The notes under the pieces were generated by a model. The model was not told where the DNA came from and made no database searches. It saw only the letters and a list, made by a program, of their open reading frames with translations. From Candidatus Parcubacteria bacterium (GTDB lineage: Bacteria > Patescibacteriota > Minisyncoccia > JACPXH01): a stretch of 64,000 nt of DNA. The stretch lies in NCBI GenBank assembly GCA_016196625.1, contig JACPXH010000013.1, forward strand, positions 4,516-68,515. The letters run 5' to 3'. Positions 1 through 64,000 of the stretch are shown one piece after another. Each line of letters opens with the position of its first letter. Positions within the stretch are counted from its first letter, which is position 1. The translations under genes were made by a program, and so were the position numbers.

Positions 1-1239
1 GAAGAAGATTCGAGCGCCTACAAGTCTTGGGAACAGAGCCCGCGCTACGATACGCGGGAAGTCGCGGAAAAGTTAGCCGAGCTTTCCAAGTCGCAACTGG
101 TGTTTGGTGCTTTGTCTCCCACTAGCACAGCGATGCTGCGAGCAAAGCGCGGGCGGGTTACCCTTACCGGACCGGATGCCGTCGCCGGGCGGTTGCTTAA
201 CCCCACGGTGGTTGACCTAAAGCTTGAACGGCGCGCGGGAAACGAGTCGCCCTTGAGTCGTAGTCTACAAGAGAGGGTCTCTCAAGCGCTGGCGGAGAAA
301 CGTCCGGTACTCCTGTTTATCAACCGGCGCGGCACCGCGCCCGTGGTGCTTTGTCGCGATTGCGGGGCGGTGATTGAATGTCCACGCTGCAGTGTTGCAA
401 TGGTGCAGCACCGTGGTGCGGTGCGTGCCACAAAGGCGGCGGTGAACGTGTTGGTCTGCCATCATTGCAATACCCGTTTAGCTGTCCCCGATGTGTGTCC
501 ACGGTGTCATGGTCATGAATTGCACGCTTTTGGCGCGGGGACAGAGCGGATTGAAGCCGAGGTAAAAAAGCTATGGCCGGCCGCGCGCGCTACTCGGCTT
601 GACACCGACGCTTCGCCCACGAGCCGCGAGGTGGGCGCGGTGATACAGAGCTGGCGCGCTGGCGACGTTGACATTCTGGTGGCGACGCAACTTGCCTTGG
701 CGCTGCGTTACCACATCTTCTCGCGGCCGCCGCTCCTTGGTATTGTAGCCTTGGATCCGCTGATGGCTTTTCCCGACTATCGGGTTGGCGAACGGCTGTG
801 GCAGCTGATTCGGGCGTTGGGGCTTGCCGCGTGCGAGGTGGTTGTCCAAACCTATGCGCCTGAGCAGCCCCTCCTTGAGGCTCTGAAAAGTTCTCCTGAA
901 GCCTTCTACGCGGCCGAGCTCGCCGAGAGACGAACCTTAGGCCTGCCGCCCTTTTCTGAACTCATCAAGCTTACGTTTCGGCACCGCGACAGCGCCAAGG
1001 CCGCGGCAGAAGCGGCGAATGGAGCACAGCAGTTAAGTGCGGTTATCGCCAAGGCCAAAGTTGAGGATCGGGTTCAGATCCTTGGTCCGGTGCCCGCTTT
1101 CATAGCCAAGGAGAAAGGGCAGTATGTCTGGAGTGTGTTGGTTCAGTCTCGGCTCACTTCGCTTAAGGCGCGCAATACCCTCTTGCGTTTCGTGCCGAGC
1201 AACTGGAACGTGGATGTGCATCCGGATTCTATTTTGTGA
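1..1239 (+). CDS. priA: Primosomal protein N' (PriA), C-terminal part; 5' end lies outside the window
   Basis: Frame is open from base 1 into the listed ORF (100..1239). Double CxxC zinc-binding motifs (CRDCGAVIECPRC ... CHHCNTRLAVPDVCPRCHG) and a helicase C-terminal region typical of PriA. Confidence 0.8.
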   Translation, partial: EEDSSAYKSWEQSPRYDTREVAEKLAELSKSQLVFGALSPTSTAMLRAKRGRVTLTGPDAVAGRLLNPTVVDLKLERRAGNESPLSRSLQERVSQALAEKRPVLLFINRRGTAPVVLCRDCGAVIECPRCSVAMVQHRGAVRATKAAVNVLVCHHCNTRLAVPDVCPRCHGHELHAFGAGTERIEAEVKKLWPAARATRLDTDASPTSREVGAVIQSWRAGDVDILVATQLALALRYHIFSRPPLLGIVALDPLMAFPDYRVGERLWQLIRALGLAACEVVVQTYAPEQPLLEALKSSPEAFYAAELAERRTLGLPPFSELIKLTFRHRDSAKAAAEAANGAQQLSAVIAKAKVEDRVQILGPVPAFIAKEKGQYVWSVLVQSRLTSLKARNTLLRFVPSNWNVDVHPDSIL

Positions 1240-1435
1240 ACGAAACCCGGATACCAAAAAACGTTCAAGCCCCCAGCATCAAGAAACGTTCGATCTCGAA
1301 GGCTGAGGCACGGGGACTCTGTAAAGAAGCGCAGGAACTTAACCTCAATTTTCCAGCAATCGTGAGAAAGAAGAAATAATTGGGTTTTGACTGTTGTGAT
1401 TTTTTCGGAATTCTGGTTGCGACCTTGGTCATTTT

Positions 1436-1951
1436 ATGAAATCTCTCCCGCTCATCCCAAGAGATGACCCTACTCTCCACCAGCTCTCGCGTGAGGTGCC
1501 GGATCCGCGCGCGCCAGAAATCCATCAACTCATCCGCGACATGCAGCTTACCATGCGGGTCAAAGAGGGGGTGGGGCTGGCGGCCCCACAGGTGGGGCAA
1601 CCACTCAATATTTTCGTTATCGATCGTGAGTTCGTGGACGCCGACCGCAAGCGGCAATCGCGTTGGGCGCGGTGGTTCCCGAAGCAAGTTCCGGCCGTGT
1701 ACATCAACCCGGAACTAGTCCGGCGAAGCGGCGATGTCGTACTGCTCGAGGAGGGGTGTCTTTCAGTGCCTGGCGTGTTCGGCTTGGTGCCGCGCTGGGA
1801 GAAGGTTACGCTCAAAGCGCAAGATCAAAACGGCAGGCGGTTTCGCGTGCGTGCGAGCGGCCTTCTTGCCCACGTGCTCCAGCACGAGATGGATCATCTC
1901 GCGGGGCAACTGTTTACCGAAAAGGTGAAGAAGTATACTACCCGCAAGTAG
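1436..1951 (+). CDS. def: Peptide deformylase
   Basis: The three PDF motifs GVGLAAPQVG, EGCLSVPG and QHEMDHLAG. Adjacent to fmt in the classic def-fmt arrangement. Confidence 0.9.
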   Translation: MKSLPLIPRDDPTLHQLSREVPDPRAPEIHQLIRDMQLTMRVKEGVGLAAPQVGQPLNIFVIDREFVDADRKRQSRWARWFPKQVPAVYINPELVRRSGDVVLLEEGCLSVPGVFGLVPRWEKVTLKAQDQNGRRFRVRASGLLAHVLQHEMDHLAGQLFTEKVKKYTTRK

Positions 1952-1985
1952 CCCCGTATCTTGTGGAAGTTTCGGAAATAGATTA

Positions 1986-2017
1986 AACTTTCTAATGTAT
2001 TAATACATTAGAAAGTT
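1986..2017. promoter_or_regulatory. 32-bp perfect AT-rich palindrome (AACTTTCTAATGTATTAATACATTAGAAAGTT) directly upstream of the TrpR/YerC-like regulator gene; putative operator
   Basis: Perfect dyad read directly from the sequence. It ends 4 nt before the ATG at 2022. The 24-bp core TTCTAATGTATTAATACATTAGAA recurs at 2504 and 40764. Confidence 0.5.
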
Positions 2018-2021
2018 GCTT

Positions 2022-2480
2022 ATGCCACAGATTTCTCGTGCCCGTCTCAGTAGACAGGTTGAGGAGGAGCTCGTTGAGACGTTTCTCGAGGGCATCGTCA
2101 TCGTTCAGGATAAAAGGTTAGCGAGGCAGGTGGCGGCAGATCTGTTTACCCCCACCGAGAAAATCATGCTGGCCAAGCGTCTTCTTATCGCCGTGCTCCT
2201 CGAAGAAGGATACGACTACCGTGCCATCGAGAAGTCGCTGAAGGTTACTCCCACCACGATTAATAGCATTCGGGCCATACTGGTTCGATCGGGTGCGGGG
2301 TTTCGGGCGCTGGCCGAATTGCTCAAAGGCGGTCGTGCCACACTGAAACGTAAGCAAGAACAAGAACGCCGGAGTGAGGAGGCCACAAATCGAATCGCGC
2401 ACTTTCTTGATATGCTTCGATTACCAGTGAAAGGATCCAAGCGCGACATGATTCGTTGGCGCAAGGCGATGACCAGATGA
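2022..2480 (+). CDS. TrpR/YerC-family small DNA-binding protein (Trp-repressor-like HTH)
   Basis: LFTPTEKIMLAKRLLIAVLLEEGYDYRAIEKSLKVTPTTINS matches the Trp_repressor/YerC family pattern. The ATG at 2022 is preferred over the listed TTG at 2016. Confidence 0.6.
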   Translation: MPQISRARLSRQVEEELVETFLEGIVIVQDKRLARQVAADLFTPTEKIMLAKRLLIAVLLEEGYDYRAIEKSLKVTPTTINSIRAILVRSGAGFRALAELLKGGRATLKRKQEQERRSEEATNRIAHFLDMLRLPVKGSKRDMIRWRKAMTR

Positions 2481-2503
2481 TGAGGTGATTCTTAGTACAT
2501 ACC

Positions 2504-2529
2504 ATTCTAATGTATTAATACATTAGAAT
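2504..2529. promoter_or_regulatory. 26-bp perfect palindrome ATTCTAATGTATTAATACATTAGAAT, second copy, 24 nt downstream of the regulator stop
   Basis: Perfect dyad. The core is identical to the copies at 1986 and 40764. Confidence 0.5.
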
Positions 2530-2650
2530 AGTGGCGTGCAGCGGTCGATGGTCGCAGGAACTTGTTTTGGACCTTTCAGTTCTTCGAAATGGATTCGCGC
2601 CCGCCCAATGAGACGAAGTCTCGTCTTGGGCGGGCGCGGGGGGAACTCTC

Positions 2651-3034
2651 CTAACCTTGCACGGCCTCGGCATACTCGCGTTTGATTTGTTTGGCGGTGG
2701 GCCAAAGGAGCACCGCGAGTGAGACCACGGCAGCAACGGCGATGAACCTAATCCAGCCCCTCGGTCCCTCAACCAGCGCTGTGCCCACCAATGCGCCAGC
2801 GAGGACGGTATACATGCTGCCTACGAAGCACCCCACGAGTGTAGTATTCGCATCCGGACCTAGCTTACCGCAGGAGCCAATCGGTGCTGCTATAAGAGCC
2901 CAGACGGCCGATACTACCATCCCCGCGAGGAATGGGAAAATTTGACTACGCAACTCCCCGAGGAATATCCAGAAGAACACCAGGAGGTAGAGCCACAGAA
3001 GCATCCCAACAATAACACTCACCCTTCTCCCCAT
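2651..3034 (-). CDS. Small integral membrane protein (hypothetical)
   Basis: 127-aa ORF with about four hydrophobic helices. No recognisable motif. Confidence 0.45.
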   Translation of the reverse strand: MGRRVSVIVGMLLWLYLLVFFWIFLGELRSQIFPFLAGMVVSAVWALIAAPIGSCGKLGPDANTTLVGCFVGSMYTVLAGALVGTALVEGPRGWIRFIAVAAVVSLAVLLWPTAKQIKREYAEAVQG

Positions 3035-3149
3035 TCGATGTCCTCCTCTGTTTGCTTCGGTTTCTAGCCGAACAGTTTCAGCCCGTGGCTTGTCCGTTCT
3101 TTCTGCGGTTTCTCAGGGCACAGATTCCATGTAGCATGTCTATGTAACT

Positions 3150-4154
3150 ATGTCAATAGCTAAATTTCTCTATTTCGGCACCCCGGAATTCAGTCGGATT
3201 GTGCTCGAAGAACTCTTGGAAAGCGGCTTTGCGCCGGTTGCGGTTGTTACCGCGCCGGATAAACCGGTTGGCAGAAAACAAGTTTTGACCGAATCGCCAG
3301 TGGCGGCGTTTGCGAAGCAGAACGGTGTTGAAGTTTTGAAGCCGGAGAAGATTAAGCCGCTGGAGTTCGTTGAAAAACTGAAATCGTATCAACCCGATCT
3401 CATGGTGGTGGCGGCCTACGGGAAAATTATCCCGCAGGCAATTTTGGACGTTCCCAAACACGGCGCGATAAATGTGCATCCATCTTTGCTACCCAAGTGG
3501 CGGGGTGCTTCCCCCATCCCCTATGCGATTTTGAACGGCGATCAGAAAACCGGCGTTACGATTATGCTAATGGATGCTGAAATGGATCACGGGGCGATTT
3601 TGGCGCAGGAAGAAGTTGTGCTGAAGGGCGATGAGATAACCGTGGCGCTTACTTCTCGTCTCGCGCGTATCGGCGGCCGGATGCTGACCGAGGTTATCCC
3701 GCGTTGGCTCGCGGGCAAAGTTACGCCGGTTGAACAAGATCATGCCGCGGCGACCTATACGAAAATACTTACTAAAGAAGACGGCCGGATTGATTGGTCA
3801 AAGTCAGCAGCTCAAATCGAGCGGCAAGTGCGCGCGTTTGACCCGTGGCCCGGGGCGTGGGCGGTGTGGGCCAGAGATGGTGAAGCGTCGGTTATCAAGC
3901 TTTTGGCAGCAAGCGCAGTTCCTCATTCTGAGCCGAGGGGGAAGAATCTCGAAGCGCGCCGAGATTCTTCGGCCGCTGCGCGGCCTCAGAATGACGGGGT
4001 GGTAGCGGTGCCCGGCACGGTTACGGCTGCGGGGGTCATCACTGGCGACGGATTACTAGAGCCGGTTACGGTTCAGCTCGCTGGTAAACGCCCGATGGAT
4101 TGGGCGGAGTTTCTTCGCGGGCATGGGGATTTCGTCGGAAGCATTTTGAAATAA
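3150..4154 (+). CDS. fmt: Methionyl-tRNA formyltransferase
   Basis: N-terminal formyltransferase motifs (YFGTPEFS, HPSLLPKWRGASPI) plus a C-terminal domain. Lies downstream of def. Confidence 0.9.
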   Translation: MSIAKFLYFGTPEFSRIVLEELLESGFAPVAVVTAPDKPVGRKQVLTESPVAAFAKQNGVEVLKPEKIKPLEFVEKLKSYQPDLMVVAAYGKIIPQAILDVPKHGAINVHPSLLPKWRGASPIPYAILNGDQKTGVTIMLMDAEMDHGAILAQEEVVLKGDEITVALTSRLARIGGRMLTEVIPRWLAGKVTPVEQDHAAATYTKILTKEDGRIDWSKSAAQIERQVRAFDPWPGAWAVWARDGEASVIKLLAASAVPHSEPRGKNLEARRDSSAAARPQNDGVVAVPGTVTAAGVITGDGLLEPVTVQLAGKRPMDWAEFLRGHGDFVGSILK

Positions 4155-4205
4155 AAAGATGCCCCCGGCCAATCGGCTTGGAGAAGCTCGGTGAACTTTT
4201 CGGCT

Positions 4206-4523
4206 CTATTGAGGCAAATTGAGTGCTTTCCTTATTCGTTCCATTTCTCGCGCCACAACTTCCGAATCATACTCCCCGCTATGCGCAGCCGACCCCTCGT
4301 ACGAGGGCTTTTTTTGGTCTAGATGGAGACGCAACCGGATCCCGCGGCCTTGACTCGAGCTTGTCGAGGGGCCTTCCGGCACCGCATAGATATGAAACCG
4401 CGGATATGGGTTCGGACCGGCCCGGCGAATGAAGCTTTGGCCGTCAGCCGGATGCGGTGCATAGCCACACTGGCGCATGAGGCTCAGGGTGTTTTCGGTT
4501 GGGTTGGTGATGACAATGTCCAT
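4206..4523 (-). CDS. Hypothetical protein
   Basis: 105-aa ORF on the strand opposite fmt. No confident motif. Confidence 0.3.
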   Translation of the reverse strand: MDIVITNPTENTLSLMRQCGYAPHPADGQSFIRRAGPNPYPRFHIYAVPEGPSTSSSQGRGIRLRLHLDQKKPSYEGSAAHSGEYDSEVVAREMERIRKALNLPQ

Positions 4524-4535
4524 GCCGGCAATTCG

Positions 4536-5201
4536 TCAACTCATCGCCTGACTGGTCGGTAAGCTCGATGTTGGCGGGAGCCGCCATCGGCCGAACAGGC
4601 GTTGCGAGATTTTGTAAATCGTATAGGTTATGAAAAAGGCGGCAAACACGTCAATTGAATAGTGGAGATGCATAAGCAGCACCGTAGCCCCCATGACAAA
4701 AGACGAAGCAAGAAAGAAGTACCGCACCCAGCGTTGGCGCATGACGAGAAATACCAGGAACGGAAAGCCGGTGTGGCCGGAGAAAAAAAGATCATTTTGT
4801 GCCGCCAAGGTTCGGAGTATTCGAAAGTAGTAGTCGGGCGGGCTTGCATCGGCTGGAGGTGCGAGGTGCGTGAGCGTTACAAAGAGCGCCCGCACGAATA
4901 CAAAGAGCGCAAAACTCATGAGGGCGAAGGGCAGGTTTTCCGGCTCCAAGAACGCAATCGCGACGATCGCCGCGAGCACCAGAAACAAGTATCCCCACAC
5001 GGCAAGCCACTCGAGGTTGACGAGCGGCAGGCGATCGAGCAGGAGATCCGGTACGGGAAAAGCGGCGGTGCGGTCGGCGTAGCGGCCGGTAACCGCCTGC
5101 AGCTTGAGGCTGCTTGCCACCGCCAACACGCTGGCTCCCGCAAACAGCATGAGCCAGCGGATTTTAAGAAGTTCTTTCCAGCGGTTGATGGTTTGGCGCA
5201 T
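4536..5201 (-). CDS. PAP2-superfamily membrane protein (lipid phosphatase/synthase-like)
   Basis: Multi-TM protein with a PSGH-like motif (FFSGHTGFPF) and a distal H...D motif (HLHYSIDVF) typical of PAP2 enzymes. Confidence 0.55.
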   Translation of the reverse strand: MRQTINRWKELLKIRWLMLFAGASVLAVASSLKLQAVTGRYADRTAAFPVPDLLLDRLPLVNLEWLAVWGYLFLVLAAIVAIAFLEPENLPFALMSFALFVFVRALFVTLTHLAPPADASPPDYYFRILRTLAAQNDLFFSGHTGFPFLVFLVMRQRWVRYFFLASSFVMGATVLLMHLHYSIDVFAAFFITYTIYKISQRLFGRWRLPPTSSLPTSQAMS

Positions 5202-5263
5202 GGGCGGCGAATTATGAATAACTAATCATGAATACCAGGAGGCGTAGGGTCCCGATTCGCGAT

Positions 5264-6298
5264 TCATAATTCCTGATTCAGTAGCGATCCGTACATTTCC
5301 TTGAGTCGTGCCGCCACAGCTTCGAGACTATGATGCTGGACCATCTGTTTGGCGTTGGCCGCGAGCCGTGCGCGGAGTGTTGCATCTTCTACGAGGCGTT
5401 TTAGATGTATGGCAAAATCCGCTTCGTCTTTGGCTTTGAGACAATTCTCTTCATGTGTGAGCCAGTCTTTATAGACCGGAATGTCGCGCACGAGAATGGG
5501 TCGGCCCACCGCCGCAGCCTCCAAAATCACCATGCCCTGGTTTTCTTCGAGCGACGGGAATACAAAAATGTCGCCGGCCGCATAGAGGCGCTCGGCGCCT
5601 TCGACGTTTCCGGGAAACTGAATGTTCTGGGGCAGGTCTTGGGGCAGGTTCTGCGCGGCAATGCTCGATGAGTATACTTTGCCGAACCAGATGAATTGGT
5701 TTTTCGGAAATGCACGCGCGAGGTTGACGAAAGTGTTGATGCCCTTGCGGGGGATGACGAGACCGACGTTAAATACGACCAGGTCCTTAAGCCCAAACCG
5801 CTCGCGGATATTTCGGCGGTTTTCTTCGGAGTCTTTGAAGCGTTCCGTGTCAACGCCGTTCGTGATGACTTCAAGGCGCGCTCGGACCGGATATTTCTGC
5901 AAGAGTCCTTTTGTGTATTCGGATGGACAGAGGACCAAGTCCGCTTGGCTGTACGCCCAGCGCAGGTATCGCCGGATCAGCGGATAGAGGGGTTTATTTA
6001 TCCAAAACACGCCTTGCGCGTCTTCAGCCGTGGTGTGGGCGTAGACGATCACTTTTTTGCCTTGGCGCTTCATCTTGCGCATGAGCCACGCCGAGCGCAG
6101 CCACGGCGTATTGAACTGTACGATGTTGCAATCCGCCGGCAACCCTTCGTGCCATTCCGTTACCGAGATTCCCGCCCGCGCGAGCGCGGTCTTTTGATTT
6201 TTGTAGCTTGAAAGGAGTCCGGTGCCGACATTTTGATACAGCCGCCCTTTAGCCAGATGGTAGTACTCAAGGTAGATGCAGACGCTGGCAGGGGTCAT
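5264..6298 (-). CDS. Glycosyltransferase family 4 (GT-B)
   Basis: C-terminal EX7E-type region (FPSLEENQGMVILEAAAVGRPILVRDIP). Confidence 0.8.
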   Translation of the reverse strand: MTPASVCIYLEYYHLAKGRLYQNVGTGLLSSYKNQKTALARAGISVTEWHEGLPADCNIVQFNTPWLRSAWLMRKMKRQGKKVIVYAHTTAEDAQGVFWINKPLYPLIRRYLRWAYSQADLVLCPSEYTKGLLQKYPVRARLEVITNGVDTERFKDSEENRRNIRERFGLKDLVVFNVGLVIPRKGINTFVNLARAFPKNQFIWFGKVYSSSIAAQNLPQDLPQNIQFPGNVEGAERLYAAGDIFVFPSLEENQGMVILEAAAVGRPILVRDIPVYKDWLTHEENCLKAKDEADFAIHLKRLVEDATLRARLAANAKQMVQHHSLEAVAARLKEMYGSLLNQEL

Positions 6299-7467
6299 AT
6301 TAGAGCAGCATAAACTTTTTCGAGCGCTTCGGCTACGTGGTGCCGGTCGAAGCGTTGGGCGAGCTCTCTTGACCGTTCTCCGAAACGCCGGCAGCGATCT
6401 GGTTCGTTCAGCAATTCGCGTACCCCAGCCGCGAGCCCCTCGCGGTCCCCGGGTTCGGCAAGGTAGGCGTTTTCGCCTTCGACGACCTGCTCGGGCGTTC
6501 CCCCGCCCCGGGTGGCCACGATCGCAAGCCCCGCGGCCATGGCTTCCAAAAGCGCCATGGATTGGTTTTCCGAGTCGCTGGGACTTACGAATATATCCGA
6601 GGCCACAATGAGTTGAGTGAGTTCTTGGCCGTGGAGCATGCCGGGAAATTTAACTGCATTTTGAAGGCCGAGCCGTGCTGCGTGCTGTTTTAGGTGCTGG
6701 AGATTCGGGCCGTCTCCGGCAATGGTCAAGGTGATCTGGGGCGCGGCGCGGTAGATGCCGGCCATGGCGTCAAGCAGCACCTCAACGCGGTTTTCTGCCG
6801 CAATCCGGCCGTGATATAGAAGCGCTGGGCTGGAGAGGCCGAAGCGTTGCTTAAGGGCTTCTTTCGGAGCGCTGCCGATGAAACGGTCGGTGTCGAGCGG
6901 GTTTGAGATCCATTGTACTAGTTGGGTCAAGCCCCCGGCCTTGAGTTCGTCTGCGACTGCTTTGGAGGAAGCCAGCACCAACTGGCAGTGGCGGTAGTAG
7001 CGAGCGGTATAACGCAGCACCAGGCTTCTGGCGATAGGCACGGGCAGGAGCGGTAGGTACACGCGGAATTTTTCTGCGAGCGTGTGGTGCGTGCCCACGA
7101 GCGGTCGGCCAAGGTGCTTGGCCGCGGCCACCGCTTCCCAACCGACGCCAAAAGGTGTGTGCGTGTGGATGATGTCGGGCCGGCCTGAAAGAGATCGCCA
7201 GCGCCCAAAGGTTGGGATGACCAACCGATATTGCCTATAGTTGGGGAGTGTGAAAGAGGCGTACCTTAGGACGCGTATCCCGCGAAGGTCAGGTGACTCT
7301 CCCCCCGGAGCGCTCGGGGCATGGACTTCGATTTCGTGGCCGCGCTCGCGGAGAGTTTCCGCGAGCGTTACCAGCGACCGCACGACACCATTCACTTGCG
7401 GCCAGAACGTGTCGGAGTAGAAAGCGATTTTCATGATGGAGTAATCGGAGTAATCTCGAATATACAA
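6295..7467 (-). CDS. Glycosyltransferase family 4 (GT-B)
   Basis: FVSPSDSENQSMALLEAMAAGLAIVATRGGG. Overlaps the downstream GT4 gene by 4 nt, as expected in an operon. Confidence 0.8.
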   Translation of the reverse strand: MYIRDYSDYSIMKIAFYSDTFWPQVNGVVRSLVTLAETLRERGHEIEVHAPSAPGGESPDLRGIRVLRYASFTLPNYRQYRLVIPTFGRWRSLSGRPDIIHTHTPFGVGWEAVAAAKHLGRPLVGTHHTLAEKFRVYLPLLPVPIARSLVLRYTARYYRHCQLVLASSKAVADELKAGGLTQLVQWISNPLDTDRFIGSAPKEALKQRFGLSSPALLYHGRIAAENRVEVLLDAMAGIYRAAPQITLTIAGDGPNLQHLKQHAARLGLQNAVKFPGMLHGQELTQLIVASDIFVSPSDSENQSMALLEAMAAGLAIVATRGGGTPEQVVEGENAYLAEPGDREGLAAGVRELLNEPDRCRRFGERSRELAQRFDRHHVAEALEKVYAALI

Positions 7468-7530
7468 ATAATTACGAGATTGCGTTCACGATTCGATTCG
7501 TATATTTATGTCGTATTCGTATATTCGCGA

Positions 7531-8481
7531 TTACTCCCCTTCAATTCCTTTACTCTCAAAGGCAATTTTCTCGGGTTTCCCCACCGGCCTGGGCTCGTCT
7601 CTATTTGCCGGTAGAAATTCTGGCGGTTCCTCCAAGAACTCTTTGATAATGGCATAGAGCCTTCCGGCGTGGCGCGTTAAAAGCCAGTGCCCGCCCACGT
7701 CCAGACTCAGCAGTTTGGCCTTGGGCATGCGGTGGACCATTTCCTCGGCTTCGCGCTCGGTTACCAGTGGATCATGGAGCGATCGGATTATGAGCGTGGG
7801 TTGCGCAATGGCCGAGAGGCTCTCGCCCAAATCGAGCTCTCCCATGGTGGCCAGACACCGCAAATTAACCGCCAAAGGCATGCTGGTAAGCCCTTGATAG
7901 ACCGACGGCCAGTAGCCGCCTACCGTTCGTAGGTCAGCAAAGTTGTACGTGCGCCGTTTATACCAACCAACAAGCCACGACAGAAAATGGACGCCCGCTT
8001 TTGCCGGCCGCGAGAGAAAACCGATGCGCCAGTAGAAAAACGGATTTTTGTGGTTGGCCGAGATGAGGATGAGTTTTTTAAGCCGTGTCGGTGCCCTGAG
8101 CGCGGTTTGCAGCGCGATTGCTCCCCCGGCCGAATAGCCAAGCACAGCGGCCCCTGAAACGTTGAGGCGCTCGAGAATTTCCAGGAAGTCGGCCGTGAAT
8201 AGCGCGAAGCTGTATTTGCGCCAGGCCAGGGGTTTGGCTGAAAGGCCGTGGCCGCGCAGGTCAAAAACAAGGGTCCCCCAGCCATGCTCTTCCAGAGATT
8301 CAAGCACCGGCAGCCACGAGGTGTGGTTGCCCGTATAGCCGTGGATCGCGACCACCATGGGGCGAAGGGGCTCGGCTACTTCGGGGTTGCTTCTTTGGGC
8401 CGGCCGGCAGAGACGATAGAAAATTTTGGTCCCGTCGGCGAGCGTCAGGAAGTCGAGCCGTGGTTTTTCTGCGACAGCCAT
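7531..8481 (-). CDS. Alpha/beta-hydrolase fold protein
   Basis: VVAIHGYTGNHTSW and a nucleophile elbow GYSAGG. Confidence 0.75.
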   Translation of the reverse strand: MAVAEKPRLDFLTLADGTKIFYRLCRPAQRSNPEVAEPLRPMVVAIHGYTGNHTSWLPVLESLEEHGWGTLVFDLRGHGLSAKPLAWRKYSFALFTADFLEILERLNVSGAAVLGYSAGGAIALQTALRAPTRLKKLILISANHKNPFFYWRIGFLSRPAKAGVHFLSWLVGWYKRRTYNFADLRTVGGYWPSVYQGLTSMPLAVNLRCLATMGELDLGESLSAIAQPTLIIRSLHDPLVTEREAEEMVHRMPKAKLLSLDVGGHWLLTRHAGRLYAIIKEFLEEPPEFLPANRDEPRPVGKPEKIAFESKGIEGE

Positions 8482-9482
8482 GAGGTAAAGAAATTTCTAA
8501 GCAGCGGGCTGTTTCCCTTGAGCAACCAGAGTAAACTCGCAATGCCGATGCCTGCAATGAGGAGATCTTTGGCGCGCACGACGAACGCAAACGCCACGCC
8601 GCGGACCGCGCCCAGGCCGAGGGCTCCAAATATTGCCGCGCCGCTCAGATCCCCAACGCCCACGTTGGCCACACCCGGGACGGCGTAGACCGCAATGAGT
8701 ATGGTTTGAATGATGACGACTTCGGTGAGGTTTGGCTGGTAGCCGAGGAAGCTCACCACGAGCCACACCTCTACAAATGTGATCGCTGAGATGAGCGAAC
8801 TCAAAAGCACCGCCCGGCCGAGCACCGACCGTTTTTCCAGGAGGTAGTCCGCGAGGATATCTTCGAAGCGGTCAATGCTGCGAGCAGTATTCTTGAGCGC
8901 TTTGAGGTTCGAGATGCGCAGCATCCGGAAAAACGGTCCAAGTACTCTCCGGCCCGCGGCCAGATGTGCTCCCACCAGGAGTATGAGGACAATCACCGCC
9001 ACGAGAGCAATAAGCAGGGTTGGGCTCTGGAAGGGTAGCGCTCCGCTGGCCGCTGCACTAGTAAGCACGATGAGCGTAAGCGTGATGTGCACTGTCCATT
9101 CGATGAGTCGATCGCTCGCGGCCGCGGCGAGGGCGAGCGGTGCACGGACGTTCTCGCGGCTCAATAGGTATGCCCGCACTCCCTCGCCCAGAAGATCGGC
9201 CAGCGGGGTCAGATACGTCATGGCGAATGCAGCCAGCCGTATTTGAAGCAAGCGCCGGAACCGCAACCGTACGTTCTGTGCTCTTAGCAGCATGCGCCAG
9301 CGCGTTACCTGCAAGGTGAGGTTAAGGAGCGAAAGCAGCACTAAAACCCCGAACTGCCAGAGGGCGACAGAACGGAGCGCGGCCCAAATCTTGTTCAGGG
9401 GAATGCGCGAGAGGGTCCCCGCGAGCAGTGTTGCTCCGACTACCAGCGCGAGAAATATGCTGAGAGTTCGCCAGCGACGCAT
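8445..9482 (-). CDS. Lysylphosphatidylglycerol-synthase TM-region-like (flippase-like) membrane protein
   Basis: Polytopic protein. Its N-terminal pattern (LNKIWAALRSV...WRMLLRAQNV) is typical of the UPF0104/LPG-synthase TM family. Confidence 0.6.
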   Translation of the reverse strand: MRRWRTLSIFLALVVGATLLAGTLSRIPLNKIWAALRSVALWQFGVLVLLSLLNLTLQVTRWRMLLRAQNVRLRFRRLLQIRLAAFAMTYLTPLADLLGEGVRAYLLSRENVRAPLALAAAASDRLIEWTVHITLTLIVLTSAAASGALPFQSPTLLIALVAVIVLILLVGAHLAAGRRVLGPFFRMLRISNLKALKNTARSIDRFEDILADYLLEKRSVLGRAVLLSSLISAITFVEVWLVVSFLGYQPNLTEVVIIQTILIAVYAVPGVANVGVGDLSGAAIFGALGLGAVRGVAFAFVVRAKDLLIAGIGIASLLWLLKGNSPLLRNFFTSWLSQKNHGSTS

Positions 9483-9494
9483 GGGGACGACAAC

Positions 9495-9935
9495 TTAGCC
9501 CTCGACGGTAATGCGGTTGGCCTGGATGATCGAACGACCGATAAGCCTGCCTCGTACGCTCACGCGCTGGCCGGCGGACAGCCTTTCAAACGCGAGTGCG
9601 CCTCCCGCCACGGAAACGATCTGGGTGGACGGGAGAATCTTCACGCCATAGGGGAGTTTGCCCGGGCCAATCCGAAGGGCAAGCATGAATTCTCCGCTAT
9701 ACACCTCTTTCACTGTACCGCGGTACAATGTTCCCACGACTTTCGTGGCTGGTTTTTTGGGTGCTGGTTTTTTAACCACGGGCTTCGCCGAGGCTTTTGG
9801 TTGGACGTTATAAGGTTGCAAAGCCTTGGTGCGAGGAGCCGAGAATGGCGCTTTTGGAGCCGTGGCTGCGAGCGCGGCCATAGCCCCGCCTAACGCGAAT
9901 GCAAGGGTAACCACAAAAATAGCGAATGTTCGCAT
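9495..9935 (-). CDS. Secreted/lipoprotein-like hypothetical protein
   Basis: Internal ATG at 9933-9935 gives MRTFAIFVVTLAFALGGAMAALAA, a signal peptide. The listed N-terminal extension to 10118 runs through REP elements. Confidence 0.5.
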   Translation of the reverse strand: MRTFAIFVVTLAFALGGAMAALAATAPKAPFSAPRTKALQPYNVQPKASAKPVVKKPAPKKPATKVVGTLYRGTVKEVYSGEFMLALRIGPGKLPYGVKILPSTQIVSVAGGALAFERLSAGQRVSVRGRLIGRSIIQANRITVEG

Positions 9936-10040
9936 TGATTCCAGAGTAGCAGATTCTGTGGGGCGGAACAACGATTGACAGTTTAAATGGTCTTGTGTTC
10001 TCTTCGAGGGGGCGCGCAGACCGCGCCTTATCCGCCTTCG

Positions 10041-10117
10041 TGAAACTCCACGGGCAGAGCCCGTGGTCCTCTGCGACGGCGGGCAGAAAACCGCGGGCGT
10101 AAGCCCGCGGAGCTTCA
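10041..10117. repeat. Tandem pair of REP-like hairpin elements (TGAAACTCCACGGGCagaGCCCGTGG... and CCGCGGGCgtaaGCCCGCGGAGCTTCA)
   Basis: Stems CCACGGGC/GCCCGTGG and CCGCGGGC/GCCCGCGG with AGCTTCA flanks. Related copies at 36906, 36998, 37746, 53336 and 63723. Confidence 0.6.
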
Positions 10118-10822
10118 TTTGCTTTCTGGCCCCACGAGGCGCTTCAGATCGGCATAGGTTTTCGGCAGGTCAATGCGCCGGCCATTCACGAAAAACGCCG
10201 GCACGCTCTCGACGCCTGACTTCCGTCCGCTCCGGAGATCGTCCATGATTTTTTTGCGCACGCTCGGGTCGTTGAAGTCTTTGCGAAAGCGCTGGATATC
10301 AAGGCCGAGTTCACGGGCGTACCGTTCAAATTGGACTTCGACACGCGTCGCGCTCTTCCAGTCCGATTGGCGCTCATAGAGTATTTGATAGTAATCCCAG
10401 AACCTTTCCTGTTGGCCAGCCGCTTCGGCCGCAACCGCAGCCGAGCGGGCATTGGGGTGAATGCGATCCAATGGGAAGTGCCGGTAGATAAAGCGGAAGC
10501 GCCCGCCAAAATCTTTTTCAAGCTGATTGGTCGCTTGCCAAAAATTGCGGCAGGCCGGGCACTGGAAGTCGCTATACTCGACGACCGTAACGTGCGCCTC
10601 GGTCGGACCGCGGGTCCAGTCACGCTCGGTTGGCGCAAGCGCCAAGAGTGCGGCGGCGGTCTGCCCTGCGTTAGGCTCGATACGGGAGAGGGAAAATCGC
10701 CAGATGGCCCAAGAGATTGCGACCACAATCAAAACAATGCCCAGCCACAGGGCGTATTTCTTGGCGGATTGAGGCCATTTTCCGTTTGGAGGTTGACCGG
10801 GCATCAACCTTGAGGAAACCAA
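10115..10822 (-). CDS. DsbA-like thioredoxin-fold thiol-disulfide oxidoreductase
   Basis: CxxC active site (FQCPACRNFW) in a thioredoxin-like context. N-terminal TM/signal. Confidence 0.7.
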   Translation of the reverse strand: MVSSRLMPGQPPNGKWPQSAKKYALWLGIVLIVVAISWAIWRFSLSRIEPNAGQTAAALLALAPTERDWTRGPTEAHVTVVEYSDFQCPACRNFWQATNQLEKDFGGRFRFIYRHFPLDRIHPNARSAAVAAEAAGQQERFWDYYQILYERQSDWKSATRVEVQFERYARELGLDIQRFRKDFNDPSVRKKIMDDLRSGRKSGVESVPAFFVNGRRIDLPKTYADLKRLVGPESK

Positions 10823-10911
10823 AAACAGCCGCCGCGGTCAATCCATCACCGCTCGGGCTAAAGCCCGACCTAGTCCGACCGGACGGTCTGGGAGGCTCGC
10901 CCTTTAGGGTT

Positions 10912-11085
10912 TCAGCGCTTTCGCTTCTTGGCCTTTTTCTTTGCCTTGCGTCCGAATTCCCAAGGTTCGTTGGCCGCCTTAAAGAATCGGTCGAGCCAGC
11001 GCTTGGTTAGGTCATCGCCGTGTCTAAAGCGCGGTCCCCGCCGGACGCGCTTCTTTGGGGTGGCGGCTTTTCGGCGTGCAGCCAT
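10912..11085 (-). CDS. Small, highly basic hypothetical protein (57 aa from the ATG at 11083-11085)
   Basis: MAARRKAATPKKRVRRGPRFRH...KAKKKAKKRKR. Lys/Arg-rich. Confidence 0.35.
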   Translation of the reverse strand: MAARRKAATPKKRVRRGPRFRHGDDLTKRWLDRFFKAANEPWEFGRKAKKKAKKRKR

Positions 11086-11196
11086 ATGCAAAGATCGGAT
11101 GTAAAATGAGCTAAATATAGAAAGGTATATTATACCGCAGATCGCGAAACCCCGACACAAAAATCATCCACAGGGGCTCCGTCTGCAGGGCAAGAG

Positions 11197-11766
11197 CTAC
11201 CGGTACTGTTCGTATTCGTAGACAGGCTCTGGTTCGGTGTCGGATTCGATTGCCGGTTCTGGTTCAACCTCCGCCGCGCGGCGTTTGCCCGGCATCAACC
11301 AATAGCCGTAGAGAACCGCCAACGCAAGAACGTTGGGGATGAAAATGAGGGGGTGCGACCACGAGATGCCGGCAAAACGCATATCGGAAACTGGCCAGAG
11401 GAACGGCGTCGGAAAGAATTGTTCGGAATGCGTGAAGATGTCAAAGAGAACATGCAGCCCCCACGCCGACATCTCCCAGAGCGGCCTTTTACGGATGAAC
11501 CAGACGAGGAGAAATACTGCTGCGAAGATTACCAGGCTGTGGCTCAAGTTATAGAGTTCGAGAACATACGGCGGGATAAAGCTCGGGTCAGGGTGCCCAA
11601 AAGTAAATTGGGGCCAGGGTGCAAATCCGAGAATGACCCGCGCGGACAAGAGTCCGAACGCAAAAAGATCGGGAGCCATCCCGAACAGGACCGCAAGCCA
11701 GAAACGCTTTTTATCTGTTCTGCCAAAGGCGATCCCTCCCCACAGCCCATGCGAAATGATATCCAT
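11197..11766 (-). CDS. Membrane-bound metal-dependent hydrolase-like protein (YdjM/DUF457-like)
   Basis: Starts MDIISHGLWGG (ATG at 11764-11766). Multiple TM helices and an acidic C-terminal tail. The listed N-terminal extension is likely spurious. Confidence 0.5.
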   Translation of the reverse strand: MDIISHGLWGGIAFGRTDKKRFWLAVLFGMAPDLFAFGLLSARVILGFAPWPQFTFGHPDPSFIPPYVLELYNLSHSLVIFAAVFLLVWFIRKRPLWEMSAWGLHVLFDIFTHSEQFFPTPFLWPVSDMRFAGISWSHPLIFIPNVLALAVLYGYWLMPGKRRAAEVEPEPAIESDTEPEPVYEYEQYR

Positions 11767-11836
11767 AGCGTGGAGTCCGGCGTTGCAGTCTATGATACAG
11801 GACGGGGGCGGTATGCCGTCAAGGAATCCTTTGATA

Positions 11837-12448
11837 CTAGAACCCCAGTGCTTCGTTGACGAGAATGATTCGCGCTCTGCCGGCTTGCCCTTCCCGGTTG
11901 ATGATAAGTAGTTTGTTGACTGAACTGCCCGCGACGCCATAGGCCCTGCGGGCCCGTTCGCTCTCAAGTGGCAGGGCATATTCGTATATGCGCTTGAGGC
12001 CTGCCGCGGTGTCTTTGACGATTTTGTTCGTGCCGGCAATCCAAACTACGTTCGCCGCACCGTAGGCGTACGCGGGCAGCTGGCTGCCCGAGGCCGACGC
12101 AATCATAACATGGCCGTCTTCGGTGACGGCATGGACGCTGCCCACCGTCCACTGGGGAGCGGCTGCGAGTTTTCGCATCTCGGCGCCCTGCGTTTGGGGG
12201 TCCAGGGCCGCAAAGCGTTTACGGATTGAGTCGTACCTCCCCGATTCGAAAAATTCTTTGTCCGCGCCGACGGCATCCAGCGTAACCGAGGTCATGGTCA
12301 TGACTTCGGCCCCGGCGGGAATCATTTCGAAAAGTTTGGCCTTGGCTTGAGCCGCGTTCTCAACGGTGTGAGCTTCAATGCCGTTGGCGGTGAGTGCGGC
12401 GGCGGTTCGGGCGGTTATGTCCTGGGAAGCAGGTTGAGTGTAATCCAT
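11837..12448 (-). CDS. LUD-domain (LutC/YkgG-like) protein
   Basis: About 200-aa protein. Its overall pattern and C-terminus (VNKLLIINREGQAGRARIILVN) match the DUF162/LUD family. Confidence 0.5.
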   Translation of the reverse strand: MDYTQPASQDITARTAAALTANGIEAHTVENAAQAKAKLFEMIPAGAEVMTMTSVTLDAVGADKEFFESGRYDSIRKRFAALDPQTQGAEMRKLAAAPQWTVGSVHAVTEDGHVMIASASGSQLPAYAYGAANVVWIAGTNKIVKDTAAGLKRIYEYALPLESERARRAYGVAGSSVNKLLIINREGQAGRARIILVNEALGF

Positions 12449-12502
12449 AGTGTTGATGTAAGATTTTCGAACGTTGTTTACCTAAAAGTACTGCCGGTCT
12501 TA

Positions 12503-12632
12503 CCCCAAGCGCGCGAACTCCCGCTTCGCGAAAATCCCCAGCGAGCCCCATACAACAACTAGTTGTTGTATACGGGGCGAGGATTTTCGCTGGCCCTCGG
12601 CCCCAGATCCCGCGGAGAGCTCGCGCTTGGTG
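12503..12632. repeat. About 130-bp imperfect palindrome with a perfect 20-bp core (TACAACAACTAGTTGTTGTA, 12551-12570)
   Basis: Arms GCGAAAATCCCCAGCGAGCCCCA / TACGGGGCGAGGATTTTCGC and CCCCAAGCGCG / CGCGCTTGG read from the sequence. Lies between the arsR stop and the LUD-gene start. Confidence 0.5.
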
Positions 12633-12668
12633 TAAACAGCGCTGGGATTTCTTACAGATTTAATTTAG

Positions 12669-12962
12669 TTACCTCCGGCGGCGGCATTTCTTAATGTTCT
12701 CGGCAAACCTGGCCAGCATTTGAAGCAAGTATTCGGTGTTGAGCGAATAGAACACTTCAATTCCGCGTTTTTCGTCCGCCACCAAACTGCAGGCTTTGAG
12801 AGTTTTGAGGTGTTGGGAAACAGCCGGTTGAGACAGTTTGGCCACCCGTATGAGTTGGCTGACCGACCGCGGTCCCCGCATGAGGGCTTCCAGCATCCGG
12901 TAGCGGGCAGCGTTCTCAATGCCCCGGCCAAGCTTGCGTATTTCGTCGCAGAAGCTCTGCAT
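12669..12962 (-). CDS. ArsR/SmtB-family transcriptional regulator
   Basis: wHTH pattern RMLEALMRGPRSVSQLIRVAKLSQPAVSQHLKTLK. Confidence 0.8.
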   Translation of the reverse strand: MQSFCDEIRKLGRGIENAARYRMLEALMRGPRSVSQLIRVAKLSQPAVSQHLKTLKACSLVADEKRGIEVFYSLNTEYLLQMLARFAENIKKCRRRR

Positions 12963-13057
12963 TATAAATCAGTATATTCGGATAAGCTTATGTGTCAATG
13001 GGGATAACTTTAAACGCCCCGGGTGAAGGCCCGGGACTTTCTGTCTATGACAGCACG

Positions 13058-13810
13058 CTAAAGGTAATTCAGTAACCGGTCGTACTGAATGAAGTTGAAG
13101 AGGCGGTAGCCGTAGGCTATGAGGACATAGGTTTTTCCGGTCACGAGAAGTATGCCCAGTAAAACGAGAAAGATGCCGCCAACCACCGAGACCACGTGGA
13201 GGTAGCGCGATACTTGTGCGAGGTAGGCGCTTGCGCTGCCGATACCCAGAGCGATCGTGAGGAACGGTACGGCAAGCCCCAAAGAGAATATCGCCAACAG
13301 GAGTGCGCCCTGCCCGGCGGTCGCCGCGGTTGAAGCCAGGAACAGGATCGAACCTAAAATCGGCCCCACGCAAGGCGTCCAGCCAAAACCGAATGCCGCC
13401 CCCAACACGAGGGAGCTCATCGGTTTGCCTCGCTTAAAGAGCGCAGGCACCCGCAAGCGTCTTGCCCGGGCCAAAAAAGGAATGCGCAACACGCCCAGCA
13501 TAAAGAGTCCAAAGATGATCACGAATACGCCGGCGATGCGGGTAAGCCAGATGCGGTATGGTAAGAGTCCCCGTCCGGCAAGACCTGCGGCCGTGCCGAA
13601 GAAGATAAACACTAAACTGAACCCGAGGACGAAAAGGAGGCCATTGAGAAAAATCTTTAGCCGCAGCCGCGCTGCTTTCTCGGAGGTTTGCAAATCGTCT
13701 AGAGAGACTCCGCTGATAAAGCCAAGATATCCCGGCACTAATGGGAGCGTGCAGGGCGCCAGAAAGGTAAGGAGGCCGGCCATGAAGGCCGGGGCGAGGA
13801 GCTCCCCCAT
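13058..13810 (-). CDS. ccdA: Cytochrome c-type biogenesis protein CcdA / DsbD-like thiol-disulfide transporter
   Basis: Conserved Cys pair in TM helices (LAPCTLPLVPGY ... GFGWTPCVGPILGSIL). Confidence 0.75.
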   Translation of the reverse strand: MGELLAPAFMAGLLTFLAPCTLPLVPGYLGFISGVSLDDLQTSEKAARLRLKIFLNGLLFVLGFSLVFIFFGTAAGLAGRGLLPYRIWLTRIAGVFVIIFGLFMLGVLRIPFLARARRLRVPALFKRGKPMSSLVLGAAFGFGWTPCVGPILGSILFLASTAATAGQGALLLAIFSLGLAVPFLTIALGIGSASAYLAQVSRYLHVVSVVGGIFLVLLGILLVTGKTYVLIAYGYRLFNFIQYDRLLNYL

Positions 13811-13813
13811 GCC

Positions 13814-13993
13814 TTAGGACGCGGCCGAGCTATCCGTTGGCGGGAGCCCGTACTTGATTATTTCGAGGTTGCAGCTGCGGTGTTCTCGGCACCACGCCTC
13901 GCAGCGCTGCGCGAGGTCTTCGGTCGGATACCGGAAGCCGCAGGCCTCGCAGGCAAAGAGCGTGCGATTCTGATCGGTGAGCGTTTTGACCAT
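13814..13993 (-). CDS. Small Cys-rich (zinc-ribbon-like) hypothetical protein, 59 aa
   Basis: ATG at 13991-13993 lies 4 nt after the DEAD-box stop. MVKTLTDQNRTLFACEACGFRYP...CEAWCREHRSC. Only the C-terminal portion of the listed 233-aa ORF is judged real. Confidence 0.4.
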   Translation of the reverse strand: MVKTLTDQNRTLFACEACGFRYPTEDLAQRCEAWCREHRSCNLEIIKYGLPPTDSSAAS

Positions 13994-13997
13994 AGAT

Positions 13998-15452
13998 TTA
14001 AGATTTACCCAACGCACCACAAGGCCATCGTCTCCTGCTCGCCTCGCTTCGCGGGCGAAGCGGGCCGGTGGATGAATGGTTGGTGCGTAGGCCTTCGGTG
14101 CGGGGTTCCGCCCCGCCACCGAAATACGAGGTGCCGCCGACTCCCGTCGGCGGGGCTCCACGGTGATGCGGATGGCCGCCAAAGCGGGTGCGGCTGACGC
14201 GGTGGATGGGGCGTTGCAGCGGGTGATGGGTGCGGGCCGGCGGGAGCTCGGGGAGCTTTGATACGGGCAGAGACTTTCGGATGAGCCGTTCAATGCTGCG
14301 AACTTCGCGCTGTTCTTCAGGCAGCACGAACGATATGGCGTGCCCCTCGGCCCCGGCCCGGGCCGTGCGGCCGATCCGGTGAACGTAGTCTTCTGAATGC
14401 GCCGGCAAGTCGTAGTTGAGCACGAGTTCAATCCCCTGTACGTCAATGCCGCGCGCCGCAATGTCGGTAGCCACAAGCACCCGGTATTTACCCGACTTAA
14501 ACCCGTCCAGCGCATCGCGCCGCTGCCCGAGCGAGCGGTTGGAGTGAATTTCGGCCGCGCTGTGGCTCATGGCGCGTACAGCCTTGGTCACGCGTTTGGC
14601 GCCGTATTTCGTACGGGTGAATACCAGCGCCGACCCGGTGTGTTCCGTGAGGATAATCTCGAGCAGGCGGTTTTTCGCTTCGCGCTTTACGATGAAGAGC
14701 TCTTGAGTCACGCGTTCAACCGTGGTGCCGGAAGGTGCGATTTCAATGCGAACGGGGAGTTTCATGTTGGCCGTTGCGACCCTCATGATTGCCGGCGAGA
14801 GCGTGGCCGAAAACAACATGGTCTGGCGATCTTTGGGAACGGCCTGGAGGATTTTTTGGACTTGCGGCAGAAACCCCATGTCGAGCATGCGGTCGGCTTC
14901 GTCGAGGACGAGCATATGGACGTTTCCGAGCGTTACCGTTTTCTGATTCAGGTGGTCAATCAACCGGCCGGGGGTGGCAACGATAATGTGGGGGTTCTTC
15001 CCAATCGCTTGGATCTGCGGCTTCATGGAAGCGCCGCCGATTAAAACCGCTGTGCGCAGCCCGAGTGAGCGGCCGACCGCGTGAAGCATCTCATCAACTT
15101 GGAGCGCCAGTTCTCGCGTGGGCACCAGAACAAGGCCTCGCCCTTTGGTTCGGGCGAGGATTTGAATCATGGGGATACCGAAGGCGAGAGTCTTGCCGGT
15201 TCCAGTTTGCGCCACGCCCACAACGTCTTTGCCCTGCATGGCAATCGGAATCGCTTGACGCTGAATCGGGGTCGGGGTCGCATAGCGGAGCTGTGCGAGA
15301 ATCTCAAGAATTCCCGGCGCGATGCCAAGACCGTAGAAACCAGAAGCGGGTGGTTGGACTGGTTGCCTCATGGAATCATCGGGGCCGATTGGTCTGCGAT
15401 TATCGGGAGCATCACGAGAACCTCTGTGTGGCGTTTGTAAAATTCCACGCAC
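13998..15452 (-). CDS. DEAD-box ATP-dependent RNA helicase with a Gly-rich C-terminal tail
   Basis: Q motif and motif I (PTPIQRQAIP...AQTGTGKT), DEAD, SAT and HRIGRTAR motifs. The last roughly 50 codons are encoded by repeat element A (14006-14161). Confidence 0.85.
   Translation of the reverse strand: MRGILQTPHRGSRDAPDNRRPIGPDDSMRQPVQPPASGFYGLGIAPGILEILAQLRYATPTPIQRQAIPIAMQGKDVVGVAQTGTGKTLAFGIPMIQILARTKGRGLVLVPTRELALQVDEMLHAVGRSLGLRTAVLIGGASMKPQIQAIGKNPHIIVATPGRLIDHLNQKTVTLGNVHMLVLDEADRMLDMGFLPQVQKILQAVPKDRQTMLFSATLSPAIMRVATANMKLPVRIEIAPSGTTVERVTQELFIVKREAKNRLLEIILTEHTGSALVFTRTKYGAKRVTKAVRAMSHSAAEIHSNRSLGQRRDALDGFKSGKYRVLVATDIAARGIDVQGIELVLNYDLPAHSEDYVHRIGRTARAGAEGHAISFVLPEEQREVRSIERLIRKSLPVSKLPELPPARTHHPLQRPIHRVSRTRFGGHPHHRGAPPTGVGGTSYFGGGAEPRTEGLRTNHSSTGPLRPRSEASRRRWPCGALGKS
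14006..14161. repeat. Hairpin-rich repeat element, copy A (156 nt), in-frame inside the 3' end of the DEAD-box helicase CDS
   Basis: About 95% identical to 40600-40728 apart from a 27-nt insertion. Contains a 13-bp stem (CTTCGGTGCGGGG ttcc GCCCCGCCACCGAAG) and an 8-bp stem (CCGCCGAC tccc GTCGGCGG). Confidence 0.6.
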
Positions 15453-15796
15453 GGCCTCGCGGGATCTCGCTTACAACTTCGGGCAAGCTCGTCGAACGCG
15501 GGGCCAACCTGACGAACGATATCCCGATAGTCCCCCACAATCGTGGTATACGCATACGCTCCGCCCTGGATGACTCCGCGATCCATGCTTTGAGTTGAAT
15601 CTTGGTTCGTTTCGCTTAGCGCCACACAGGCGCGGTATTCATTCTTACTTTCGTCAAAAACTCCGTAAAATTTGTTTCCCTTGAGCGGCACTCTTTGCTC
15701 AAGCTCCCAGAAGGCCTGTCCTGCAACGACTGCAGGATGGCCCCTTTTTTGTACATACGCTATCGGGATATCTTCGATCGTTTTGACTTGAAACAT
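15368..15796 (-). CDS. GyrI-like small-molecule-binding domain protein
   Basis: About 140 aa with a GyrI/AraC effector-binding-like pattern (fold inference). SD AGGAGGGA 7 nt upstream of the ATG. Confidence 0.5.
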   Translation of the reverse strand: MFQVKTIEDIPIAYVQKRGHPAVVAGQAFWELEQRVPLKGNKFYGVFDESKNEYRACVALSETNQDSTQSMDRGVIQGGAYAYTTIVGDYRDIVRQVGPAFDELARSCKRDPARPCVEFYKRHTEVLVMLPIIADQSAPMIP

Positions 15797-15982
15797 GGCT
15801 GTCCCTCCTGAACAAAATCCGACCTGCCCTCCGAAACTTTAGTGAAGGAGGGACTTTTTATCAAAAGAATCCTGACGACTGACCTCCTCGTTGCGCTCGG
15901 CGGAAAGCCCGGGCTGGAACCTGCCAAGGTAAGAGCGTCCCTCGACTTTGCTTCGGGTTAAGCCTAGAACCTCGTCTGATGT

Positions 15983-16213
15983 CTATTTTTCGTGATGTGT
16001 AGTATGCCAGTCCATAAATCTCTTGCGGTGTTTATCGATGGACCAGCCATCCCCGCTTTTAAAAAGCGGCCGGTAAGCCATCTGGAATTCTCGCAAAGCT
16101 TTTCCTGAAGCGCGAGGGAATCCGACGGGCAGGGTTTTGTTATAGACTTCAGCAAAGCTCGCAAGCGAGGTCAATGCTTTGTTTGCTTCTTGTTTTAAGT
16201 CTCGTCGTATCAT
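15983..16213 (-). CDS. Hypothetical protein
   Basis: 76-aa ORF. No motif recognised. Confidence 0.3.
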   Translation of the reverse strand: MIRRDLKQEANKALTSLASFAEVYNKTLPVGFPRASGKALREFQMAYRPLFKSGDGWSIDKHRKRFMDWHTTHHEK

Positions 16214-16242
16214 AGGATTTTAGTGTAGCATATTTGATATGG

Positions 16243-16276
16243 AAAAACCACTCCGGCGTACGCCGGAGTGGTTTTT
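16243..16276. terminator. Bidirectional rho-independent terminator (AAAAACCACTCCGGCG ta CGCCGGAGTGGTTTTT)
   Basis: Perfect 11-bp GC-rich stem flanked by an A5 run on one side and a T5 run on the other. Immediately downstream of cspA. Confidence 0.7.
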
Positions 16277-16291
16277 GATTGAATCGGCGCC

Positions 16292-16486
16292 CTAGACGCG
16301 CTTCACATGTTTTGCGGCTGGGCCTTTTTCACCTTCAACAACTTCAAAGCTGACGGCATCGCCAACCTTGAGTTCGTCGTAAGTGACGCCTTCCAAATCC
16401 GTGGAGTGGAAGAAAAGATCCTTGGCCTCGCCTTCGCGAGCGATGAATCCGAATCCGTTCTTTAGCGTTTTAATGGTTCCTTGCAT
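16292..16486 (-). CDS. cspA: Cold-shock protein (CspA family)
   Basis: RNP motifs KNGFGFI and DLFFHSTD. 64 aa. Confidence 0.9.
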   Translation of the reverse strand: MQGTIKTLKNGFGFIAREGEAKDLFFHSTDLEGVTYDELKVGDAVSFEVVEGEKGPAAKHVKRV

Positions 16487-16580
16487 AACTTCTTAATATT
16501 CCCAAGATTAAAGAGATCCGACCATATCTCTTATTACTAAGTATATCTTACATTCAATCTCAAGTGAAGTCTAGGCCCCC

Positions 16581-16769
16581 TTACCGGCGCCTCGCTTTCG
16601 TGCGCCCCGATTCGTTCAAATGTTGCCTACGCAACTGAAGGCTCTTCGGAGTAATTCCCAAATACTCATCCTCGGCCATGACTTCAAGTCCGCCTTCAAT
16701 ACTAAGTTCAAAGGGCGGCACAAGATCAATCGCTTCATCCGATTTTAAAACCTTCCGCGTGCCAGATCC
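16581..16769 (-). pseudogene. typA: Remnant of the 3' end of typA/bipA (GTPase)
   Basis: Start-less ORF fragment GSGTRKVLKSDEAIDLVPPFELSIEGGLEVMAEDEYLGITPKSLQLRRQHLNESGRTKARRR resembles the TypA C-terminus (..PP..SLE.A.E....DE.VEVTP.SIRLRK..L.E..R.RA). An upstream in-frame stop and a frameshift are present, and no N-terminal 500+ aa remain. Confidence 0.45.
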
Positions 16770-16924
16770 TCACCGAGGCGACCTTTCCGATTCATATTTT
16801 GTGCACTTCCTCATCCTTAAAGGATTCGTCAGCGCCTCCTTCTTTTTTATTTTAGTGGGCCGAAGGCCTCATCGAGCCTGAAGATCTCAGGGCCGAATGG
16901 CCTGATGAGCGAAGCGAAGAAGGG

Positions 16925-16996
16925 CTGCGGGGGAAGGAGTCGAACCTTCATACCGGGATTCAAAGTCCCGTGTCCTACCGTTAGACGACCCCGCAA
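16925..16996 (-). tRNA. tRNA-Gln (anticodon UUG)
   Basis: Cloverleaf folded by hand: acceptor TGCGGGG/CCCCGCA, D-arm GTCT-AACGGTA-GGAC, anticodon arm CGGGA-CTTTGAA-TCCCG, T-arm GAAGG-TTCGACT-CCTTC. No CCA is encoded. Confidence 0.8.
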
Positions 16997-17017
16997 TGTG
17001 AGTACAGTACGTCCAGT

Positions 17018-18220
17018 TTACGCTTGGTGTCGAGGTTGATCGCCAGGCAGCAGTAGTTGTACCACCGCAAGCTCAAGGGGCAGCAACGGCAGCGGCGAGC
17101 GGCGCAGCTCGTTTTCTGCCCGGATAAACCGATCAATGACTCTGGTAAGCTGGTTAATCGGGAACGCGTTTGCGTGGGCGTGTACCGCGGCGAACTCCTC
17201 ATCGGTTAGAGATGTAGAGAGTGCAGCTTTGAGTTGGGGGCTTGCGGCGAGCACCATGGCTCGGCGCAGGTGCTGGATAAGGCCCTTGGTAAATTCGTGC
17301 AGGTTGATTCCGGCATCCGAAAGCTCGTGCAGGTTGTGCACGGCGCCGGCAAGGTTATGCGCAGAGAGTAAATCAACGAAGCCTGTGATTTTTTCAATGT
17401 TCACTCGGCCGAGGATGCTCTCTACGTGGGCGAGCGTGATCGGGCTTTCGCTGAACGCAATTACCTGTTCCAGCGTGCGTTCGGCATCGCGGAGCGATCC
17501 CTCGCCCGCGGCGGCAACTGTGCGCAAGGCCGCGGCCTCAATCTTCACTCCCTCGGCTTTGGTGAGCGTAGACAAGCGCGTTTCAATTTGTGGGACCGTA
17601 AATTTTTTAAAGTCGAACCGCTGAACACGCGAGAGAATCGTGGCCGGCATGCGTTCCACCTCAGTGGTGGCTAAGACAAAGATGGCGTGCGCCGGCGGCT
17701 CTTCCAGAGTTTTTAAGAGCGCGTTGAACGCTTCCTTGGTGAGCTGATGTGCTTCGTCAATGATGTAGGCTTTGTATTTTGCTTTGGCCGGCGCGAAGCG
17801 TATGCCTTCACGCAGCTCACGGATTTCGTCAATGCCGCGGTTGGAAGCCGCGTCAATTTCCACGAGGTCGAGGGCGACCCCTTTTGAGAATTCTTGGCAG
17901 GAGAGGCATTTGTTGCAGGGTTCAACGGATTTGTGGGGCCCGCCTTCGCCAAGGCTTCGGCGGATGCTCAATGTGTCCGCGGATTTTCCTGCGGAAATTC
18001 CGGACACATTGGCACAGTTGACGGTCTTGGCGAGGATGCGGGCGAGGGTGGTTTTGCCGGTGCCGCGTGAGCCTGCAAAGAGGTACGCGTGCCCCACGCG
18101 CCCCAATGCGATGGCGTTCGTGAGCGTGCTCACCACGTGCTCTTGCCCGACTACTTCGGCAAAGGTCTGCGGTCGGTATTTGCGGTAGATAACTTGGCGC
18201 ATCATTGCGCAGGATATCAC
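17018..18220 (-). CDS. dnaX: DNA polymerase III subunit gamma/tau
   Basis: AAA+ Walker A GSRGTGKTT, a zinc module CNKCLSCQEF and an SRC/sensor region. Confidence 0.85.
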   Translation of the reverse strand: MISCAMMRQVIYRKYRPQTFAEVVGQEHVVSTLTNAIALGRVGHAYLFAGSRGTGKTTLARILAKTVNCANVSGISAGKSADTLSIRRSLGEGGPHKSVEPCNKCLSCQEFSKGVALDLVEIDAASNRGIDEIRELREGIRFAPAKAKYKAYIIDEAHQLTKEAFNALLKTLEEPPAHAIFVLATTEVERMPATILSRVQRFDFKKFTVPQIETRLSTLTKAEGVKIEAAALRTVAAAGEGSLRDAERTLEQVIAFSESPITLAHVESILGRVNIEKITGFVDLLSAHNLAGAVHNLHELSDAGINLHEFTKGLIQHLRRAMVLAASPQLKAALSTSLTDEEFAAVHAHANAFPINQLTRVIDRFIRAENELRRSPLPLLPLELAVVQLLLPGDQPRHQA

Positions 18221-18282
18221 AGCGGCTCGCTACTCGGCTAGGCTCTGTCCAGTGGAGGCGTGTGCTCGTTTCTCGTGCGTCA

Positions 18283-18314
18283 ACATATTATAATACGATC
18301 GTATTATAATATGT
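18283..18314. promoter_or_regulatory. 32-bp perfect palindrome ACATATTATAATACGATCGTATTATAATATGT overlapping the start codon of the PaaX-like regulator; putative auto-operator
   Basis: Perfect dyad read directly. Half-site ATTATAATACGA. Related sites at 18967, 21361, 37578 and 49594. Confidence 0.5.
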
Positions 18315-18921
18315 GAACGGGAGGGAATCAGAGCGTATGAAGATAAACGGAGCGAAACCGGTGCGCCGGCGGCCGAAGCTACGCGGGCCTTCCCGGGAGT
18401 TCCTGCGGTATCTCGCCGTTGCCGGAGTCGTTGTGGCGATCTCATTGATTGCGCCGCAGCTTCCGGTACAGCTCCTCAAGAACTTCCTGCGCAGACGCCA
18501 CACGTTCGACCCGTCGTCCTTCAGGCAATTTGGTGCGCGTCTGCACAAGCAAGGGCTTGTCAAAATGCAGCAACGAGAAAGCATCCTTACGTTCCGTTTG
18601 ACTGCGGGGGGAGAACGTCTGGCGCAGCAGATCGCGCTCACTAACATCTCGATTGTTCGGCCGCCACGGTGGGATGGTCTTTGGCGGGTCGTCCTCTTTG
18701 ATATCCCGGAGCATGATCGCTTTACGCGGGATTCATTCCGCGCCCTCTTAGAGCGCATCGGATTTGTGAAGATTCAGCGGAGTGTGTTTGCTCATCCCTT
18801 TCCATGCGACAAAGAGATTGAGCTTGCCGTTCGAGTATTCCATCTCGATCGCTCGGTTATTCTGTTTACCGCGACGACTCTGAGCGACGATCGCAGACTC
18901 CGAAGTTTATTTAATCTGTAA
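18313..18921 (+). CDS. PaaX-family-like transcriptional regulator (wHTH + WDGxW domain)
   Basis: PRWDGLWRVVLFDIPEHD is comparable to E. coli PaaX PAWDGKWLLLLSEGLDKS. It is preceded by a wHTH-like segment and followed by GFVKIQRSVF. The start may be the ATG at 18337. Confidence 0.5.
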   Translation: MNGRESERMKINGAKPVRRRPKLRGPSREFLRYLAVAGVVVAISLIAPQLPVQLLKNFLRRRHTFDPSSFRQFGARLHKQGLVKMQQRESILTFRLTAGGERLAQQIALTNISIVRPPRWDGLWRVVLFDIPEHDRFTRDSFRALLERIGFVKIQRSVFAHPFPCDKEIELAVRVFHLDRSVILFTATTLSDDRRLRSLFNL

Positions 18922-19003
18922 GCCGAGCAGATTCTCGATCTGGTTTCTGATTTTCTGTTTGCCAAATTATACTACGATCGTATTATAATGCGTAAACGTT
19001 TGG
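18907..19003. repeat. About 95-bp segment (3' tail of the PaaX-like gene plus downstream near-palindrome 18967-18990), duplicated at 37517-37616
   Basis: About 97% identity to 37517-37616 (copies differ at 2 positions; TTTATTTAATCTGTAAGCCGAGCAGATTCTCGATCTGGTTTCTGATTTTCTGTTTGCCAAATTATACTACGATCGTA[T/G]TATAATGCGTAA[A/G]CGTTT). The site ATTATACTACGATCGTATTATAAT is a 24-bp dyad with one mismatch. Confidence 0.6.
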
Positions 19004-19092
19004 AGTATATAATATATGGGATACATAATGGGTATATGAAAACTACGGTCGGTAATCGGCGAAAACTTAGCACCGTGGCCGGAAAATCGAAA

Positions 19093-19135
19093 CGCAAAAA
19101 AGATTGGGGCGGGCAACCAGCTGGTTGCCCGCCCC
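19093..19135 (-). terminator. Rho-independent terminator
   Basis: GGGGCGGGCAACCAG/CTGGTTGCCCGCCCC perfect stem followed on the minus strand by AATCTTTTTTG. Downstream of the 19156-19452 gene. Confidence 0.6.
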
Positions 19136-19155
19136 ATCGTTGAAGGATCGTTGGG

Positions 19156-19452
19156 CTACTCGGTTCTGCCCGGCAGACGTTCGGTCGCCACACTATACAG
19201 CAGTCTTGCTCGGGAGCTTGGCAGCGGCCCCAGCGCACGATTGGCCTCGCGCAGGGCCTCGGCGTCATCCTCCGGCGACTCTACGGGCTCGAGGAAATCC
19301 GAGAGTTCGGCGAGCGTAAGCTGGAACGAATCCTCGTAGAGCTCGCCGATCGTAATGGTAAAAGTTACCGCATCCGGGTCCAGCGTCTCGTCGCGCGCCA
19401 CGCGAAGCGCGGCTTTGTCCGCCAAGAGACTCGCAAGCGAGTGAGCTATCAC
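19156..19452 (-). CDS. Acidic hypothetical protein (98 aa)
   Basis: Asp/Glu-rich ORF with a terminator immediately downstream. No motif. Confidence 0.4.
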   Translation of the reverse strand: MIAHSLASLLADKAALRVARDETLDPDAVTFTITIGELYEDSFQLTLAELSDFLEPVESPEDDAEALREANRALGPLPSSRARLLYSVATERLPGRTE

Positions 19453-19583
19453 CCGTTCGGGATCGTCGCGCGGGTCGAGAAGTTCCGAGAGATCGAGCCA
19501 AGCCTCTCCTCGCGCGGGGAACAGTTCTACCTGGAGGAGATTCTCGAACTCAATCGTAAGTTCCGGCTCCTCCGCTCCCAGAT

Positions 19584-19763
19584 CTACCAGTGGGCGCGAG
19601 AGGGTAAGTTGAACCGCGCGCGTCCGGCTTTCGGCAGCAGACGTGCCGAGAACGAACCGAGTACCCCTCCTCTCGCGGACCCCCTCGAAGTGGGGGTGAT
19701 GATTTGTCCGCTTCCGGCATCCGCTCCGCTGATGAGGCGGACGCCTTTCTTCTCCTTGGGCAT
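19584..19763 (-). CDS. Small basic hypothetical peptide (59 aa)
   Basis: ATG preceded by GGAGGGA. MPKEKKGVRLISGADAGSGQIITPTSRGSARGG... Low confidence. Confidence 0.25.
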   Translation of the reverse strand: MPKEKKGVRLISGADAGSGQIITPTSRGSARGGVLGSFSARLLPKAGRARFNLPSRAHW

Positions 19764-19813
19764 AATATTCCCTCCTTTCCCACGGCGCGCTCGAGCGCGC
19801 CGTGCGTACGAGG

Positions 19814-20335
19814 TTAAACTTGAGTTACCCTTCTGTTTCCTCGGAGCCACTTGGTCTGCTGGAGCCGGCCGGTTCGCCAATCGTAGGCGAAGGTCGCGGC
19901 GAACACAAGTCCGAAGAACAGGAATGCTGCCCGCTCATAGAAGGCTCCACTCACGAATACCACGGGCAACGCGGTCAGGGGCACCAGGTATACGAGTAGT
20001 GAGACGACGACGAGATTGTGGTACGTATCGGTGAGTGTATTCCTCCAGATACCGCTGGCTATCACTGTTGCGTCGAGAACCCCTACGGCGACGCTCGCCC
20101 AACCGATGGCGAGCTGATTCCGACGGAGCCACTCCGGCGCGCCCTCGCGTTGGAGCACTGTGACTCCGATCATCACACAGACGATCAACGCCACGTCTCC
20201 GTACGCGTTTGAGAGCGCGATGTTATATGGGAACCCCTCGAAGTATCGACGGCCTAGCGGCAGGATGCCGATACACAGGAAGAAGAGAACCGCGAACGTG
20301 AGCCAGATCGGCATTGCGGCTAGCAGGTTGAGCAC
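19814..20335 (-). CDS. Integral membrane protein (about 5 TM), hypothetical
   Basis: Hydrophobic helices throughout. No motif. Confidence 0.45.
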   Translation of the reverse strand: MLNLLAAMPIWLTFAVLFFLCIGILPLGRRYFEGFPYNIALSNAYGDVALIVCVMIGVTVLQREGAPEWLRRNQLAIGWASVAVGVLDATVIASGIWRNTLTDTYHNLVVVSLLVYLVPLTALPVVFVSGAFYERAAFLFFGLVFAATFAYDWRTGRLQQTKWLRGNRRVTQV

Positions 20336-20504
20336 GGCGTACCCCCTCTTCTGTTTTTCGGCTCGGTCATTCGAGCCGAGGTTTGAGTAAAAAGAACGCC
20401 CGATTCCTCCTTCTCTAAAAGCACTACTCGGTAATGCTCTCGGAAAAGGTTGGGAGAACGAGCGGCTGTCCCGCAGGATAGACCAACTCGTTCTCCCGAT
20501 AACG

Positions 20505-21050
20505 CTAGGCGGTCTCGGCGCGCTTGATCACCGTGAGCATCTCGTCCAGCAGCTCGCGGCGTTTACGGATTGCGATGAGACTCGTTTCGCGGCGCTTTTC
20601 GGCCCTCGCGAGCGCATTACGGAACGCCGAGACGACCTCATCGAAGAAGAAGAACTCCCAGGTTGGTTGACCACTATCCTCGGTACAGTGGAGATGGAAT
20701 CTGCGTGCAGGGCAGATCCGCAGAACCAAAAAGGTCCCTTTCTCTCCCAAGCACAGCTCCTCGTCCAGGTCGGTCCCGTTGATGGCGTCGTGGACCTGCT
20801 GTCGCAACAGCCGTACCGACCTCTCCTTGGTAAAATGGTTGGGGGGGAGCTGGGGACAACGCTCGCCGTGCGCGGCGTAGATCCACTCGATCGGTACCGC
20901 GATGTGTCCAAGGATCGGTTTCAGACGTTGCACGAGCTCGGAGACGATTTCTCTCGCCTTCGCTGCGCACTCGAGATCCCGGACGGTCGAGTCTTCACCG
21001 TACATGAGATCATGAACGCGGAAACTTGTCGGACTGTTGGGCGTACCCAT
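20505..21050 (-). CDS. Hypothetical protein (181 aa)
   Basis: ATG at 21048-21050. No recognisable domain. Confidence 0.4.
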   Translation of the reverse strand: MGTPNSPTSFRVHDLMYGEDSTVRDLECAAKAREIVSELVQRLKPILGHIAVPIEWIYAAHGERCPQLPPNHFTKERSVRLLRQQVHDAINGTDLDEELCLGEKGTFLVLRICPARRFHLHCTEDSGQPTWEFFFFDEVVSAFRNALARAEKRRETSLIAIRKRRELLDEMLTVIKRAETA

Positions 21051-21360
21051 TGTCAGTCCTCCGTTCGTCTGCGCGCGCCGTATGTGGCGCTACGGCTGCC
21101 GAGATTCCTCTGCGGCAACGAAGAACAGACTGGCTAGAAATCCCCTCTTCGCTGCCGCAGAAATGGCTTTGGTTCTGAAAACTTGTTTAGCGTACTATAC
21201 TCTTTACTGCATTTACTGTCAATAGGAAAGAGACGGGTTTTCAACCGGCTGTATGTATCGGACGATGAGGTCCTTCGCTTCTTGATAAGCTCGAGGCTCA
21301 GGATGACGCCTTGCGTCACTTCGTCATCCCTCGACGAGCTCGGGACTCCTCACATTTACG

Positions 21361-21386
21361 CATTATAATACGATCGTAGTATAATG
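21361..21386. promoter_or_regulatory. 26-bp near-perfect palindrome CATTATAATACGATCGTAGTATAATG (PaaX-like site family), solo copy
   Basis: One mismatch in the dyad. Lies about 95 bp beyond the 3' end of the giant gene. Confidence 0.45.
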
Positions 21387-21481
21387 TGGCAGACAAAAAA
21401 TTAGAACTAGAGACAGAATTTAAACTCTGTCTGCTTAGCAATGACGCTCCGTGCGGGAGGTGCTGTGAGGCAACTGCGCAA

Positions 21482-24400
21482 CTAAACAGCCGTCGGCGGC
21501 TCGATCGCTTTACCTCCGACGATGAATTTTTTGAGGAAGGTCTCGACGGTCATCTGCAGCGGTCGCTCGCGGCTGGGCGTGATTTTGAGATAGTCTTGAA
21601 CACGTCGGGCAAGCCCGCCGAAATCACGCATAGCCGGAGAGTCTTTTTCAGCGAGTAGTCTTTCCACGGTTAAGGTTTTGAGTTCGGCTAATTTACTCGA
21701 AGGCAGCTCAACGGATTTGAGCAGTTCGGAGAAAGCTCGCTGCTGGCTTCCAAAATCCGGCGAGAGGGTCAGGCGCTGGCGGGTCGCATCGAGCCGCTGC
21801 ATCTCCTCGAAGATGGCGCTCTCGCGCGCTTGGTTGTCGGCGGCGTTGTGCCACTCGTACTCAAGGCGTTGGCGGACGTCGTGGATGCGCTGGAGCACCT
21901 CTTCCTGTTTGATCAAATCCGCCTGTCTAAAGTCGCGGTGCAGCTCGTCCAGCGCGGAGGAAAATTCATCGGGTGGAGCAACGGCAATCTGCTCCACTTG
22001 TTTGGTTATTTCAGCCGAAGGAGCAATTTTCTCTTGTAGCCACTCGGGCACTTCCTTGCCCAAGCGGCGGTAGATGTCGGCCAAGTCCTTCGCCGTGCCC
22101 GTGGCAAGGCCGCTTTCCGGGATTACTTCAAAGTGCGCCGGCGCGCCTTCCGCAGCTGACACAAACTTGACCACGTCCCCGGGATGAACCAAATCAGGCA
22201 GGTGCTGGACCGATTGTTCCCACGCCGCGGCAAACTCTTTGGCCGAAATTTTGCCCTCCCCTGCACCGACCAGAGATTTCGCCGCATCCCAGACGTTGCC
22301 GCCCTGCTCGATGGTTGCGGCCGGCGCCTGAGCGATTGCTTCGGTCAACGCGCTAGGTTCCGTTGCACCGTGCCATTCGCGCATTCCGACGGCCCTGGCC
22401 GCTTCGCGGAGAGCTTCGTTTTGCTGGTCTGATAGCTTAACTGCCTGTTCGATTTCTGCTTCGCTTAAGCCGGCCGGAACAGTTGGCGGAGTTTCCTGAA
22501 ATTGTTTGATCGCTTCTTCGCCCATCCCCTCCGGCTTTCCGTATGCGGCTTCATCATGGCTCGGCGGAGACGTGGCTTCGATGTGTCGAACCTCATCGCT
22601 CAACGAGCCAGAGGCGTGGGGGCCGCGCGTCAAATCTGCTCGGTCAAAACGCATCGCCGTGAACCGTTCGCTCGTATCGTTGAAGTTTTTCCACCAGTTT
22701 TGCGCCGCAGCCTCGGCGGCGCCCGACACGCTTTTCTCGGACAATTCGTCTGTTATAGCGCCAATCCCTTTTCCCTCAAACTCTGTCAGCAGTTCCTCTA
22801 CAACCTCCACGGGCGGCCTCTCGAGCAGGGCGTTGACCGCCGCACCGCCAATGCCGTAGGCAATGGCGAGTTTGCTTGCGGCTTGGAAGAATTCGCCCGT
22901 TCGCTCCAGGCCCGTTCGGCGCCCCCGCGCTTCTTTGGATCGCAGCATCCCGCCGGTCAGACCGTGGAGCGTTTCGGCCGTGCTCGTCAAAAACAGGTCC
23001 TTTGCTTGTGCGATTCTCTTGCCCCGGAATGACGCGGAATGTTCGCCGTCCCACGCGGCTTTTTCGTACGCGCGGCCCGCCTTTGCCCATCGCTCCGCAG
23101 CCGCGGTGGCCGCGTACGCAGCGCCGCGCAGCACCGGCATCCCGCCGAGCACAAGGGCGGTATTCAGCGCTTCGCGAGCCACCTGATAGCCGGAGATTTT
23201 GGTGTTGAGGTAGAGACGCGAAAGCTTGTCGGCGCGGCTCATATCTTCTTGGCGTAACTCTTCGTCGGTCCGTTTGCGTTCGGCCATGATGCTGGCAAGG
23301 CGTTTTCGAAACTCCTTTTTTTCGTGCGCCGGGAGGTACTGCGCCTGCTCAAGCGCCTCTTTGAAACGTTTGACCGTTGGCGCCACCGCCTCGGTGTAGG
23401 CAAGGTTGTCAGGTCGGTAGAGCGCCGTTCGCTCTTCGGCTGCCCGGCGCTCGGCGCGGAGCGTATGAGCCATTTCAGCAAGTGCTGCCTGCACTTCTCG
23501 TCGCTCTCGGCGGACTTTTCCGCGTTGGCGCCCCCACGCAAAAACGTCATAGAAGAATTTCACGCCCAGGAGGGAGCCTGCGGTTTTGGCCGCGGCAGCG
23601 CCAACGTGCTTGAGCACGCCGGCCGCCACCCGACCGGCTTTGGGCCGCTCGCGGCGTCTTTCGGCAGTAGCGTCAGACGGAGGAGCAGACTCGCGCATGC
23701 TGCGGGCAAGGGCATGCACGCGGGCGAGCGCATCCGCGATCTCGGGATCTCCGGGTTGGCGCGCTTCGGCCTTGTCTGCGCCCTGTGCAGTTTCAGCCAA
23801 AACCCGTGCGCGCTCTTCTCCCTCGCTGGCCGCCTCGGTTACGGCCGCTGCGTAGTCGTAGGCTGTCTCGCCATCAGCGGCGCGACTCGGCGAGGGGGCT
23901 TGTCGTTCGACTGGTTCGGTTTGGGTGGGTTCCGGTCGTTCAGGCGTAGCTGGTGGTATCGTTTGTTGCAGCAGCGCCCAGTGACTCTCTTCCGTAGTTT
24001 GTTGTCGTTGCGTTCGGGTCGGGCCGCCGTCGTTTGGAAATTCGTCTGGATGCTGTTCCAGCAGCCGTGAGGCTTGCGTGCGCGCCTCCGCTTCAGTGAA
24101 TACCGAGAGGTCGGCATTGGCCGCAATGACCCGGCGGATTTCATCTGCTTGAGCCGACTGTTCTTCGCGCTGGAGCCGTTCGGTTCGGGTCGGGCCGCTG
24201 GTCGGGTACAGATCCGGTCGGGTGAGGAGACGCTGGATCGCTTCTGCCCGGCTCATATCAACTCCGGCCGCGCGCGCTTCTTCCACCATGCGGTGGATTT
24301 CATCCTCATCAGGCGAAAGCGCCGGCTTTTCCGGCTCTGGCCGCGCTGCGGCGTCGGCCATCGCCGCTTCGTCGGCTGCGACCGTTGTCGTCATCTCACT

Positions 24401-25903
24401 CGCAGCGCGTCTGGCAGCCTTATCCGCAGCTTCTTCTGCGTCCGGCTTTGCCGGTCTGGTTGGCGCGGTTGTCAGCTCTTCGGCCGGGGGTTGGGCGGTA
24501 CCGGCACGGTGTCGCGCCCGCGCGCGGCGAAGCGAGTCTTCGTCCCAAGCCAGATCGCCTTCATCATAAACACGTCCACCCCTTGCCTTTCTTTGATTGC
24601 GCTGTTTTTGTGGTCTGGTTTCGTCTGCGGCCGGTGCTGGCGTTTCCGCTTCGATCGTCGTGAGAACATCCGGCTCTTTTTCTGCTAAGTCGTACGCTTC
24701 CCATTGACTGATGCCGTGCTGTTGAGCTAGACGGTTTACCAGTTCCCAGTGGTGGCGGGTCTGCTCATAGTTGCGGACGTTTGACGGGGCAGGCGGCGCT
24801 TCGCCTGGCTCAGGAGTCGGAGGTGGCGCCGGTTCGGGTTTTGGCTCTGGCGCGGGGGGCGTTTCCGGACCGGCGATTTGCTTGACGGCGTTCAATGAGT
24901 AGTAATGGATAATGTGCTCGCGCGCGGCACGCTCATCTCCGTTTGCGGTGCGCCCGGCCAAGGACCGTATTTCATTTTGGAGCTGCGCCGATTGCTCCGG
25001 CGTGAGCCCTTGGAGGAATGTTTCAATTTCGGTCTGCAGTTCGGGCGGATTTTCCGGATACTCGCGTTTTCCCCGGCGTTGTTCGGCAGGCGCAGGAGCG
25101 GGCGGGCTGACTACGCGCTCGCGCGACCAGTCCGGATAGCGGCGCAAAATCAAAAGACTCGCCTCACGGATCATTTGGGCGCGGTTTTCCGGCGTTACCG
25201 GTATTTCGTGGTTACTCAAAAAGATCTCTGCTTCTTTTTCAAGGAGTGCCTGTGTGTCTGTCGGCAGATTCGCAAGATCGCTCAAGGCATTCTCGAGCGC
25301 AGCTTTTTCCTCCGGAGTTTTGGGCGGGGCCGTCAGTTCAGCAAAAGTTTTCTCCCAGCGCTTTGGTCGTCGCGGCGCGGGAGTGGGCACTGGCTTTTCA
25401 CCGGAAGTCTCCGTGGCGGCAGGGGTTGGTTCGGCAGGCGGAGCTTCTCGGCCAGCCGCGTCGCTTGTCTCTTCGATTTCGGCAGCGTCAGCAGCCGGGG
25501 TACCTTCAGTTGTCTCAATCACGGCCGGGGATGGTAATGGCTCCACGGGTAGTCCGCGGGGCACGCTCCCCGCCCGCCGCGCGCGCCGGGTGTCTGGCTC
25601 TTCGTCAGGCTGACCCCCTATCTCTGGTGAGTCCTTTGCTCTTGGCGGGGGCGGAACGGTTTCGGCACGCTGGAGGAATTTAAGCCGTCTGTCGAGCGCC
25701 ATGAGCTTTATTTTCGCCTCGGGCCTTTCAAGAACGCCGAGCGCCTCGACTCTCCGCATTGCCTCCTCGTACGCTTCCTGCTCTTCGGGCAGGAAAGTTT
25801 CCCCGTTGTTGTTGCGCTTGGCTTCTTCGTAGGCAAACTTAATGAAATCGGCCAACGCCTGTTCATGACTTTCAGTCCACGGGTTTGGGATTTCTCTCGA
25901 CAT
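21482..25903 (-). CDS. Giant Ala/Glu/Pro/Arg-rich low-complexity protein (1473 aa from the ATG at 25901-25903), function unknown
   Basis: Single long ORF. Pro-rich linkers (PAPEPKPEPAPPPTPEPGEAPPAP) and predicted coiled-coil/helical acidic stretches. No signal peptide at MSREIPNPW. The listed start at 26044 would overlap the upstream gene. Confidence 0.65.
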   Translation of the reverse strand: MSREIPNPWTESHEQALADFIKFAYEEAKRNNNGETFLPEEQEAYEEAMRRVEALGVLERPEAKIKLMALDRRLKFLQRAETVPPPPRAKDSPEIGGQPDEEPDTRRARRAGSVPRGLPVEPLPSPAVIETTEGTPAADAAEIEETSDAAGREAPPAEPTPAATETSGEKPVPTPAPRRPKRWEKTFAELTAPPKTPEEKAALENALSDLANLPTDTQALLEKEAEIFLSNHEIPVTPENRAQMIREASLLILRRYPDWSRERVVSPPAPAPAEQRRGKREYPENPPELQTEIETFLQGLTPEQSAQLQNEIRSLAGRTANGDERAAREHIIHYYSLNAVKQIAGPETPPAPEPKPEPAPPPTPEPGEAPPAPSNVRNYEQTRHHWELVNRLAQQHGISQWEAYDLAEKEPDVLTTIEAETPAPAADETRPQKQRNQRKARGGRVYDEGDLAWDEDSLRRARARHRAGTAQPPAEELTTAPTRPAKPDAEEAADKAARRAASEMTTTVAADEAAMADAAARPEPEKPALSPDEDEIHRMVEEARAAGVDMSRAEAIQRLLTRPDLYPTSGPTRTERLQREEQSAQADEIRRVIAANADLSVFTEAEARTQASRLLEQHPDEFPNDGGPTRTQRQQTTEESHWALLQQTIPPATPERPEPTQTEPVERQAPSPSRAADGETAYDYAAAVTEAASEGEERARVLAETAQGADKAEARQPGDPEIADALARVHALARSMRESAPPSDATAERRRERPKAGRVAAGVLKHVGAAAAKTAGSLLGVKFFYDVFAWGRQRGKVRRERREVQAALAEMAHTLRAERRAAEERTALYRPDNLAYTEAVAPTVKRFKEALEQAQYLPAHEKKEFRKRLASIMAERKRTDEELRQEDMSRADKLSRLYLNTKISGYQVAREALNTALVLGGMPVLRGAAYAATAAAERWAKAGRAYEKAAWDGEHSASFRGKRIAQAKDLFLTSTAETLHGLTGGMLRSKEARGRRTGLERTGEFFQAASKLAIAYGIGGAAVNALLERPPVEVVEELLTEFEGKGIGAITDELSEKSVSGAAEAAAQNWWKNFNDTSERFTAMRFDRADLTRGPHASGSLSDEVRHIEATSPPSHDEAAYGKPEGMGEEAIKQFQETPPTVPAGLSEAEIEQAVKLSDQQNEALREAARAVGMREWHGATEPSALTEAIAQAPAATIEQGGNVWDAAKSLVGAGEGKISAKEFAAAWEQSVQHLPDLVHPGDVVKFVSAAEGAPAHFEVIPESGLATGTAKDLADIYRRLGKEVPEWLQEKIAPSAEITKQVEQIAVAPPDEFSSALDELHRDFRQADLIKQEEVLQRIHDVRQRLEYEWHNAADNQARESAIFEEMQRLDATRQRLTLSPDFGSQQRAFSELLKSVELPSSKLAELKTLTVERLLAEKDSPAMRDFGGLARRVQDYLKITPSRERPLQMTVETFLKKFIVGGKAIEPPTAV

Positions 25904-25920
25904 GATCGTGCTGATTGCGG

Positions 25921-26250
25921 TTACCTGTCTCTCCGTTCCTTCAACGCTCGCTCCAGTTCGGAAACTGCGGAGGTTGCTTGCTCGTTTATCTGTTTCTCGC
26001 GAGCACTGCGCTCCGCGGCGAATTGCCTCAACCGTTCCAACCACTGCGCATCAATAGCGGCTGTGGCTGCGTCCAACACTCGTTTCTCGAGTAAGTCAGA
26101 GAAACGCATAAGCTGTTCCGGGGTCATCTCGGGCAGCATGGCGAGCCACGCCTGCTTTTCGTCTTCCGGCAAGGGGGCCGTAGCCAACAGGAGGCCGAGC
26201 TTCCTGCCGAGCAAGCCAGCAAGGGTTTGGACTTTTTCAACGCTTGGCAT
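25921..26250 (-). CDS. Coiled-coil hypothetical protein (109 aa)
   Basis: ATG at 26248-26250 (MPSVEKVQTLAG...). Stop lies 17 nt before the giant-gene start. Confidence 0.4.
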   Translation of the reverse strand: MPSVEKVQTLAGLLGRKLGLLLATAPLPEDEKQAWLAMLPEMTPEQLMRFSDLLEKRVLDAATAAIDAQWLERLRQFAAERSAREKQINEQATSAVSELERALKERRDR

Positions 26251-26866
26251 TGAATACGAAAATTTTAAAGCCAAGAAAATTCCCGGCGAGAGCCAGTATT
26301 GTTCCGGCGAGGTTTGCGACGTTGAGCCACTGTGTCGCCGTGAGTCCCGTAGGCGGGCTCGCAAAATGGGTGATGGCAGAAACTAATAGTGCTGCCAAGA
26401 GCGAGCTCGTGAGCGTAACGGCAGAAAACTGTAGATATTGCACTGGTGCCGCGCGCGCTGCAGTTGCATTGAAGGTCCAGTTTTTGTTCCACAAGAAGCT
26501 ATGGGTGTTCGCGATGACAAAGGCCATAACAACGAACACCCCTGCGCCGAGCCCTTGCGTGACGCCAGTGAGGTGTGCGAGGAAATTGAGGATGGCAAAA
26601 CTCAAGAGCGTATTGACCACTCCAATCAGGCCATACTTAGCGAACTGGTAGAGTGTCGGTAGCTGTCGGGTGAGCACTGCCGCAAACCATAGGCCAACTG
26701 GTGCGGCGATCCCCACCACCAGCCACAGCCACGGCAGGAAAGAGCGCACGAGCGAATTACCCACGCTAGCACTCGTGAGCACGTACCACGCGAGGAGTCC
26801 CGCGGCGACTCCGATCACTGTGGCATTCAACGCATCGTGTGCGGCAAGCTTTGGGGTCATTGACAA
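26237..26866 (-). CDS. GtrA-family membrane protein
   Basis: YGLIGVVNTLLSFAILNFL ... SFLWNKNWTFN, the GtrA signature. Confidence 0.7.
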   Translation of the reverse strand: MSMTPKLAAHDALNATVIGVAAGLLAWYVLTSASVGNSLVRSFLPWLWLVVGIAAPVGLWFAAVLTRQLPTLYQFAKYGLIGVVNTLLSFAILNFLAHLTGVTQGLGAGVFVVMAFVIANTHSFLWNKNWTFNATAARAAPVQYLQFSAVTLTSSLLAALLVSAITHFASPPTGLTATQWLNVANLAGTILALAGNFLGFKIFVFNAKR

Positions 26867-26955
26867 GTAAAATTTAGCGAAGTACTGTCTGTTCGGGAGT
26901 TAGACACGCTTCAGGCCGTTTGATTCGGTTTGATTGCACTATGAGGAGGTGAAGA

Positions 26956-27207
26956 ATGTCTGGTGATGAAGTCGGGAGGGCTCGCGACCTTGATCCTTTC
27001 GAACAATACCTGTGCGCATTTCGGGATTCTGTGGCGTCACGTCCGCGGCTGTCCGGGCGCATCCTATCCGTCTCTCTTCGGGAAAATGTCGTCGTGGTGC
27101 GGCTGTCCGACGGACGCGACGCACTCATCCCGCTGGTGATGCGCCCCGACGGGGTCGTGGCGCACGAGGGAGTGCAGGTGTTCCCGCCGCGGGCGGCTGG
27201 GGCGTAA
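26956..27207 (+). CDS. Hypothetical small protein (83 aa)
   Basis: Strong SD AGGAGGTGAAGA before the ATG. Confidence 0.5.
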   Translation: MSGDEVGRARDLDPFEQYLCAFRDSVASRPRLSGRILSVSLRENVVVVRLSDGRDALIPLVMRPDGVVAHEGVQVFPPRAAGA

Positions 27208-28036
27208 GCCCAAGGCCGCCCGTTTTCTTACGCGCAAACTCTTCGACAAAGGCGTCGATGCTGGCGATGGCGTCAGTGCACGCGTGCTGGATCGGGATTT
27301 CGTGAACGTGGGGGTGACTCTGGATTTGTTTCTGGAGCGAGCGTCGGATTTCGGCGATGAACTGTGCGGCTAGCCTGGCGCGTTCGCTCTGGCCGAGGTA
27401 GTCGGCCGGCGACTGTTCGCGGCTGTGACCCTCCCATTCGGTTATGACTCGATCGAGAATGGCGGCATCCGGTTCGAAGAGCGCGAGCGGCGTCACGCTG
27501 CCGTCGGCATTCCTCACGAACGCTTGCTCCTCAACGCGCCCTTCTTTTTCAGCGCGGAAATGCGCAGGGCTGATAGGTTCTGGGCGCAGCGGGTCACGTC
27601 TGCGCGTGAACATCTGTACGGCAACGCCACGTTCCCCCGGAACGGGGAGGAAGAAAAAATCCGCCTGAGCTTTCCCGACGGGGTTTTCATCGGCGTGAGG
27701 TTTGCGGCGGTCAATGCTCAACGGCGCATCGACAATGTGATCCCGGCCCAAGGTTTTCGCGAGCGCGGCCTCGACAAGCTCTTCGGCAACGTCGCCAAAC
27801 TCTTTTTTATATTCAATGGTCAGCAGGTCTTTTTTCGCCCGAGCGCGCTCCGTGGCGGCTTGAACCGATTTTTCCACGCCGGTCTCTAAAAGGAGTTTGA
27901 CCTCGCGGTCAATCCTCGCCGTGAGTCTCGGGTCGTCCGGCGAACGGGGTTGCGGCAATTCGAATGGATTGGTTGTGGACATCGGGTCTGGCGCGGCTCT
28001 CAAGGATGGATATACGATACCAGTACAGTATAGCAC
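27125..28036 (-). CDS. Hypothetical protein (303 aa)
   Basis: Long ORF with no motif. Its 3' end overlaps the convergent 26956-27207 gene by 83 nt, so one end may be mis-called. Confidence 0.45.
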   Translation of the reverse strand: MLYCTGIVYPSLRAAPDPMSTTNPFELPQPRSPDDPRLTARIDREVKLLLETGVEKSVQAATERARAKKDLLTIEYKKEFGDVAEELVEAALAKTLGRDHIVDAPLSIDRRKPHADENPVGKAQADFFFLPVPGERGVAVQMFTRRRDPLRPEPISPAHFRAEKEGRVEEQAFVRNADGSVTPLALFEPDAAILDRVITEWEGHSREQSPADYLGQSERARLAAQFIAEIRRSLQKQIQSHPHVHEIPIQHACTDAIASIDAFVEEFARKKTGGLGLTPQPPAAGTPALPRAPRPRRGASPAG

Positions 28037-28075
28037 GGCTCAGGCACTGAACTTTCCACAAGGGAGGGGAAGGCC

Positions 28076-28288
28076 ATGGAGCTCTTAGTCCGGCCGGAGA
28101 CGACCCAAGAGGCGGAGTTGCGCAATGCGGTTGGGTTTGAGGCGGCCCGCGAGATTTGTCCGTACTTGTGGCGGATCTTGCCCGTGACGACGGAGGATGG
28201 CGCGTGGCTCGTTGAAACGGTCTGTGCGCTTGACCCGCAAGCGCCAGGCGCCGCAAACGGATGGGCACAGCAGCAGGAAGCTGCCTGA
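28076..28288 (+). CDS. Hypothetical small protein (70 aa)
   Basis: SD AAGGGAGGGGAAGG before the ATG. Confidence 0.45.
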   Translation: MELLVRPETTQEAELRNAVGFEAAREICPYLWRILPVTTEDGAWLVETVCALDPQAPGAANGWAQQQEAA

Positions 28289-28299
28289 AGGGAGGTGCG

Positions 28300-28533
28300 A
28301 TGGCGGATGGCGACGTTCGTGTTCGGGAAAGCCCTTTTCGTAGTCCTTACCGCGATCGCGGTGGGGATAGTCGCGAGGGCTATCGGACGTGCCTTGGGGC
28401 CTGCGGCCAGTCATTTTGGTCACAGGGGCCGGAGAACCGTTTCTGCCCCTCGTGCGACCCGAAACGTAGGCGCGCGTCTGCATCTGTTATTCCCGACTGT
28501 CCGGTGGCGTTGAAGCGTCTGCGTCGGCAGTGA
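28300..28533 (+). CDS. Small Cys-rich zinc-ribbon-like protein (77 aa)
   Basis: SD GGGAGGTG before the ATG at 28300. CLGACGQSF...CPSCD. Confidence 0.4.
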   Translation: MADGDVRVRESPFRSPYRDRGGDSREGYRTCLGACGQSFWSQGPENRFCPSCDPKRRRASASVIPDCPVALKRLRRQ

Positions 28534-28593
28534 GCTCGGCCCGGTCTCTCCAGACCGGGCCGATTCTTGTTTCGAAAATTTTCACTTTTCCCC

Positions 28594-31020
28594 TTACCGC
28601 CCGGTCCCCTGCTCTGTGGGTGGAGCTGTGGTGAGCGCGGGCATTTGGGAAAGTCGGGTCCGAACTTCTTGTTCGACCGCCGCGCGGTCCCGGCCGTATA
28701 TTGAGCTCGACCACTGCCGAACTGCGTGTGCCGCCGCCGGATCCCCTTTGCGCGGCAGGTTGATCACAAAGTTAAAGGGCGAAGTGGTTTTGCCTTGAGA
28801 CATGAGCCGCGCGTAGGCGTTGAAGTTATCAAGGTTGATGAGATCAGATGCGGCAAAGGCCGGCGCAAACTGGGGTTCGATGGATTCGGCGTCTTCCACT
28901 CCCACCCGAAACGAAACCAAGGATCCCACGTTGCCGAAGACCGCGTTTTTGATTTCGTCCGTGAGTTGTTTGATGAATTGATGCGCGAGCGTGAGATTGA
29001 GCCGGTACTTGCGTGCTTCGGACAGGATTGTCGCAATGGACGGGGTCGCGAAGCTCTGGAATTCGTCCAAGTAGAGGTAAAAATCGGACCGCGCCTCCTC
29101 GGCTGCGTCGGTTCGGCTCAAAGCCGCCAAAAGCAGTTTGCCCACGAGAATCAGGCCAAGGAGGGAGCTGTTGAGTTCGCCCAGACGCCCTTTGGTGAGG
29201 TTAACGAGGAGAATCTTGCGTTCGTCCATCACTTGGCGAAAATTAAATGAGCTTTGCTCTTGGGCGATGATGGGGCGCATGATGTCGTTGGCAATGAACA
29301 GGTTCATCTTTGAAGTGATGTAGGGCACCATGTTCGCGAGCGCCGCTTCCCCGCCGGCTTTCTCCGCCTCCAGCTCCCAGAAATTCTTGATTACCATGTT
29401 CGTCGTGCGTGAGAGTTTCAACTTGCGAAACTCTTTATCCGCGAGCACCCGCGGGATTTCCAGGAGCGTATTGCCGGAGGCAGGATCTTCCATGACCAGC
29501 AGCACGGCGTTGCGCATGTATTGTTCAAACATGGGCCCGCCGGTAACTTTCAGATCGTAGAGCTTGTCAAAAATGGCGATGAGTTCATTCGCGATGAAGG
29601 TTTTCTGCTCGGGGTGCGCCGGGTCATATTCAAGCATGTTAAGCCCGAGGGGCCGTTCGATGTCGCCCGGGTTGAAATAGATTACTTCTTCCCGGCGGCT
29701 CGCGGGCACGAGTCCGAGGAGGTCGTCGGCCAAATCTCCGTGCGGGTCTATAAGCGCAAGGCCCTCTCCGGCCTCAATGTCTTGACGCGCGAGTTCTTTG
29801 ATGAGCGACGATTTGCCGGTTCCAGTTTGGCCTATAATATAGAGGTGTCTCCGGCGGTCTTCGCGCGCGATACGGATTACGGTTTCTCTGCCCCGAAAGA
29901 CGTTGCGCCCCAACATCAGACCTTCAAGGGGAAGGTTGAGCGGCGGCTCGGCCTGACGGGCTTTGAGCGCGTGCAGTTTGGGTGCTTCGAGCGAGGGGGT
30001 CGCAAAGTGATACATGCTACTCAACTCATCGGCACTCAAGATAAGCGCATCGCGTGAACGAAAGAGACGCCATGAAAACGCAAAGAGAAGCGACTCCAAC
30101 CGGCCGCCCTTGCGCCGCTTAAATGAGAGCGAGTTGGTCGGGGGAGCGCTCAAGGGGGCAAAGGCGGTTTCCATCTGTTCGAGCAGCGCTTTCGCCCGAG
30201 TCTCTTCTGCCGCCGAGGCCACCACCCGAACATTGGCTGCAAAGACGGGCGTGCGGGCCTTGCGCTCGATGGCCTCCACCGCTTCGGGGTCAACGGGTTC
30301 GTTCTTGCTTTCGCCGGGGCCTCGGGTCGAGTTTGCTTTGAGCTTTTGGGCTTGGGCCACGCTTTCGGCGCCCCAGCGTTTGGGAGCGGGTTGGAGCAGA
30401 ATTTGGATGGCCGCACCCTCCCCTTCTTTGGCAATTTTGCTTAAGGCCGTGGCAATCGCGCTTAAGGGATCCACTTCAAGCTCACGGAAGGTGCGCAGCG
30501 ACAGGCGGCTGTTTTTGACCTCAAGGATTGAGGCTTCGTGTCTGCCGTGGGGATTGAACAGGTTATAGTCCGGTACCGCCTCGATTACGGCTTCCGGGAA
30601 AAAGCCGTGGATGTGTTTTTCGAACGCTTCAGCCAGCCGCCTCGGGAAGGCCGCGAAAAACTGAATTTCCTCGCCCACATGGGGGACGGCCAGTTCAAAG
30701 GCAACCGTGGGCATCCCCCGGAGGATCGCCCGCCACCACTTCTCTTTTAGAAACGTCAGGCTCGCGTAGAACTGACTCATGACGGCGAGCCCCTCGCGCA
30801 TTCGTTCCACTGCCGATCGATCCGACTCCAGGGGACGGTTCGGAAGCGCAATCGCGAAGAGGGCGAGGTTCAGGGCGCGCGCGGTCTCCCCTCGGCGTCG
30901 GAGCGTAACTAAACCCCAAGCCGCCGCAGTGCCGCCCACCGTAAGGACGGCGAGGGTTATGAGGATGAGCCAGAGGAGGAAAGAGAGATCGAGGGGCACG
31001 GTCAAAAGTTCAAATGCCAA
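28594..31020 (-). CDS. Membrane-anchored VirB4/TraG/HerA-like P-loop NTPase (AAA_10/DUF87-type)
   Basis: Two N-terminal TM helices. Walker A GQTGTGKSS followed by LIDPHGDL, Walker B FYLYLDEFQ, then LTLAHQ. TTG start at 31018-31020 lies inside an AT-rich heptad leader. Confidence 0.55.
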   Translation of the reverse strand: MAFELLTVPLDLSFLLWLILITLAVLTVGGTAAAWGLVTLRRRGETARALNLALFAIALPNRPLESDRSAVERMREGLAVMSQFYASLTFLKEKWWRAILRGMPTVAFELAVPHVGEEIQFFAAFPRRLAEAFEKHIHGFFPEAVIEAVPDYNLFNPHGRHEASILEVKNSRLSLRTFRELEVDPLSAIATALSKIAKEGEGAAIQILLQPAPKRWGAESVAQAQKLKANSTRGPGESKNEPVDPEAVEAIERKARTPVFAANVRVVASAAEETRAKALLEQMETAFAPLSAPPTNSLSFKRRKGGRLESLLFAFSWRLFRSRDALILSADELSSMYHFATPSLEAPKLHALKARQAEPPLNLPLEGLMLGRNVFRGRETVIRIAREDRRRHLYIIGQTGTGKSSLIKELARQDIEAGEGLALIDPHGDLADDLLGLVPASRREEVIYFNPGDIERPLGLNMLEYDPAHPEQKTFIANELIAIFDKLYDLKVTGGPMFEQYMRNAVLLVMEDPASGNTLLEIPRVLADKEFRKLKLSRTTNMVIKNFWELEAEKAGGEAALANMVPYITSKMNLFIANDIMRPIIAQEQSSFNFRQVMDERKILLVNLTKGRLGELNSSLLGLILVGKLLLAALSRTDAAEEARSDFYLYLDEFQSFATPSIATILSEARKYRLNLTLAHQFIKQLTDEIKNAVFGNVGSLVSFRVGVEDAESIEPQFAPAFAASDLINLDNFNAYARLMSQGKTTSPFNFVINLPRKGDPAAAHAVRQWSSSIYGRDRAAVEQEVRTRLSQMPALTTAPPTEQGTGR

Positions 31021-31088
31021 AATCCAAATGCCAAATCAAACTTAAAGTTCAAAATCCAAAATCGCTTCGGCATTTGGGCTTTGGATTT
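31021..31088. promoter_or_regulatory. AT-rich heptad-repeat leader (units TTTGRMW) abutting the ATPase start
   Basis: Shares an about 55-nt block (AAATGCCGAAGCGATTTTGGATTTTGAACTTTAAGTTTGATTTG) with 33745-33821. Related repeats at 31488-31551, 49621-49675 and 60941-61124. Confidence 0.5.
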
Positions 31089-31487
31089 CTAAATTGGTTT
31101 CAGTTTTCCCCTGCTCACTAAATCGTTGTACAGGTGGTCCACGAGAGCATCGTGGAAAGCGTCAATGAGGCGCGCGTTGTGCGAGGCCTTGACCGCGCCA
31201 ATGGCTTGCCCCAAGCCTTTGAGGAACGCGACGTCAACGAGCTCTTGCACCTTCAGTGCTTCTTCTTGGGCGGTCGGAGCGCCCCCGGACGCTTGGCCAG
31301 TGGTTGGAGGTACGGTGATGTTTGGCGGCGGGACCGCGCCCGCGATTTTTTCGCCGACGTATTCGCGAATCGTTGCTCGCTCCGATTCCGGTTCGCGCTG
31401 TTCAGAGAGCGTCTGCTTGCGCTCCGCGAGGCGCTCCTCAAGCTCCCGGATTTCTGATTCAAGCTGATGAGGGGTTTCGTAGGGCAT
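31089..31487 (-). CDS. Coiled-coil hypothetical protein (132 aa)
   Basis: ATG at 31485-31487 (MPYETPHQLESEIRELEERL...) directly follows a heptad-repeat leader. Confidence 0.45.
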   Translation of the reverse strand: MPYETPHQLESEIRELEERLAERKQTLSEQREPESERATIREYVGEKIAGAVPPPNITVPPTTGQASGGAPTAQEEALKVQELVDVAFLKGLGQAIGAVKASHNARLIDAFHDALVDHLYNDLVSRGKLKPI

Positions 31488-31551
31488 ATCTCGAAATGAC
31501 AAATGCCAAAATCCAAATGTCAAATGCAAAATCAAACAGCGCTACAGTATA

Positions 31552-31806
31552 TCACCCTTCGATTTTCAGAGATTTGTATTTTCGTACAATGCGCATGATG
31601 GCTAGTGGGATGTAAAAGACGGGAAAGACGTATGACACCACTCCAACCGCAAGGTACGGGAGGTTAATTCGAAACAAGCCGATGTCGTACGGCGCCACAG
31701 TATCGGGATATATGGAAGCAACTACCAATAGTAAAACCGCAGGTCCCTCAATCGCCATGAAGGTCCCCGCAAGTTTCCCGATGTAGCGCCTCAGGCGCGG
31801 GTCCAT
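31552..31806 (-). CDS. Small membrane protein (84 aa)
   Basis: Two hydrophobic helices. Confidence 0.35.
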   Translation of the reverse strand: MDPRLRRYIGKLAGTFMAIEGPAVLLLVVASIYPDTVAPYDIGLFRINLPYLAVGVVSYVFPVFYIPLAIMRIVRKYKSLKIEG

Positions 31807-31999
31807 GATTGCTTAGTCTAGCACAGTCCGGGGCCTCGACTTACTTTAATTTATCCACACGGCGGCATGCAGGAGCGTGCTAGACTGGAAGCGGAAAAAC
31901 TCCTTTTTGGATCGTACGGGATTGCTTCGCCCGCCTCCGCCAGTTGGCGGATGGCGGGCTCGCAATGACGGCCGACAGCGGCTCTCGCTGAACTCTATT

Positions 32000-33694
32000 A
32001 TGGATAAGCGCCAACGAACTTGGATTTTCCTTGGCATCATTCTTGTAGTTGCCATCTTTTTTCGCTTCTGGCAGTTTACCGAATTTCCTCCCGGGTTGTA
32101 TCCGGACGAGGCGGTCAATGGCGTAAATGGTCTCCAAGCGGTTGAGACCGGCAACTATCAAGTTTTCTACCCGGACAACAACGGCCGCGAGGGGCTGTGG
32201 ATGAACGTGCAGGGATTAGTCTCAAAGGCGCTCGGCCCTTCGCCCTGGGCTCTGCGGGTGCCCAGCATGGTGATAGGCGTGCTCACGGTTCTCGGCCTTT
32301 TCTTATTAGTGCGCGAGCTAGTCGGCGACGAGGTGGCTTTGGTTTCGGCAGCGCTGCTGGCGACTTCCTTTTGGCACACGGTGTTTTCCCGCATGGCCTT
32401 CCGGGCCATTCTATTGCCGTTCGTGCTTACCTATCTTTTCTACTTTTTGGTTCGGGGATTGAAACGCGGGCGCGGATCAGATTTTGTCGGAGCCGGTTTT
32501 TTCTTCGGGCTGGGTTTTCACACCTATATTTCTTACCGGATCGTGCCGCTGCTGCTGGTTGCGCTGTTCGGCGTACTCATTTGGTTAAAGCGGCGCAAGG
32601 TTTGGCAGCCAATATTCTGCGCGCCGTGTGCGGTTAGTCTTATGCTGATTGTGGGGCTTGTGGTGGCAACTCCCATGCTTCTTTATTTGATTCAGCACCC
32701 GGAAGATTGGAGCGGTCGGACCGGCGGCATTTCTGTCTGGAGCGCGCAAAGTCCTCTCAAGGCCGTTCTCATCTCCACGGCCGCAACATTAGGGCAGTTT
32801 AACGTGCTCGGGGATCGCAACTGGCGGCATAACTTCCCCGGCCGGCCGGAGCTGTTTTGGCCCGCCGGGATTATGATGCTGGTAGGGCTTGCGATAACGT
32901 TTCGGACAGCGTTCCGAATATTCCGCGCAAAGCCAGCCGCGCCACCCTCGGAGGAAACCGTTCGGCCATGCCACTCTAATATACTAGTATATGATAGTGG
33001 AAACGGCTGGCTCGTCATTTTCGGGGCGTGGCTCATGCTCGGATGGTTCTTTGCCTTGATGGTGCCGGCGATTCTCACGCGCGAAGGCCTGCCCCATGCG
33101 CTGCGCACCATCGGCACTATCCCGCCCGCGTACGCGTTTGCCGGGGTTGGCACGTGGCTCACGTGGAAGGCGTTGCGGCGCAAGGTTCTCGGTGGGCTCG
33201 AAGGATTTTTGGAACGCGATCCGAATCTGGAGTTTCTGCGATCCAGATTGAACCGTATTCGGCGGTGGTTCGGGGTGCTGCTCGCGACTTTTCTTCTGTG
33301 GGTGGCGGGCAGCGAAGGGGTTACGTACTTTGTGCGTTGGGCGCCCCACCCGCGCGTGGCCGACGCTTTTGCGGCTCACCAGACCGAGCTCGCCAACTAC
33401 ATCAACGCCGCGGAGCCCGACATTTCGATCTACGTGGTGGTTAACGCCCCCAGTCTCAACGTCAACGGCATCTCGCTCAACGCCCAACCCCTCGTGTATC
33501 TGAATCACGGCCGGCCCAACTTGTTTTTCGTAACTCCAGAGACCATCGGTTCGATCCCCCGCGATCTGCATCGGGCCGAGATTATCCTGCTCGATTCGGA
33601 TCGGCAGTTTCTGGCCCAACTCCAGCGTGAGCGTTATCCCCAAGGAAAGACCAAGGCAGTCTCGGGGACGATCGTGCCGTTGGTGATTCCGTAA
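32000..33694 (+). CDS. Glycosyltransferase family 39 (ArnT/PMT-like) polytopic membrane protein
   Basis: N-terminal loop motif GLYPDEAVNGVNG (DE motif) after the first TM, with many TM helices. ATG at 32000. Confidence 0.7.
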   Translation: MDKRQRTWIFLGIILVVAIFFRFWQFTEFPPGLYPDEAVNGVNGLQAVETGNYQVFYPDNNGREGLWMNVQGLVSKALGPSPWALRVPSMVIGVLTVLGLFLLVRELVGDEVALVSAALLATSFWHTVFSRMAFRAILLPFVLTYLFYFLVRGLKRGRGSDFVGAGFFFGLGFHTYISYRIVPLLLVALFGVLIWLKRRKVWQPIFCAPCAVSLMLIVGLVVATPMLLYLIQHPEDWSGRTGGISVWSAQSPLKAVLISTAATLGQFNVLGDRNWRHNFPGRPELFWPAGIMMLVGLAITFRTAFRIFRAKPAAPPSEETVRPCHSNILVYDSGNGWLVIFGAWLMLGWFFALMVPAILTREGLPHALRTIGTIPPAYAFAGVGTWLTWKALRRKVLGGLEGFLERDPNLEFLRSRLNRIRRWFGVLLATFLLWVAGSEGVTYFVRWAPHPRVADAFAAHQTELANYINAAEPDISIYVVVNAPSLNVNGISLNAQPLVYLNHGRPNLFFVTPETIGSIPRDLHRAEIILLDSDRQFLAQLQRERYPQGKTKAVSGTIVPLVIP

Positions 33695-33821
33695 GTTCAA
33701 AGTTCAAAGTTCAAATTTCAAAGCTCAAATGTCAAATCCAAAGCCCAAATGCCGAAGCGATTTTGGATTTTGAACTTTAAGTTTGATTTGAAATTTGGAT
33801 TTTGTCATTTGGATTTCAGGT
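33695..33821. repeat. AT-rich heptad repeats in palindromic arrangement ((GTTCAAA)3 TTTCAAA GCTCAAA TGTCAAA ... then the inverse TTTTGGATTTTGAACTTTAAGTTTGATTTG...)
   Basis: Tandem 7-mers read directly. The right half is a leader for the downstream GT39 gene. Confidence 0.6.
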
Positions 33822-35729
33822 ATGACCGCTTCATCAGTACGCCACAATATATCCATTACGGGTTGGGCGTTCGTCATCCTCGCCCTCATGTTCGTCCTGA
33901 TGTTTGCGTCAGCGTGGGACGACACGCTTACCTTCGACGAAATCGCCCATATCCCCGCCGGATACAGCTACCTCACGAGAGCCGATATGCGGCTAAATCC
34001 CGAACACCCGCCACTCCTTAAAGACTGGGCCGCACTCCCGCTTCTTGCCGCCGGCCTCAAGTTCCCGGCAGACAATCCGGGCTGGAAAGATGACGTGAAT
34101 GGGCAATGGACGTTCGGGTACGGATTTATCTATTTTGCGGGGAACAACCCCGATGTAATCCGGCACTTGGCGCGAATTCCGATGATGGTTCTCACCGTAG
34201 GGCTGGGAGCACTCTTGTTTTGGTGGACGAGACGCCGCTATGGGCAGGTTGCCGCGTTCACGGCGCTGGTATTGTTTGCGCTTTCGCCCAACTTCATTGC
34301 TCACGGTCGCTACGTTACCACTGACGTGGGCGCTTCGTTTGGATTTTTAGTCGCCATCATCGCCTTCATTCGCTTTCTGGAAGAGCCGACTTCAAAGCGA
34401 CGTTTGGTGCTGGCGGGTTTTGCGTATGGGTTTGCCCAACTGCTTAAGTTTTCCGCCTTTTTGCTTGGGCCGCTGTTTGTGGCGCTCACGGTTCTTTACA
34501 TCGTTCTGGAGAGCGACGCGGGCTTCTGGTCTATGGTGCGCCGGTACTTGGGCGCGCTCATTGCCATTTTTGCCATCGGCTACGCGTTCGTCTGGGCGGT
34601 GTATGTATTTCATACTGCGGGCTACCCTCCCGCCCGTCAAGCTCACGACATGGCCGCAGAACTATATAACTACGCCGGCGGTCCGTCCTCACCCGCCTTT
34701 GCCGTGTGCAATCCGGCTCTCGTGGGACTTAAACGCTTTGCGCGCTGTCCGGCTGAAATCGGAATCTGGATGGCAGACAAGCCCGTTTTGCGCGCCTTGG
34801 CGCACTATCTCAAAGGAGTGCTGATGGTCTTCCAGCGTTCAGCCGGCGGTAACACTACGTACTTCTGGGGGCAAGTTTCCGCGGCCGGGTGGCGGTCCTA
34901 CTTTCCCGCGATCTATGTGCTCAAAGAGACTCTGCCGGCGTTGATTCTGGCTTTCTTGGCCTTAGCGTATGCGCTCGCCCGGAGCATTCGGAGCATGACG
35001 CGCGAAGCCCATTGTTTTAAACGGTCTCTGCGCTGGTTGCGCGAGCACCCAGCCGAGACTGCCATGAGCGCTTTTGTTGCGTTTTATTGGTTGACCAGCA
35101 TCCGTTCAAACCTGAACATCGGCTTCAGGCACATCCTGCCAACGCTGCCTTTTATCTACATTTTGACCGCGCGCCAAATTGCCCTTTGGCTTAAGCCGGT
35201 TATTCAATCGGGCGGCCAGATGCCTTGGCGCACGCTCGCAAATTTTGCCAAAGGGTATGGAACGGTGCTGCGTAAATCAGTACTACTCGGGGTGTTCATG
35301 CTGTGGCAGGCGGTCAATACCTTTGCAATTTTTCCGTCGTACCTTGCCCATTTCAACGAGTTGGCCGGCGGACCTGCCAGCGGCTACAAGTGGGCGGTGG
35401 ACTCAAACTTGGACTGGGGTCAGGACCTGAAACGCTTGGGCGACTGGCTTGAAGTCAATAACATCCCCAAGATAAAACTGGATTATTTTGGTGGCGGCGT
35501 GCCCGAGTACTATCTGGGCGATCGATACGAAAAGCTTCGCTGCGACGACAAAGCGTGTGCGGCCCCAACGTCCGGCTGGGTGGCGGTTTCGGCTACGCTT
35601 TTACAGGGTGGGCGCGGCATGGCCGCGGCCGGTTATGACAAGCGAACCGACTACTACCGCTGGCTTGAGCGCTACGAGCCGCCGGTGGCCAAGATCGGGT
35701 ATTCGATTTTCGTGTATCGGATTCAATAG
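33822..35729 (+). CDS. Glycosyltransferase family 39 (ArnT/PMT-like), second copy
   Basis: DDTLTFDEIAHIPAGYSYL with many TM helices. ATG at 33822. Confidence 0.7.
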   Translation: MTASSVRHNISITGWAFVILALMFVLMFASAWDDTLTFDEIAHIPAGYSYLTRADMRLNPEHPPLLKDWAALPLLAAGLKFPADNPGWKDDVNGQWTFGYGFIYFAGNNPDVIRHLARIPMMVLTVGLGALLFWWTRRRYGQVAAFTALVLFALSPNFIAHGRYVTTDVGASFGFLVAIIAFIRFLEEPTSKRRLVLAGFAYGFAQLLKFSAFLLGPLFVALTVLYIVLESDAGFWSMVRRYLGALIAIFAIGYAFVWAVYVFHTAGYPPARQAHDMAAELYNYAGGPSSPAFAVCNPALVGLKRFARCPAEIGIWMADKPVLRALAHYLKGVLMVFQRSAGGNTTYFWGQVSAAGWRSYFPAIYVLKETLPALILAFLALAYALARSIRSMTREAHCFKRSLRWLREHPAETAMSAFVAFYWLTSIRSNLNIGFRHILPTLPFIYILTARQIALWLKPVIQSGGQMPWRTLANFAKGYGTVLRKSVLLGVFMLWQAVNTFAIFPSYLAHFNELAGGPASGYKWAVDSNLDWGQDLKRLGDWLEVNNIPKIKLDYFGGGVPEYYLGDRYEKLRCDDKACAAPTSGWVAVSATLLQGGRGMAAAGYDKRTDYYRWLERYEPPVAKIGYSIFVYRIQ

Positions 35730-35828
35730 GATTTATAAGACCTATAAGATTTATAGGTCTTAATGGGTCTCCGCTACGGCGGAAAAGTTTTGCGCCCCGC
35801 GCACAAAGTGCGCGGGGCGCCCCGTCTC

Positions 35829-36122
35829 TTAGTCGTCCGTCCATGGACACAGCCGAGAACGGAGTTTGATCTCGGCTAGAATCAAGCATCCCGTTAGCCA
35901 GTCGCCGATCCGCTGGCCGATCGCGCGTCCCATGCTTGCTCGCTCTACTTCCCTCCGGTGGGCTGTGGCGTCTCCGCGGCGCTGTCGTTGCCGCTCGTAG
36001 CTGGACGCGGTGATGATAACGCACACGACAAGCCCGAACGCGAGCGCGAGCCAGCGGATGAGTTCAGTCATCCAGTCCATCGGTTCTCCCCCCTTCTTTC
36101 CCCTTGCGTACTTCTTTATCAT
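35829..36122 (-). CDS. Small membrane-anchored hypothetical protein
   Basis: 97-aa ORF with one TM. Confidence 0.3.
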   Translation of the reverse strand: MIKKYARGKKGGEPMDWMTELIRWLALAFGLVVCVIITASSYERQRQRRGDATAHRREVERASMGRAIGQRIGDWLTGCLILAEIKLRSRLCPWTDD

Positions 36123-36184
36123 CCGGCAAGAGGAGTGCGAGAATGATGAGGAAGATCGCGAGGATCGCCGTTGCGACCTCCATG

Positions 36185-36736
36185 CTAGTTTCCCAGATTG
36201 CCGCGGCTTAAGCCGTAGTCAAGTGCGACGCGGGCCGGTCGTCGAAACGACGGTGTCCTAAAGTCCGGCTGAACTGCATGCTGCCTCGTGAGCCGCCGTA
36301 CCACTCTCCGACACGCGGCGAGCTTGCTCGCGAGGGAAGACTTCCCGTGCTTCGCGAGCGCCGCCGAGACTTCCCGTTGGCCATCTGAGAGGATTTGGAC
36401 GTTTGCCTCCAGCTCGTTAAGCCGGCGACTTCCTTCCTCCGCCGGAGTAACGACGTCCGCATCAGTTCTGGGATCCAGGCCGAGCGCGTAGTACAGCTGC
36501 GGTTCTTGTTGGAGTATGGCCACGAGCATCAGCACGATCCCGCCGAGGGCGAGCGTCGACCCCCCGATTCGGAAGAGCCTGCCGGTGTACTGCATCCGGA
36601 GCCGGTCGTTGAACGCCGCCATGGTTTCGGCGTACCGAGGGGAGCGAGTCCAGAGCACAAACGCGATAATACCCGAGATGGCGACGAGTAGCACTCCCAG
36701 CAGCAACACGGTCTTACCGAACTCCATCCCGTCCAT
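36185..36736 (-). CDS. Membrane protein, hypothetical (183 aa)
   Basis: SD GGAGGAGG before the ATG at 36734-36736. Two TM helices followed by a coiled-coil. Confidence 0.45.
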   Translation of the reverse strand: MDGMEFGKTVLLLGVLLVAISGIIAFVLWTRSPRYAETMAAFNDRLRMQYTGRLFRIGGSTLALGGIVLMLVAILQQEPQLYYALGLDPRTDADVVTPAEEGSRRLNELEANVQILSDGQREVSAALAKHGKSSLASKLAACRRVVRRLTRQHAVQPDFRTPSFRRPARVALDYGLSRGNLGN

Positions 36737-36905
36737 TGCCCTCCTCCTTTCGCGCATCTCGCGCAGCATCACCACGCAAGTGCAGCGCTGGATATTGCGA
36801 ACCCGGTGTGGTTTTCGAGGAACACTCTTACTACTATGATACACCGCCTCAGCATTATGTCAATCTCAAATTGAAAAATGTCTTGGCTGGCGGCAAATTC
36901 TTTTA

Positions 36906-37022
36906 CCCGCCGTCGCAGAAAGCCACGGCCGTGAGGCCGTGGATGAATGCGTAAGCAGAGTCCTTCCGAAGCTCGAAGGACAAAGGAGGATGCTTTGGCG
37001 GGCGTAAGCCCGCGGAGCTTTA
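36906..37022. repeat. Cluster of REP-like hairpins (CCACGGCCgtgaGGCCGTGG; GCGGGCgtaaGCCCGCGGAGCTT)
   Basis: Same family as the elements at 10041-10117, here with the first unit inverted. Confidence 0.55.
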
Positions 37023-37099
37023 TAAAAAGTTAAGAGCCGCCGCGAAGCGATGACTCTGAAGGACGACTCTCTTGGGCGGTCGTCCGATTGCCCGAAGTC

Positions 37100-37522
37100 T
37101 CACGGGAGAGCCGCGAGGACCTTTTCCACCACCTTGCGATGGTTCGGAAAAAAATCCTGCTTGGCGAGGATGTCCCGGGGCTTGAACACCCCGATTTCCT
37201 CGCTCTCGTCTCCCTCGGACTTCATCTGCGGGAGGGCCGTGAGGTTTGCCCGAAAGATGGTGAGGATGTGGCTGCCCTTGTCCTCGGAGTGGACGACTGC
37301 GAGGTCATTCTCCGACAAGGACACACCAATCTCCTCTTCCAACTCCCGAATGGCGCAACCCCGGGCCGTTTCCGTTGCTTCGCCCCTACCGCCGGGCAAC
37401 TTCCAGAAAACTGGTGCCGGCTTTTTGGGGTCCCGAATGAGCGGGATGCCCTGGGGCGTGACGAGGAGAACTGCAACTGCGTGTCCTTTTTTTGGTGCTG
37501 TTTTCGAGAACGTAGATTTTAT
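37100..37522 (-). CDS. NUDIX hydrolase with no canonical start codon (possibly 5'-disrupted)
   Basis: Nudix box GGRGEATETARGCAIRELEEEIGV. The open frame extends upstream (..KGHAVAVLLVTPQGIPLIRDPKK..) to an in-frame stop at 37523-37525 with no ATG or GTG. The only listed start is the TTG at 37399, which falls inside the fold. Confidence 0.45.
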   Translation of the reverse strand: MKSTFSKTAPKKGHAVAVLLVTPQGIPLIRDPKKPAPVFWKLPGGRGEATETARGCAIRELEEEIGVSLSENDLAVVHSEDKGSHILTIFRANLTALPQMKSEGDESEEIGVFKPRDILAKQDFFPNHRKVVEKVLAALP

Positions 37523-37616
37523 TTAATCTGTAAGCCGAGCAGATTCTCGATCTGGTTTCTGATTTTCTGTTTGCCAAATTATACTACGATCGTAGTATAA
37601 TGCGTAAGCGTTTTGG
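37517..37616. repeat. Second copy of the 95-bp PaaX-gene-tail + palindrome segment (perfect 24-bp palindrome ATTATACTACGATCGTAGTATAAT at 37578-37601)
   Basis: Near-identical to 18907-19003. Abuts the 5' end of the NUDIX reading frame. Confidence 0.6.
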
Positions 37617-37745
37617 GGCCGTAAGATTTTATCCGTTTCTCAGAAAACCGTGGGCGTGAACCCACAGTTGAATGCGGAGCGGATATCATGAGTAAATATC
37701 AAAGGGCATGCCTTCGGAATGCTGCGGCGGATTCCGCCGAGGATA

Positions 37746-37772
37746 CCACGGGCGTAAGCCCGTGGAGCTTCA
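37746..37772. repeat. REP-like hairpin CCACGGGCgtaaGCCCGTGGAGCTTCA
   Basis: Family member. Confidence 0.5.
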
Positions 37773-37800
37773 CTTTATCGCCGGCCGAGGTTACTTTCTT

Positions 37801-38697
37801 TCATTTGTAGTACACGCGGTTTTCTATTCTCGCGTCTACGTATTCTTGAATTTTGCTAAAGTCGCCCCTGATCTCTTGTTTGAAAAACCGGCCGAGGTTG
37901 GCTAGTTGCCGGCCGAAGAGTTCTCCGCGCGGAACGATAATGCGGATTCCACTGGGTCCGTAACCAACGAAACTGTCTGCAAGCTCGGGCACCACCGCAA
38001 AGGCGGCGACGGGAAACCCAAACTCTTGCGGCGCGGCAGCGTTGATCGAGAGTAGTTCGTGGATCAGCTGTTGGTCTGCGACCGGTTTGCCCAACTGCCA
38101 CGTTTGCCCCCGGTAATCTTTGGCGACCACTACGAGCGCTCCTTGGGAGGCGAGCGCCGGCCGGAACGCGATGCCCTCTTGGTCAACCGAAGCGCACGCG
38201 GCAATGTCCTCTGTGCCCGTTGCCGGAAGCGCGAGTGCGGCCGTGGTGGTGGCTGTTGGTTCGGCTGGCGGGATGGGCGGGCGCTGTGCCCGGCACCATA
38301 GCAGCGCCTGCGTACGTTCCGTAAGTGTGAGGATGCGCGTGTGGGGGAAGAGTGTGGTGAAGGCGGCAGAGGCAATTTCGGGAAATTGATTTTTTAGGGC
38401 CGCCTCGGCGTTTCGAGGCCTCGGCCATAAAAGCGATAAGAAGAAGTTTCGGTTTGAAAAACCGAACTTCCGCTGGGAGTACAGCTCTCCAAAAGCGTGC
38501 TGGACAAGCGTGCGGTCGAGGTTTCGGGTGCCGGCCACGGTAAATTCTTGAAGCTCAAAAGTCTTTGCGCGCAGAAGCCACACGCTAACGCCGGCGAGCG
38601 CGATCAGGGCGGCGAGCGCCCCGGCCAGCCACCGCCCAAAACGGGATTTTTTTGTGGCACCGCGCACCATTCCCGCTACTCTTGACTTATTGACCAC
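37801..38697 (-). CDS. ftsQ: Cell-division protein FtsQ/DivIB-like
   Basis: N-terminal TM, a POTRA-like segment (FELQEFTVAGTRNLDRTLVQ) and a C-terminal FtsQ-type domain. Confidence 0.6.
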   Translation of the reverse strand: MVNKSRVAGMVRGATKKSRFGRWLAGALAALIALAGVSVWLLRAKTFELQEFTVAGTRNLDRTLVQHAFGELYSQRKFGFSNRNFFLSLLWPRPRNAEAALKNQFPEIASAAFTTLFPHTRILTLTERTQALLWCRAQRPPIPPAEPTATTTAALALPATGTEDIAACASVDQEGIAFRPALASQGALVVVAKDYRGQTWQLGKPVADQQLIHELLSINAAAPQEFGFPVAAFAVVPELADSFVGYGPSGIRIIVPRGELFGRQLANLGRFFKQEIRGDFSKIQEYVDARIENRVYYK

Positions 38698-38776
38698 AAG
38701 GAGTTATACTTTGATGGTGTAATGGGAGCGACATGAGCGACGGCAGACACGCTTTTCGCAAAGGAAGGAGGAGGAT

Positions 38777-39229
38777 ATGCCGACGCGGAGAGGACGAAGG
38801 GTACTCTGTTCCATTCAGCCGAGACAGGGAGCTGTTTCTACGGAGGCGTTCGAGCTTGTTCGCGAGGGGGCGGGCGAACTCTTGAACGCCCTCGGCATTG
38901 CTCCGCTGCGCAACGGTCGAGAGCGCGTGCACGCGGTTCTGTGTGACCCTGGCCGCACCATGGTGTTTGTCCACGTTTGGAACGTGGACGTGGGGGCGCT
39001 TCGACCGGCGGTGGTTGCCCAGAAACTGGAGGGCACGCCGTTCCAAGAGATATCCTCTTTGGACGGGGGATATTCTCGCCGCTTCAGCTGGCAGGCGGGG
39101 CCATGGACTTTGAAGTTCATCTTGTGGCCCTCGCTTGCACCCGACGACCTCAACTTCTCGCCGAAATACGATGCGCGTTGGGGCATCTTCTGGATCGGTC
39201 AGGAAGTGCCGGCCCCGGCCGCTCGCTAG
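38777..39229 (+). CDS. Hypothetical protein (150 aa)
   Basis: Strong SD AAGGAGGAGGA before the ATG. Confidence 0.45.
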   Translation: MPTRRGRRVLCSIQPRQGAVSTEAFELVREGAGELLNALGIAPLRNGRERVHAVLCDPGRTMVFVHVWNVDVGALRPAVVAQKLEGTPFQEISSLDGGYSRRFSWQAGPWTLKFILWPSLAPDDLNFSPKYDARWGIFWIGQEVPAPAAR

Positions 39230-40545
39230 GCTTCGGAGTTATGGGCCCTGCGCAGACCACGCGCCGGGCTCTTCTTTTTCGCAGTGCGCTTGCGCGGGAT
39301 TACACTGAAACCAAGGTAAGGCTGGAGCGCTTTTGGCATTGCCACTGACCCGTCTTTTTTCTGAAAGTTTTCTAAAATCGCAATGATGGCCCGCGAGGTG
39401 GCGATGGCGGTACCGTTCAAAGTGTGTACATAGCCTGTTTCACCGCTGGCTTTCCGATATTTGATGCCGAGACGCCGGGCCTGATAGTCGGTCGTATTCG
39501 AGGTTGAGGTAACCTCGCCCCAATCGTTTCGTCCGGGCATCCAGGCTTCAAGATCAAACTTTCGAGCCGCCTGGGCCCCCAAGTCCCCGGTACACATTTC
39601 CACCACGCGGTATGGGATGCCCAGTCCCTGCCAGAGCGCTTCTTCAAGCGCAAGCAACTCCGCGTGCAATTTGGGCGAATCTTCCGGTTTGATGTACACA
39701 AACATTTCCACCTTTGTGAATTGGTGCAGGCGATAGAGGCCCTTTGAGTACCGGCCGTAGCCGCCGGCCTCTTGCCGGAAACAGTGCGAGTAGCCGGCAT
39801 AACGTTTGGGCAGGGAGTCTTCGGGCAAGATTTCATCAGCATGGATGCCGGCCAGCGTAACTTCGGCGGTGGCAATCAAGCCAAGATTGGAATTTTCAAT
39901 AACGTACGTCTGCGCTTCCGGCCCCCGCGGCAGATAGCCGGTCCCAAGGTAGAACCGGTCGCGAGCAAGATCGGGGGTAAGCCAAAGCGCAAAGCCCTTT
40001 TTGGCAAGAAAATCGAGGGCATAGCGCACGAGCGCCAGTTCAAGTAGGATGCCTTCATTCTTGAGATAGCAGAAATCAGCGCCCGCAACTTTACTACCGG
40101 CCTCGAAGTCAAGAATACCGAGCGCGGTTCCGAGCTCAAGATGATCTTTCGGCTGGAAGAGGAACGTCGGTTTCTTCCCCACCTCGCGCAGCGCTTGGTT
40201 TTGCGATTCGTCTTTCCCGACCGGCACGGTTTCTTGGGGCAGGTTCGGTAAAGTAAGCAGTATCTCCTCCACCGCTTTGGCCGCGGCCGCAAGCCCTTTT
40301 TCTTTTTCTGCCAAGAGACCGCTCAAGCGTTTCGCTTCGGTAAGTAGCGTCTCGTCTTTCCCCAGCCGGCTGATTTCTGTGGAAACTTTGTTTTTGCCGT
40401 GTCGCAACTCTTCAACTTCCTTGATGAGCTGACGATGCCCGGCATCAGTTTTGAGAAATTTGTCGGTATCGAACGCAAAGCCTTTCTTTTTCAGGCCAGC
40501 TTTCACGTAATCTGGCTGTTTGCGGATAAGGTGGATGTCGAGCAT
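39226..40545 (-). CDS. serS: Seryl-tRNA synthetase
   Basis: N-terminal coiled-coil arm and class II core motifs (e.g. RYAGYSHCFRQEAG, GLYRLHQFTKVEMF). Confidence 0.9.
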   Translation of the reverse strand: MLDIHLIRKQPDYVKAGLKKKGFAFDTDKFLKTDAGHRQLIKEVEELRHGKNKVSTEISRLGKDETLLTEAKRLSGLLAEKEKGLAAAAKAVEEILLTLPNLPQETVPVGKDESQNQALREVGKKPTFLFQPKDHLELGTALGILDFEAGSKVAGADFCYLKNEGILLELALVRYALDFLAKKGFALWLTPDLARDRFYLGTGYLPRGPEAQTYVIENSNLGLIATAEVTLAGIHADEILPEDSLPKRYAGYSHCFRQEAGGYGRYSKGLYRLHQFTKVEMFVYIKPEDSPKLHAELLALEEALWQGLGIPYRVVEMCTGDLGAQAARKFDLEAWMPGRNDWGEVTSTSNTTDYQARRLGIKYRKASGETGYVHTLNGTAIATSRAIIAILENFQKKDGSVAMPKALQPYLGFSVIPRKRTAKKKSPARGLRRAHNSEA

Positions 40546-40599
40546 ACGTGAGGAATATAGAATCTCGAATTATGAATCACGAATAACGGCTTAAATTCT

Positions 40600-40728
40600 T
40601 ACCCAACGCACCAGAAGGCCATCGGCTCCTGCCGGTAGATGAATGGTTGGTGCGTAGGCCTTCGGTGCGGGGTTCCGCCCCGCCACCGAAGTACGAGGTG
40701 CCGCCGACTCCAGTCGGCGGGGCTCCAC
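40600..40728. repeat. Hairpin-rich repeat element, copy B (129 nt), in the serS upstream region
   Basis: Near-identical to 14006-14161, including the stop-codon-proximal end. Remains open in the DEAD-helicase frame. Confidence 0.6.
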
Positions 40729-40763
40729 TCCGCGATTTCATGGTTAGTCTTCGTGGTAATTCG

Positions 40764-40793
40764 CCATTCTAATGTATTAATACATTAGAATGG
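40764..40793. promoter_or_regulatory. 30-bp perfect palindrome CCATTCTAATGTATTAATACATTAGAATGG, third copy of the TrpR-like site
   Basis: Perfect dyad. Lies 14 nt after the NUDIX-HD gene stop and about 220 nt upstream of the serS start. Confidence 0.5.
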
Positions 40794-40806
40794 AAGGATG
40801 GCGTGT

Positions 40807-41808
40807 CTACAGACCGAGTTCGGGAGAGATGCTCCGCATCGCTTCAAGACTCAAGCGCGTTACCGCTTCAAGCGACAGGCCGATCATGTCAGGAGCTTTG
40901 GCAATGATATCGCGGTTGACCCCTTTCGCAAAAGACTTTTCTTTGAACTTTTTGAGCACCGACTCGACCGAAACGTCGGCCAGCTTCTTGGAGGGCTGCA
41001 CTAGCGCGGCGGCGGTAATGAGGCCCGTGAGTTCTTCTACACAAAAGAGTGTTTTTTCAAGCAGCGTCTCTGGCGCAATGCCGTGGTGCCAATTGTGAAC
41101 CTTGATCGCTTTTACAATGTGAGGCGCAAGCCCGGCTTCGGTGAGGATCCGTTCGGCCATGAGCGTGTGCTCGGGAAAATTATCCTTGGTTTTCTCCCAA
41201 TCTACATCATGCAAGAGTCCCGTGAGCGCCCATTCGTCGGCGTTTTCGCCAAAATGTTCGGCCAAACGCCTCATTACCGCCTCGGCCGCGAGGAGGTGTT
41301 TTTTGAGGTTGGGGTTTTGGATGTGTTGGTTAATGATGCTAATTGCTTGCGCTCGGTCCATATCAGCCGGTTTTCTGGTAAGCCGGAGGTACTCTTCGAC
41401 GCCCTTTAACCAGCCCCCGGTGAAGTACTGCTGCGGTCTGAGCGAAGAAAGTGGTACCCATAGAAACTCGGAATGCGTTGACGAGAGTCGCACCTCACCC
41501 TTCGTCCAGTGCGCGGCAAAGCCGATGGCAAAAATTCGGACAGGTTTATGGAGCGAGCGCTCCCGTCGTTCATGGCGCATGAATACAATTGCTTGACCGA
41601 GCGTGTATCGGATTGTGAGACCCAATTCCTCTCGAGCTTTTCGTTCGATGATTTTATTAAGCGGCGTCGCAAATTCATTCGTGCGGATTCTGCCACCCGG
41701 CAGGTCCCAATCTCCGAATACGTCCTTGATGATGAGGAGCGTGTTCTTCCGCCTGAGAAACATTTTCACCGCCACAAAATACAGGTCTTTAGCGGCAAGG
41801 TTCCTCAT
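40807..41808 (-). CDS. NUDIX hydrolase fused to an HD-domain phosphohydrolase
   Basis: N-terminal Nudix region (LPGGRIRTNEFATPLNKIIERKAREELGL). C-terminal HD signature (HDVDW ... HNWHH). Confidence 0.65.
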   Translation of the reverse strand: MRNLAAKDLYFVAVKMFLRRKNTLLIIKDVFGDWDLPGGRIRTNEFATPLNKIIERKAREELGLTIRYTLGQAIVFMRHERRERSLHKPVRIFAIGFAAHWTKGEVRLSSTHSEFLWVPLSSLRPQQYFTGGWLKGVEEYLRLTRKPADMDRAQAISIINQHIQNPNLKKHLLAAEAVMRRLAEHFGENADEWALTGLLHDVDWEKTKDNFPEHTLMAERILTEAGLAPHIVKAIKVHNWHHGIAPETLLEKTLFCVEELTGLITAAALVQPSKKLADVSVESVLKKFKEKSFAKGVNRDIIAKAPDMIGLSLEAVTRLSLEAMRSISPELGL

Positions 41809-43289
41809 TCCCTTGGTTTCATTAGCGGGAAAAGTACGGCCTCGCGCACCGATTTATCCATGAGTACAGCAAAGAGGCGCTCAGAGAACCCAAACCCAGC
41901 TGTCGGCGGCATGCCGTACTCTAAAGCCTCCAAGAAATCCTCATCCAGCATTTGCGCTTCCTTATCACCTGCCTCTCTTAATGCCATTTGGTCCTGAAAA
42001 CGTTTCCGCTGATCATCAGGGTCATTCAATTCGGAAAATCCCTTGCCCAATTCGGTTCCCGCTGCCACAACTTGTAATCTCAGTACTCTCCTCGAATCAT
42101 TCGGGTCACGTTTTGCTAATGGTTCCATTTCTACGGGTGGTCTAACGAGAAATCGTGGCTGAATCAACTTCGGGCGTATAACCTTCTTATAGAGCAAATC
42201 CCACCCCTTTGGAGAATCCGGATCAAGCCCGTATTTTATCAGAGCTTCCTGAACTACTTTTCGGGGCTCCCCCGGCCGAAAACCAAAATTTTCATTAAAC
42301 AAATCGTAAAATTCCACTTCCGACCAGTTTCCGGACCAATCAATTTCTTGATTTTGATAGGTGGCTTTCAGTGTGCCGAGAGTTTCTTTAATTACATATT
42401 GGTACATCTCCTGCACAAATTTCCTTAAATCTTCGTAATCAGCATAAGCCCAGTAAAATTCCATTTGCGTGTAATCCTGCAGGTGTTCCCGATCCATTCC
42501 CTCGTTGCGGAAAATCCGGCCAATCTCAAATACTTTTTCATAGCCGCCAACAATGAGCCGCTTCAAATGGAGCTCCGGCGAAATTCTCAAATATAAATCA
42601 ATATCGAGCGCGTTCAAGTGAGTTACGAAAGGCTCCGCGTCGGCACCGCCAGGAACCTGCTCCAAAACGGGGGTCTCCACTTCCAAAAATCCTTTTTGCA
42701 ATAAAAACTCGCGCGTCGCCTGCCAGAATTTTGCTTTTTTGCGGAAAAGTTCCCGCTCATTGGCGTTCACCACTAAATCAAGGTAGCGCCTGCGTAGGCG
42801 TTCCTCGATGTCGGTAAGTCCGTGCCATTTTTCGGGGAGCGGCCGGAGGGATTTGGTAAGCAGGCGAACTTCGCTTGTCGCCAGGGTCAGCTCACCGGTT
42901 TTGGTGGTGATGGCGGTACCAGTGGCCTCGGCGAAATCGCCGATGTCGAAAAGATCAACAAAATCTTTGACCGTCGGCTGCCGGAGGGTCTCGGGGTTAA
43001 GCAGCAGCTGCAGTTTGCCCGTGCCGTCTTCGAGATCGGCAAAGCAGATCTCACCGTGTTCGCGGACACTCCGGATTCGGCCCGCAATGGTGAGCTTGAC
43101 TTTCCCCGATTCAAATTCCGCAAATCCGGCGCGCACCGCCGCAATGGTATGACTGCGGTCCGTGTGCGCAGGATACGGATCAACGCCGGCTTGGCGCAGG
43201 CGCTGCAGTTTTTCCAGCCTGACTTTTCGCAGTTCTTCAAGGCTTGGCATGCCCTTATTGTAACGGAAACAGCCCCCGTGCGACAACAC
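41805..43289 (-). CDS. lysS: Lysyl-tRNA synthetase (class II)
   Basis: OB anticodon-binding N-terminus and class II motifs (FRNEGMDREHLQDYTQMEFY ... GFGFSERLFAVLM). Confidence 0.9.
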   Translation of the reverse strand: MLSHGGCFRYNKGMPSLEELRKVRLEKLQRLRQAGVDPYPAHTDRSHTIAAVRAGFAEFESGKVKLTIAGRIRSVREHGEICFADLEDGTGKLQLLLNPETLRQPTVKDFVDLFDIGDFAEATGTAITTKTGELTLATSEVRLLTKSLRPLPEKWHGLTDIEERLRRRYLDLVVNANERELFRKKAKFWQATREFLLQKGFLEVETPVLEQVPGGADAEPFVTHLNALDIDLYLRISPELHLKRLIVGGYEKVFEIGRIFRNEGMDREHLQDYTQMEFYWAYADYEDLRKFVQEMYQYVIKETLGTLKATYQNQEIDWSGNWSEVEFYDLFNENFGFRPGEPRKVVQEALIKYGLDPDSPKGWDLLYKKVIRPKLIQPRFLVRPPVEMEPLAKRDPNDSRRVLRLQVVAAGTELGKGFSELNDPDDQRKRFQDQMALREAGDKEAQMLDEDFLEALEYGMPPTAGFGFSERLFAVLMDKSVREAVLFPLMKPRE

Positions 43290-43531
43290 GGGGGCTGTTT
43301 GGCCTACTTGCGCAGACCGTACTGGGTTCTAATCCTCCACGCCGTCTCCTTCAGGGAGACGGCGTGGATCGAACCTACGACGGCAACGCATTCGGCCCCT
43401 CGGAGAATATAGTACGGTACCCTAATTCGCAGCAGGCGCGCACAGAATTCTCGTACGCCGTTGTTCGGGCCAGGAAATGTAACGAGCTGGTAGACCTCCG
43501 CGAGTGGTCGCGTGCCCCCCTCCTGTCTTGA

Positions 43532-43999
43532 TTACGGGATGCTGACGATCTTGTACGTTCGCTCTCCCGCGGGCGCTTGCACGGTGATTTTATCGCCCAC
43601 CTTGTGTCCGAGGAACGCCTTGCCCAGGGGTGATTCGTTGGAGATGCGACCTTCCAAGGGGCGCGCCTCTTCCGAGCCCACGATGGTGTACGTTTCCCTG
43701 ACGCCAGCGGCTTCAATTTCCACGGTTGAGCCGATGACAACCACGCCGCTTTTTTCGCCGTTTTTCTGAATGAGCACGACGTTTTTGGTGAGCAGCTCCA
43801 ATTCCGCGATGCGCTTTTCCAGTTGCTCCTGCGCTTCTTTCGCCTCCATGTATTCGGAGTTTTCGGTGAGATCCCCCAGCGACTTTGCTTCGGCCAGCCG
43901 CGTGGAGATTTCTTGGCGCTTTACGGTTTTAAGCTCCTCGAGTTCGGTTTTGAGTTTGGCGAGTCCTTCAGGACTTAAGTAGGTTGGTTCGTCGCCCAT
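43532..43999 (-). CDS. greA: Transcription elongation factor GreA
   Basis: Coiled-coil N-terminus (GDLTENSEYMEAKEAQ) and FKBP-like C-terminus. 155 aa. Confidence 0.85.
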   Translation of the reverse strand: MGDEPTYLSPEGLAKLKTELEELKTVKRQEISTRLAEAKSLGDLTENSEYMEAKEAQEQLEKRIAELELLTKNVVLIQKNGEKSGVVVIGSTVEIEAAGVRETYTIVGSEEARPLEGRISNESPLGKAFLGHKVGDKITVQAPAGERTYKIVSIP

Positions 44000-44152
44000 A
44001 ACGATTCTCGGTTATTGGTTTTAGAGTTTCAGTTTCGAGTTGCCGGTTTAGGTTAGGCGGCGCATTAGCTGAAAACTATCGGAGGTATTGGTGATAAAGA
44101 ATAAGGTTGGGATAATACGCTGTCAAGGGATAACTACTGTTTGTTAAAACTT

Positions 44153-44188
44153 GAGCGGCGGGAGTTCAATGGAACTCCCGCCGCGCTC
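44153..44188 (-). terminator. Possible terminator hairpin (GAGCGGCGGGAGTTC aatg GAACTCCCGCCGCGCTC)
   Basis: 15-bp stem overlapping the stop of the 44187-44477 gene. Only a short T-run follows on the minus strand. Confidence 0.35.
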
Positions 44189-44477
44189 ACACGGTTAGCT
44201 TTGGTTGACCCCTGAGAACTTGATCGAGGCAGCTTTGCAGGCCTGGATCTTGGGTGAGTGAGAATAACTCCCGCCCACTCTGGATCAGACGGACGACGAT
44301 TCCGAGCTGCGTGAGTCGGTCGAGGGCTTCCCGGGTGAGCCGTCGGTCCTCCTGGACCCACCAGTCGGCGATCCCCTCCCAAGTATCCACTGCGTTAGTA
44401 TGACCAAGAAAGAATCTGGCAATCCGTACGTCGAGCAGGCGGCCCTGGAGTGCCTGTGCCAGCGTTGCCGTGTCCAT
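44187..44477 (-). CDS. Hypothetical protein (96 aa)
   Basis: ORF with no motif. Confidence 0.35.
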   Translation of the reverse strand: MDTATLAQALQGRLLDVRIARFFLGHTNAVDTWEGIADWWVQEDRRLTREALDRLTQLGIVVRLIQSGRELFSLTQDPGLQSCLDQVLRGQPKLTV

Positions 44478-44566
44478 CGTTCCTCCTTCAGGATTTGAGC
44501 GTCCGAGATCCCCAATACAATACCCCGATCACGATCATCGCATCCTCCTTTAGCTGAGGGTTGACA

Positions 44567-44830
44567 TCAATTTACATCCGCCTGTTGCCACCATACCTGA
44601 CAGCCGTAGACCACTTGCCCGTTGTCGAGGACGATCTTCTGGTTGTCTTCGACCACCGCGAGCTCTCCTTCGCACTCGGCTATAAAAGCGGGTGGCGGCA
44701 TTTCCTCGGCGTTGGCCAAACTGGTTAAGCTGCCGTCGGGCCGTATTACGAAGTAAACCGTAACCTGTCCGACGAGCGTGCCAAAACCGAGAAAATTCTT
44801 GCCAGTGCCGTCGAAAACCTGAACTTTCAT
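44567..44830 (-). CDS. Hypothetical protein (88 aa)
   Basis: SD AAGGAGG before the ATG at 44828-44830. The listed upstream extension is GC-rich and likely spurious. Confidence 0.45.
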   Translation of the reverse strand: MKVQVFDGTGKNFLGFGTLVGQVTVYFVIRPDGSLTSLANAEEMPPPAFIAECEGELAVVEDNQKIVLDNGQVVYGCQVWWQQADVN

Positions 44831-44881
44831 CCAGTTTTCCTCCTTGTTCTCGGTTATTGAGGCGTTTCCGGGTTGAATCGT

Positions 44882-45143
44882 GCCTTGAAGCGCAACACGC
44901 CGAGGGGTGCTGGCGAGAAAAGCGTCGCGCAGGCCGAGCGGGCACGGTGCCCGCCTAGCTGATAGCTCCCTTCGCGAAGCATCGCCCTCGCTTTGCTCGG
45001 GCGCTCCCACCCACCCTCCATTTCGCTCATGGAGACTACCAGCTAGGCGGGCGAGCGAGGCCGAGCGAGAGTGCGGCCCGCACGCTGGGCGGGACGACAC
45101 GTCTTTTCGAGATAGCCCCCGAAGGTAAGTGTTGCGCTTGAGG
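44882..45143. repeat. About 260-bp nested-palindrome intergenic element
   Basis: Outer inverted repeats CCTTGAAGCGCAACAC / GTGTTGCGCTTGAGG. Inner pairs CGCCTAGCTG / CAGCTAGGCG, GGGCACgGTGCCC, CTTCGCGAAG and GTGCGGcCCGCAC. Confidence 0.5.
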
Positions 45144-45198
45144 GGTTAATTTGCCTGAAAAGAACAGAAGTAAGATTAGCACGTAATATGGTTACTCG

Positions 45199-47178
45199 TT
45201 AAGTGCCACGGAAGTACCGTTCAAAAAACTTTTTTGCGACCGGCACCGCTGCTTGCGAGCCTTCTCCGCCTTCCTCGATGAGGACAGTAAGCACAATCTT
45301 GGGGTGATCAAAGGGGGTAAAGCCGGTGAACCACGCATGCGTCTTGCCGTTGCCGATTTGCGCGGTGCCGGTTTTGCCCGCGACTGCCACGGGCAAATCT
45401 GAAAGTCCTATGCTCGAGCCGGAAAGCACAGCTTCGCGCAGGCCGCGACGGACAATGTCGAGATCGGAGACCGGAATGTTTAAGTCAACGCTTTTCGAGC
45501 TTGCGGCGTCAGCGATCTGTCCGGACGCGTCAAAAACCCCGCGCACCAACGTGGGTTGCACCAGCCTACCGCCGTTGGCAATCGCGGCGGTCGCGCGAGT
45601 CAACTGCAGAGGGGTAAGACGAAAGTCTCCCTGCCCGATGGAGACGTTATAGGTATCCCCTATGTACCACGGCGCGCCGCGCGCTTCAACTTTCCAGTCG
45701 GGCGTTGGTACGAGGCCCGTTGACTCCGGAAGCTCCAAGCCTGCCTTTTGTCCCAGACCAAAGCGCGCCAGGTGCTTGGCGATGCGTTCAATGCCCAGAC
45801 CTTCGATGTCGCCGTAGCCGCCGCCAACGGTGTAGAAGTAGACATTGGAAGAGACGGCTATGGCGCGCACCATATTCACCCAGCCGTGCGGCTTCCAGTC
45901 GTGGAATGTGTAGACAATGGCGGGGTCAGACGGATGGGGTACGGAAATGGAGCCGGTTACGAAGACCTGCCGGCTGGGGCTCAAGATCTTTTCGGCCAAT
46001 GCCCCAATGGCAATGAACGGCTTGATGGTTGACCCCGACGGGTACTGGCCGGAAAGGGCGCGGTTGAAGATCGGCTCGTCCGGATCGTTGAGCACGTCGT
46101 CAATCTCTTCGGCGGTGCCTGTGCCGGGCACAAAGAGATTGCTGTCAAAGGTGGGCAGGCTCACGAGGGCCAGTATTTCGCCCGTGTTGGGATCCATGGC
46201 CACTGCAGCGCCCTTTTTCTTTCCGAGCGCTGCGCTGACGGCCGTAAGAGATTCGGTCAGCTCGGTTTGTAGATCACGCGAGATGCTAAGTTCAACGTTC
46301 TGTCCGGGGCGAGGCTCGCGGATGACCGCATCGGACTGCTCGGTGCGTCTACGGCGCAAACCCGGTTCACCCCGCAGCACTGCATCGTAGGCTTTTTCGA
46401 TTCCCGTTTTGCCTATGAGATCCGCGAGCGCGTAGTCGGGCTGTTCCTGGCGTTCTTCCGCACCCACCCGACCGACGTAGCCAATAATGTGACTCAATAA
46501 TGTGCGATCTGGGTACACCCGCGACAACTCTTGGCCCACCCCAAATCCCGGGAACTCGTCTGTCCGCGTCTCAAAAACTACCGCGGCTTCTTGCGTGAGC
46601 CCGGGCCAGACCACGACCGGCTCGGGCGTCTCATTGGTTTGAGCCTTGAGCACGCGCCGGCGCAACTCGGCCCGGTCAAGCGCAAAAAGTTCGCTTAGGC
46701 GCTCCAGGGTTTTGTCGAGCGCTTGGCCGCGAGGCAATTCGTCAGGTACGACTTCCAGAGTAAAACCGGGGACATTTTGAACCACGGGGTGGCCGTCCCG
46801 GTCGGTGATGATGCCGCGTGGAGCTGGCACCGGCAGGGTCTGGACGGTATGGCGCAAGGCGAGAGCCCGATAGCGACTGCCCTCCAGCACCTCGTACCGA
46901 AACGCAAACAACCAAAACAGCACGAGCATACCCGCGCCCGCGATGAACGACGCGCGCGCGGTTCTGAGTCTCACCACTCCCTCAAGGCGGTCATGGCCCC
47001 CGGTTTTCTGGGCCTCAAGGTCAGCGATGACATCTTCAACGGTGATGCCGGTTTGCGCTTGGCCGAGTCGCAGCTCGGTGTGCGGTTCAAACGGCAGGAA
47101 ATCCATAACGTAACGGGGTTTTAAGGCGTCCGATAATCCAAAGCCACAGTCCGGCCAGGATCGTGATCGCGACCGCAA
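45199..47178 (-). CDS. mrdA: Penicillin-binding protein 2 (elongasome transpeptidase)
   Basis: N-terminal TM and dimerisation domain plus transpeptidase motifs (SGSTIKP, SSN, KTGTA). Last gene of the mreBCD-mrdA operon. Confidence 0.85.
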   Translation of the reverse strand: MRSRSRSWPDCGFGLSDALKPRYVMDFLPFEPHTELRLGQAQTGITVEDVIADLEAQKTGGHDRLEGVVRLRTARASFIAGAGMLVLFWLFAFRYEVLEGSRYRALALRHTVQTLPVPAPRGIITDRDGHPVVQNVPGFTLEVVPDELPRGQALDKTLERLSELFALDRAELRRRVLKAQTNETPEPVVVWPGLTQEAAVVFETRTDEFPGFGVGQELSRVYPDRTLLSHIIGYVGRVGAEERQEQPDYALADLIGKTGIEKAYDAVLRGEPGLRRRRTEQSDAVIREPRPGQNVELSISRDLQTELTESLTAVSAALGKKKGAAVAMDPNTGEILALVSLPTFDSNLFVPGTGTAEEIDDVLNDPDEPIFNRALSGQYPSGSTIKPFIAIGALAEKILSPSRQVFVTGSISVPHPSDPAIVYTFHDWKPHGWVNMVRAIAVSSNVYFYTVGGGYGDIEGLGIERIAKHLARFGLGQKAGLELPESTGLVPTPDWKVEARGAPWYIGDTYNVSIGQGDFRLTPLQLTRATAAIANGGRLVQPTLVRGVFDASGQIADAASSKSVDLNIPVSDLDIVRRGLREAVLSGSSIGLSDLPVAVAGKTGTAQIGNGKTHAWFTGFTPFDHPKIVLTVLIEEGGEGSQAAVPVAKKFFERYFRGT

Positions 47179-47566
47179 GGCGCAGCAGTTCCCATATTGA
47201 CCACAGCAACGTTTCTGATGCGAGCAGTTGGGCCACGCCGTACGCGAGGCCGGCTGCGAGCACGCACGCTACAGCGAGAAGCGCGGTTCGGCTCCCGACC
47301 CCCCTTCGTTGGAAAAGACGTTGACTCAAGAGAAATGTGACCGGAGCGATGAGCAGCAAAGGCAGGGACAGCGTTCCGAGAGGCGAAATGCTGATGGTCT
47401 CAAGTAGAACGCTGCCGGCCACAGCGCTCACCATCGCGACTCCCGGTCCGGCCGAAAACCCGGCCGCCACCACGAGCGCGAGCACAAAAGGGAAGGTGCC
47501 GATCCCCGCTTGCAGGATCACTGCGCCCACCGCCAAAAGTAACATAATCCAAGGACGCATATCCAA
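47087..47566 (-). CDS. mreD: Rod shape-determining protein MreD
   Basis: Small polytopic membrane protein located between mreC and mrdA. Confidence 0.6.
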   Translation of the reverse strand: MDMRPWIMLLLAVGAVILQAGIGTFPFVLALVVAAGFSAGPGVAMVSAVAGSVLLETISISPLGTLSLPLLLIAPVTFLLSQRLFQRRGVGSRTALLAVACVLAAGLAYGVAQLLASETLLWSIWELLRLAVAITILAGLWLWIIGRLKTPLRYGFPAV

Positions 47567-47569
47567 GTT

Positions 47570-48376
47570 TTATCTGTTTTCTCCCACAACGACGAGTACA
47601 GTCTCGAGGCTGCGGAAGATCTCGACGGGAGCGACTGCGGCAGTGGTCAGCATCCCGGTTGTAGACTGGTCCACCGCGCTTATTGTACCGATGGTGAACC
47701 CACGCGGAAAGAGTCCATCTTGGCCAGACGAGAGCACCAGTTCGCTGTGATCGAGCTTTCGTCCAGGCTCCACAAGTTCAAGGCGCAGCCCCAAGCCCTT
47801 CCGGCCACGGATAAGGCCGGTCGCGCGACTATTCGCCGTAACAGAGCTGACCGAACTTGCGGGATCGGTCAGCACGCGGACCGCGGCCGAGCGGTTGTCC
47901 GTCCGGACCACCCGACCCACGAGGATGTCGCCGGGAGCAATCACCACGGCACCCGTGGTGATGCCGTCGCGCCGGCCACGATTGATCGTGATGTTGTCGC
48001 TGGTGAGGTCAGGGTCGCGGCCGATGACTCGGGCGGCAAGAAGCCGGAAACGCACTTCACCCGCGAGACCAAACTCGCGCCGTACGGTCTCGGTTTCTTT
48101 GAGCAGTTCTTGCAGCCTTACGTTTTCCGATCGCAGGGTGCGTGTCTCCGCGCGCAGGGTTATGTTTTCGGTGTACAGATCACGTACGGTGGACACGAAA
48201 CGGACTGCGCTTTGGACGGCGGCGGTGGTTTGGTGCGTGAGTTTGACTGCGGGTAGCAGTATTGAGCGGATCGCGCCGAGTGCCGTTTGCATAATCGGCC
48301 AGCGAAGCAGCAGCCCGGCCACCACCACCGCCAGCACCAGAATTCCAGTAAGCCGCAACCAGGCGGATATGGTCAT
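47570..48376 (-). CDS. mreC: Rod shape-determining protein MreC
   Basis: N-terminal TM, coiled-coil (LRSENVRLQELLKE) and beta-domains. Confidence 0.8.
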   Translation of the reverse strand: MTISAWLRLTGILVLAVVVAGLLLRWPIMQTALGAIRSILLPAVKLTHQTTAAVQSAVRFVSTVRDLYTENITLRAETRTLRSENVRLQELLKETETVRREFGLAGEVRFRLLAARVIGRDPDLTSDNITINRGRRDGITTGAVVIAPGDILVGRVVRTDNRSAAVRVLTDPASSVSSVTANSRATGLIRGRKGLGLRLELVEPGRKLDHSELVLSSGQDGLFPRGFTIGTISAVDQSTTGMLTTAAVAPVEIFRSLETVLVVVGENR

Positions 48377-48378
48377 GA

Positions 48379-49437
48379 CTAAGAAATTTTGAGCCCCATT
48401 TCGTAGGGAGTCGGCACCAGAAGAGGTTTCAGAGAGTCTATGTCTTCAAGGATGAGCCCGGTGCCGCGCACTACCGTGGTCAGCGGATCTTCGGCCACGC
48501 GCGTGGGGATCTGTGTTTCAAGCTGGACCAGTTCCGCCAGTTTGCGCAAGAGACTCCCGCCGCCCGCCAGCACGATGCCCCGGTCCATGATGTCGGCCAC
48601 AAGCTCCGGCGGGGTTTCTTCCACAGTCGTTTTGATGGCGTTGACTACCGCGGCGACCGAATGCTGAATTGCCCGGCGGATGTGAGCATCGGTTACCGTT
48701 ACCTCCTTGGGAAGTCCGGTGATGAGGTCGCGGCCGCGCATGGGAGCCTCTTCCGGCTTTTCGAGCTCCATGGCTGAACCGACGGCGATTTTCACCTCCT
48801 CGGCAGTACGTTCGCCCAAAAGCAGCTTGCATTCATCCCGGGCAAAACTAATGATGTCCTCTGACATTTTGTCGCCGGCAATCCGGAGGCTGCGACTGGT
48901 TACGATGCCGCCCAGTGAAATAACCGCGACTTCAGTCGTGCCTCCGCCTATATCCACGATCATGTTGCCGGCGGCGTCCTGGACCGGAAGGCGCGCGCCG
49001 ATAGCGGCGGCCATGGGCTCTTCCACCAGATACACTTCGCGCGCGCCCGCATTTCGCGAGGCATCCTCCACGGCCCGCCTTTCAACCTCGGTTACGCCCG
49101 AGGGAATTCCGATCACCACCCGCGGCCGGGGCAACAGGGAAAAGCCGCCTTCGTGCACTCGGGAGATAAAATAGCGCAGCATAGTCTCGGTGATTTCAAA
49201 ATCAGAGACCACGCCGGCAACCAAGGGCCGCGTGGCCACGATGTGGCCGGGGGTGCGGCCCACCATACGTTTGGCCGCAGTGCCGATTGCAAGAATCTGG
49301 CCAGTCTTTTGGTTGATGGCGACAACCGACGGCTCGTTAATAACAATGCCGCGGCCGCGCACGTAGACCAACGTATTGGCCGTGCCAAGGTCAATACCTA
49401 TATCTTTCGAAAACAGGCCAAAGAATCTGTTGAGCAC
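48379..49437 (-). CDS. mreB: Rod shape-determining protein MreB (actin homolog)
   Basis: GIDLGTANTLVYV..., DIGGGTTEVAVISLGGIV and other actin-fold motifs. Confidence 0.9.
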   Translation of the reverse strand: MLNRFFGLFSKDIGIDLGTANTLVYVRGRGIVINEPSVVAINQKTGQILAIGTAAKRMVGRTPGHIVATRPLVAGVVSDFEITETMLRYFISRVHEGGFSLLPRPRVVIGIPSGVTEVERRAVEDASRNAGAREVYLVEEPMAAAIGARLPVQDAAGNMIVDIGGGTTEVAVISLGGIVTSRSLRIAGDKMSEDIISFARDECKLLLGERTAEEVKIAVGSAMELEKPEEAPMRGRDLITGLPKEVTVTDAHIRRAIQHSVAAVVNAIKTTVEETPPELVADIMDRGIVLAGGGSLLRKLAELVQLETQIPTRVAEDPLTTVVRGTGLILEDIDSLKPLLVPTPYEMGLKIS

Positions 49438-49593
49438 GTTTTTGGTATTAAAGCCGATATCCGGCCCGCGCCACGGGGTTTTCGGAAAAGAGGCTAGAGA
49501 AACGGTTGATCATAACAGCGCGAGCCCAGTATATACACGACCAGACGAAGAAAGCAAAAACGTTTCGCCGGCCGCAAGCTATCCAGTGCCACG

Positions 49594-49615
49594 TTATACT
49601 ACGATCGTAGTATAA
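49594..49615. promoter_or_regulatory. 22-bp perfect palindrome TTATACTACGATCGTAGTATAA (PaaX-like site family), about 160 bp upstream of mreB
   Basis: Perfect dyad. The downstream flank TATGTAAGCGTT resembles the flanks of the copies at 18990 and 37601. Confidence 0.45.
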
Positions 49616-49690
49616 TATGTAAGCGTTATGTAAACGTTTTGGATATTTTGGATTCTGAGCTTGATTTAAAATGAAGTTGTATATGCCGAA

Positions 49691-49728
49691 CGCAAAAAGG
49701 AACCGGGAGCCGACTCGTCGGCTCCCGG
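49691..49728 (-). terminator. Rho-independent terminator (CCGGGAGCCGAC tcg TCGGCTCCCGG followed by a T-run on the minus strand)
   Basis: Perfect 12-bp stem. The minus strand continues TTCCTTTTTGCG. Lies right after the 49733-50263 gene stop. Confidence 0.6.
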
Positions 49729-49732
49729 TGGG

Positions 49733-50263
49733 CTAGATGGTTCGCGGATAAAGGCCGCGTACCTCCTGCGGGAGAGAATCCGCCGAGAGAGGCAGCGCGT
49801 ATCCCTCCTCCAAAACCATTTTGTACAATTCCTCGTGCGCGTGCTGGATGAGCTGGAGCTTCTGGAGGATGGGAGGAAGTCTCCGGTCGGAAAGCAGCTC
49901 CTTGAGTTTCCTCACGGCGCGTTGGCGTCGCGACTCAACGAACAAAGGGACCCCTATGAGTCGGCCGGCGATCCCGCCGACGATCACGAACAGGATCGAA
50001 ACCCCCAGACCCACCACAACGCGGATACTGCCTGATGTGGACGGGGGAGGGAGCGGGACGGCGAACGCCACGGCAAGCTGATCGGCGAAGATCGCGACGA
50101 CGACACTTGCAAGGAAACCGAACACTCCACCCGCAAAGGGACACAATCCGCGTCCAAACTTCAAAAAGCGGAGCCCTGCGAGCGCATGACTTACTTCCTT
50201 GGCGAACTTTGCCTCATCGGGAGTGAGGCGCTCCACCAGAAAGGTGCGAACCGATCCACCCAT
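49733..50263 (-). CDS. Membrane hypothetical protein (176 aa)
   Basis: Two to three TM helices. No motif. Confidence 0.4.
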   Translation of the reverse strand: MGGSVRTFLVERLTPDEAKFAKEVSHALAGLRFLKFGRGLCPFAGGVFGFLASVVVAIFADQLAVAFAVPLPPPSTSGSIRVVVGLGVSILFVIVGGIAGRLIGVPLFVESRRQRAVRKLKELLSDRRLPPILQKLQLIQHAHEELYKMVLEEGYALPLSADSLPQEVRGLYPRTI

Positions 50264-50292
50264 GACCCCTCCTCCTCAATGTGGGTTTCTGC

Positions 50293-50754
50293 TCACGCTA
50301 CTGCCTCGATTTTCTCCAAACAACCGAGCATGATCATCTCAAATTGCGTACGGCCGAAGCTGGGGAGCTCTGGGCCAATCGTGACGAAGAACGTCCGCTT
50401 TCCTCTGTCCCACACGCCTTCCCGTGCGGCACACAAAACGGCGACTGGAGCGGTCCAATCTTCGAAGCGGATAACGTCGGCGCTGTTCAGCGCGACTACG
50501 CTTCGAAGGCTGAGCGCGGCATTCTCCGCTCTCGCATCATAAAACGTGAGGCGAAGCCGCTTGCCGACTTCCGCGTTGCCGAGGGCTTCACTCAAATCCC
50601 GCTCGGTGATCATTTGTCGCCTCCTTTCGACACTCGGCCTTTGCGCCGCAGGGAGTTTTGGGGAACAAAACAACTTTACTATATTTATTGTTGCTCCGTC
50701 AAGGGCCAGAAAAGCAAAATTGCCGCCGAGGTTGGGGTAGCCGAATCGGGTCAA
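50293..50754 (-). CDS. Hypothetical protein (start uncertain)
   Basis: ORF upstream of the TA pair. No motif. Confidence 0.3.
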   Translation of the reverse strand: MTRFGYPNLGGNFAFLALDGATINIVKLFCSPKLPAAQRPSVERRRQMITERDLSEALGNAEVGKRLRLTFYDARAENAALSLRSVVALNSADVIRFEDWTAPVAVLCAAREGVWDRGKRTFFVTIGPELPSFGRTQFEMIMLGCLEKIEAVA

Positions 50755-50767
50755 GCGCGCTCGTCAG

Positions 50768-51013
50768 CTATTTCGGGTGTGATCGAATTTCAATCAGGAG
50801 GTAGCGATCCTTAAGAATCTGAAAATAAAACCGCCACCCTCCGTTCACCCGAGCCTGCCAAATGTCACGGGCCTCTTCGTACTTCTTGGCATGCAGGGAG
50901 TGGTGGCGGAAATCGCGCAACAGGTGGCCGAGCTGTTTGCCGAAGGCCTTTTGGATCTGCTCCGGGGCTTTCTGAAACTGTCGGGCGAAATGGGGACTAA
51001 ACTCAACCGTCAT
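50768..51013 (-). CDS. Type II toxin, RelE/ParE superfamily
   Basis: 81-aa protein with the C-terminal pattern WRFYFQI..DRYLLIEIRSHPK. Overlaps the antitoxin gene by 4 nt. Confidence 0.65.
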   Translation of the reverse strand: MTVEFSPHFARQFQKAPEQIQKAFGKQLGHLLRDFRHHSLHAKKYEEARDIWQARVNGGWRFYFQILKDRYLLIEIRSHPK

Positions 51014-51270
51014 ACCCTGGCCCGCTTCAGGGCCCGGATCGCAGCCTTAGCGTTCCTGAATGGACCAAGGACACCCTTCCGTTCGGCCTCGGCGAGCGAG
51101 GCGAGGAGCGAAGCGTGGAGGTCCTTGTCCACGAGCGCCTTCGGGGTCAACGTGATCTTTTTGCCTTCGACCGCAGCCTCGAGGAGGTCACCCACGGCCA
51201 CGCCGGCGCGCTGGCGTACCGGCACGGGGAGCGTTACTCGATACTTCTCTTTGACTTTGACGACAGGCAT
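51010..51270 (-). CDS. AbrB/MazE/SpoVT-type antitoxin
   Basis: N-terminal swapped-hairpin pattern KYRVTLPVPVRQRAGVAVGDLL. 86 aa. Confidence 0.65.
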   Translation of the reverse strand: MPVVKVKEKYRVTLPVPVRQRAGVAVGDLLEAAVEGKKITLTPKALVDKDLHASLLASLAEAERKGVLGPFRNAKAAIRALKRARV

Positions 51271-51371
51271 GGAGACTATTGGTTAGAGTTAGAAAGTTGG
51301 AAAGTAAGAATAGCGTTAGTATAGAGGGTGTTGCGGGGACGGTCAAGTGCATCTATCTCCCGCATCGTCTC

Positions 51372-52616
51372 CTATTTGAACCGTTTTCCTATCTGTTCAA
51401 TGGCAACCAATTCTGTCGTTTGGGTTGATCGAGCTTTGAGCTCAACCGAACCGCGCGCGAGGGTTTTCTCGCTTATCACCACCCGCCACGGCAAACCAAT
51501 CAGATCGGCGTCGGCAAACTTGACACCGGCGGATTCGTCACGGTCGTCGTAGAGAACCGCAATCCCGACATCCTGCAGTTCACGGTAGAGTTTTTCCGCC
51601 GCCTCCATGATTCTTGATTCTTGATTCTTGATTCCAACGAGGTGTACGTCGTACGGCGCCACCTCTTTCGGCCACACGATGCCTTTCTCGTCGTGGTGCA
51701 CTTCTACGACCGTGGCCATCACGCGCCCCGGCCCGATGCCGTAAGAGCCCATGACCACGGGCTTCATCGAGCCGTCTTCGTCCGTGAATATGAGATCCAA
51801 ATCTTTCGAGTACTTGGTGCCGAGTTTATATATGTGTCCCACCTCGACGCTCGTGCCCTCTTTGAGTGTGCCGGAACAATTCGGGCATGTCTCCCCTGCT
51901 TTTGCGGTCGCAATTTCTGTATTCTGTGCGAACGCGCACGATTCGCAGTAGACGGTCGTATCTTCTCCCGCCTCGGTGAGCACCTGAAACTCGTGCGTGA
52001 AATCTTTGGTAAATGCTCCGCCTGACGCTTCCACGATTTTGGCGTCCAAACCGCAGCGCCGAAAGATGTTGGCGTAGGCAGTCTTGCTTTTTTCGTAATA
52101 CGCGTCGAGTCCAGCCTGATTTCGATCGAAGCTGTAAAGATCTTTCATGAAAAACTCACGCAGCCGGATGAGTCCTGATTTCGCGCGCGGCTCGTTCCGG
52201 AACTTAAGTTGAATCTGATAGAGGTAGAGCGGCAGATCTTTGTAGGAACGAATTGAGTTTTTCGCGACTTCAGCCAGCGGCTCCTCGTGGGTTATGCCCA
52301 AGCCCAGCTCGCGGTCAGACGAATCTTTGAATTGGTACATCACGTCCCGCAAGGTTTCCCATCGACCGGTCTTGACCCAGAGGTCCTTGGATTGGAGAGC
52401 CGAAAGGAGTAATTCCTGCCCACCGATCGCGTTCATCTCTTCTCGGATGATCGTGTTAATCCGCTCGAGAACCCGAAGGCCCAATGGCAGAAAGGCGTAC
52501 ACGCCGGCCATGACTTTGGCCACAAAGCCGCCACGCACAAGCAGCTGCGCGTTGACCGACACTTCATCTTTTGGGTTTTGACGGGTTGTTTTTCCGAAGA
52601 GAATACTTTGGCGCAT
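51372..52616 (-). CDS. proS: Prolyl-tRNA synthetase (short, editing-domain-less form)
   Basis: Class II motifs and an archaeal/eukaryote-type ProRS pattern (GVYAFLPLGLRVLERI ... GRWETL). ATG at 52614-52616 preferred. Confidence 0.8.
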   Translation of the reverse strand: MRQSILFGKTTRQNPKDEVSVNAQLLVRGGFVAKVMAGVYAFLPLGLRVLERINTIIREEMNAIGGQELLLSALQSKDLWVKTGRWETLRDVMYQFKDSSDRELGLGITHEEPLAEVAKNSIRSYKDLPLYLYQIQLKFRNEPRAKSGLIRLREFFMKDLYSFDRNQAGLDAYYEKSKTAYANIFRRCGLDAKIVEASGGAFTKDFTHEFQVLTEAGEDTTVYCESCAFAQNTEIATAKAGETCPNCSGTLKEGTSVEVGHIYKLGTKYSKDLDLIFTDEDGSMKPVVMGSYGIGPGRVMATVVEVHHDEKGIVWPKEVAPYDVHLVGIKNQESRIMEAAEKLYRELQDVGIAVLYDDRDESAGVKFADADLIGLPWRVVISEKTLARGSVELKARSTQTTELVAIEQIGKRFK

Positions 52617-52633
52617 ATGTGTGCCAGTGTCTA

Positions 52634-53176
52634 TCACCAATCGCACGCCGGCGGGCCGCTGCAGAGCATCAACGACCAGTTGGGACGCAGAGGATCGTAG
52701 AACGGATCGGTGTCGGACCACGTGCCTTCCGGCGAGCAGTTGGCCAGCAGTTTGTAATTCGTCTCGTCCGATTTATAGAGGTAGGCGGACTTGGTGCCTA
52801 CCAGACACCGCAGCGGCACGTACGGTGATTCGCCGCCTCGGGGATCGCGAGGCAGGGCCGAGACGTAGGTGGGGGTAAGTCCCGGGATCCAGTTGCCGCT
52901 GTTGTTGGAATAGAGATCTCCCGGCTCGGAAGAATACCAGTTGCTGCTGGTCGAGGGGTAGCGGTTGTTACGGTCGTAGTAGAGTTCAAGCGCGGTCTGG
53001 AGCTGGCGCATCGTGCTGCGCCGCGCGCTGTCGCGGGCGTTGATGCGCACGGTGCTCAAGGCAACGAGGATGATGCTGGCCACAAGCCCGGCGATCGCCA
53101 CGACCACTAAGAGTTCAATCATGGTAAACCCCGTTTGAGCGGCTGCTCCGCGACCGGCTCGCGTAAATAACGCCAT
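52634..53176 (-). CDS. Type IV pilin/pseudopilin with a prepilin-type N-terminal methylation motif
   Basis: Leader ...AQTG then FTMIELLVVVAIAGLVASIILVA (G/F cleavage site, Glu+5). The long listed N-terminal extension was discarded. Confidence 0.65.
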   Translation of the reverse strand: MALFTRAGRGAAAQTGFTMIELLVVVAIAGLVASIILVALSTVRINARDSARRSTMRQLQTALELYYDRNNRYPSTSSNWYSSEPGDLYSNNSGNWIPGLTPTYVSALPRDPRGGESPYVPLRCLVGTKSAYLYKSDETNYKLLANCSPEGTWSDTDPFYDPLRPNWSLMLCSGPPACDW

Positions 53177-53335
53177 CTTATTGGCTACCCGCCGTCGCAG
53201 AGGGCCATGGGCTCTGTCCGTGGGTGAATGCGCGGTTGGTATTCCGGGTGGGGTTGAGGGGGGTATATTCCTTGAGGCTGTGGCGGATGACGCTGCAGCC
53301 CGCTTGGATTCGCCCGAAAGGCGAATAGCGGGCTG

Positions 53336-53361
53336 CCACGGGCTCCGCCCGTGGAGCTTCA
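53336..53361. repeat. REP-like hairpin CCACGGGctccgCCCGTGGAGCTTCA
   Basis: Family member. Confidence 0.5.
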
Positions 53362-53433
53362 CTTCGGTGGGCATCGTCGTGAGGAGCTGGGTAAATCCGC
53401 GTTCGCCTCGGCTGGGGGAAATGCGGGTCATGG

Positions 53434-53808
53434 TCAGCGGGGACGCAGCGGCTTTTCAAGCCGCGGCGGCTCCCCTGGCGGCAGGATAATTTTGGCGTCA
53501 GGCGGCAGGGAGATGTTTGGCCGGCGATCCCGCAAGCTATAGGCCACAAGTAAGACCGACCCCGCGATCGCCAACGCCGTGAAGATGAGGAGAACGTACG
53601 TGGCCTGCGTGGCAGTGTGAACGATTCCGCCAGAGTGTTGAATGACCCAACGGACCATCTTGGGGGCGGAGGTTTCGTGGTAGTACTTCACGGCACCCCA
53701 ACCATGAGGTTCGGGCGCGGCCGGAGCTTTACCTCTCAAATAGCCGCTCAAATCAATGTCGTCGCGGGAAGTTCCAGTTTCTTGTTGTTCTTGGTCAGAC
53801 ATACGCAT
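53434..53808 (-). CDS. Membrane hypothetical protein (124 aa)
   Basis: One TM. Upstream of rseP. Confidence 0.4.
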   Translation of the reverse strand: MRMSDQEQQETGTSRDDIDLSGYLRGKAPAAPEPHGWGAVKYYHETSAPKMVRWVIQHSGGIVHTATQATYVLLIFTALAIAGSVLLVAYSLRDRRPNISLPPDAKIILPPGEPPRLEKPLRPR

Positions 53809-54950
53809 TACAGACGCCAGCGTTGGACGTCGAGGATGCTTACCGCCACAATAGCAAAAAGCAGTAGAGCGAGGCCAATGGAGTGCGCGAGCTGCTCGGC
53901 GCGGCGCGGTACTGGCGAGCCCTTCAGTTTTTCGATCAAGAGAAAGAGTAGCCGTCCGCCGTCAAGCGCCGGAATGGGCAGACTGTTGATGACGGCCAGG
54001 TTGACCGAAATGATTGCGGCCAGCCGCAGCAGGTACCCAAAGCCAAGCTGGCTTGCGTCTCGCACCACCGCGGCGATGCCGATGGGCCCGGCGAGTTCCG
54101 TGGGCACGCGACCCCGCGTAAAGAGTCGAGCCAGTATATCGAAGAGTGCGACTGCAAAATCACGGACGAGCGCAAAGGCGGTGGTCGCTCCTTGCCAGAG
54201 TGCGGCGGGCAAAGGCAGGCGCTCAACACCGGTTTTTTCCATGGCAATGCCAATAGCTCCCTCGCCGGCCGGGGGATTCACGCGGGGCGTGATGGCAAGG
54301 CTGGAGACGGCTTTACCGCGCACCAAGGTGAAGGTGACGGGTTCGCCCGCAAAACGCCCGATGAATGCTTGGACCTCACCGATTTCTTTTGGTTCGAGGA
54401 CTGCGTTGGCGTGCCGAAGTTCGACGATCGCGTCTCCCGCTTTGAACCCGGCCATGGCTGCAGGCGAGTTCGGAGCGACGAACGCAATTTGGATTTTGAT
54501 ATCGGTGAGCGCTTGGGGGTTGGTGGCTTTGCTGGCAGCAATCGGAGTTCCGGCTGCGAAACCGATCGTAAGCAGGATGATGGCGAGAGCCGTGTTCATA
54601 ACGACACCGGCGAGAATGGTGCGTACCCTCACCCACCACGTTTGGCTCGCAAAGCTGCGCGGATCGCGTTCGGCCACCCCGTCTTCGCCGAAGATTTTTA
54701 CGAACCCGCCAATGGGCAGCAGGTTGAACGAATAGATGGTGGTGGCCGCGGGGCGCCGTTTTGACCAAAACCCCGCTACGAGCTGCAGGCGGCCGGTGCC
54801 CGGGTGACGCTGCAGGCCGATGAGGCGCGGCGGCAAACCCAAGCCAAACTCTTCAATGCGAATTCCAGCCTGCCGGGCAGAAACAAAGTGGCCCAGTTCG
54901 TGGACAAAGACGAGAACGGTCAGGAGTACGATGAAGATAATGATTGTCAT
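53808..54950 (-). CDS. rseP: RIP metalloprotease RseP (site-2 protease, M50)
   Basis: HELGHFVSARQ (HExxH) in TM1, a PDZ segment and a C-terminal LDGG motif. Confidence 0.85.
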   Translation of the reverse strand: MTIIIFIVLLTVLVFVHELGHFVSARQAGIRIEEFGLGLPPRLIGLQRHPGTGRLQLVAGFWSKRRPAATTIYSFNLLPIGGFVKIFGEDGVAERDPRSFASQTWWVRVRTILAGVVMNTALAIILLTIGFAAGTPIAASKATNPQALTDIKIQIAFVAPNSPAAMAGFKAGDAIVELRHANAVLEPKEIGEVQAFIGRFAGEPVTFTLVRGKAVSSLAITPRVNPPAGEGAIGIAMEKTGVERLPLPAALWQGATTAFALVRDFAVALFDILARLFTRGRVPTELAGPIGIAAVVRDASQLGFGYLLRLAAIISVNLAVINSLPIPALDGGRLLFLLIEKLKGSPVPRRAEQLAHSIGLALLLFAIVAVSILDVQRWRL

Positions 54951-55510
54951 GTCCTCGTAATCTCTGCCTCTTTCTCCGCGCCCAGCTGCTCCAGGCGCTC
55001 TTGGCAGTGATCAATGATTTTTTGCAGCTCGGTTTTGCCACGGAACTTATCATCTTCGGAAATCTGTTTTTCTTTTTCGAGCGCCTGGATTTTCTTCCAG
55101 GTCTCCTCGCGGATGGTCCGAATTTTTACGCGTGTCTCCTCAAGGCGCTGATGGAGAGCCTTCAAGAGTTCTTTGCGCCGTTCCTCGGTGAGCGCCGGAA
55201 CTGTGAGCTTGATGGATGTTTTGTCGAGGACGGGCGCAAGGCCGCTCGCCTGCGTTGCCAGCGCGTGTTCAATCGCCGGAATGACCGTTGGATCCCACGG
55301 CGTGATCAAAAGCACTCGGGGCTCGGGCACACTGATCGAGGCCACGGCCTTGAGCGGCAATTTGCTGCCGTAGGTTTCAATCATAACGTTTTCCACGATG
55401 GCGGGCGTGGCCCGAGAGGTGCGCAGTGCCGCCAGCTGCTCTTTAAGATACGCCAAGGCCGCTTCGAGCGGCTGGGACAAGCTGTGGAGGGTTTCTTTCA
55501 GCATGGACAT
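54947..55510 (-). CDS. frr: Ribosome recycling factor
   Basis: 187-aa protein with the typical RRF pattern (IRVPLPPLTEERR-like PALTEERRKELLK, DKFRGKTELQK). Confidence 0.85.
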   Translation of the reverse strand: MSMLKETLHSLSQPLEAALAYLKEQLAALRTSRATPAIVENVMIETYGSKLPLKAVASISVPEPRVLLITPWDPTVIPAIEHALATQASGLAPVLDKTSIKLTVPALTEERRKELLKALHQRLEETRVKIRTIREETWKKIQALEKEKQISEDDKFRGKTELQKIIDHCQERLEQLGAEKEAEITRT

Positions 55511-55515
55511 GAACG

Positions 55516-56598
55516 TTATGAACCGAACAGGAGGCGTCCTTCGCCTCGGGCCAACCCCAAGAATATCGTTCCGCTGTGTATAGGATCAGCGATTAAGGCC
55601 ACGATCCTGCGGCTGGTGGGCAGACGCACACTCTGCCAAGTCAGGCCCCCGTCATTGGATTTGAAGACGAAATTGCCTCCCCCGGCGTAGATGGTTTGAG
55701 GATCCGACATGGGCAGGGCGACTGCCGTTATGGGGAGCGCTTGAGGCGGGACAATAAGATTGAAGTAAGACCACGTGTTGCCACTATCGGTCGAACGCTT
55801 GAGCCCCTGGTTTGTGCCGGCGTAGATCGTGCCCGGCCGATTCGGATCGAACTCAAACGATCGTATCGCGCCCCCCAGTTTTGCCGACATATCCTCCCAG
55901 GTGTTGCCCCTATCCTTGCTGCGCAAAAGCCCCGACGATTTCAGCGCGATCCAGATTGTCCCGTCAGGAGCAAGCCGTAACAGCCCGACTTGAGCGCCAA
56001 ACCACCGGAGCGCTCGCCAGGTTGTGCCCCGGTTTTCAGAGACGAGTGTGCCGCCGTCGCTTGTGCCGATGTATATTCTCTCTGGTCTTGACGGGTCGAC
56101 GACGACCCCAACGATGGTGGCGTTCGTCCGGGCCGGTATAAAGACGGTTTCAAACGTTGCGCCGCCGTCAGTGGTGCGCTCAAGTTCGCCCCCGCGCTCA
56201 AGTCGCGCGCCCACATAAAAAAGCGCGGGGTTCACCGGATCTAGAGCCAGAGCCGTAATTTCGGTTCGGTTGGTGAGCGCTTGACCGGAGACTACTGGAG
56301 TCCACTCTTCGGCGCTCGAGGTGCTGCGCCAGAGGCCATGGCCGAGGGTACCAAGGTAGATCGTCTGGGGCAATTTCGGAAAAATTGCCAAGTGTGTTGC
56401 CTCAACCCCGGCGAGACTCCCTCCGCCGGCAACTTTTACCTTCTGAACCCAGGTCGCGCCGCGGTCTACGGTTTGAAACACTCCCCCGTCTCGGCCGCTC
56501 CCCGTGCCCAACCCGGCGCCGAAAAAGATCGCGCTCCCCACGCCGAGTGCGAGGATGATGAGCACGACGAAAGCAAGGATGACCAGCGCTTGTTTCAT
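55516..56598 (-). CDS. BNR/Asp-box repeat (Ycf48/sialidase-like beta-propeller) protein with an N-terminal TM
   Basis: Repeated S/TxDxGxTW motifs (TDGGATF, STDSGNTWS, SNDGGLTWQ, VDRGATW). Confidence 0.55.
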   Translation of the reverse strand: MKQALVILAFVVLIILALGVGSAIFFGAGLGTGSGRDGGVFQTVDRGATWVQKVKVAGGGSLAGVEATHLAIFPKLPQTIYLGTLGHGLWRSTSSAEEWTPVVSGQALTNRTEITALALDPVNPALFYVGARLERGGELERTTDGGATFETVFIPARTNATIVGVVVDPSRPERIYIGTSDGGTLVSENRGTTWRALRWFGAQVGLLRLAPDGTIWIALKSSGLLRSKDRGNTWEDMSAKLGGAIRSFEFDPNRPGTIYAGTNQGLKRSTDSGNTWSYFNLIVPPQALPITAVALPMSDPQTIYAGGGNFVFKSNDGGLTWQSVRLPTSRRIVALIADPIHSGTIFLGLARGEGRLLFGS

Positions 56599-57524
56599 GA
56601 GAGGACGAGGGCTAGCGTATCGGCCGCCAATTTCGTGTTGAGGGCGCTATCCCGAAGGCGCTCGCGTAACGTATCAACGGCGCCCATCTGGCTCGCTAGG
56701 CGGAGCGAGAGGTTGGCGGGGGCGCCCTCGATGCTTTCCAACAGGGTAGTCCGGAGCGCGATCACAAGCGTATCCATGAACGCGCGAATTTCTTCGGGGC
56801 GGCCTTCGAAGATAGCGGCAAGCCGGCGGTGGCGTTTAACAAAGGTTGGGGCGTTGAGCGTCTCAAATGCGGCGCGAAGCGGATCTAAATTCCGGCTGCG
56901 CCACCACTTGAGCGCCAGCCCGACCCGGCCCGCAGCAAGACCCGAGAGTTCCCGGGCCTCGCGGACGCCCGCACCCTCTTGGACGAGCGCCGCTTCAATC
57001 AGTTTTGACGGCACCGGGTTTACCGGAATAGTAGTGAGCCGGGATTGCACGGTCTCTGGAAGCTTTGCGGGTTCATGGCAGACCATTAGAATTAGCGCCC
57101 CGCGGGGAGGCTCTTCCAGTGTTTTAAGCAACATGTTGGCTGCCTCGTTCGTCAGGCGTTCGCCATCGTCCACGATTACCACCCGCTGGCTACCGGAGAG
57201 TGAACTTAAAGCCAGGAAGCGGCGGACGCTGCGCGCTAAGGCAATCCCGATTTCCGGAAGTTTTTTTGTACTCGTATCCGCGTGCGCATCTAAGCCGGCT
57301 GAAATTTCAAGCAGGTCATCGGTCGCCCCAAGACAGCTCGGGCACTGTTTACAGGAATCTCTGCCAAGATCACCTTTTTGGCAGAGCACCCTGCGGGCAA
57401 GCTCGCGCGCCACAGTGGCTTTGCCGATATGCTGCGGGCCAACAAAAAGGTAGCCGTGTCCCAGACGATTGTGCCGGTGGCTATGGCTGAACCACTTGAA
57501 TACTGTTTCGTGCCCGACAATCAT
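56595..57524 (-). CDS. holB: DNA polymerase III delta' subunit
   Basis: AAA+-like N-terminus (HGYLFVGPQHIGKATVAREL), a zinc module (CKQCPSC) and a VVIVDD box. Confidence 0.7.
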   Translation of the reverse strand: MIVGHETVFKWFSHSHRHNRLGHGYLFVGPQHIGKATVARELARRVLCQKGDLGRDSCKQCPSCLGATDDLLEISAGLDAHADTSTKKLPEIGIALARSVRRFLALSSLSGSQRVVIVDDGERLTNEAANMLLKTLEEPPRGALILMVCHEPAKLPETVQSRLTTIPVNPVPSKLIEAALVQEGAGVREARELSGLAAGRVGLALKWWRSRNLDPLRAAFETLNAPTFVKRHRRLAAIFEGRPEEIRAFMDTLVIALRTTLLESIEGAPANLSLRLASQMGAVDTLRERLRDSALNTKLAADTLALVLS

Positions 57525-57719
57525 TCTCCTAATATAGTGAGTTTATCTGTAAGAAAGGCGAGCGTTGTTTATGTATCAAGCAGGGCGGGCTCGGAGCGGC
57601 ATCTGAGGCCAAGCGGGGTGCGGAGCGAACTGCTTCGCTCCGCACGGGCGTTGCCGGTTGAGCGTGTCCCGAGTTGCAGCGAGGGACGCGAGACCGAGAA
57701 CGCAACGCCCCGGGCATTC

Positions 57720-58733
57720 CTAAGGGCGAGCGAGGCGGGATCGGTTGTGCTCAAGTCGGCGCAAACCGGCCAGCAGCACCTCCGGACTTGGATCGTCGAA
57801 GAATTCGCCCGTTACGCCCTCGCGGACGGTTTCGGTTGCGCCACCGGCACGCAACGCCAGCACGGGAGAGCCTGTCAGCATCGCTTCCACCGCGGCCATA
57901 CCAAAATCCTCGGCCGCAGGCAGGACAAAGGTGCGAGCGTGTTGGAGCAGATACGCCACAACGTGATCCGGCTGCCAGCCGAGAAAGCGGATGGTCGGGC
58001 CGGCCAGTTTTTTTAGATGAGCGAGTGCCGGCCCCTCGCCTACAACCGTAAGGCGTCTACGAATCCTGGTGTAGGCCGAGACTGCGATGTCAATCCGCTT
58101 GAAATGCCTGAGTGGGGAGACGATGAGGTCGTAATGAGACGGAATGACGAATGACGATGGCCGAGGATCGTGTGCCGCTCCGAGCTGGCGGACGGGTGGG
58201 TAGATGATCGGCGCGTGGCGGCGGTAGTACTTGGCGATGCGCGCTTGTGTGGTCTTGGAGTTCGCAATGAGCAGCTCCGGACGTTGAGCAGCCTGGAAGT
58301 CCCAAAGACGGAGGTAATGAAAGATGACCCGTGCTGCCTTGGCGCGAACGCCGGTAACGCCCCGCTCAAGCAAATACTCATGGGTCCAATCCCATAAATA
58401 CCGCACCGGAGAATGGACGTAGCTTACGTGCCGGACTCCGGGTTTGGTGATGAGTCCTTTCATGAAGCCGGCCGAAGAGACAACCAGTTCTGCTTCCGGA
58501 AGCACGATGCTTTCTACGGCCGTGGGGATGAGCGGCGCTTGGAGTATGGCGGGTACGTTCTGCAGCCAAGAGGTATAAACCCGCGCCCGCGGGAAGTGCT
58601 CAACTAAGATGCGTGGGTCTGCGGCCAGCGTGTAAATTGGCGCTTCTGGCAAGCGCTCGTGGAGGACTTGGAGCACCCGCTCGGCACCGCCAAAGCGGTT
58701 GAGAAAGTCGTGAGCGAGGACGATGCGAAGCAC
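57720..58733 (-). CDS. Glycosyltransferase family 4
   Basis: GT-B pattern with C-terminal SAGFMKG / EDFGMAAVEAMLTGSPVLA. Confidence 0.7.
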   Translation of the reverse strand: MLRIVLAHDFLNRFGGAERVLQVLHERLPEAPIYTLAADPRILVEHFPRARVYTSWLQNVPAILQAPLIPTAVESIVLPEAELVVSSAGFMKGLITKPGVRHVSYVHSPVRYLWDWTHEYLLERGVTGVRAKAARVIFHYLRLWDFQAAQRPELLIANSKTTQARIAKYYRRHAPIIYPPVRQLGAAHDPRPSSFVIPSHYDLIVSPLRHFKRIDIAVSAYTRIRRRLTVVGEGPALAHLKKLAGPTIRFLGWQPDHVVAYLLQHARTFVLPAAEDFGMAAVEAMLTGSPVLALRAGGATETVREGVTGEFFDDPSPEVLLAGLRRLEHNRSRLARP

Positions 58734-58745
58734 GGAGGCGAGTAG

Positions 58746-59840
58746 TTAGTAGTTAGTAGTTAGGGGCTGGTGCGCCGTAATGGCGGCGAGGGTTTCTGTG
58801 GCGGTCTTCTCCCACGAGAAGCGTTGGGCGCTGCGCCGGCTTCCTTCAACCAATATGGCGCGGAGCTGCGGGTTACGCGTGACTTCAACCAGCGCACCGG
58901 CGAGGTCCGCATCGTCCCCCGCACGCGCCCATCGAATGCCGCTGTCCGCGATCTCTCGAAACACGGGGATGTCTGCCGCGATGACGGGTGTTCCGACTGC
59001 CTGCGCCTCAATCAAGGGAATCCCAAAACCTTCGGCGTGCGACGGAAAGACCAATGCCCGGGCCCCTCTGAGCAGCGCCCACTTTGTGTCTTCAGGCACG
59101 TAGCCGGTGAAAACGATTGAGTCGGTTGCTGGAAGCTTGCGGGCAAGCGCGATGAGGCGAGCAGTATCATGACCCCAGGGACCCGCAATGACAAGCTGGT
59201 GCCTAGTGCGGTGCTCCACGGCAGCTTGGTTGAACGCCCGGATGAGACCGTCCACGTTTTTCTTAAAACCCACGCGGCCCAGAAACAGGAAAAAAGGCTT
59301 TTGGACTCCTGCGGGGAGTTCGCTTCCGATCGGTGAAGGCACCGAGACACCGTGATGGATCACGATCGCTCGACCAGCCGGAAACCCGTAGTGGCGTTCG
59401 AGCGCTCCCGCAGTCGCTTGGGAAACCGCAAGCACGACGCGGGCCTTTTTGAGCGAGAGCGCAGTTAGACGATCAAGATAGATGCGCTGCCAGAAGGGAT
59501 AGTGCTCTGGGTACTCTTTGAACTCGCAGCCGTGAATCGTAACCGCAACCGGACCGGCATAGGCAAGCGGCGGGAATTGGCTCGGGAAGAACATAATGTC
59601 CGGCCGGTCGCGCCAGAGCGAGAAAGGCAGGCGCCCCTGCGTCCAGAGAAACGGCGCCCGGAGTTGGCGGAACGTAAACGAAGGCGGCAGGTTGAAATCT
59701 AGAGGTGTGTGGCTATAGACGAGAAACGTATGCTCTGGCGGCTGATTGGTCGCCCAAGCCCGCAAGAGCTGATATGTGTACTCGCCCACCCCGGTTCGTT
59801 CTGGATTTACCGCCGCGACGGCGTGGATGCCAATGCGCAT
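58746..59840 (-). CDS. Glycosyltransferase family 4
   Basis: FPSHAEGFGIPLIEAQAVGTPVIAADIPVFREI. Confidence 0.8.
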   Translation of the reverse strand: MRIGIHAVAAVNPERTGVGEYTYQLLRAWATNQPPEHTFLVYSHTPLDFNLPPSFTFRQLRAPFLWTQGRLPFSLWRDRPDIMFFPSQFPPLAYAGPVAVTIHGCEFKEYPEHYPFWQRIYLDRLTALSLKKARVVLAVSQATAGALERHYGFPAGRAIVIHHGVSVPSPIGSELPAGVQKPFFLFLGRVGFKKNVDGLIRAFNQAAVEHRTRHQLVIAGPWGHDTARLIALARKLPATDSIVFTGYVPEDTKWALLRGARALVFPSHAEGFGIPLIEAQAVGTPVIAADIPVFREIADSGIRWARAGDDADLAGALVEVTRNPQLRAILVEGSRRSAQRFSWEKTATETLAAITAHQPLTTNY

Positions 59841-59932
59841 AAGTTTGAAACTTATCGTACCGGCTGCACACGTCGCTGCCGAGTACGATGCAAAAGTTTG
59901 CGTTCTTGAGGCACGCTGCTTCCGGATAGCGG

Positions 59933-60964
59933 CTATGAGCGCCTCAGCATGATGCTGCGTTTATAGATGTCGAGGTGCTCGAGCGCCACTCCGGTGCCGC
60001 GCGCCACGCACAAAAGCGGATCTTTGGCGATCGTCGCCGGCACGCTGGTCGCTTCGGAAATGAACGTATCAATGTTGCGAAGCAATGCGCCTCCGCCTGA
60101 AAGCACCATGCCTCTATCCATAATGTCGGCCGCAAGTTCCGGCGGAGTTTCTTGAAGCACTTTCTTGACCGTCTGGATGATCTCTCGAAGTTGATCCGTC
60201 ATCGCCGCGGTAACCTCGTTCGTCGAGATTTCAACGATTTTGGGCAGGCCTTGGGCCAAATCCCGGCCCCGGACTTCAAGCCACTCTTGCTCTTTGACCG
60301 GGGTGGCCGAGCCGATCGCCATTTTAATCTCTTCAGCCGTGCGCTCGCCGATAACAAGTCCTTTCTTTTTCTTTACCTCTTCCATGATGGCTTGGTCTAT
60401 CTTGTCTCCGCCCACCCGCGCCGAAGCCGAAGCCACAATGCCGCCGAGCGAAATAACCGCGACTTCAGTGGTGCCTCCGCCGATATCCACGATCATGTGT
60501 CCGGCCGGAGTGTTGACCGGTATGCCGGCGCCGATTGCGGCCACGATAGGTTCTTTCACGATGTAGGTAGCTCGCGCTCCGGCTTGCGTTGCCGCATCAA
60601 CCACTGCGCGCCGCTCGGTTGAAGTAATCCCGGCCGGTACCGCCACCATGACTTCCGGCCTAAACAGCCGCAAACGCCCGCCAGCTTTGTTGATGAGATA
60701 ACGGAGCATTGCTTCGGTTACGCGGTAGTCGGCAATTACGCCGTCTCGGAGGGGCTTCGCTGCGATAATGCCAGCCGGAGTGCGACCCAGCATGTTTTTG
60801 GCCTCGAGCCCCACGGCCAGCACTCGGTTGTCGTCAACCGAGATCGCGACAATTGAGGGTTCATTGATGACCACGCCGCGACCCGGCACGTAGACAAGCG
60901 TGTTGGCTGTTCCGAGGTCAATGCCGAGGCGGCGGGAAAACATGGACTGAAATCCAAATTTCAA
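59933..60964 (-). CDS. Second MreB/Mbl-like actin homolog
   Basis: GIDLGTANTLVYVPGRGVV... Paralog of the 48379-49437 gene at about 60% identity by eye. TTG start lies inside a heptad repeat. Confidence 0.8.
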   Translation of the reverse strand: MKFGFQSMFSRRLGIDLGTANTLVYVPGRGVVINEPSIVAISVDDNRVLAVGLEAKNMLGRTPAGIIAAKPLRDGVIADYRVTEAMLRYLINKAGGRLRLFRPEVMVAVPAGITSTERRAVVDAATQAGARATYIVKEPIVAAIGAGIPVNTPAGHMIVDIGGGTTEVAVISLGGIVASASARVGGDKIDQAIMEEVKKKKGLVIGERTAEEIKMAIGSATPVKEQEWLEVRGRDLAQGLPKIVEISTNEVTAAMTDQLREIIQTVKKVLQETPPELAADIMDRGMVLSGGGALLRNIDTFISEATSVPATIAKDPLLCVARGTGVALEHLDIYKRSIMLRRS

Positions 60965-61124
60965 AGCTCAAATTTCAAATCAAGTTCAAAATGACGCCGC
61001 GCGTCATCCTGAGCGCAGCGAAGGATCTCGAGATCCCTCGGTCGCTCCGCTCCCTCGGGATGACAACCGAGTTGTCACTTTGAGCTTTGGATTTAATTTG
61101 TCATTTGGATTTTGACATTAGACA
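60965..61124. repeat. AT-rich heptad leader interrupted by an about 75-bp GC-rich inverted-repeat-bounded insert (60996-61070: GTCATCC...GGATCTCGAGATCC...GGATGAC)
   Basis: Heptads TTTCAAA/CTCAAAT on both flanks. Internal palindrome GGATCTCGAGATCC and terminal inverted repeats GTCATCC/GGATGAC. Confidence 0.5.
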
Positions 61125-62399
61125 TTACACTTCTAACCGCTGGATATCTGCGCCAACAGCCTGTAAACGTTCTTCCAGTCGCTCGTAGCCCCGATCCAAG
61201 TGCTCAATGTCTTTGATGATTGACTGTCCTTGCGCCACCAAAGCCGCAATCACAAGTACCATGCCCGAACGGATATCAAAACTGGTAATTTCGCGGCCAG
61301 TCAGCGCCGTGGGGCCAACCACCATGGCGCGATGCGGGTCAAGAACCGTGGCGTTCGCGCCCAGACGCTGAAGCTCTTCAATGTAGCGCAGGCGCCCTTC
61401 ATACATCCACTCATGCAGGAGTGTGGCGCCGTCAGCTTGAGTCGCCAGAACCGCAAACGGCGGCAGATGATCCGAGCCGAGTTTCGGATAGAGCCCCACC
61501 TGAAGTTTTACCGCACGGTAGGGGCCCCGGTGGGTTAATATCCGAAGCACGCTCTCCTTTTTCCCGCTTTCTACTCGATACCGAACATCCATCGCTCGCA
61601 GAGCCGCCAACACGCTATCGAGACGTTCATCCAAAATTGGCCCCACCGTTACGGAGCTGCGGGTCGCGGCCGCCAACACCGCGAATGCGCTTACTTCGAG
61701 TTCATCGGGTTCAAGGCGGCAGCGAAAGCCGCGCAAAGAGCGCGCCGGTCTGAGGCGAATAAACGGCGTGCCGACTCCCTCCAGCTTGACCCCCATCTGC
61801 CCGAGAACTCCGCAGAGCGCCTGGACGTGAGGTTCCATGGCCGCCAAACGTATTTCACTGCTGCCATCGGCCAAGGCCGCCGCAAGCAGTGCGTTCTCTG
61901 TGCCAGTTACACTGGTTTCCGTCAACACCACGCGACCGCCGGAGAGCCGCGACTTACTCGAAATCTTCATCTCGCTGCCCTCCGAAACTCGCGCCCCGAG
62001 TGCCTGAAATGCGTCCAGATGCACGTGGACGGGTCGCGGCCCGATCAAATCGCCACCCGGGTACGGCATCCGAACATTTCCACACCGAGCGAGCAGCGCA
62101 CCGGCAATGACAATGCTGCCTCTAAGCCGGCCGACCAATTCGGCCCTCAAACCAGCCGGATCAACCGATTTGGCCTCAACCTCCACGGCATCTTCTGTCA
62201 GCCAGCGCACCTTCGCACCAACCCCCGCCATAATCTCAAGCATGCGGCGCACATCGGAGATGCGCGGCAGATTGGTAATCCGGCAGGCGGATTTCGTGAG
62301 CAGTGTTGCTGCCAGCACCGGGAAGGCGGCGTTTTTGGAACCCTGCACCCGGATTCGCCCGACCAGAGGCTTGGCGCCTTGAATGCGGTAGCTGGGCAT
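61125..62399 (-). CDS. murA: UDP-N-acetylglucosamine 1-carboxyvinyltransferase
   Basis: EPSP-synthase-fold pattern (e.g. GGDLIGPRPVHVHLDAF). 424 aa. Confidence 0.85.
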   Translation of the reverse strand: MPSYRIQGAKPLVGRIRVQGSKNAAFPVLAATLLTKSACRITNLPRISDVRRMLEIMAGVGAKVRWLTEDAVEVEAKSVDPAGLRAELVGRLRGSIVIAGALLARCGNVRMPYPGGDLIGPRPVHVHLDAFQALGARVSEGSEMKISSKSRLSGGRVVLTETSVTGTENALLAAALADGSSEIRLAAMEPHVQALCGVLGQMGVKLEGVGTPFIRLRPARSLRGFRCRLEPDELEVSAFAVLAAATRSSVTVGPILDERLDSVLAALRAMDVRYRVESGKKESVLRILTHRGPYRAVKLQVGLYPKLGSDHLPPFAVLATQADGATLLHEWMYEGRLRYIEELQRLGANATVLDPHRAMVVGPTALTGREITSFDIRSGMVLVIAALVAQGQSIIKDIEHLDRGYERLEERLQAVGADIQRLEV

Positions 62400-62468
62400 T
62401 GTTGCCTAATCGTACGGTGGGCATGCACCGTTGGCAAGTTCATGAGAACGTGCCTACAATAACCTAGT

Positions 62469-63725
62469 ATGAAGCTTGCCACACGCCGGTTTCTCTTTTG
62501 GCTCTCAATTGGCTTTTTTGTCGTGTTGGCACCCCTAGTTATCGGCTACGCTATCGGCTATCGGTTTGATTTTTCCGAGGGCGGCTTGGTGCGCACCGGC
62601 GCGCTTTTCGTGGAGGCGGAGCCGAAGAGGGTAGAAATCATCATTGATGGCAAACCGACCAAGCGCACGGGGACTATAATCACCAATTCAACTTTCGTGC
62701 GTGATCTTGCTCCCGGGCGCCACCGCGTGCGGCTTGAAAAAGAAAGCTACCAGCCATGGGAGAAAGAACTCGAAATCCGCCCCGCGGTCGTGACCGAAGT
62801 GCGAGGCGCGCGTCTCTGGCCGGCCGGGCGCGCGCCGGAAAATGTCGCGGTCCTCGGCCAGATTGACCCCGGGACGCTAAGACCATCGCCTGACGGTCGC
62901 GCGCTAGTTTGGGCGAGCACTTCCGGTCGAGTGCGAACGTGGCTTAAAAAAGACCTGCCTGATGGCCAAGTCGGTATCCTTGACTTTGCCACTCTCTTCG
63001 GGCTCAACAGCCGGAGCGCGGCAACTTTTGCTAGTGCCGCGACTGTTGATTGGTCTGCGGACTCGCAGTATCTCGTGGTGCGCCGAGGTGCGGACTGGTG
63101 GCGCTTGAGCCTGGATATCCGACGCGTCGAACGGCTGCCCCGACTTAACGGTCCGGGGTTGGTGCTTACCCCAGACACAGCGCTCACGATTGACGAACTC
63201 GGAATCCTGAACGCGTTCAGCCTACCCAACCAGAACATTGAAGCCATTGCGACGGCGGCGATAAATCCGATCCCGACCCCGGCCGATCGGCTCATCGCGC
63301 TCGACCGCGACCACGTGCTACTCCTCGATCACACCGGCACGTTACGCTGGTTCAACCCGAAAAGTCAGCTCTTCGAAGGGCTGGCCACCCGCGTGCGCGA
63401 CTCGGTTTTTTCGCCGGATCGCACAAAAATTCTTTGGCGGACCGCCACAGAGCTGTGGGTGCGCTCGCTTACCCCCGAAGGGCAGAGCGAGCTGGTTACG
63501 CGCTTATCAAGCCCGCTTGCGCAAGCGCTCTGGGCGGATCGGCAAAGCGCCCACATACTTTTTAGCACGGGCGATGCGGTGAAGGCGATCGAGTTGGACG
63601 CTCGCAGCGGCCGCAACAGCGCCGACCTTATATCGGTCAATGCTCCGACTGTCTTTCTGGGTTCAGGGGGGGAAAGTCTTTTGATTATTACTGCAGGGTC
63701 GCTGAAACGACTTTCGCTCCGGTGA
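62469..63725 (+). CDS. Membrane-anchored PEGA-domain protein with a C-terminal beta-rich domain
   Basis: N-terminal TM then a PEGA pattern (IIIDGKPTKRTGTII...LAPGRHRVRLEKESYQPWEKELEI). Confidence 0.55.
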   Translation: MKLATRRFLFWLSIGFFVVLAPLVIGYAIGYRFDFSEGGLVRTGALFVEAEPKRVEIIIDGKPTKRTGTIITNSTFVRDLAPGRHRVRLEKESYQPWEKELEIRPAVVTEVRGARLWPAGRAPENVAVLGQIDPGTLRPSPDGRALVWASTSGRVRTWLKKDLPDGQVGILDFATLFGLNSRSAATFASAATVDWSADSQYLVVRRGADWWRLSLDIRRVERLPRLNGPGLVLTPDTALTIDELGILNAFSLPNQNIEAIATAAINPIPTPADRLIALDRDHVLLLDHTGTLRWFNPKSQLFEGLATRVRDSVFSPDRTKILWRTATELWVRSLTPEGQSELVTRLSSPLAQALWADRQSAHILFSTGDAVKAIELDARSGRNSADLISVNAPTVFLGSGGESLLIITAGSLKRLSLR

Positions 63726-63768
63726 AGCTCCACGGGCAGAGCCCGTGGCCCTCGGCGACGGCGGGTAG
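63723..63768. repeat. REP-like element TGAAGCTCCACGGGCagaGCCCGTGGCCCTCGGCGACGGCGGGTAG
   Basis: Near-identical to 10041-10086. Confidence 0.55.
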
Positions 63769-63807
63769 ACGCCAAGAGCGCCCGGTGCCTGAAGCGCCGG
63801 CCGCTCT

Positions 63808-64000
63808 GTTATCCTTGGCCAAAGCTCACGCCGTAACCGGCACCGGAAGAGTGGCCATCTGCCGGCGGACGTTGAGCGAACGCCTGATCAGAAAAGCGAG
63901 CGCGCCAACGTTGAGTAGAAACAGCCCCACTTCCACCATCGGGAAGAACTGCCGGAACGTGAGCCCCACTTCCCAGAACGCCTTGATGCCTATCCCCTCG
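63808..64000 (-). CDS. 3' end of a membrane protein gene (partial; start lies outside the window)
   Basis: Minus-strand frame is open from the window edge to a TAA, encoding a hydrophobic segment (..VGLFLLNVGALAFLI..). Confidence 0.3.

What the first reader, a model, noticed from the sequence alone, without database searches (positions are those of the whole stretch)
1986..2529. TrpR/YerC-like regulator gene bracketed by identical AT-rich perfect palindromes
A 32-bp perfect palindrome (1986-2017) ends 4 nt before the ATG of a 153-aa Trp-repressor-family HTH protein. A 26-bp perfect palindrome with the same 24-bp core (TTCTAATGTATTAATACATTAGAA) lies 24 nt after its stop, at 2504-2529. Perfect AT-rich dyads of this length are very unlikely by chance in a high-GC genome. 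The upstream copy looks like an auto-operator. The downstream copy is not in a promoter position (the neighbouring gene is convergent), so the unit may be a roadblock or a small mobile cassette.
Basis: partly seen in the sequence, partly recalled or inferred. Interest (0 to 1): 0.7.

Follow-up and report, generated by a model that had tools for sequence, protein, structure and literature searches.

The report
Repressor gene bracketed by its operators
A small Trp-repressor-like regulator gene of an uncultivated Parcubacteria (CPR) bacterium has the same long palindrome, most likely its own binding site, on its promoter and again just after its stop codon, and this two-site bracket recurs in most relatives of the gene across CPR bacteria.

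Summary
Perfect palindromes lie at 1986-2017 (32 bp) and 2504-2529 (26 bp) around a 152-aa TrpR-fold gene (2022-2480). A third copy lies at 40764-40793. The 24-bp core has 3 exact hits against 0 expected.

The pattern is family-wide. In 53 of 64 non-redundant homologue loci from CPR metagenomes, the flanks before the ATG and after the stop share a 20-mer at >=17/20. Only 8 of 372 control genes do. The sequence differs between lineages, but all versions are built on ATG-N8-CAT.

Upstream copies sit inside a sigma-70 promoter: a perfect TTGACA lies at the -35 position in 14/54 loci, and the -10 is in the right half-site. No downstream copy has a -35 (0/54). Downstream copies are kept at the same rate whether the next gene is convergent (13/15) or co-directional (36/42).

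Operator bases covary with HTH residues. I found no sign of RNA-hairpin selection, a transposase or recent mobility.

Best reading: an autorepressor with a promoter operator plus a promoter-less auxiliary operator at the 3' end. The auxiliary site probably acts by cooperative looping, or possibly as a roadblock.

An unrelated PaaX-like regulator in the same window (18337-18921), and 6 of its 7 sampled homologues, show the same bracket. It is a new variant of a known kind. Binding is untested.

The parts
1986..2017 (.). O1: upstream operator, a 32-bp perfect palindrome (core 1990-2013) that overlaps the inferred core promoter of the regulator gene
   Evidence: By register with homologues, the palindrome spans from just after the -35 to about +1.
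2004..2009 (+). Inferred -10 hexamer TACATT inside the right half-site. The implied transcription start is near 2016, giving a leader of about 6 nt (almost leaderless).
   Evidence: Inferred by alignment with homologues that carry TTGACA-17-TATCAT. The consensus scan found no canonical promoter in the window itself.
2022..2480 (+). Gene for a 152-aa TrpR-fold HTH regulator (CPR-specific subfamily; helical C-terminal extension at residues ~92-151)
   Evidence: PF01371 33.7 bits. PDB profile hits 3frw/3g1c/3kor at E ~1e-10. AF2 mean pLDDT 76.7. Foldseek top hits are TrpR and TrpR-like chains. Identical to NCBI HYZ80_03005, Candidatus Parcubacteria.
2504..2529 (.). O2: downstream, promoter-less copy of the operator (26-bp perfect palindrome; 2501-2532 with one mismatch). 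Centre is 515 bp from the O1 centre.
   Evidence: Homologues keep a second copy centred ~15-21 nt after the stop.
2596..2638 (.). GC-rich hairpin (13-bp outer stem CGCGCCCGCCCAA/TTGGGCGGGCGCG) between O2 and the convergent membrane-protein gene. It is a possible 3'-end structure with no U tract.
   Evidence: fold of 2478-2660, z -6.1. Not reported as a terminator.
40764..40793 (.). O3: third copy (30-bp perfect palindrome). It lies 14 nt after the stop of a NUDIX-HD gene (40807-41808, minus strand) and ~220 nt upstream of serS (39226-40545, minus strand). It is a candidate regulon site.

Best explanation
The gene encodes a dimeric TrpR-fold repressor of a large CPR-specific family, and the palindrome is its operator. 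O1 covers the gene's own core promoter, from the -35/-10 spacer through the -10 to the transcription start. Bound protein would therefore exclude RNA polymerase, giving negative autoregulation. O2 is a second operator of equal quality and has no promoter of its own. It lies in the first non-coding bases after the stop codon, ~480-515 bp from O1. I propose that O2 is an auxiliary operator. Protein bound at O2 would cooperate with protein at O1 through a DNA loop that encloses the gene, held by contacts between dimers, perhaps through the family-specific C-terminal helices. The loop would tighten and steady the feedback. A protein sitting at the 3' end would also hinder polymerases leaving or entering the gene. 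O3 and the rare extra copies are ordinary regulon operators at other promoters. Shown here: the sites, their family-wide conservation, their positions, the promoter context and the protein-site covariation. Inferred only: binding itself, repression, oligomerisation and looping.
For: 1. Bracket. 53 of 64 non-redundant homologue loci share >=17/20 of a 20-mer between -70..ATG and stop..+70. Only 8 of 372 control genes do, and 3 of those 8 are caused by this same operator. Fisher p = 3e-48. Several 'misses' have the second copy further out. The 995-kb contig locus L093 shows the same layout.
2. Lineage-specific sequences share the core ATG-N8-CAT. A7, T6 and G5 are 91-99% conserved.
3. A perfect TTGACA lies 3 nt left of the palindrome, 17 nt before TATCAT in the right half-site, in 14/54 upstream copies. 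It is found in 0/54 downstream copies and 0/54 on either minus strand. p = 5e-5.
4. O2 is retained in 13/15 loci with a convergent next gene and in 36/42 with a co-directional one.
5. Up and down copies are equally good palindromes: 12.4 vs 12.5 of 15 positions.
6. Residue 66 (Y vs Q/H) covaries with core base 4 (A vs T), p = 9e-5. Thirteen of the top 25 mutual-information pairs lie in HTH residues 66-89.
7. Fold and profile homology to TrpR and HisR, which bind ~20-bp palindromes and often autoregulate (PMC9413887).
8. Extra copies are rare, about 1 per 60 kb. Where readable they are promoter-embedded, e.g. L083 with TTGACA-17-TATCAT before an ORF.
9. Mismatches in the downstream copies show no G-U bias: 29 GT vs 39 AC. 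This argues for a DNA-level site.
10. An unrelated PaaX-like regulator in the window and 6 of its 7 sampled homologues have the same bracket. This points to a general regulatory design.
Against: No binding or expression data exist, and all hosts are uncultivated. Centre-to-centre distances show no helical phasing (Rayleigh p ~0.47), so nothing speaks specifically for a loop, although little phasing is expected at ~480 bp. The C-terminal extension is poorly conserved between subfamilies and modelled at only pLDDT 60-70, and its oligomeric role is a guess. The unrelated PaaX-like family shows the same bracket, so a TrpR-specific tetramerisation domain cannot be the general cause. The tight placement of O2 right after the stop codon would suit a roadblock or transcript-end role at least as well. 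In about a third of co-directional loci, O2 lies 26-55 nt before the next start codon and could control that gene. The window's own promoter has no recognisable -35. In the related MAG CAYPCM01, which carries four exact core copies, no cognate gene was found. That assembly is fragmented.
Confidence: 0.45

Rival explanations
1. O2 is a protein roadblock or insulator. Repressor bound just past the stop codon stops polymerases that have finished the gene, acting as a factor-dependent terminator. It also blocks antisense or read-through transcription from neighbours. O1 does the same on the other side. The autoregulated gene is thus a self-insulated unit in compact genomes with few intrinsic terminators. 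No loop is needed.
For: O2 starts 0-12 nt after the stop in most loci, sometimes overlapping it. No canonical terminator follows the gene. O2 is retained whatever the neighbour's orientation. Arrays such as site-gene-site-gene-site occur (L074, L083, L052). The same design in an unrelated TF family fits a general boundary function. No helical phasing is seen. By established knowledge, roadblock operators are known, for example the mycobacteriophage L5 gp71 'stoperators' and CodY, CcpA and LacI roadblocks.
Against: A roadblock after its own stop codon does not change the regulator's own expression. Its benefit should then depend on the neighbours, yet O2 is kept in all contexts. In the PaaX-like family the downstream copy lies up to 130 nt from the stop. 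There are no transcript data.
Confidence: 0.25
2. O2 is simply the operator, or operator-promoter, of the next gene downstream. The bracket would then be a by-product of a regulator placed beside its target.
For: 42 of 57 non-redundant loci have a co-directional downstream gene. In 13 of the 36 loci with a co-directional downstream gene and an O2, the O2 centre lies 26-55 nt before that gene's start, and in 4 it lies <=25 nt before it. In the tandem paralogue locus L074 the middle site does serve the second gene. Many upstream copies also lack a recognisable -35.
Against: No downstream copy has a -35 (0/54), against 14/54 upstream copies. O2 is kept in 13/15 loci where the next gene is convergent, including the window. 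Its position is fixed relative to the regulator's stop codon, not to the next start, from which it lies -7 to 327 nt away. Downstream genes are unrelated between loci.
Confidence: 0.12
3. The palindromes are the ends of a small mobile or recombining cassette: terminal inverted repeats, or Xer/dif-like sites as in pdif modules. The unit palindrome-gene-palindrome moves between genomic contexts.
For: The neighbourhood differs between 49-59% identical homologues. In L021 vs L029 (91% aa identity), similarity starts at the -35 and ends at the downstream palindrome, with unrelated flanks. L075, L080 and L082 share a breakpoint at the upstream site. Solitary copies exist elsewhere. The sites are 28-30 bp long, like dif sites.
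Against: No recombinase or transposase domain is present, and there are no hits in viral contigs. The window holds one gene copy. Synteny decays gradually with divergence: 6/8, 9/17, 19/95, 21/278. Synonymous codon identity of the gene matches that of homologous neighbours in most pairs. The site sequence is lineage-specific and covaries with the HTH, and it contains the promoter -10. No target-site duplications are visible next to the window copies.
Confidence: 0.08
4. The palindromes act as RNA hairpins in the transcript, as a 3' stabiliser or terminator downstream and a 5' structure upstream, rather than as protein-binding DNA.
For: Perfect stems of 12-20 bp would fold. Some copies in the high-GC lineage carry extra GC-rich complementary flanks of differing sequence: L012 is 40 bp perfect and the L002 downstream copy is 36 bp. 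The 3' region folds strongly.
Against: The inferred transcription start lies at the right edge of O1, so O1 is largely untranscribed. No U tract follows the downstream copies. Mismatches show no G-U preference on the coding strand, 29 GT vs 39 AC. Specific bases (AATG.T) are conserved, not merely pairing. The same sequence recurs at other promoters.
Confidence: 0.05

Closest known systems
E. coli Trp repressor (TrpR) and its autoregulated trpR promoter
   Same: Same fold: the top Foldseek hits are 1trr, 1tro and 6fal, with TM 0.7-0.75 on the target. It matches Pfam PF01371. A palindromic operator overlaps the regulator's own promoter. TrpR is a dimer with half-sites about 12-14 bp apart.
   Different: About 20% sequence identity. 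An extra conserved N-terminal arm (MxQVS[KR]) and a ~50-aa helical C-terminal extension. The operator is ATG-N8-CAT within a 26-32-bp palindrome, not GNACT-N8-AGTNC. A second operator lies after the stop codon, which to my knowledge is not described for trpR. The ligand is unknown. CPR bacteria generally lack amino-acid biosynthesis, so a tryptophan co-repressor role is doubtful.
HisR (YerC/YecD family, TIGR02531), the histidine repressor of Firmicutes (PMC9413887)
   Same: Closest solved relatives by sequence profile are 3g1c, 3frw and 3kor, at E ~1e-10. It has lineage-specific palindromic operators. About half of hisR genes are preceded by their own site. The outer part of many CPR sites (cACTTTA...TAAAGTg) resembles the HisR half-site cacTTTA.
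   Different: Below the TIGR02531 cut-off. It is 152 aa against <100 aa. The outer TTTA/TAAA elements are spaced by 14 bp instead of 6 bp, with a conserved inner AATG.T. The sites are not next to his genes. No downstream site is reported for hisR.
Auxiliary-operator loop systems (lac O1-O2 401 bp apart; lambda CI OL-OR; coliphage 186 CI flanking sites)
   Same: Two or more equivalent operators a few hundred bp apart, with only one at the promoter. In lambda the repressor gene lies between the operator sets.
   Different: Here the pair tightly brackets a single ~450-bp regulator gene. The arrangement is conserved across a whole family, and in a second, unrelated family. Oligomerisation beyond the dimer is unproven, and the two sites are of equal quality.
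Roadblock 'stoperators' of mycobacteriophage L5 repressor gp71
   Same: Promoter-less repressor sites in short intergenic gaps that could stop elongating polymerase.
   Different: Stoperators are asymmetric, orientation-dependent, numerous (~30 per 50 kb) and phage-borne. The sites here are symmetric, rare (~1 per 60 kb outside the bracket) and chromosomal.

Membership tests
Trp repressor family (Pfam PF01371 / TrpR-like fold) | Sequence match above the Pfam gathering score | tested here: met
   33.7 bits against a cut-off of 27, residues 19-85.
Trp repressor family (Pfam PF01371 / TrpR-like fold) | All-helical TrpR fold with an HTH | tested here: met
   AF2 mean pLDDT 76.7, and 83-92 over residues 31-90. 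Ranks 1-37 of the Foldseek PDB search are all TrpR or TrpR-like chains, with TM on the target of 0.67-0.83.
Trp repressor family (Pfam PF01371 / TrpR-like fold) | Intertwined dimer binding a ~20-bp palindromic operator | not testable with these tools
   Indirect support only: symmetric sites and covariation between the HTH and the half-site.
Trp repressor family (Pfam PF01371 / TrpR-like fold) | Amino-acid co-repressor pocket | not tested
   Ligand residues were not compared.
YerC/YecD = HisR (NCBIfam TIGR02531) | Score above the curated equivalog cut-off | tested here: not met
   24.4 bits against 42.2.
YerC/YecD = HisR (NCBIfam TIGR02531) | Length about 100 aa or less, without extensions | tested here: not met
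   152 aa. The PDB relatives align only to profile positions ~9-106.
YerC/YecD = HisR (NCBIfam TIGR02531) | Operator cacTTTA-N6-TAAAgtg at histidine genes | tested here: not met
   The core is ATG-N8-CAT. Window sites lie at the regulator's own gene and upstream of serS. HisR motif taken from PMC9413887.
Looping repressor with auxiliary operator | Two or more cognate operators within ~0.1-1 kb, one of them outside any promoter | tested here: met
   The O1-O2 distance is 515 bp in the window, with a family median of 483 bp. No -35 at 54 of 54 downstream copies.
Looping repressor with auxiliary operator | Protein able to bridge two sites (tetramer or higher) | not testable with these tools
   Only a monomer model is available. 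The long C-terminal helix 92-132 is a candidate.
Looping repressor with auxiliary operator | Helical phasing of the two sites | tested here: inconclusive
   Rayleigh p ~0.47 at a 10.5-bp period. Phasing is weak for loops of ~480 bp in any case.
Insertion sequence / MITE / recombination cassette | Encoded or associated transposase or recombinase | tested here: not met
   Only HTH families match in Pfam and NCBIfam.
Insertion sequence / MITE / recombination cassette | Recent mobility: near-identical copies in unrelated contexts, with divergence lower than the flanks | tested here: not met
   Synteny decays gradually. Synonymous identity is similar to that of neighbours in most pairs. A few breakpoints at the sites were seen, and no viral hits.
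Intrinsic terminator | GC-rich stem followed by a U tract on the transcribed strand | tested here: not met
   One search lists none on the + strand after the gene. AT-rich stems have A-rich, not T-rich, tails in homologues. No G-U bias.

The most novel reading that the evidence does not exclude
Operator bracketing is a general gene-boundary device of CPR bacteria. Regulators of at least two unrelated families (TrpR-like and PaaX-like) place their own high-affinity palindrome at both ends of their gene. The bound protein would then define and insulate the transcription unit, acting as a factor-dependent start block and end block, possibly closed into a loop. It would do work that intrinsic terminators do elsewhere, and it would make the regulator a portable, context-independent feedback module.
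Probability: 0.25. Interest if true: 0.75.

Novelty: new variant of a known kind. Interest (0 to 1): 0.6.

Why it matters
CPR/Patescibacteria have tiny genomes and very few regulators, and almost nothing is known about how they control transcription. This work defines a large regulator family of about 1,590 clusters at 50% identity. It also gives the family's likely operator, its promoter layout and a conserved two-site architecture. Together these give direct, testable access to gene regulation in uncultivated bacteria, because the protein and a 0.55-kb DNA fragment can be synthesised and tested in vitro or in E. coli. Two unrelated regulator families share the bracket. That hints at a design rule for autoregulated genes in compact genomes (looping, noise control or insulation) that I did not find described in the held literature.

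Tried and rejected
- Rfam at gathering scores on the whole window gave only tRNA-Gln. An E-value scan of 40450-40900 gave nothing.
- The consensus promoter/terminator scan of 1850-3250 found no sigma-70 promoter. It found only a minus-strand 'terminator' call on O1 itself.
- A viral-contig scan with the family alignment found no relatives.
- Look-up of P0003 found no contig on record.
- The genome-contig scan with the 20-mer did not find the source MAG. It found four copies in a related MAG, CAYPCM01, and one probably unrelated hit beside an IS transposase, L009. No TrpR-like gene lies in those loci.
- Helical phasing of O1-O2 showed no signal.
- Orientation of asymmetries between the two copies was not significant: direct better in 24, inverted better in 14, equal in 16. 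This gives no support for direct-repeat target duplications.
- My early impression that downstream copies are the better palindromes was not confirmed: 12.4 vs 12.5 of 15.
- I considered a dif/Xer-like reading (28-bp AT-rich sites, pdif-module analogy). I set it aside because the conserved triplets are ATG...CAT with an 8-bp centre, the sites are lineage-specific and covary with the HTH, and the upstream copy contains the promoter -10.
- I noted a reading of the 22-bp core as two overlapping HisR-type TTTA-N6-TAAA dyads 8 bp apart (tandem dimers, as in TrpR structure 1TRR). I did not adopt it, because the most conserved bases (A7 T6 G5) would fall in the 'spacer'.
- Literature searches for YerC/TrpR in CPR or Patescibacteria, and for downstream auto-operators, found nothing specific.
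Full report
**Observation.**
- A 32-bp perfect palindrome lies at 1986-2017 (AACTTTCTAATGTATT|AATACATTAGAAAGTT). It ends 4 nt before ATG 2022.
- A 26-bp perfect palindrome with the same 24-bp core lies at 2504-2529. It starts 24 nt after the stop codon that ends at 2480.
- The core has three exact copies in the 64-kb window against none expected in shuffles.
- No degenerate copies appear at up to three mismatches.
- The third copy is a 30-bp perfect palindrome at 40764-40793.

The window is 57.5% G+C. The ORF is 152 aa. It is identical to NCBI protein HYZ80_03005 of a Candidatus Parcubacteria MAG. Its neighbours are priA, def, a convergent membrane-protein gene and fmt.

**The protein.**
- It passes the Pfam Trp_repressor gathering score, 33.7 against 27.
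- It fails the NCBIfam YerC/YecD equivalog cut-off, 24.4 against 42.2.
- A profile of 16 homologues hits the solved TrpR-like proteins 3frw, 3g1c and 3kor at E ~1e-10, over profile positions ~9-106.
- An AlphaFold2 model has mean pLDDT 76.7, and 83-92 over residues 31-90. It shows five helices followed by a long helix (92-132) and a last helix (140-151).
- The first 37 Foldseek PDB hits are all TrpR or TrpR-like chains.
- YerC of B. subtilis has been identified as HisR, a histidine-dependent TrpR-family repressor. It binds 20-bp palindromes (cacTTTA-N6-TAAAgtg) and is often preceded by its own site (PMC9413887).

The window protein is therefore a TrpR-fold relative of HisR but not its equivalog. 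It has an invariant N-terminal arm (M-x-Q-V/I-S-K/R) and a ~50-aa helical C-terminal extension. The family is large: 1,590 clusters at 50% identity at E <= 1e-10. Named members come from Parcubacteria, Microgenomates and Levybacteria.

**The bracket is a property of the family.** I collected 80 loci from metagenome contigs and several more by exact-protein look-up.
- Nearly every locus has its own long palindrome centred 16-22 nt before the ATG. The same palindrome is centred 15-21 nt after the stop.
- Among 64 non-redundant loci with at least 70 nt on both sides, 53 share >=17 of 20 positions between the two flanks.
- In 53 of the 64 loci the flank match exceeded the best of 30 random windows from the same locus. 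Those control maxima are usually 13-15.
- Several 'misses' have the second copy 80-150 nt away.
- Of 372 other genes in the same loci, only 8 reach 17/20, and three of those are caused by this same operator. Fisher p = 3e-48.
- The sequences differ between lineages: AATGATTTAAATCATT, ATGATTCGAATCAT, AATGTTTTAAAACATT, ATGGTTCGAACCAT, and ATGTATTAATACAT in the window.
- All versions are built on ATG-N8-CAT within a 26-30-bp dyad. A7, T6, G5, T3 and T11 (distance from the centre) are 90-99% conserved.

The closest relative with a usable contig is L002 (59% identity). It lies between LemA and an M48 peptidase rather than def and fmt. It carries CTACAATGTATCGATACATTGTAG upstream and GTCCGCTACAATGTATCAATACATTGTAGCGGAC downstream. 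Gene and palindromes therefore travel together while the neighbourhood changes.

**What the two copies are.**
- Where a canonical promoter can be seen, TTGACA lies 3 nt left of the upstream palindrome and 17 nt before TATCAT in its right half-site. The palindrome then covers the spacer, the -10 and the start site.
- A perfect TTGACA at that position occurs in 14 of 54 upstream copies. It occurs in none of 54 downstream copies and none on the opposite strands, p = 5e-5.
- In the same register, the window's -10 would be TACATT (2004-2009). The transcript would start near 2016, giving an almost leaderless mRNA. The window itself has no recognisable -35, so this step is inferred.
- The downstream copy is as good a palindrome as the upstream one: 12.5 against 12.4 of 15 complementary positions.
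- It is kept in 13 of 15 loci with a convergent next gene and in 36 of 42 with a co-directional one.
- Its position is fixed relative to the regulator's stop codon. Its distance to the next co-directional start ranges from -7 to 327 nt.
- The centre-to-centre distance has a median of 483 bp (IQR 478-490) and is 515 bp in the window. It shows no helical phasing.

**Is the palindrome really this protein's site?**
- Residue 66 aligns with a DNA-contacting position of TrpR and HisR according to PMC9413887. It is Y where the fourth core base is A, and Q or H where that base is T (Fisher p = 9e-5).
- Thirteen of the 25 strongest protein-DNA mutual-information pairs fall in HTH residues 66-89, which are 22% of the positions tested. 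Shared ancestry inflates such numbers, so this is supportive, not decisive.
- Outside the bracket the motif is rare. There are four extra copies in ~254 kb of other loci and one in the remaining 63 kb of the window. Two copies within 0.5 kb is a strong local enrichment.
- Readable extra copies look like ordinary targets. In L083 a copy lies in a TTGACA-17-TATCAT promoter before an unknown 369-aa ORF. In L072 a copy precedes a small membrane protein. L074 holds tandem paralogues arranged site-gene-site-gene-site.
- In the window, O3 lies 14 nt after a NUDIX-HD gene and ~220 nt before serS, with a GC-rich structured leader in between.
- A related MAG (CAYPCM01) carries the exact 20-mer at murG|purB, sufD|sufS, gatA|small-ORF and one more junction. 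I assigned purB, murG, sufS, sufD and gatA by inspecting the ORF translations, not from a database match. Its relatedness is shown by a 65%-identical PaaX-like gene in the same dnaX context.
- No cognate TrpR-like gene was found in that fragmented assembly. This is a caveat.

**Rivals.**
- An RNA-hairpin role is unlikely. O1 would be mostly untranscribed and no U tracts follow the downstream copies. Specific bases are conserved rather than pairing alone. Mismatches show no G-U bias on the coding strand, 29 GT against 39 AC.
- A mobile cassette is unlikely. There is no recombinase domain and there are no viral hits.
- Synteny decays gradually with divergence. Pairs sharing a neighbour number 6/8 at >=95% identity, 9/17 at 80-95%, 19/95 at 65-80% and 21/278 at 50-65%.
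- Synonymous codon identity of the regulator gene is about equal to that of homologous neighbours in most pairs.
- Even so, some close pairs have breakpoints exactly at the sites. In L021/L029, similarity runs from the -35 to the downstream palindrome. L075, L080 and L082 share a breakpoint at the upstream site. Recombination at the palindromes is therefore not excluded.
- The reading 'operator of the next gene' fits a minority of loci. It does not fit the convergent loci or the lack of a -35.

**Mechanism.** The data establish an autoregulatory promoter operator plus a conserved promoter-less second operator at the 3' end. I favour an auxiliary-operator role: cooperative binding and looping, as for lac O2 or lambda OL-OR. 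That benefit does not depend on the neighbours, which matches the context-independent conservation. The family also has an extra helical C-terminal segment that could link dimers. The main alternative is a roadblock or insulator that sets the end of the transcription unit, and the two roles are not exclusive. The placement right after the stop codon and the absence of phasing fit the roadblock about as well. I give looping/cooperativity about 0.45 and roadblock about 0.25.

**A second case in the same window.** A PaaX-like regulator gene lies at 18337-18921 (PF20803, E 2e-19).
- It is flanked by another palindrome, ATTATA[AC]TACGATCGTA[TG]TATAAT, at 18283-18314 and 18966-18989.
- Three more copies lie at 21361-86, 37578-601 and 49594-615.
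- In 7 of the 8 loci examined (the window and 6 of 7 homologues), the upstream and downstream flanks share >=17/20 of a lineage-specific 20-mer. Six of them share 20/20.

Bracketing is thus not peculiar to the TrpR fold. It may be a general layout for autoregulated genes in these genomes.

**Verdict.** This is a new variant of a known kind: a TrpR-family autorepressor with a conserved two-operator bracket. It is of moderate to good interest because the family is widespread in CPR bacteria and the hypothesis can be tested directly with synthetic DNA and protein.

Noticed in passing
window 18283-18989 (also 21361-21386, 37578-37601, 49594-49615); loci L095, L097, L098, L102, L103, L104: A second, unrelated regulator gene (PaaX-like, 18337-18921, PF20803) is bracketed in the same way by a different palindrome, ATTATA[AC]TACGATCGTA[TG]TATAAT, and three more copies lie in the window. 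Six of the 7 homologue loci examined also share lineage-specific 20-mers between their upstream and downstream flanks.
   Followed up: partly
window 40546-40763 (minus strand): A ~218-nt GC-rich, strongly structured leader lies between the third palindrome and the serS start codon (MFE -81.7 kcal/mol, z -2.5). It has no Rfam match and could be an undescribed serS leader element.
   Followed up: partly
window 31010-31060 and 31490-31540 (around ORF 31089-31535, minus strand): Direct repeats rich in (G/C)ATTTGG units, including an identical 20-mer CATTTGGATTTTGGCATTTG, flank an unknown 132-148-aa ORF with no Pfam hit. The ORF lies next to a VirD4/TraG-like ATPase gene (28594-31020).
   Followed up: partly
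L012 6266-6305; L002 ~10479-10514; L008 ~2880-2913: In the high-GC lineage some operator copies carry extra complementary flanks that are GC-rich and differ in sequence. L012 is a 40-bp perfect palindrome, CGCCCCCATT...AATGGGGGCG, after a murG-like gene (assigned from the ORF translation). The extensions reach beyond the ~28 bp conserved in the family, and their purpose is unexplained.
   Followed up: no
L074 1141-2100; contig Ga0082335_1000175 (L014 and L018): Paralogues of the regulator occur in one genome. L074 has a tandem pair arranged site-gene-site-gene-site. L014 and L018 are two copies ~46 kb apart with nearly the same operator core, which suggests cross-talk or recent duplication.
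   Followed up: partly
window 18940-19000 and 37550-37610: Two copies of the TACGATCGTA palindrome share a further ~35 nt of upstream sequence (atctggtttctgattttctgtttgccaaattatac) and ~15 nt downstream. This is a duplicated promoter-like block whose downstream product was not identified.
   Followed up: no
L009 1909-1928: The exact 20-mer core also occurs once in an unrelated MAG, between an IS4/IS1634-like transposase gene (my reading of the ORF translation) and a divergent small ORF. It is probably a chance or convergent AT-rich promoter palindrome.
   Followed up: no

Follow-up and report, generated by a model that had tools for sequence, protein, structure and literature searches.

The window, a 64,000-nt stretch of a Candidatus Parcubacteria contig, carries two copies of a structured repeat, referred to here as A (14009-14161, 153 nt) and B (40603-40728, 126 nt), which lie in direct orientation, 26.6 kb apart. 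Copy A falls within the 3' end of a DEAD-box helicase gene (13998-15371, minus strand), annotated as a protein of 457 aa (P0001), whose sequence matches, at 100% identity, an entry from a Candidatus Parcubacteria MAG. The repeat is spanned by the helicase ORF (13998-15452), and the NCBI annotation includes the resulting tail, in which the inserted part corresponds to residues 405-455 of the annotated protein, or 432-482 of the 484 aa of the full ORF: the last 53 codons comprise 51 that are derived from the element, giving the residues GAPPTG...CGALG after an upstream Arg, and two that encode the terminal Lys-Ser. On the same strand there follow a 59-aa Cys-rich ORF (13814-13993), with a weak match to DUF7128, whose start is 4 nt past the helicase stop, and then a DsbD-like gene. 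Copy B occupies the spacer between a NUDIX-HD gene and serS (39226-40545), both also on the minus strand; it is separated from the former by 78 nt, and lies 53 nt upstream of the ATG of the latter. The interval between the two copies houses a GyrI-like gene, a cold-shock protein gene, tRNA-Gln, dnaX, glycosyltransferase genes and serS itself.

Outside a 27-nt insertion that is found in A alone, the copies are identical at 121 of 126 positions (96.0%), bearing out the original prediction of two approximately 95% identical copies distinguished by a 27-nt indel. The boundaries proposed there (14006-14161 and 40600-40728) have been redrawn to those given above, and the homology does not, as had been suggested, extend through the helicase stop codon: similarity ends at the TTAC that flanks copy A on its left (14005-14008), 5 nt short of the stop (13998-14000), and past this tetranucleotide, towards the stop, A and B match at just four of eight bases. 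Copy B is likewise preceded by TTAC (40599-40602). No further copies were found in the window by blastn, and a covariance model run on the window with its filters off scored B at 159 bits and A at 132 bits, with the next-best match at 19.6 bits.

Read on the plus strand, the refined unit holds three hairpins, rather than the two stems (of 13 and 8 bp) first described. From the left, it comprises the flanking TTAC, 12 nt beginning with CC, a tetranucleotide of the form A-A-N-G, an 8-bp hairpin that begins 16 nt inside the left end, and the motif ATGAAT; these are followed by an internal hairpin and, at the right end, by GGTG, the hairpin CCGCCGAC-loop-GTCGGCGG, GGCT and a terminal CCAC. In copy A, the guide-like AAGG (14021-14024) lies directly 5' of the foot of the left hairpin (14025-14071; arms 14025-14032 and 14064-14071, with a mismatch at 14031), the apical loop of which is enlarged by the 27-nt insertion (approximately 14037-14063), a palindromic segment that makes a stem of its own. 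The ATGAAT motif (14072-14077) is invariant, or nearly so, across the subfamilies in the alignment. Hairpin 2, which is the 13-bp stem of the original prediction, spans 14094-14123, and a hairpin of differing sequence is present at this position in every subfamily. The right end (14130-14161) consists of the guide-like GGTG (14130-14133), the right hairpin CCGCCGAC-TCCC-GTCGGCGG (14134-14153), the spacer GGCT and the terminal CCAC (14158-14161). The counterparts in copy B are AAGG (40615-40618), the left hairpin (40619-40638, with one C:A mismatch), ATGAAT (40639-40644), hairpin 2 (40661-40690), GGTG (40697-40700), the right hairpin (40701-40720) and CCAC (40725-40728). Nine other copies of the type seen in candidate-phyla-radiation (CPR) bacteria are without the insertion (eight of 126 nt and one of approximately 127 nt).

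Both copies fold more stably than shuffled sequence on the plus strand (z = -5.2 and -4.9), and less markedly so on the minus strand (z = -3.7 and -3.6). The claim that the loops differ while the stems are preserved holds for one of the five substitutions between A and B, that at 14145, which is in a loop; by contrast, the changes at 14031 in A and at 14070/40637 in B each disrupt one pair of the left hairpin. Copy A, which also bears the 27-nt insertion, may have lost its mobility. In the helicase frame, three of the five differences are silent, and the 27-nt indel keeps the frame. It is also true, as first noted, that this frame is open in both copies, but this means little, since all three minus-strand frames are free of stops in both A and B. 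A protein-coding reading of the repeat was rejected, given these open frames and the outcome of a profile search, in which the homologues of the encoded peptide were all ORFs that read through the element and none was another helicase; the element itself has no coding capacity.

Relatives were sought with a profile built from the two translated copies, and then with the first hairpin as a degenerate pattern. The profile search recovered a third copy in a Sungbacteria contig, where read-through of the element lengthens the product of a zwf-like gene at its N terminus, together with two JGI ORFs that share the first hairpin only; elsewhere, an MFS transporter is also extended in frame by the element. 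The hairpin scan returned 15 loci from a collection of species-representative genomes, the hosts being Fibrobacterota (three loci in one MAG), Desulfobacteraceae, a 'delta proteobacterium' MAG (six copies), Chitinivibrionales, two Patescibacteria and a sister genome of the one studied here, and a further 81 loci from the JGI metagenomes. In total, there are approximately 100 more copies, which represent 71 distinct insertion sites after de-duplication, with unrelated flanks; such dispersal had been named in the original prediction as an outcome that would speak against it. The largest number in any one MAG is six. All complete copies start and end at identical positions, and their lengths range from 117 to 226 nt through the gain or loss of whole hairpins; three loci for which the left end was not found nearby (L044, L074 and L093) are variants or truncations rather than full insertion sequences. 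Within one genome, the copies are near-identical. At L023, in the sister genome, the element shares 97% identity with copy B, as against 82% for the DNA of the orthologous helicases, and it occupies a different insertion site. A scan with the 22-mer TGGTTGGTGCGTAGGCCTTCGG gave zero matches in genomes because this segment is variable. The phage, plasmid and viral collections yielded no match, and a full-text literature search for the hairpin sequence returned nothing relevant.

The sequence immediately to the left of the element is highly restricted: of the 71 sites, TTAC accounts for 58 and CTAC for a further 10. In a first pass, position -5 was T at 42 of 62 sites, and the flanks are random beyond -6. 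The tetranucleotide at the foot of the left hairpin varies in step with the flank. At TTAC sites it is AAAG (36 copies), AAGG (12), AATG (4) or AACG (1), such that its third base varies freely, whereas AGAG is confined to CTAC, in nine copies out of nine at nine unrelated flanks, and is never seen at TTAC; there is a single exception in the opposite direction. A second, related family within the window obeys the same rule, with AAAG accompanying TTAC at 36901, and AGGG accompanying CTAC at 53180 and 63766, and we count this in favour of the assignment made below. This related family includes mini versions with one hairpin, and solo hairpins, that are REP-like in appearance.

The original prediction proposed that covariation be sought among related copies, and for the left hairpin it is clear: compensatory double changes are seen at six of the eight pairs, and the paired fraction of cells is 94%, compared with 36-49% when the partners are slid relative to one another, with shuffle controls in agreement. 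On the other side of the balance, G:T wobbles of the top strand exceed those of the bottom strand by no more than a modest margin (14 versus 7 cells). In the right hairpin, one pair covaries from G:C to A:T, the remaining pairs being fixed by the search pattern. All of the relatives were retrieved using the right-end hairpin as bait and, therefore, the invariance of this hairpin, and of the neighbouring GGTG and CCAC, is partly circular; the latter two motifs are near-invariant and fit the pairing scheme of IS608, an alternative reading of the right end being that GGT and GCT form an ordinary extension of the stem. The element has no terminal inverted repeats, its ends matching at only 3-4 of 14 positions, and it generates no target duplications: the lengths of flank repeats equal those of shuffled pairs, and none of the 71 right flanks begins with TTAC.

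These properties closely resemble those of IS608 from Helicobacter pylori, which inserts 3' of TTAC, this being its left cleavage site, and is devoid of inverted repeats and duplications (PMC3201880, PMC5934647). In IS608, the guide AAAG lies directly 5' of the foot of the left hairpin and pairs with the target (A+16 with T-3 and A+17 with T-4), whereas on the right side the guide is GAAT and the cleavage site TCAA (PMC3201880, PMC5934647). The element described here shares the insertion 3' of TTAC on one strand, the lack of both terminal inverted repeats and target duplication, and the subterminal hairpins at both ends. It has AAAG or AAGG at the foot of the left hairpin, the AAGG of copy A corresponding to the IS608 GL sequence AAAG (PMC5934647), with guide position 2 matched to target position -4 and guide position 1 to -3; moreover, the cleavage site is followed by C, A-T is conserved on the 3' side of the left hairpin, and the right cleavage site is a few nucleotides 3' of the right hairpin. 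The change to AGAG at CTAC is what would be expected, on the IS608 model, were the second guide base to pair with the target base at -4, and the freedom of the third guide base would fit the position of a non-canonical contact in IS608. In principle, the base at -4 could instead be inherited along with the element rather than selected at each insertion. The base triplets of IS608 use bases 3' of IPL (PMC5934647), and ATGAAT is presumably the analogue of these. There are also clear differences from IS608: neither tnpA nor tnpB is present, and the sequences are unrelated; the guide is at +13 to +16 rather than +16 to +19; the element ends in CCAC, the final base of which is 8 nt past the hairpin foot, whereas the TCAA of IS608 is 10 nt 3' of it; no extrahelical base is obvious in the right hairpin; and there is an additional conserved internal hairpin.

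Taken with the dispersal of the family and its sharp ends, this likeness makes it probable that the two repeats are copies of a non-autonomous member of the IS200/IS605 family, of the PATE or MITE kind. The transposase and the single-strand 'peel-and-paste' mechanism are envisaged here by analogy with IS608. The plus strand of the window would be the active 'top' strand of the element, and a Y1 (HUH) transposase, supplied from elsewhere, would bind the subterminal hairpins in single-stranded DNA. Cleavage on the left would occur after the flanking TTAC, and on the right after the terminal CCAC, allowing the top strand to leave as a circle, with the expected junction ...GGCTCCAC joined to CCAACGCACC, before being pasted 3' of another TTAC. 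Recognition of the target would fall not to the protein but to the 4 nt immediately before the left hairpin, through base pairing. Copy B would, in this way, have entered the spacer upstream of serS, and copy A the far 3' end of the gene for the helicase.

The consequences for the helicase can be spelled out. Copy A appears to be a 153-nt, and hence 51-codon, in-frame insertion two codons before the stop; as its length is divisible by three and it contains no stop on that strand, its arrival would have given a 51-codon extension to a tail that was already variable. Since TTAC (GTAA on the minus strand) is host sequence in this model, the ancestral gene probably ended ...CAT CAC C/GT AAA TCT TAA (the slash marking the insertion point), which encodes ...HPHHRKS and a stop. 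Conservation of the tail in orthologues had been put forward as a check, and it is not conserved: the 14 helicase orthologues have variable Arg/Pro-rich tails that are unlike the peptide encoded by the element, and the closest of them (P0002; 89% identical) terminates at the point at which the element begins, an outcome that the original prediction had named as refuting it and as pointing to extension of the ORF by insertion. The element is absent downstream of the helicase at the loci that encode this orthologue in the sister genome (L001 and L002), where synteny is lost right after the helicase gene, and no alignable empty site was obtained for copy A; if insertion were precise, such a site should read ...CATCACC joined directly to GTAAATCTTAA. 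For copy B, no empty site was recovered among the nearest serS orthologues, which are at most 69% identical. The sole identical serS is on a Logan contig, which terminates within the repeat, a break typical of those that repeats induce in assemblies.

The partner transposase is assumed to be encoded elsewhere. A Pfam search of the 63 ORFs in the window detected neither Y1_Tnp nor OrfB_IS605 domains, no TnpB was found nearby or beside the copies, and clustering of the ORFs at approximately 100 loci revealed no protein family that recurs beside the element. One candidate for an autonomous partner, a '15-locus family', was discarded, as its members are ORFs that read through the element itself. 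A tblastn search using IS608 and IS200 TnpA sequences as queries identified a single truncated tnpA of the IS200 type, 190 nt from the copy at L010; this is apparently a separate element, and shows that the IS200 family is present in one of the hosts, but no more than that.

Alternative explanations for the repeats must be weighed against this assignment. The element could be primarily a structured RNA, be it a cis-acting leader or mRNA stabilizer, an sRNA gene, or an ωRNA for a TnpB acting in trans, and a role of this kind could be compatible with mobility at the DNA level. Indeed, the folds are stable (z from -3.6 to -5.2), the hairpins retain their structure while their sequences change, including hairpin 2, which is not obviously needed for IS608-type transposition, and PATEs are reported frequently to encode ωRNAs that are used in trans (PMC10055086). 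Nevertheless, neither short nor long variants match any family in Rfam 15: when A, B and the long variants of five other loci were searched at gathering and permissive E-values, tRNAs alone reached threshold, and the best partial matches to the element were 13-14 bits, against gathering cutoffs of at least 39. Neither promoter-like nor terminator-like sites were found at copies A and B, the gene neighbours are unrelated, with the element in mixed orientation relative to them, there is no TnpB nearby, and RNA secondary structure explains neither the covariation between guide and flank nor the putative non-helical relationship between GGTG and CCAC. No evidence was found that copy B serves as a leader for serS, with neither a T-box nor any other match in Rfam, and in other genomes the element adjoins unrelated genes. 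Overall, we regard an RNA function as the primary explanation to be rather unlikely. A REP/BIME-type repeat maintained by a domesticated RAYT is a little less likely still. It would rely on the same chemistry and the same logic of a hairpin with an adjacent tetranucleotide, and the related family in the window, with its one-hairpin minis and solo hairpins, looks REP-like; however, no RAYT-like gene was seen, and the units, at 117-226 nt and with an IS608-like layout, are not 20-40-nt palindromes in inverted pairs. They have two different ends and lie in direct orientation, which is why we do not class them as REPs or BIMEs, and their spread across phyla with near-identical ends favours horizontal transfer over domestication. 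Of the possibilities raised by the original prediction under this heading, a structured, REP-like repeat that happens to be read through as coding sequence comes close to the reading favoured here, whereas for a special cis-RNA both of the refuting outcomes named there, an ORF extended by insertion and many dispersed copies, were observed.

The presence of direct repeats 26.6 kb apart, one of them overlapping the 3' end of a gene, could also suggest that copy B is a relic duplicate of the helicase 3' end, as first proposed, or that the copies are the attL and attR sites of an island. Both notions are refuted. The similarity halts exactly at the boundaries of the element and not in helicase-specific sequence, the tails of the orthologues are unrelated to it, and the same element is present at 71 unrelated sites elsewhere. 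The attL/attR reading was rejected because the interval contains core genes (helicase, tRNA-Gln, dnaX, cold-shock protein and serS) and no integrase. The in-frame landing of copy A two codons before the helicase stop thus marks it as an ordinary selfish repeat, rather than as a gene-end duplicate or a regulator of serS, and the false lead of an RNA regulator shared by the helicase and serS, or of a duplicated gene end, is removed.

Among known non-autonomous elements, the closest parallels are with the PATEs of Haloquadratum and the PATE-like elements of Geobacillus stearothermophilus, which are similarly gene-less, have ends of the IS200/IS605 type, are multicopy, and are presumed to be mobilized in trans (PMC3119063, PMC10055086). 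The present family differs from these in its hosts (CPR bacteria, Desulfobacterota and Fibrobacterota), in having no sequence similarity to them, and in that no cognate autonomous IS was found. With REP/BIME sequences and their RAYTs it has in common hairpins with an adjoining recognition tetranucleotide, Y1-related chemistry, and intergenic, multicopy occurrence; REPs, however, consist of one short palindrome each, are frequently arranged as inverted pairs and are confined to particular lineages, unlike this element, with its distinct left and right ends, direct orientation and occurrence across phyla. Classical MITEs, such as Correia, ERIC and RUP, are also small, non-coding, hairpin-forming and dispersed, and are sometimes read through as coding sequence, but they possess terminal inverted repeats and target-site duplications; as the element has neither, it is not a classical MITE. 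It is best placed among the non-autonomous elements of the IS200/IS605 family (PATEs), displaying five of the features that define them.

As such, it represents an undescribed gene-less family of the IS200/IS605 type, with no representative in Rfam or in the phage and plasmid collections that were searched, that is common to CPR bacteria, Desulfobacterota and Fibrobacterota, with near-identical ends. It would also provide a natural case of the IS608 'guide reads target' rule, in which nine independent sites have CTAC in place of TTAC alongside a single A-to-G change in the guide. Elements of this kind distort annotation, by lengthening proteins in frame, as seen for the helicase, the zwf-like protein and the MFS transporter, and they break assemblies.

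A further feature that counts against the IS200/IS605 assignment is the interior of the element, where hairpin 2 and other motifs show more conservation than transposition of the IS608 type is known to require. It is conceivable, if improbable, that the interior acts as a guide-RNA scaffold for a TnpB in trans or, separately, that the 51-residue Gly/Arg-rich peptide has been retained as a working tail of the helicase. Were the former true, the guide RNA would be read out into the right flank, with hairpin 2 and the right-end hairpin forming the scaffold, and the elements would constitute a cross-phylum family of gene-less, 'guide-only' transposons that extends into CPR bacteria.

A final observation concerns the strand on which the elements lie. 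Cumulative GC skew climbs along the window, and this is no more than suggestive of the plus (top) strand being the lagging-strand template (PMC5027513); two mini copies of the related family, however, are on the other strand.

A second gene-less family is also present in the window, related to that of copies A and B (the probable IS200/IS605-type elements in the helicase gene and upstream of serS, respectively) and identical to it in layout. The left end reads CCGCCGTCGCAGA..G and is followed by the hairpin CCACGGGC/GCCCGTGG, then ATGAATGCG, with AGCTTCAC as the right tail. Elements lie at 36901-37023 and 53180-53362 on the forward strand and at 10040-10087 and 63722-63769 on the reverse strand, and the family includes 44-nt, one-hairpin mini versions as well as REP-like solo hairpins (ends at 10118 and 37773, both forward). 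With these members, the window therefore contains at least six such elements. The second family also obeys the rule that links the guide, directly 5' of the left hairpin, to the flanking target tetranucleotide: the guide is AAAG and the flank TTAC at 36901, and they are AGGG and CTAC, respectively, at both 53180 and 63766.

Within copy A, the apical loop of the left hairpin carries a 27-nt palindromic insertion (14037-14063; approximately GCTCGCCTCGCTTCGCGGGCGAAGCGG); neither copy B nor any of the other CPR-type copies examined has it. In the metagenomic copy L068, a nested insertion of ~70 nt (about 4045-4120) is another hairpin element. At a further locus, L010, a truncated IS200-type tnpA (2032-2376), for which the match is limited to the first ~47 residues, lies 190 nt from the main-family copy. 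Main-family elements are read as part of coding sequences in other genomes too (L004, 2015-2235; L022, 521-2119): on a Sungbacteria contig, the annotation assigns one to the N-terminus of a zwf-like protein, and another extends an MFS transporter ORF at its N-terminal end.

The window contains further repeats. Between the stop of the NUDIX-HD gene and copy B, positions 40765-40794 form a perfect 30-nt palindrome, CCATTCTAATGTATTAATACATTAGAATGG. Five palindromes are based on TTATACTACGATCGTAGTATAA (18281-18324, 18960-19003, 21356-21399, 37572-37615 and 49587-49630); two of these bracket a gene encoding a PaaX/Cas2-like domain (18313-18921), and a 96-nt, 98%-identical repeat (18906-19001 and 37518-37613) takes in one such palindrome. 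The set could represent either operators or a further small repeat family. An AT-rich, 83-nt inverted repeat (arms 31006-31088 and 33734-33816; 94% complementary) brackets a 2.6-kb segment containing a PMT_2 glycosyltransferase gene (31877-33694), and related AT-rich repeats occur near 61 kb (60947-61122). On the reverse strand, an ORF of 1520 aa (21482-26044) has no Pfam match, and an 808-aa VirD4/TraG-like coupling ATPase (28594-31020) is encoded among otherwise housekeeping genes.

Follow-up and report, generated by a model that had tools for sequence, protein, structure and literature searches.

A gene for a 194-aa short PaaX-like regulator is bracketed, in the window (the whole 64-kb stretch of DNA analysed here), by two copies of a palindrome, and most of the Patescibacteria homologues compared are flanked on both sides by a lineage-specific version of the same element. 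We favor, with a probability of roughly 60% drawn from sequence comparison, a model in which the protein is a dimeric autorepressor whose two flanking operators probably cooperate, for example by looping. As far as comparative sequence analysis can tell, self-bracketing is no accident but a regulatory design that has been conserved. The features of the locus, taken from a gene map made with a codon-score gene predictor and from inspection of the intergenic DNA, are as follows.

17018-18205, minus strand: dnaX, clamp-loader tau/gamma subunit, the divergent neighbor, with the S1 control region in common
18280-18310, plus strand: putative regulator promoter, -35 TCAACA (18280-18285), 16-nt spacer, -10 TATTATAAT (18302-18310)
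18283-18314, no strand: S1, the upstream site, ACATATTATAATACGATCGTATTATAATATGT, a perfect 32-bp palindrome with a 24-bp core at 18287-18310
18287-18317, minus strand: putative divergent promoter, -35 TTCACA (18317-18312), 16-nt spacer, -10 TATTAT/TATAAT (18295-18287)
18320-18325, plus strand: ribosome-binding site GGAGGG, 11 nt ahead of the ATG
18337-18921, plus strand: regulator gene, 194-aa short PaaX-like protein
18928-18960, plus strand: hairpin CAGAT-TCTCG-ATCTG with a T-rich tail, seen by eye and not called by the terminator scan
18966-18989, no strand: S2, the downstream site, ATTATACTACGATCGTATTATAAT, one mismatch to the 24-bp core

Both palindromes described in the initial annotation are thus present, the perfect one at 18283 and the 24-bp near-palindrome after the gene. 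The annotation had also placed the first of them across the start codon, and this part did not hold. Only a mechanical GTG at 18313 is overlapped, and the real start, ATG 18337, is 22 nt away; it agrees with the 194-aa NCBI protein (P0001; 100% identity and coverage) and with the N-termini of orthologues. Given this start, the palindrome is a promoter site lying 22 nt upstream of the coding region. The S1 dyad falls between 18298 and 18299, in the intergenic region separating dnaX from the regulator gene. S2 begins 45 nt past the regulator stop codon (18919-18921), and the two dyads are 679 bp apart. The intervening hairpin might conceivably terminate the regulator transcript.

Each arm of S1 contains ATTATAAT, which can be read as a -10 box in both directions. 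A consensus scan gave 9 of 12 matches for the regulator promoter and 10 of 12 for the divergent one. We placed the regulator -10 inside the palindrome because only 22 nt, ribosome-binding site included, remain before the ATG and because the sequence upstream is GC-rich; no other -10-like box was seen between 18205 and 18283. S1 therefore appears to hold the sole plausible -10 boxes for the regulator gene and for divergent dnaX, and the divergent promoter would drive dnaX. As judged from consensus matches, the candidate regulator promoter has its -10 inside S1 and its -35 on the S1 flank, so that the site overlaps the core promoter of the gene itself. Adjacency to dnaX is kept at orthologous loci, whose proteins are 63–65% identical.

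The encoded protein has a winged helix at about residues 17-102, a Cas2-like domain at about residues 110-191, and a WDGLW motif. It was compared with the PaaX references PDB 8A39, TIGR02277, and Pfam PF07848, PF20803, and PF08223. PaaX_M (PF20803, Cas2-like) matched residues 110-182 with E = 2e-19 in Pfam. The AlphaFold model (pLDDT 86) predicted a winged helix-turn-helix (wHTH), and the best structural match in Foldseek was E. coli PaaX (8A39, 185 aligned columns). The N-domain PaaX model PF07848 had no Pfam match; the predicted wHTH was aligned to PaaX 8A39 by Foldseek, and in a profile search residues 22-107 aligned weakly to MarR-type wHTH domains. PaaX_C (PF08223) likewise had no Pfam match, and the chain ends at residue 194, directly past the Cas2-like domain. 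The score against the PaaX equivalog TIGR02277 was 32 bits, compared with a cut-off of 264.55. These data uphold the earlier description of a PaaX-like protein with a wHTH and a WDGxW motif, and they settle the question left to fold prediction, PaaX-like or Cas2-like, for a truncated PaaX-like architecture.

PaaX of E. coli and Pseudomonas is a phenylacetyl-CoA-responsive repressor with palindromic operators that overlap promoters. The regulator resembles it in having a predicted N-terminal winged helix followed by a Cas2-like middle domain. It differs in lacking PaaX_C and in scoring far below the equivalog cut-off, and no paa genes were found near it, either in the window or at 70+ family loci. 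The Cas2-like domain of the regulator retains Cas2 motifs (FDIPE) that E. coli PaaX is not known to have. The candidate operators differ as well, being ~36-bp tripartite palindromes in two copies that bracket the gene, whereas no bracket was seen at the canonical three-domain PaaX-like locus L089 (n = 1). A literature search on PaaX/Cas2, PaaX-like proteins, and CPR palindromic motifs returned nothing about the short PaaX-like family.

This family is large: species-representative genomes contain at least 590 of its loci, and it forms 1330 clusters at 50% identity (E ≤ 1e-30); it is almost confined to Patescibacteria (CPR), and its members are ~180–200 aa throughout. The flanks of 62 of 78 Patescibacteria family loci (~80%) have a common ~36-bp palindrome at a score of at least 15, which only 9 of 1114 control comparisons reached. 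Strict palindrome pairs were present at 46 of the 78. Both sets, the 46 strictly paired loci and the 62 with a common flank element, come entirely from metagenome-assembled genomes. Orthologues adjoining dnaX have diverged palindromes on both sides of the gene, and at a separate locus a homologue of 39% identity is flanked, again on both sides, by a different palindrome. The proposal that bracketing of a gene by its own sites is a general architecture is strongly supported by these counts and by the arms, which are lineage-specific yet equal on both sides and track the winged helix. The downstream palindrome is centered +26 to +58 nt from the regulator stop (interquartile range) but is only loosely spaced from the next gene. 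Placement of the upstream site with respect to the promoter is not uniform: at locus L004 it appears to precede the likely -35. A second upstream copy is present at three loci, an arrangement also seen in multi-operator repressors. Tandem upstream copies aside, two distant extra copies were found in ~300 kb of other family loci, and none at L001 and L004 (20 kb each). The neighbors at 70+ family loci are diverse housekeeping genes (e.g. dnaX, mreB, recA, tRNA synthetases); no recurrent functional partner emerged among them, and Cas1 was not among the recurrent neighbor families.

We compared the two copies within loci and between loci to examine the anatomy of the site. The geometry is one of ~13-bp arms around an 8-bp center. 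Arm identity is 83–93% within a locus versus only ~30% between loci. The central 8 bp are the most conserved and most symmetric part of the palindrome, with a core, RCGATCGY, common to the whole family; 45 of 46 loci have C at -3 and G at +3. Constraint is weak at positions 5-7 of either half, which are also the least complementary. This anatomy appears to fit contacts by a protein dimer and not a hairpin stem. Site sequence also co-varies with the protein across homologues (flank comparison, Mantel). Arm distance correlated with winged-helix distance (Mantel r = 0.23, p < 0.0005), a correlation that is modest and confounded by phylogeny. The partial correlation of the arms with the wHTH was 0.15 when the Cas2-like domain was controlled for, compared with 0.04 for the Cas2-like domain when the wHTH was controlled for. 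Mutual information between residues and bases was diffuse, being spread over all domains and confounded by phylogeny.

Together, these features suggest how the system may work. The regulator would be a sequence-specific DNA-binding protein whose N-terminal winged helix reads DNA, and its Cas2-like domain most likely serves as the dimerization module, as in PaaX. A dimer would sit on the ~36-bp tripartite palindrome, the central RCGATCGY being recognized by a family-conserved part of the protein and the arms, which span positions 8-16 to either side of the dyad, being read by the variable winged helices. Since S1 carries the -10 boxes of both promoters, its occupancy is predicted to repress the regulator and dnaX alike, which would amount to negative autoregulation. 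The sign of regulation may differ between members, given that the upstream site is variably placed with respect to the promoter, as at L004. The same protein would bind the second site past the stop codon, where it most likely cooperates with the upstream site, possibly through a protein-bridged loop of ~0.65–0.85 kb around the gene; alternatively, the second site could act as a roadblock. Inter-site distances across loci showed no helical phasing, a comparison that is uninformative at such loop lengths. Of the two alternatives offered by the initial annotation, autoregulatory unit or mobile regulator cassette, the former fits best, considering the -10 in the upstream site, the stable location beside dnaX, and the near-absence of the family from viral and phage collections.

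Beyond S1 and S2, the window holds three more copies of the palindrome, and the 24-mer occurs five times at up to three mismatches versus 0 times in 100 shuffles. One of the additional copies lies in a duplicated segment.

18906-19001, plus strand: 96-bp module, source copy, made up of the last 16 nt of the regulator gene, the hairpin and T-rich tail, S2, and 12 nt more
21362-21385, minus strand: S3, one mismatch, 312 bp upstream of gene 20505-21050 (minus)
37518-37613, plus strand: 96-bp module, second copy (direct repeat family D5), 98% identical to 18906-19001 and including S4
37578-37601: S4, within the second copy of the 96-bp module
49593-49616, plus strand: S5, three mismatches, 156 bp upstream of mreB (48379-49437, minus)

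S3 lies past the terminator of a gene for a 1473-aa protein, S5 lies just beyond the terminator of gene 49733-50263 (minus), and four of the window's sites are close to gene 3' ends. S2, S3, S4, and S5 have oriented flanks in common, from which S3 is seen to be inverted relative to the other three. The second 96-bp copy abuts a NUDIX ORF (37100-37522, minus; Pfam match E = 5.9e-16) that is without a canonical start codon, the copy having replaced the 5' end of this gene with a sequence that includes 16 nt of the regulator 3' end. Because of the common oriented flanks, and because S4 is part of a 96-bp copy of the S2 module, at least some of the sites arose via module duplication and not by operator selection in place. 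The mobile cassette alternative gained no support in its stated form; the duplicate of the downstream module shows only that the site can duplicate. In the autorepressor model, S3-S5 would add a few loci to the set of sites, near mreBCD, the NUDIX remnant, and a hypothetical gene. A metagenome scan with the window's palindrome had a single return, an unrelated AT-rich contig (L085). At the gathering threshold, Rfam found tRNA-Gln alone in the window and no known RNA family at any site. The stretches past S2, S4, and S5 and their counterparts at L001 and L003 have ~12 nt in common (GTAARCGTTTGG) and no common ORF, which led us to reject the idea that a conserved sRNA or small ORF follows the downstream copy.

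The downstream palindrome could instead be the promoter-operator of the next unit, be it a neighboring gene or else a short or antisense RNA; in that case the regulator would control its neighbor, and the second site would play no part in expression of the regulator itself. S2 is indeed overlapped by a promoter-like element directed away from the gene (TTGCCA-16-TATTAT, 18959-18986, 10 of 12 matches) that S3 and S4 also have, the S3 module stands in the normal terminator-then-promoter order before gene 20505-21050, and about half of family loci have a co-directional downstream gene. However, the matched downstream palindrome is as frequent with convergent neighbors (20 loci) as with co-directional ones (23 loci), its position is tied to the regulator stop and not to the next gene, and the neighbors in the window and at L001, L003, and L004 are convergent. 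The 60–190 nt of would-be forward transcript are also unconserved, with neither a conserved ORF nor an Rfam family, and many palindromes, L004's for example, have no -10-like box. We therefore consider this explanation unlikely. It is very improbable that the palindromes are RNA or DNA hairpins, whether intrinsic terminators or REP-like mRNA-stabilizing stems, and not sites to which the regulator binds. The arms could form long perfect stems, a scan picked out two copies (the downstream one at L001 and the upstream one at L004) as resembling terminators, and the nearness of four window sites to gene 3' ends would suit such a role. Against this stand the conservation and symmetry of the central 8 bp, the would-be loop, and the poor complementarity of positions 5-7 within the stem, as well as the likeness of both copies at a locus in sequence and not merely in structure. 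The stems are only 38% GC, and G:T pairs are rare. No enrichment of T-tracts follows the downstream copies (4.0 T per 10 nt versus 3.5), and the intrinsic-terminator version was rejected on this count.

Other explanations concern what the protein does at its sites. A domesticated or selfish palindrome cassette, similar to RAYT/REP or lox/dif systems, would cut, recombine, or copy the sites, making the flanking pair the ends of the element and the dispersed copies its progeny. This possibility, which we judge rather doubtful, draws on the single-copy gene with its co-diverging cognate palindromes and extra dispersed copies, on the resemblance of ~13-bp arms and an 8-bp center to recombinase core sites, on retention of the Cas2 motifs FDIPE and Q-x-S-V-F, and on the oriented flanks of S2-S5 with the 96-bp copy in the NUDIX 5' end. 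Yet searches of the protein with Pfam and NCBIfam revealed no HUH/Y1, tyrosine- or serine-recombinase, or transposase domain (only PaaX_M/Cas2-type and sub-threshold matches), and a His-hydrophobic-His motif is absent among the family's invariant columns. Copy number is low, the dnaX-adjacent location is stable across the orthologues, the upstream site coincides with promoter elements, and the ends of the duplicated segment, 60 bp from the palindrome on one side and 12 bp on the other, argue against site-specific recombination at the core. A phage or mobile origin of the family was rejected, as a search of 2.9 million viral contigs gave one match and a search of phage genomes gave none. A bolder proposal, which we hold to be speculative and quite unlikely, is that the ~36-bp lox-like palindromes with their invariant C-N4-G center are action sites of a Cas2-derived protein that nicks, recombines, or tethers them to the membrane through its conserved acidic FDIPE pocket or N-terminal hydrophobic helix, the promoter-operator module spreading by self-copying, as with the NUDIX copy. 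If true, CPR would possess a site-specific DNA-handling element of a new class, and with it a living intermediate linking nucleases of the Cas2/VapD type to transcription factors. The conserved hydrophobic N-terminal segment of the family resembles a transmembrane helix, a feature unexplained by a soluble repressor. Were it a real membrane helix, the protein could anchor its locus, along with a few other sites, to the membrane (cf. Noc), and any effect on transcription would be secondary. Of 46 members, 31 have a best 19-residue Kyte-Doolittle window of 1.6 or more (median 1.96); this window is always near the N-terminus, and AlphaFold confidence is lower in this segment (pLDDT ~72–76). Such tethering is nonetheless improbable: in the AlphaFold model the segment is packed into the winged helix, where it forms helix 1 and strand 1, the MarR-type wHTH alignment covers residues 22-107, net positive charge on both sides does not favor a topology with a cytoplasmic DNA-binding domain, and a bracketed TrpR-like protein in the window has no such segment. 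Finally, NCBI names the regulator Cas2 because it shares a ferredoxin-like fold, the beta-1 hydrophobic-Asp motif, and the Q-x-S-V-F motif with Cas2 (TIGR01573/PF09827); the beta-1 Asp of real Cas2 is retained within FDIPE. A genuine CRISPR-associated Cas2 would agree with the TIGR01573 score (27 bits versus a cut-off of 24.5) and with the resemblance to Cas2 structures in Foldseek. Cas2 is a stand-alone single-domain protein of about 90–110 aa, however, and at 194 aa with a fused N-terminal winged helix the regulator is twice that size. Its Pfam CRISPR_Cas2 score is under threshold (21.1 versus 23.8) and its PaaX_M match is strong, no CRISPR-like array or repeat family was found within the window, the 70+ loci have housekeeping neighbors and no recurrent Cas1, and palindromes flank its own gene. 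This last reading can practically be dismissed, and the database name Cas2 is wrong.

The autorepressor model has parallels in known systems. Lambda CI (OL/OR flanking the immunity region), coliphage 186 CI (flanking FL/FR), and LacI (O1/O2/O3) use the same operator repeated hundreds of bp apart with one copy at the promoter, and in lambda the repressor gene lies between operator sites. Here, in contrast, the unit is a single ~0.6-kb chromosomal gene, the layout is family-wide and recurs in a second, unrelated family, and oligomerization and looping are proposals. RAYT/REP systems, built on REP-associated tyrosine transposases, combine a single-copy, vertically inherited gene with cognate co-diverging flanking REP palindromes and dispersed intergenic copies. 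The regulator gene is also flanked by cognate palindromes with few dispersed copies, but it encodes no HUH/Y1 domain, its copies are few per genome segment (three extra in 64 kb versus tens to hundreds), and its upstream site sits on the core promoter. Autoregulated repressors of the MarR/PadR type are similar in being dimeric wHTH proteins (a state predicted here) whose promoters are covered by a palindromic operator and whose genes often diverge from a target gene; residues 22-107 of the regulator show weak similarity to MarR profiles. They differ in that a MarR helical bundle takes the place of the putative Cas2-like dimerization module; the operator described here is far longer, with a conserved center, and a second conserved operator lies past the stop.

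CPR bacteria cannot be grown alone, and their regulation is almost unknown; the bracket provides predicted regulator-operator pairs for dozens of CPR species at once, read from the genome. In the 46 strict pairs (62 with the common flank element), nature has matched proteins to palindromes whose core stays constant while the arms vary; a recognition code might be worked out from this set, and orthogonal repressor parts drawn from it. In the window the sites touch dnaX and the mreBCD region, which hints at control of replication and cell-shape genes. A large family that is partly mis-named Cas2 can also inflate "orphan cas2" counts where CRISPR is said to be rare.

The initial annotation had pointed to the same architecture at a TrpR-like gene, and this was corroborated.

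1986-2017: palindrome on one side of the TrpR-like ORF
2022-2480: TrpR-like ORF
2501-2532: palindrome on the other side

The TrpR-like regulator is unrelated to the short PaaX-like family, and two of its distant homologues are likewise bracketed. Occurrence of the two-site bracket in two unrelated regulator families suggests a design rule shared by regulator genes of tiny CPR genomes, which might provide tight autoregulation, looping, or insulation.

The regulator gene (18337-18921, plus strand), which encodes a short PaaX-like protein, is flanked on both sides by copies of one palindrome, and three more copies lie elsewhere in the window:

17018-18205, minus strand: dnaX, separated from the regulator gene by S1
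18283-18314: S1, a perfect 32-bp palindrome (ACATATTATAATACGATCGTATTATAATATGT) whose 24-bp core starts at 18287
18966-18989: S2, a copy of the 24-bp core of S1 with one mismatch
starting at 21362: S3, an inverted copy of the 24-mer
starting at 37578: S4, a copy of the 24-mer
starting at 49593: S5, a copy of the 24-mer

With up to three mismatches allowed, five occurrences of the 24-mer lie in the window and none in 100 shuffles. The initial annotation had described a palindrome lying on the start codon and a related site after the stop. Both sites are present, but the position on the start codon does not hold: the only coding overlap is with the first mechanical GTG, at 18313. The start is instead the ATG at 18337, which follows GGAGGG at 18320-18325, lies 22 nt beyond the end of the S1 palindrome and gives a 194-aa product identical to the NCBI protein P0001 (100% identity and coverage); the N-termini of orthologues agree. 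S2 begins 45 nt past the stop codon (18919-18921). The start codon excepted, the observation was essentially right.

The further claim, that bracketing by cognate sites is a general architecture, is supported by flank sharing across the family and by a second family, with binding itself predicted from sequence. Orthologues at 63-65% identity are still divergent from dnaX, and their palindromes differ from that of the window, yet the same sequence flanks each gene on both sides. At the family locus L001, TTTCCTAATTATATCACGTACGTGATATAATTAGGAAA stands on either side of the gene; at L003, TTTCCTAATATTACTACGAACGTGGTAATATTAGGAAA lies upstream and a variant with five mismatches downstream. At L004, a different locus near yidC and dnaA, a homologue with 39% identity has CGGTACATTTAGCCGCGATCGCGGCTAAATGTACCG on both sides; directly upstream of its upstream palindrome, the hexamer AAATAG is repeated in tandem about seven times (L004 9866-9910). 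For 78 non-redundant loci, we searched the 360 bp on either side of the gene for an ungapped element shared between the two flanks. Such an element scoring at least 15 was found in 62 of the 78, versus 9 of 1114 comparisons with control regions of the same loci, and a stricter search for matched even palindromes recovered 46 of the 78.

Dyad positions in the 46 loci with matched palindromes
Upstream dyad relative to the start codon: median about -56
Downstream dyad relative to the stop codon: median +37, interquartile range +26 to +58
Dyad-to-dyad distance: median 656 bp, range 609-847 bp

Three loci (L007 at ~2818, L010 at ~2854 and L038 at ~2968) have, besides the downstream copy, a tandem pair of upstream copies separated by ~80-115 bp, giving three operators per gene, with a second upstream copy as in multi-operator repressors. 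The one canonical three-domain PaaX-like locus inspected, from a GC-rich organism, has no bracket (n=1).

The window also contains a second bracketed regulator gene:

1986-2017: TrpR-type palindrome (TTCTAATGTATTAATACATTAGAA-type, 28-32 bp)
2022-2480: TrpR-like gene (Pfam Trp_repressor, E = 3.9e-8)
2501-2532: TrpR-type palindrome on the other flank
32971-32998: variant of the TrpR-type palindrome
40764-40793: third TrpR-type copy, 220 bp upstream of serS

In other CPR lineages, two distant homologues, at the loci L086 (36% identity) and L087 (45% over 57% of the query), have their own, different palindromes (2972-2997 and 3455-3480 in L086; 2965-2992 and 3455-3486 in L087), and in each the downstream copy starts no more than 10 nt from the stop. 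This second family is unrelated, and the layout thus extends beyond a single fold.

Alignment of the 46 palindrome pairs at their dyads revealed three constrained blocks spaced by about one helical turn, the pattern expected of a protein dimer on one face of the duplex. The common core is RCGATCGY: 45 of 46 loci have C at -3 and G at +3, about 80% have A/T at ±1, and minority variants include CCATGG, CTATAG and CGGCCG. Conservation and symmetry are lowest at positions 5-7 of each half (66-76% complementary, versus 92-97% at positions 9-12). At positions 8-16 of each half, the two copies of a locus agree at 83-93%, versus only about 30% between loci. A hairpin would not be expected to give this pattern: its loop, here the part with the strongest conservation, should vary freely, and the stem should run without a break. 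Arm distance correlates with winged-helix distance (Mantel r = 0.23, p < 0.0005), and also when the Cas2-like domain is controlled for (partial correlation 0.15, p < 0.0005); the converse partial correlation, between arm and Cas2-like domain with the winged helix controlled for, is 0.04. Arm motifs such as CCACTTA, CCTTGTA and CTGCTAWAA are common to clades with similar recognition helices. Residue-by-base mutual information is diffuse and confounded by phylogeny, and adds nothing. We infer that the arms would be read by the variable winged helices and the common core by a conserved part of the protein.

The AlphaFold model of this protein (pLDDT 86) comprises an N-terminal winged helix-turn-helix (helices 17-29, 44-49 and 59-71; wing 75-88) followed by a ferredoxin-like domain (116-191). 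Its top match among solved structures is E. coli PaaX (PDB 8A39, 185 columns), structurally the closest known system; Cas2 structures rank next, matching the C-terminal half only. Pfam assigns residues 110-182 to PaaX_M, the "central Cas2-like domain" of PaaX (E = 2e-19), and CRISPR_Cas2 falls slightly under threshold. The protein lacks the PaaX_C domain, no paa genes lie nearby and the window holds no CRISPR-like array. Domains, fold and context therefore define a truncated PaaX-like architecture that is neither a PaaX orthologue nor Cas2. The former is ruled out by the absent PaaX_C, the lack of paa genes and an NCBIfam PaaX equivalog score far under the cut-off (32 versus 264.55 bits), the latter by the protein's double size and the absence of cas1 and an array. 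NCBI names the protein "CRISPR-associated endonuclease Cas2" because the Cas2 model (TIGR01573) cut-off is narrowly passed (27 versus 24.5 bits), an error that probably recurs systematically in part of a family of more than 1300 clusters. Searching 1.84 billion cluster representatives with a profile returned 1330 proteins at E ≤ 1e-30, the best 150 of them almost all 180-200 aa long. In species-representative genomes, the motif WR[VI]VxFDIP identified at least 590 related loci. Almost all come from Patescibacteria, like the source contig (a Candidatus Parcubacteria MAG), and two or three paralogues often share a genome. Viral contigs gave one family match and phage genomes none. We found no paper on this short PaaX-like family or on the bracket.

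The family shares a very hydrophobic N-terminal stretch, which in the window protein is LAVAGVVVAISLIAPQLPV (residues ~21-44; DNA ~18397-18468). The top 19-residue Kyte-Doolittle window reaches at least 1.6 in 31 of 46 members (median 1.96), and this transmembrane-like stretch could conceivably be a membrane anchor of a predicted DNA-binding protein, which would alter the mechanism. AlphaFold incorporates it, at lower confidence, into the winged helix (helix 1 and strand 1), and residues 22-107 align to MarR-type domains in a profile search.

Each arm of S1 contains ATTATAAT, which can be read as a -10 box in either direction. A consensus scan found TCAACA-16-TATTAT (plus) and TTCACA-16-TATTAT (minus), both within or flanking the palindrome, and four promoter-like matches in the S1 region versus 0.8 expected. 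The 22 nt between S1 and the ATG contain the ribosome-binding site, and the dnaX side is rich in GC and offers no further -10-like box. Occupancy of S1 should therefore silence the regulator's own promoter, and probably that of dnaX too. At L004 the palindrome apparently lies upstream of the likely -35, so members may vary in site position and perhaps in the sign of regulation.

Downstream of the regulator, the next gene is convergent in the window, L001, L003 and L004; across the family, 37 loci have a co-directional next gene and 34 a convergent one. Matched downstream palindromes occur as often with either orientation (23 and 20 loci) and keep their spacing from the regulator stop codon rather than from the next gene, which argues against the neighbour as their cause. 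An intrinsic terminator is likewise unlikely: the 10 nt after the downstream copies contain 4.0 T versus 3.5 after upstream copies, and the stems are just 38% GC. The stretch from S2 to the convergent gene's terminator (19105-19136) is unconserved among orthologues, with no conserved ORF and no Rfam match. We favor a reading in which the same protein would bind both sites cooperatively, bridging a loop of 0.65-0.85 kb. If coding sequence cannot accommodate a 36-bp palindrome, a shorter loop would hardly be possible, and the closeness of the site to the stop codon would be accounted for. Lambda CI, 186 CI and LacI would be functional analogues, the closest mode being that of an autoregulated winged-helix repressor with separated cooperating operators. 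Alternatively, the downstream site may serve as a roadblock or insulator.

The remaining window copies bear on whether the bracket is instead a mobile cassette. S2, S4, S5 and inverted S3 share oriented flanks (a T-rich tail, TGCCA, the palindrome, GCGTAARCGTT) and a promoter-like TTGCCA-16-TAKTAT directed away from the tail. S5 lies 156 bp upstream of mreB (then mreC), with a better promoter match facing the other way. S3 lies past the terminator of a 1473-aa gene and is directed at the gene 20505-21050; the ~1470-aa protein at 21482-25903 (minus strand) is rich in Ala, Glu and Pro and has no Pfam match. S4 falls within 37518-37613, a 96-bp near-duplicate (98% identity) of 18906-19001 that carries along the final 16 nt of the regulator gene. 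Duplication of this segment thus accounts for at least one site, and it is the main point in favor of mobility. However, the segment ends 60 bp and 12 bp from the palindrome, not at it; besides the tandem upstream operators at three loci, only two distant copies occur in about 300 kb of family loci, and none in L001 or L004 (20 kb each). The likeness to RAYT/REP systems is in layout only. The copy adjoins a NUDIX ORF (37100-37525, minus strand; Pfam E = 5.9e-16) whose frame is closed by a TAA at 37525-37523, just inside the copy's boundary, with no ATG, GTG or TTG ahead of the Nudix box. The copied module probably replaced the 5' end of this gene, decapitating it, or the gene uses a non-canonical start. 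Separately, ~130 bp of the 3' end of a DEAD-box helicase gene (13998-15371, minus strand), at 14005-14161, is repeated at 40599-40728 with 94-97% identity; the repeat is intergenic, beside the third TrpR-type palindrome, a second case of a gene 3' end copied beside a palindrome site.

Two other repeat classes occur in the window:

3527-3552, 10040-10131, 36998-37023, 37625-37650, 37740-37786, 53328-53375, 63722-63769: dispersed GC-rich hairpins at gene ends
31002-31075, 31491-31539, 33689-33809, 60946-61119: low-complexity AT-rich repeats, intergenic

The hairpins consist of CCGCGGGC-GTAA-GCCCGCGG flanked by GAAAACCG and GGAGCTTCA; on the minus strand a T-run follows the stem, which probably marks them as terminators or REP-like elements. 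The AT-rich repeats have units such as CAAAT, TCAAA and GTTCAAA within sequence that is otherwise 57% GC.
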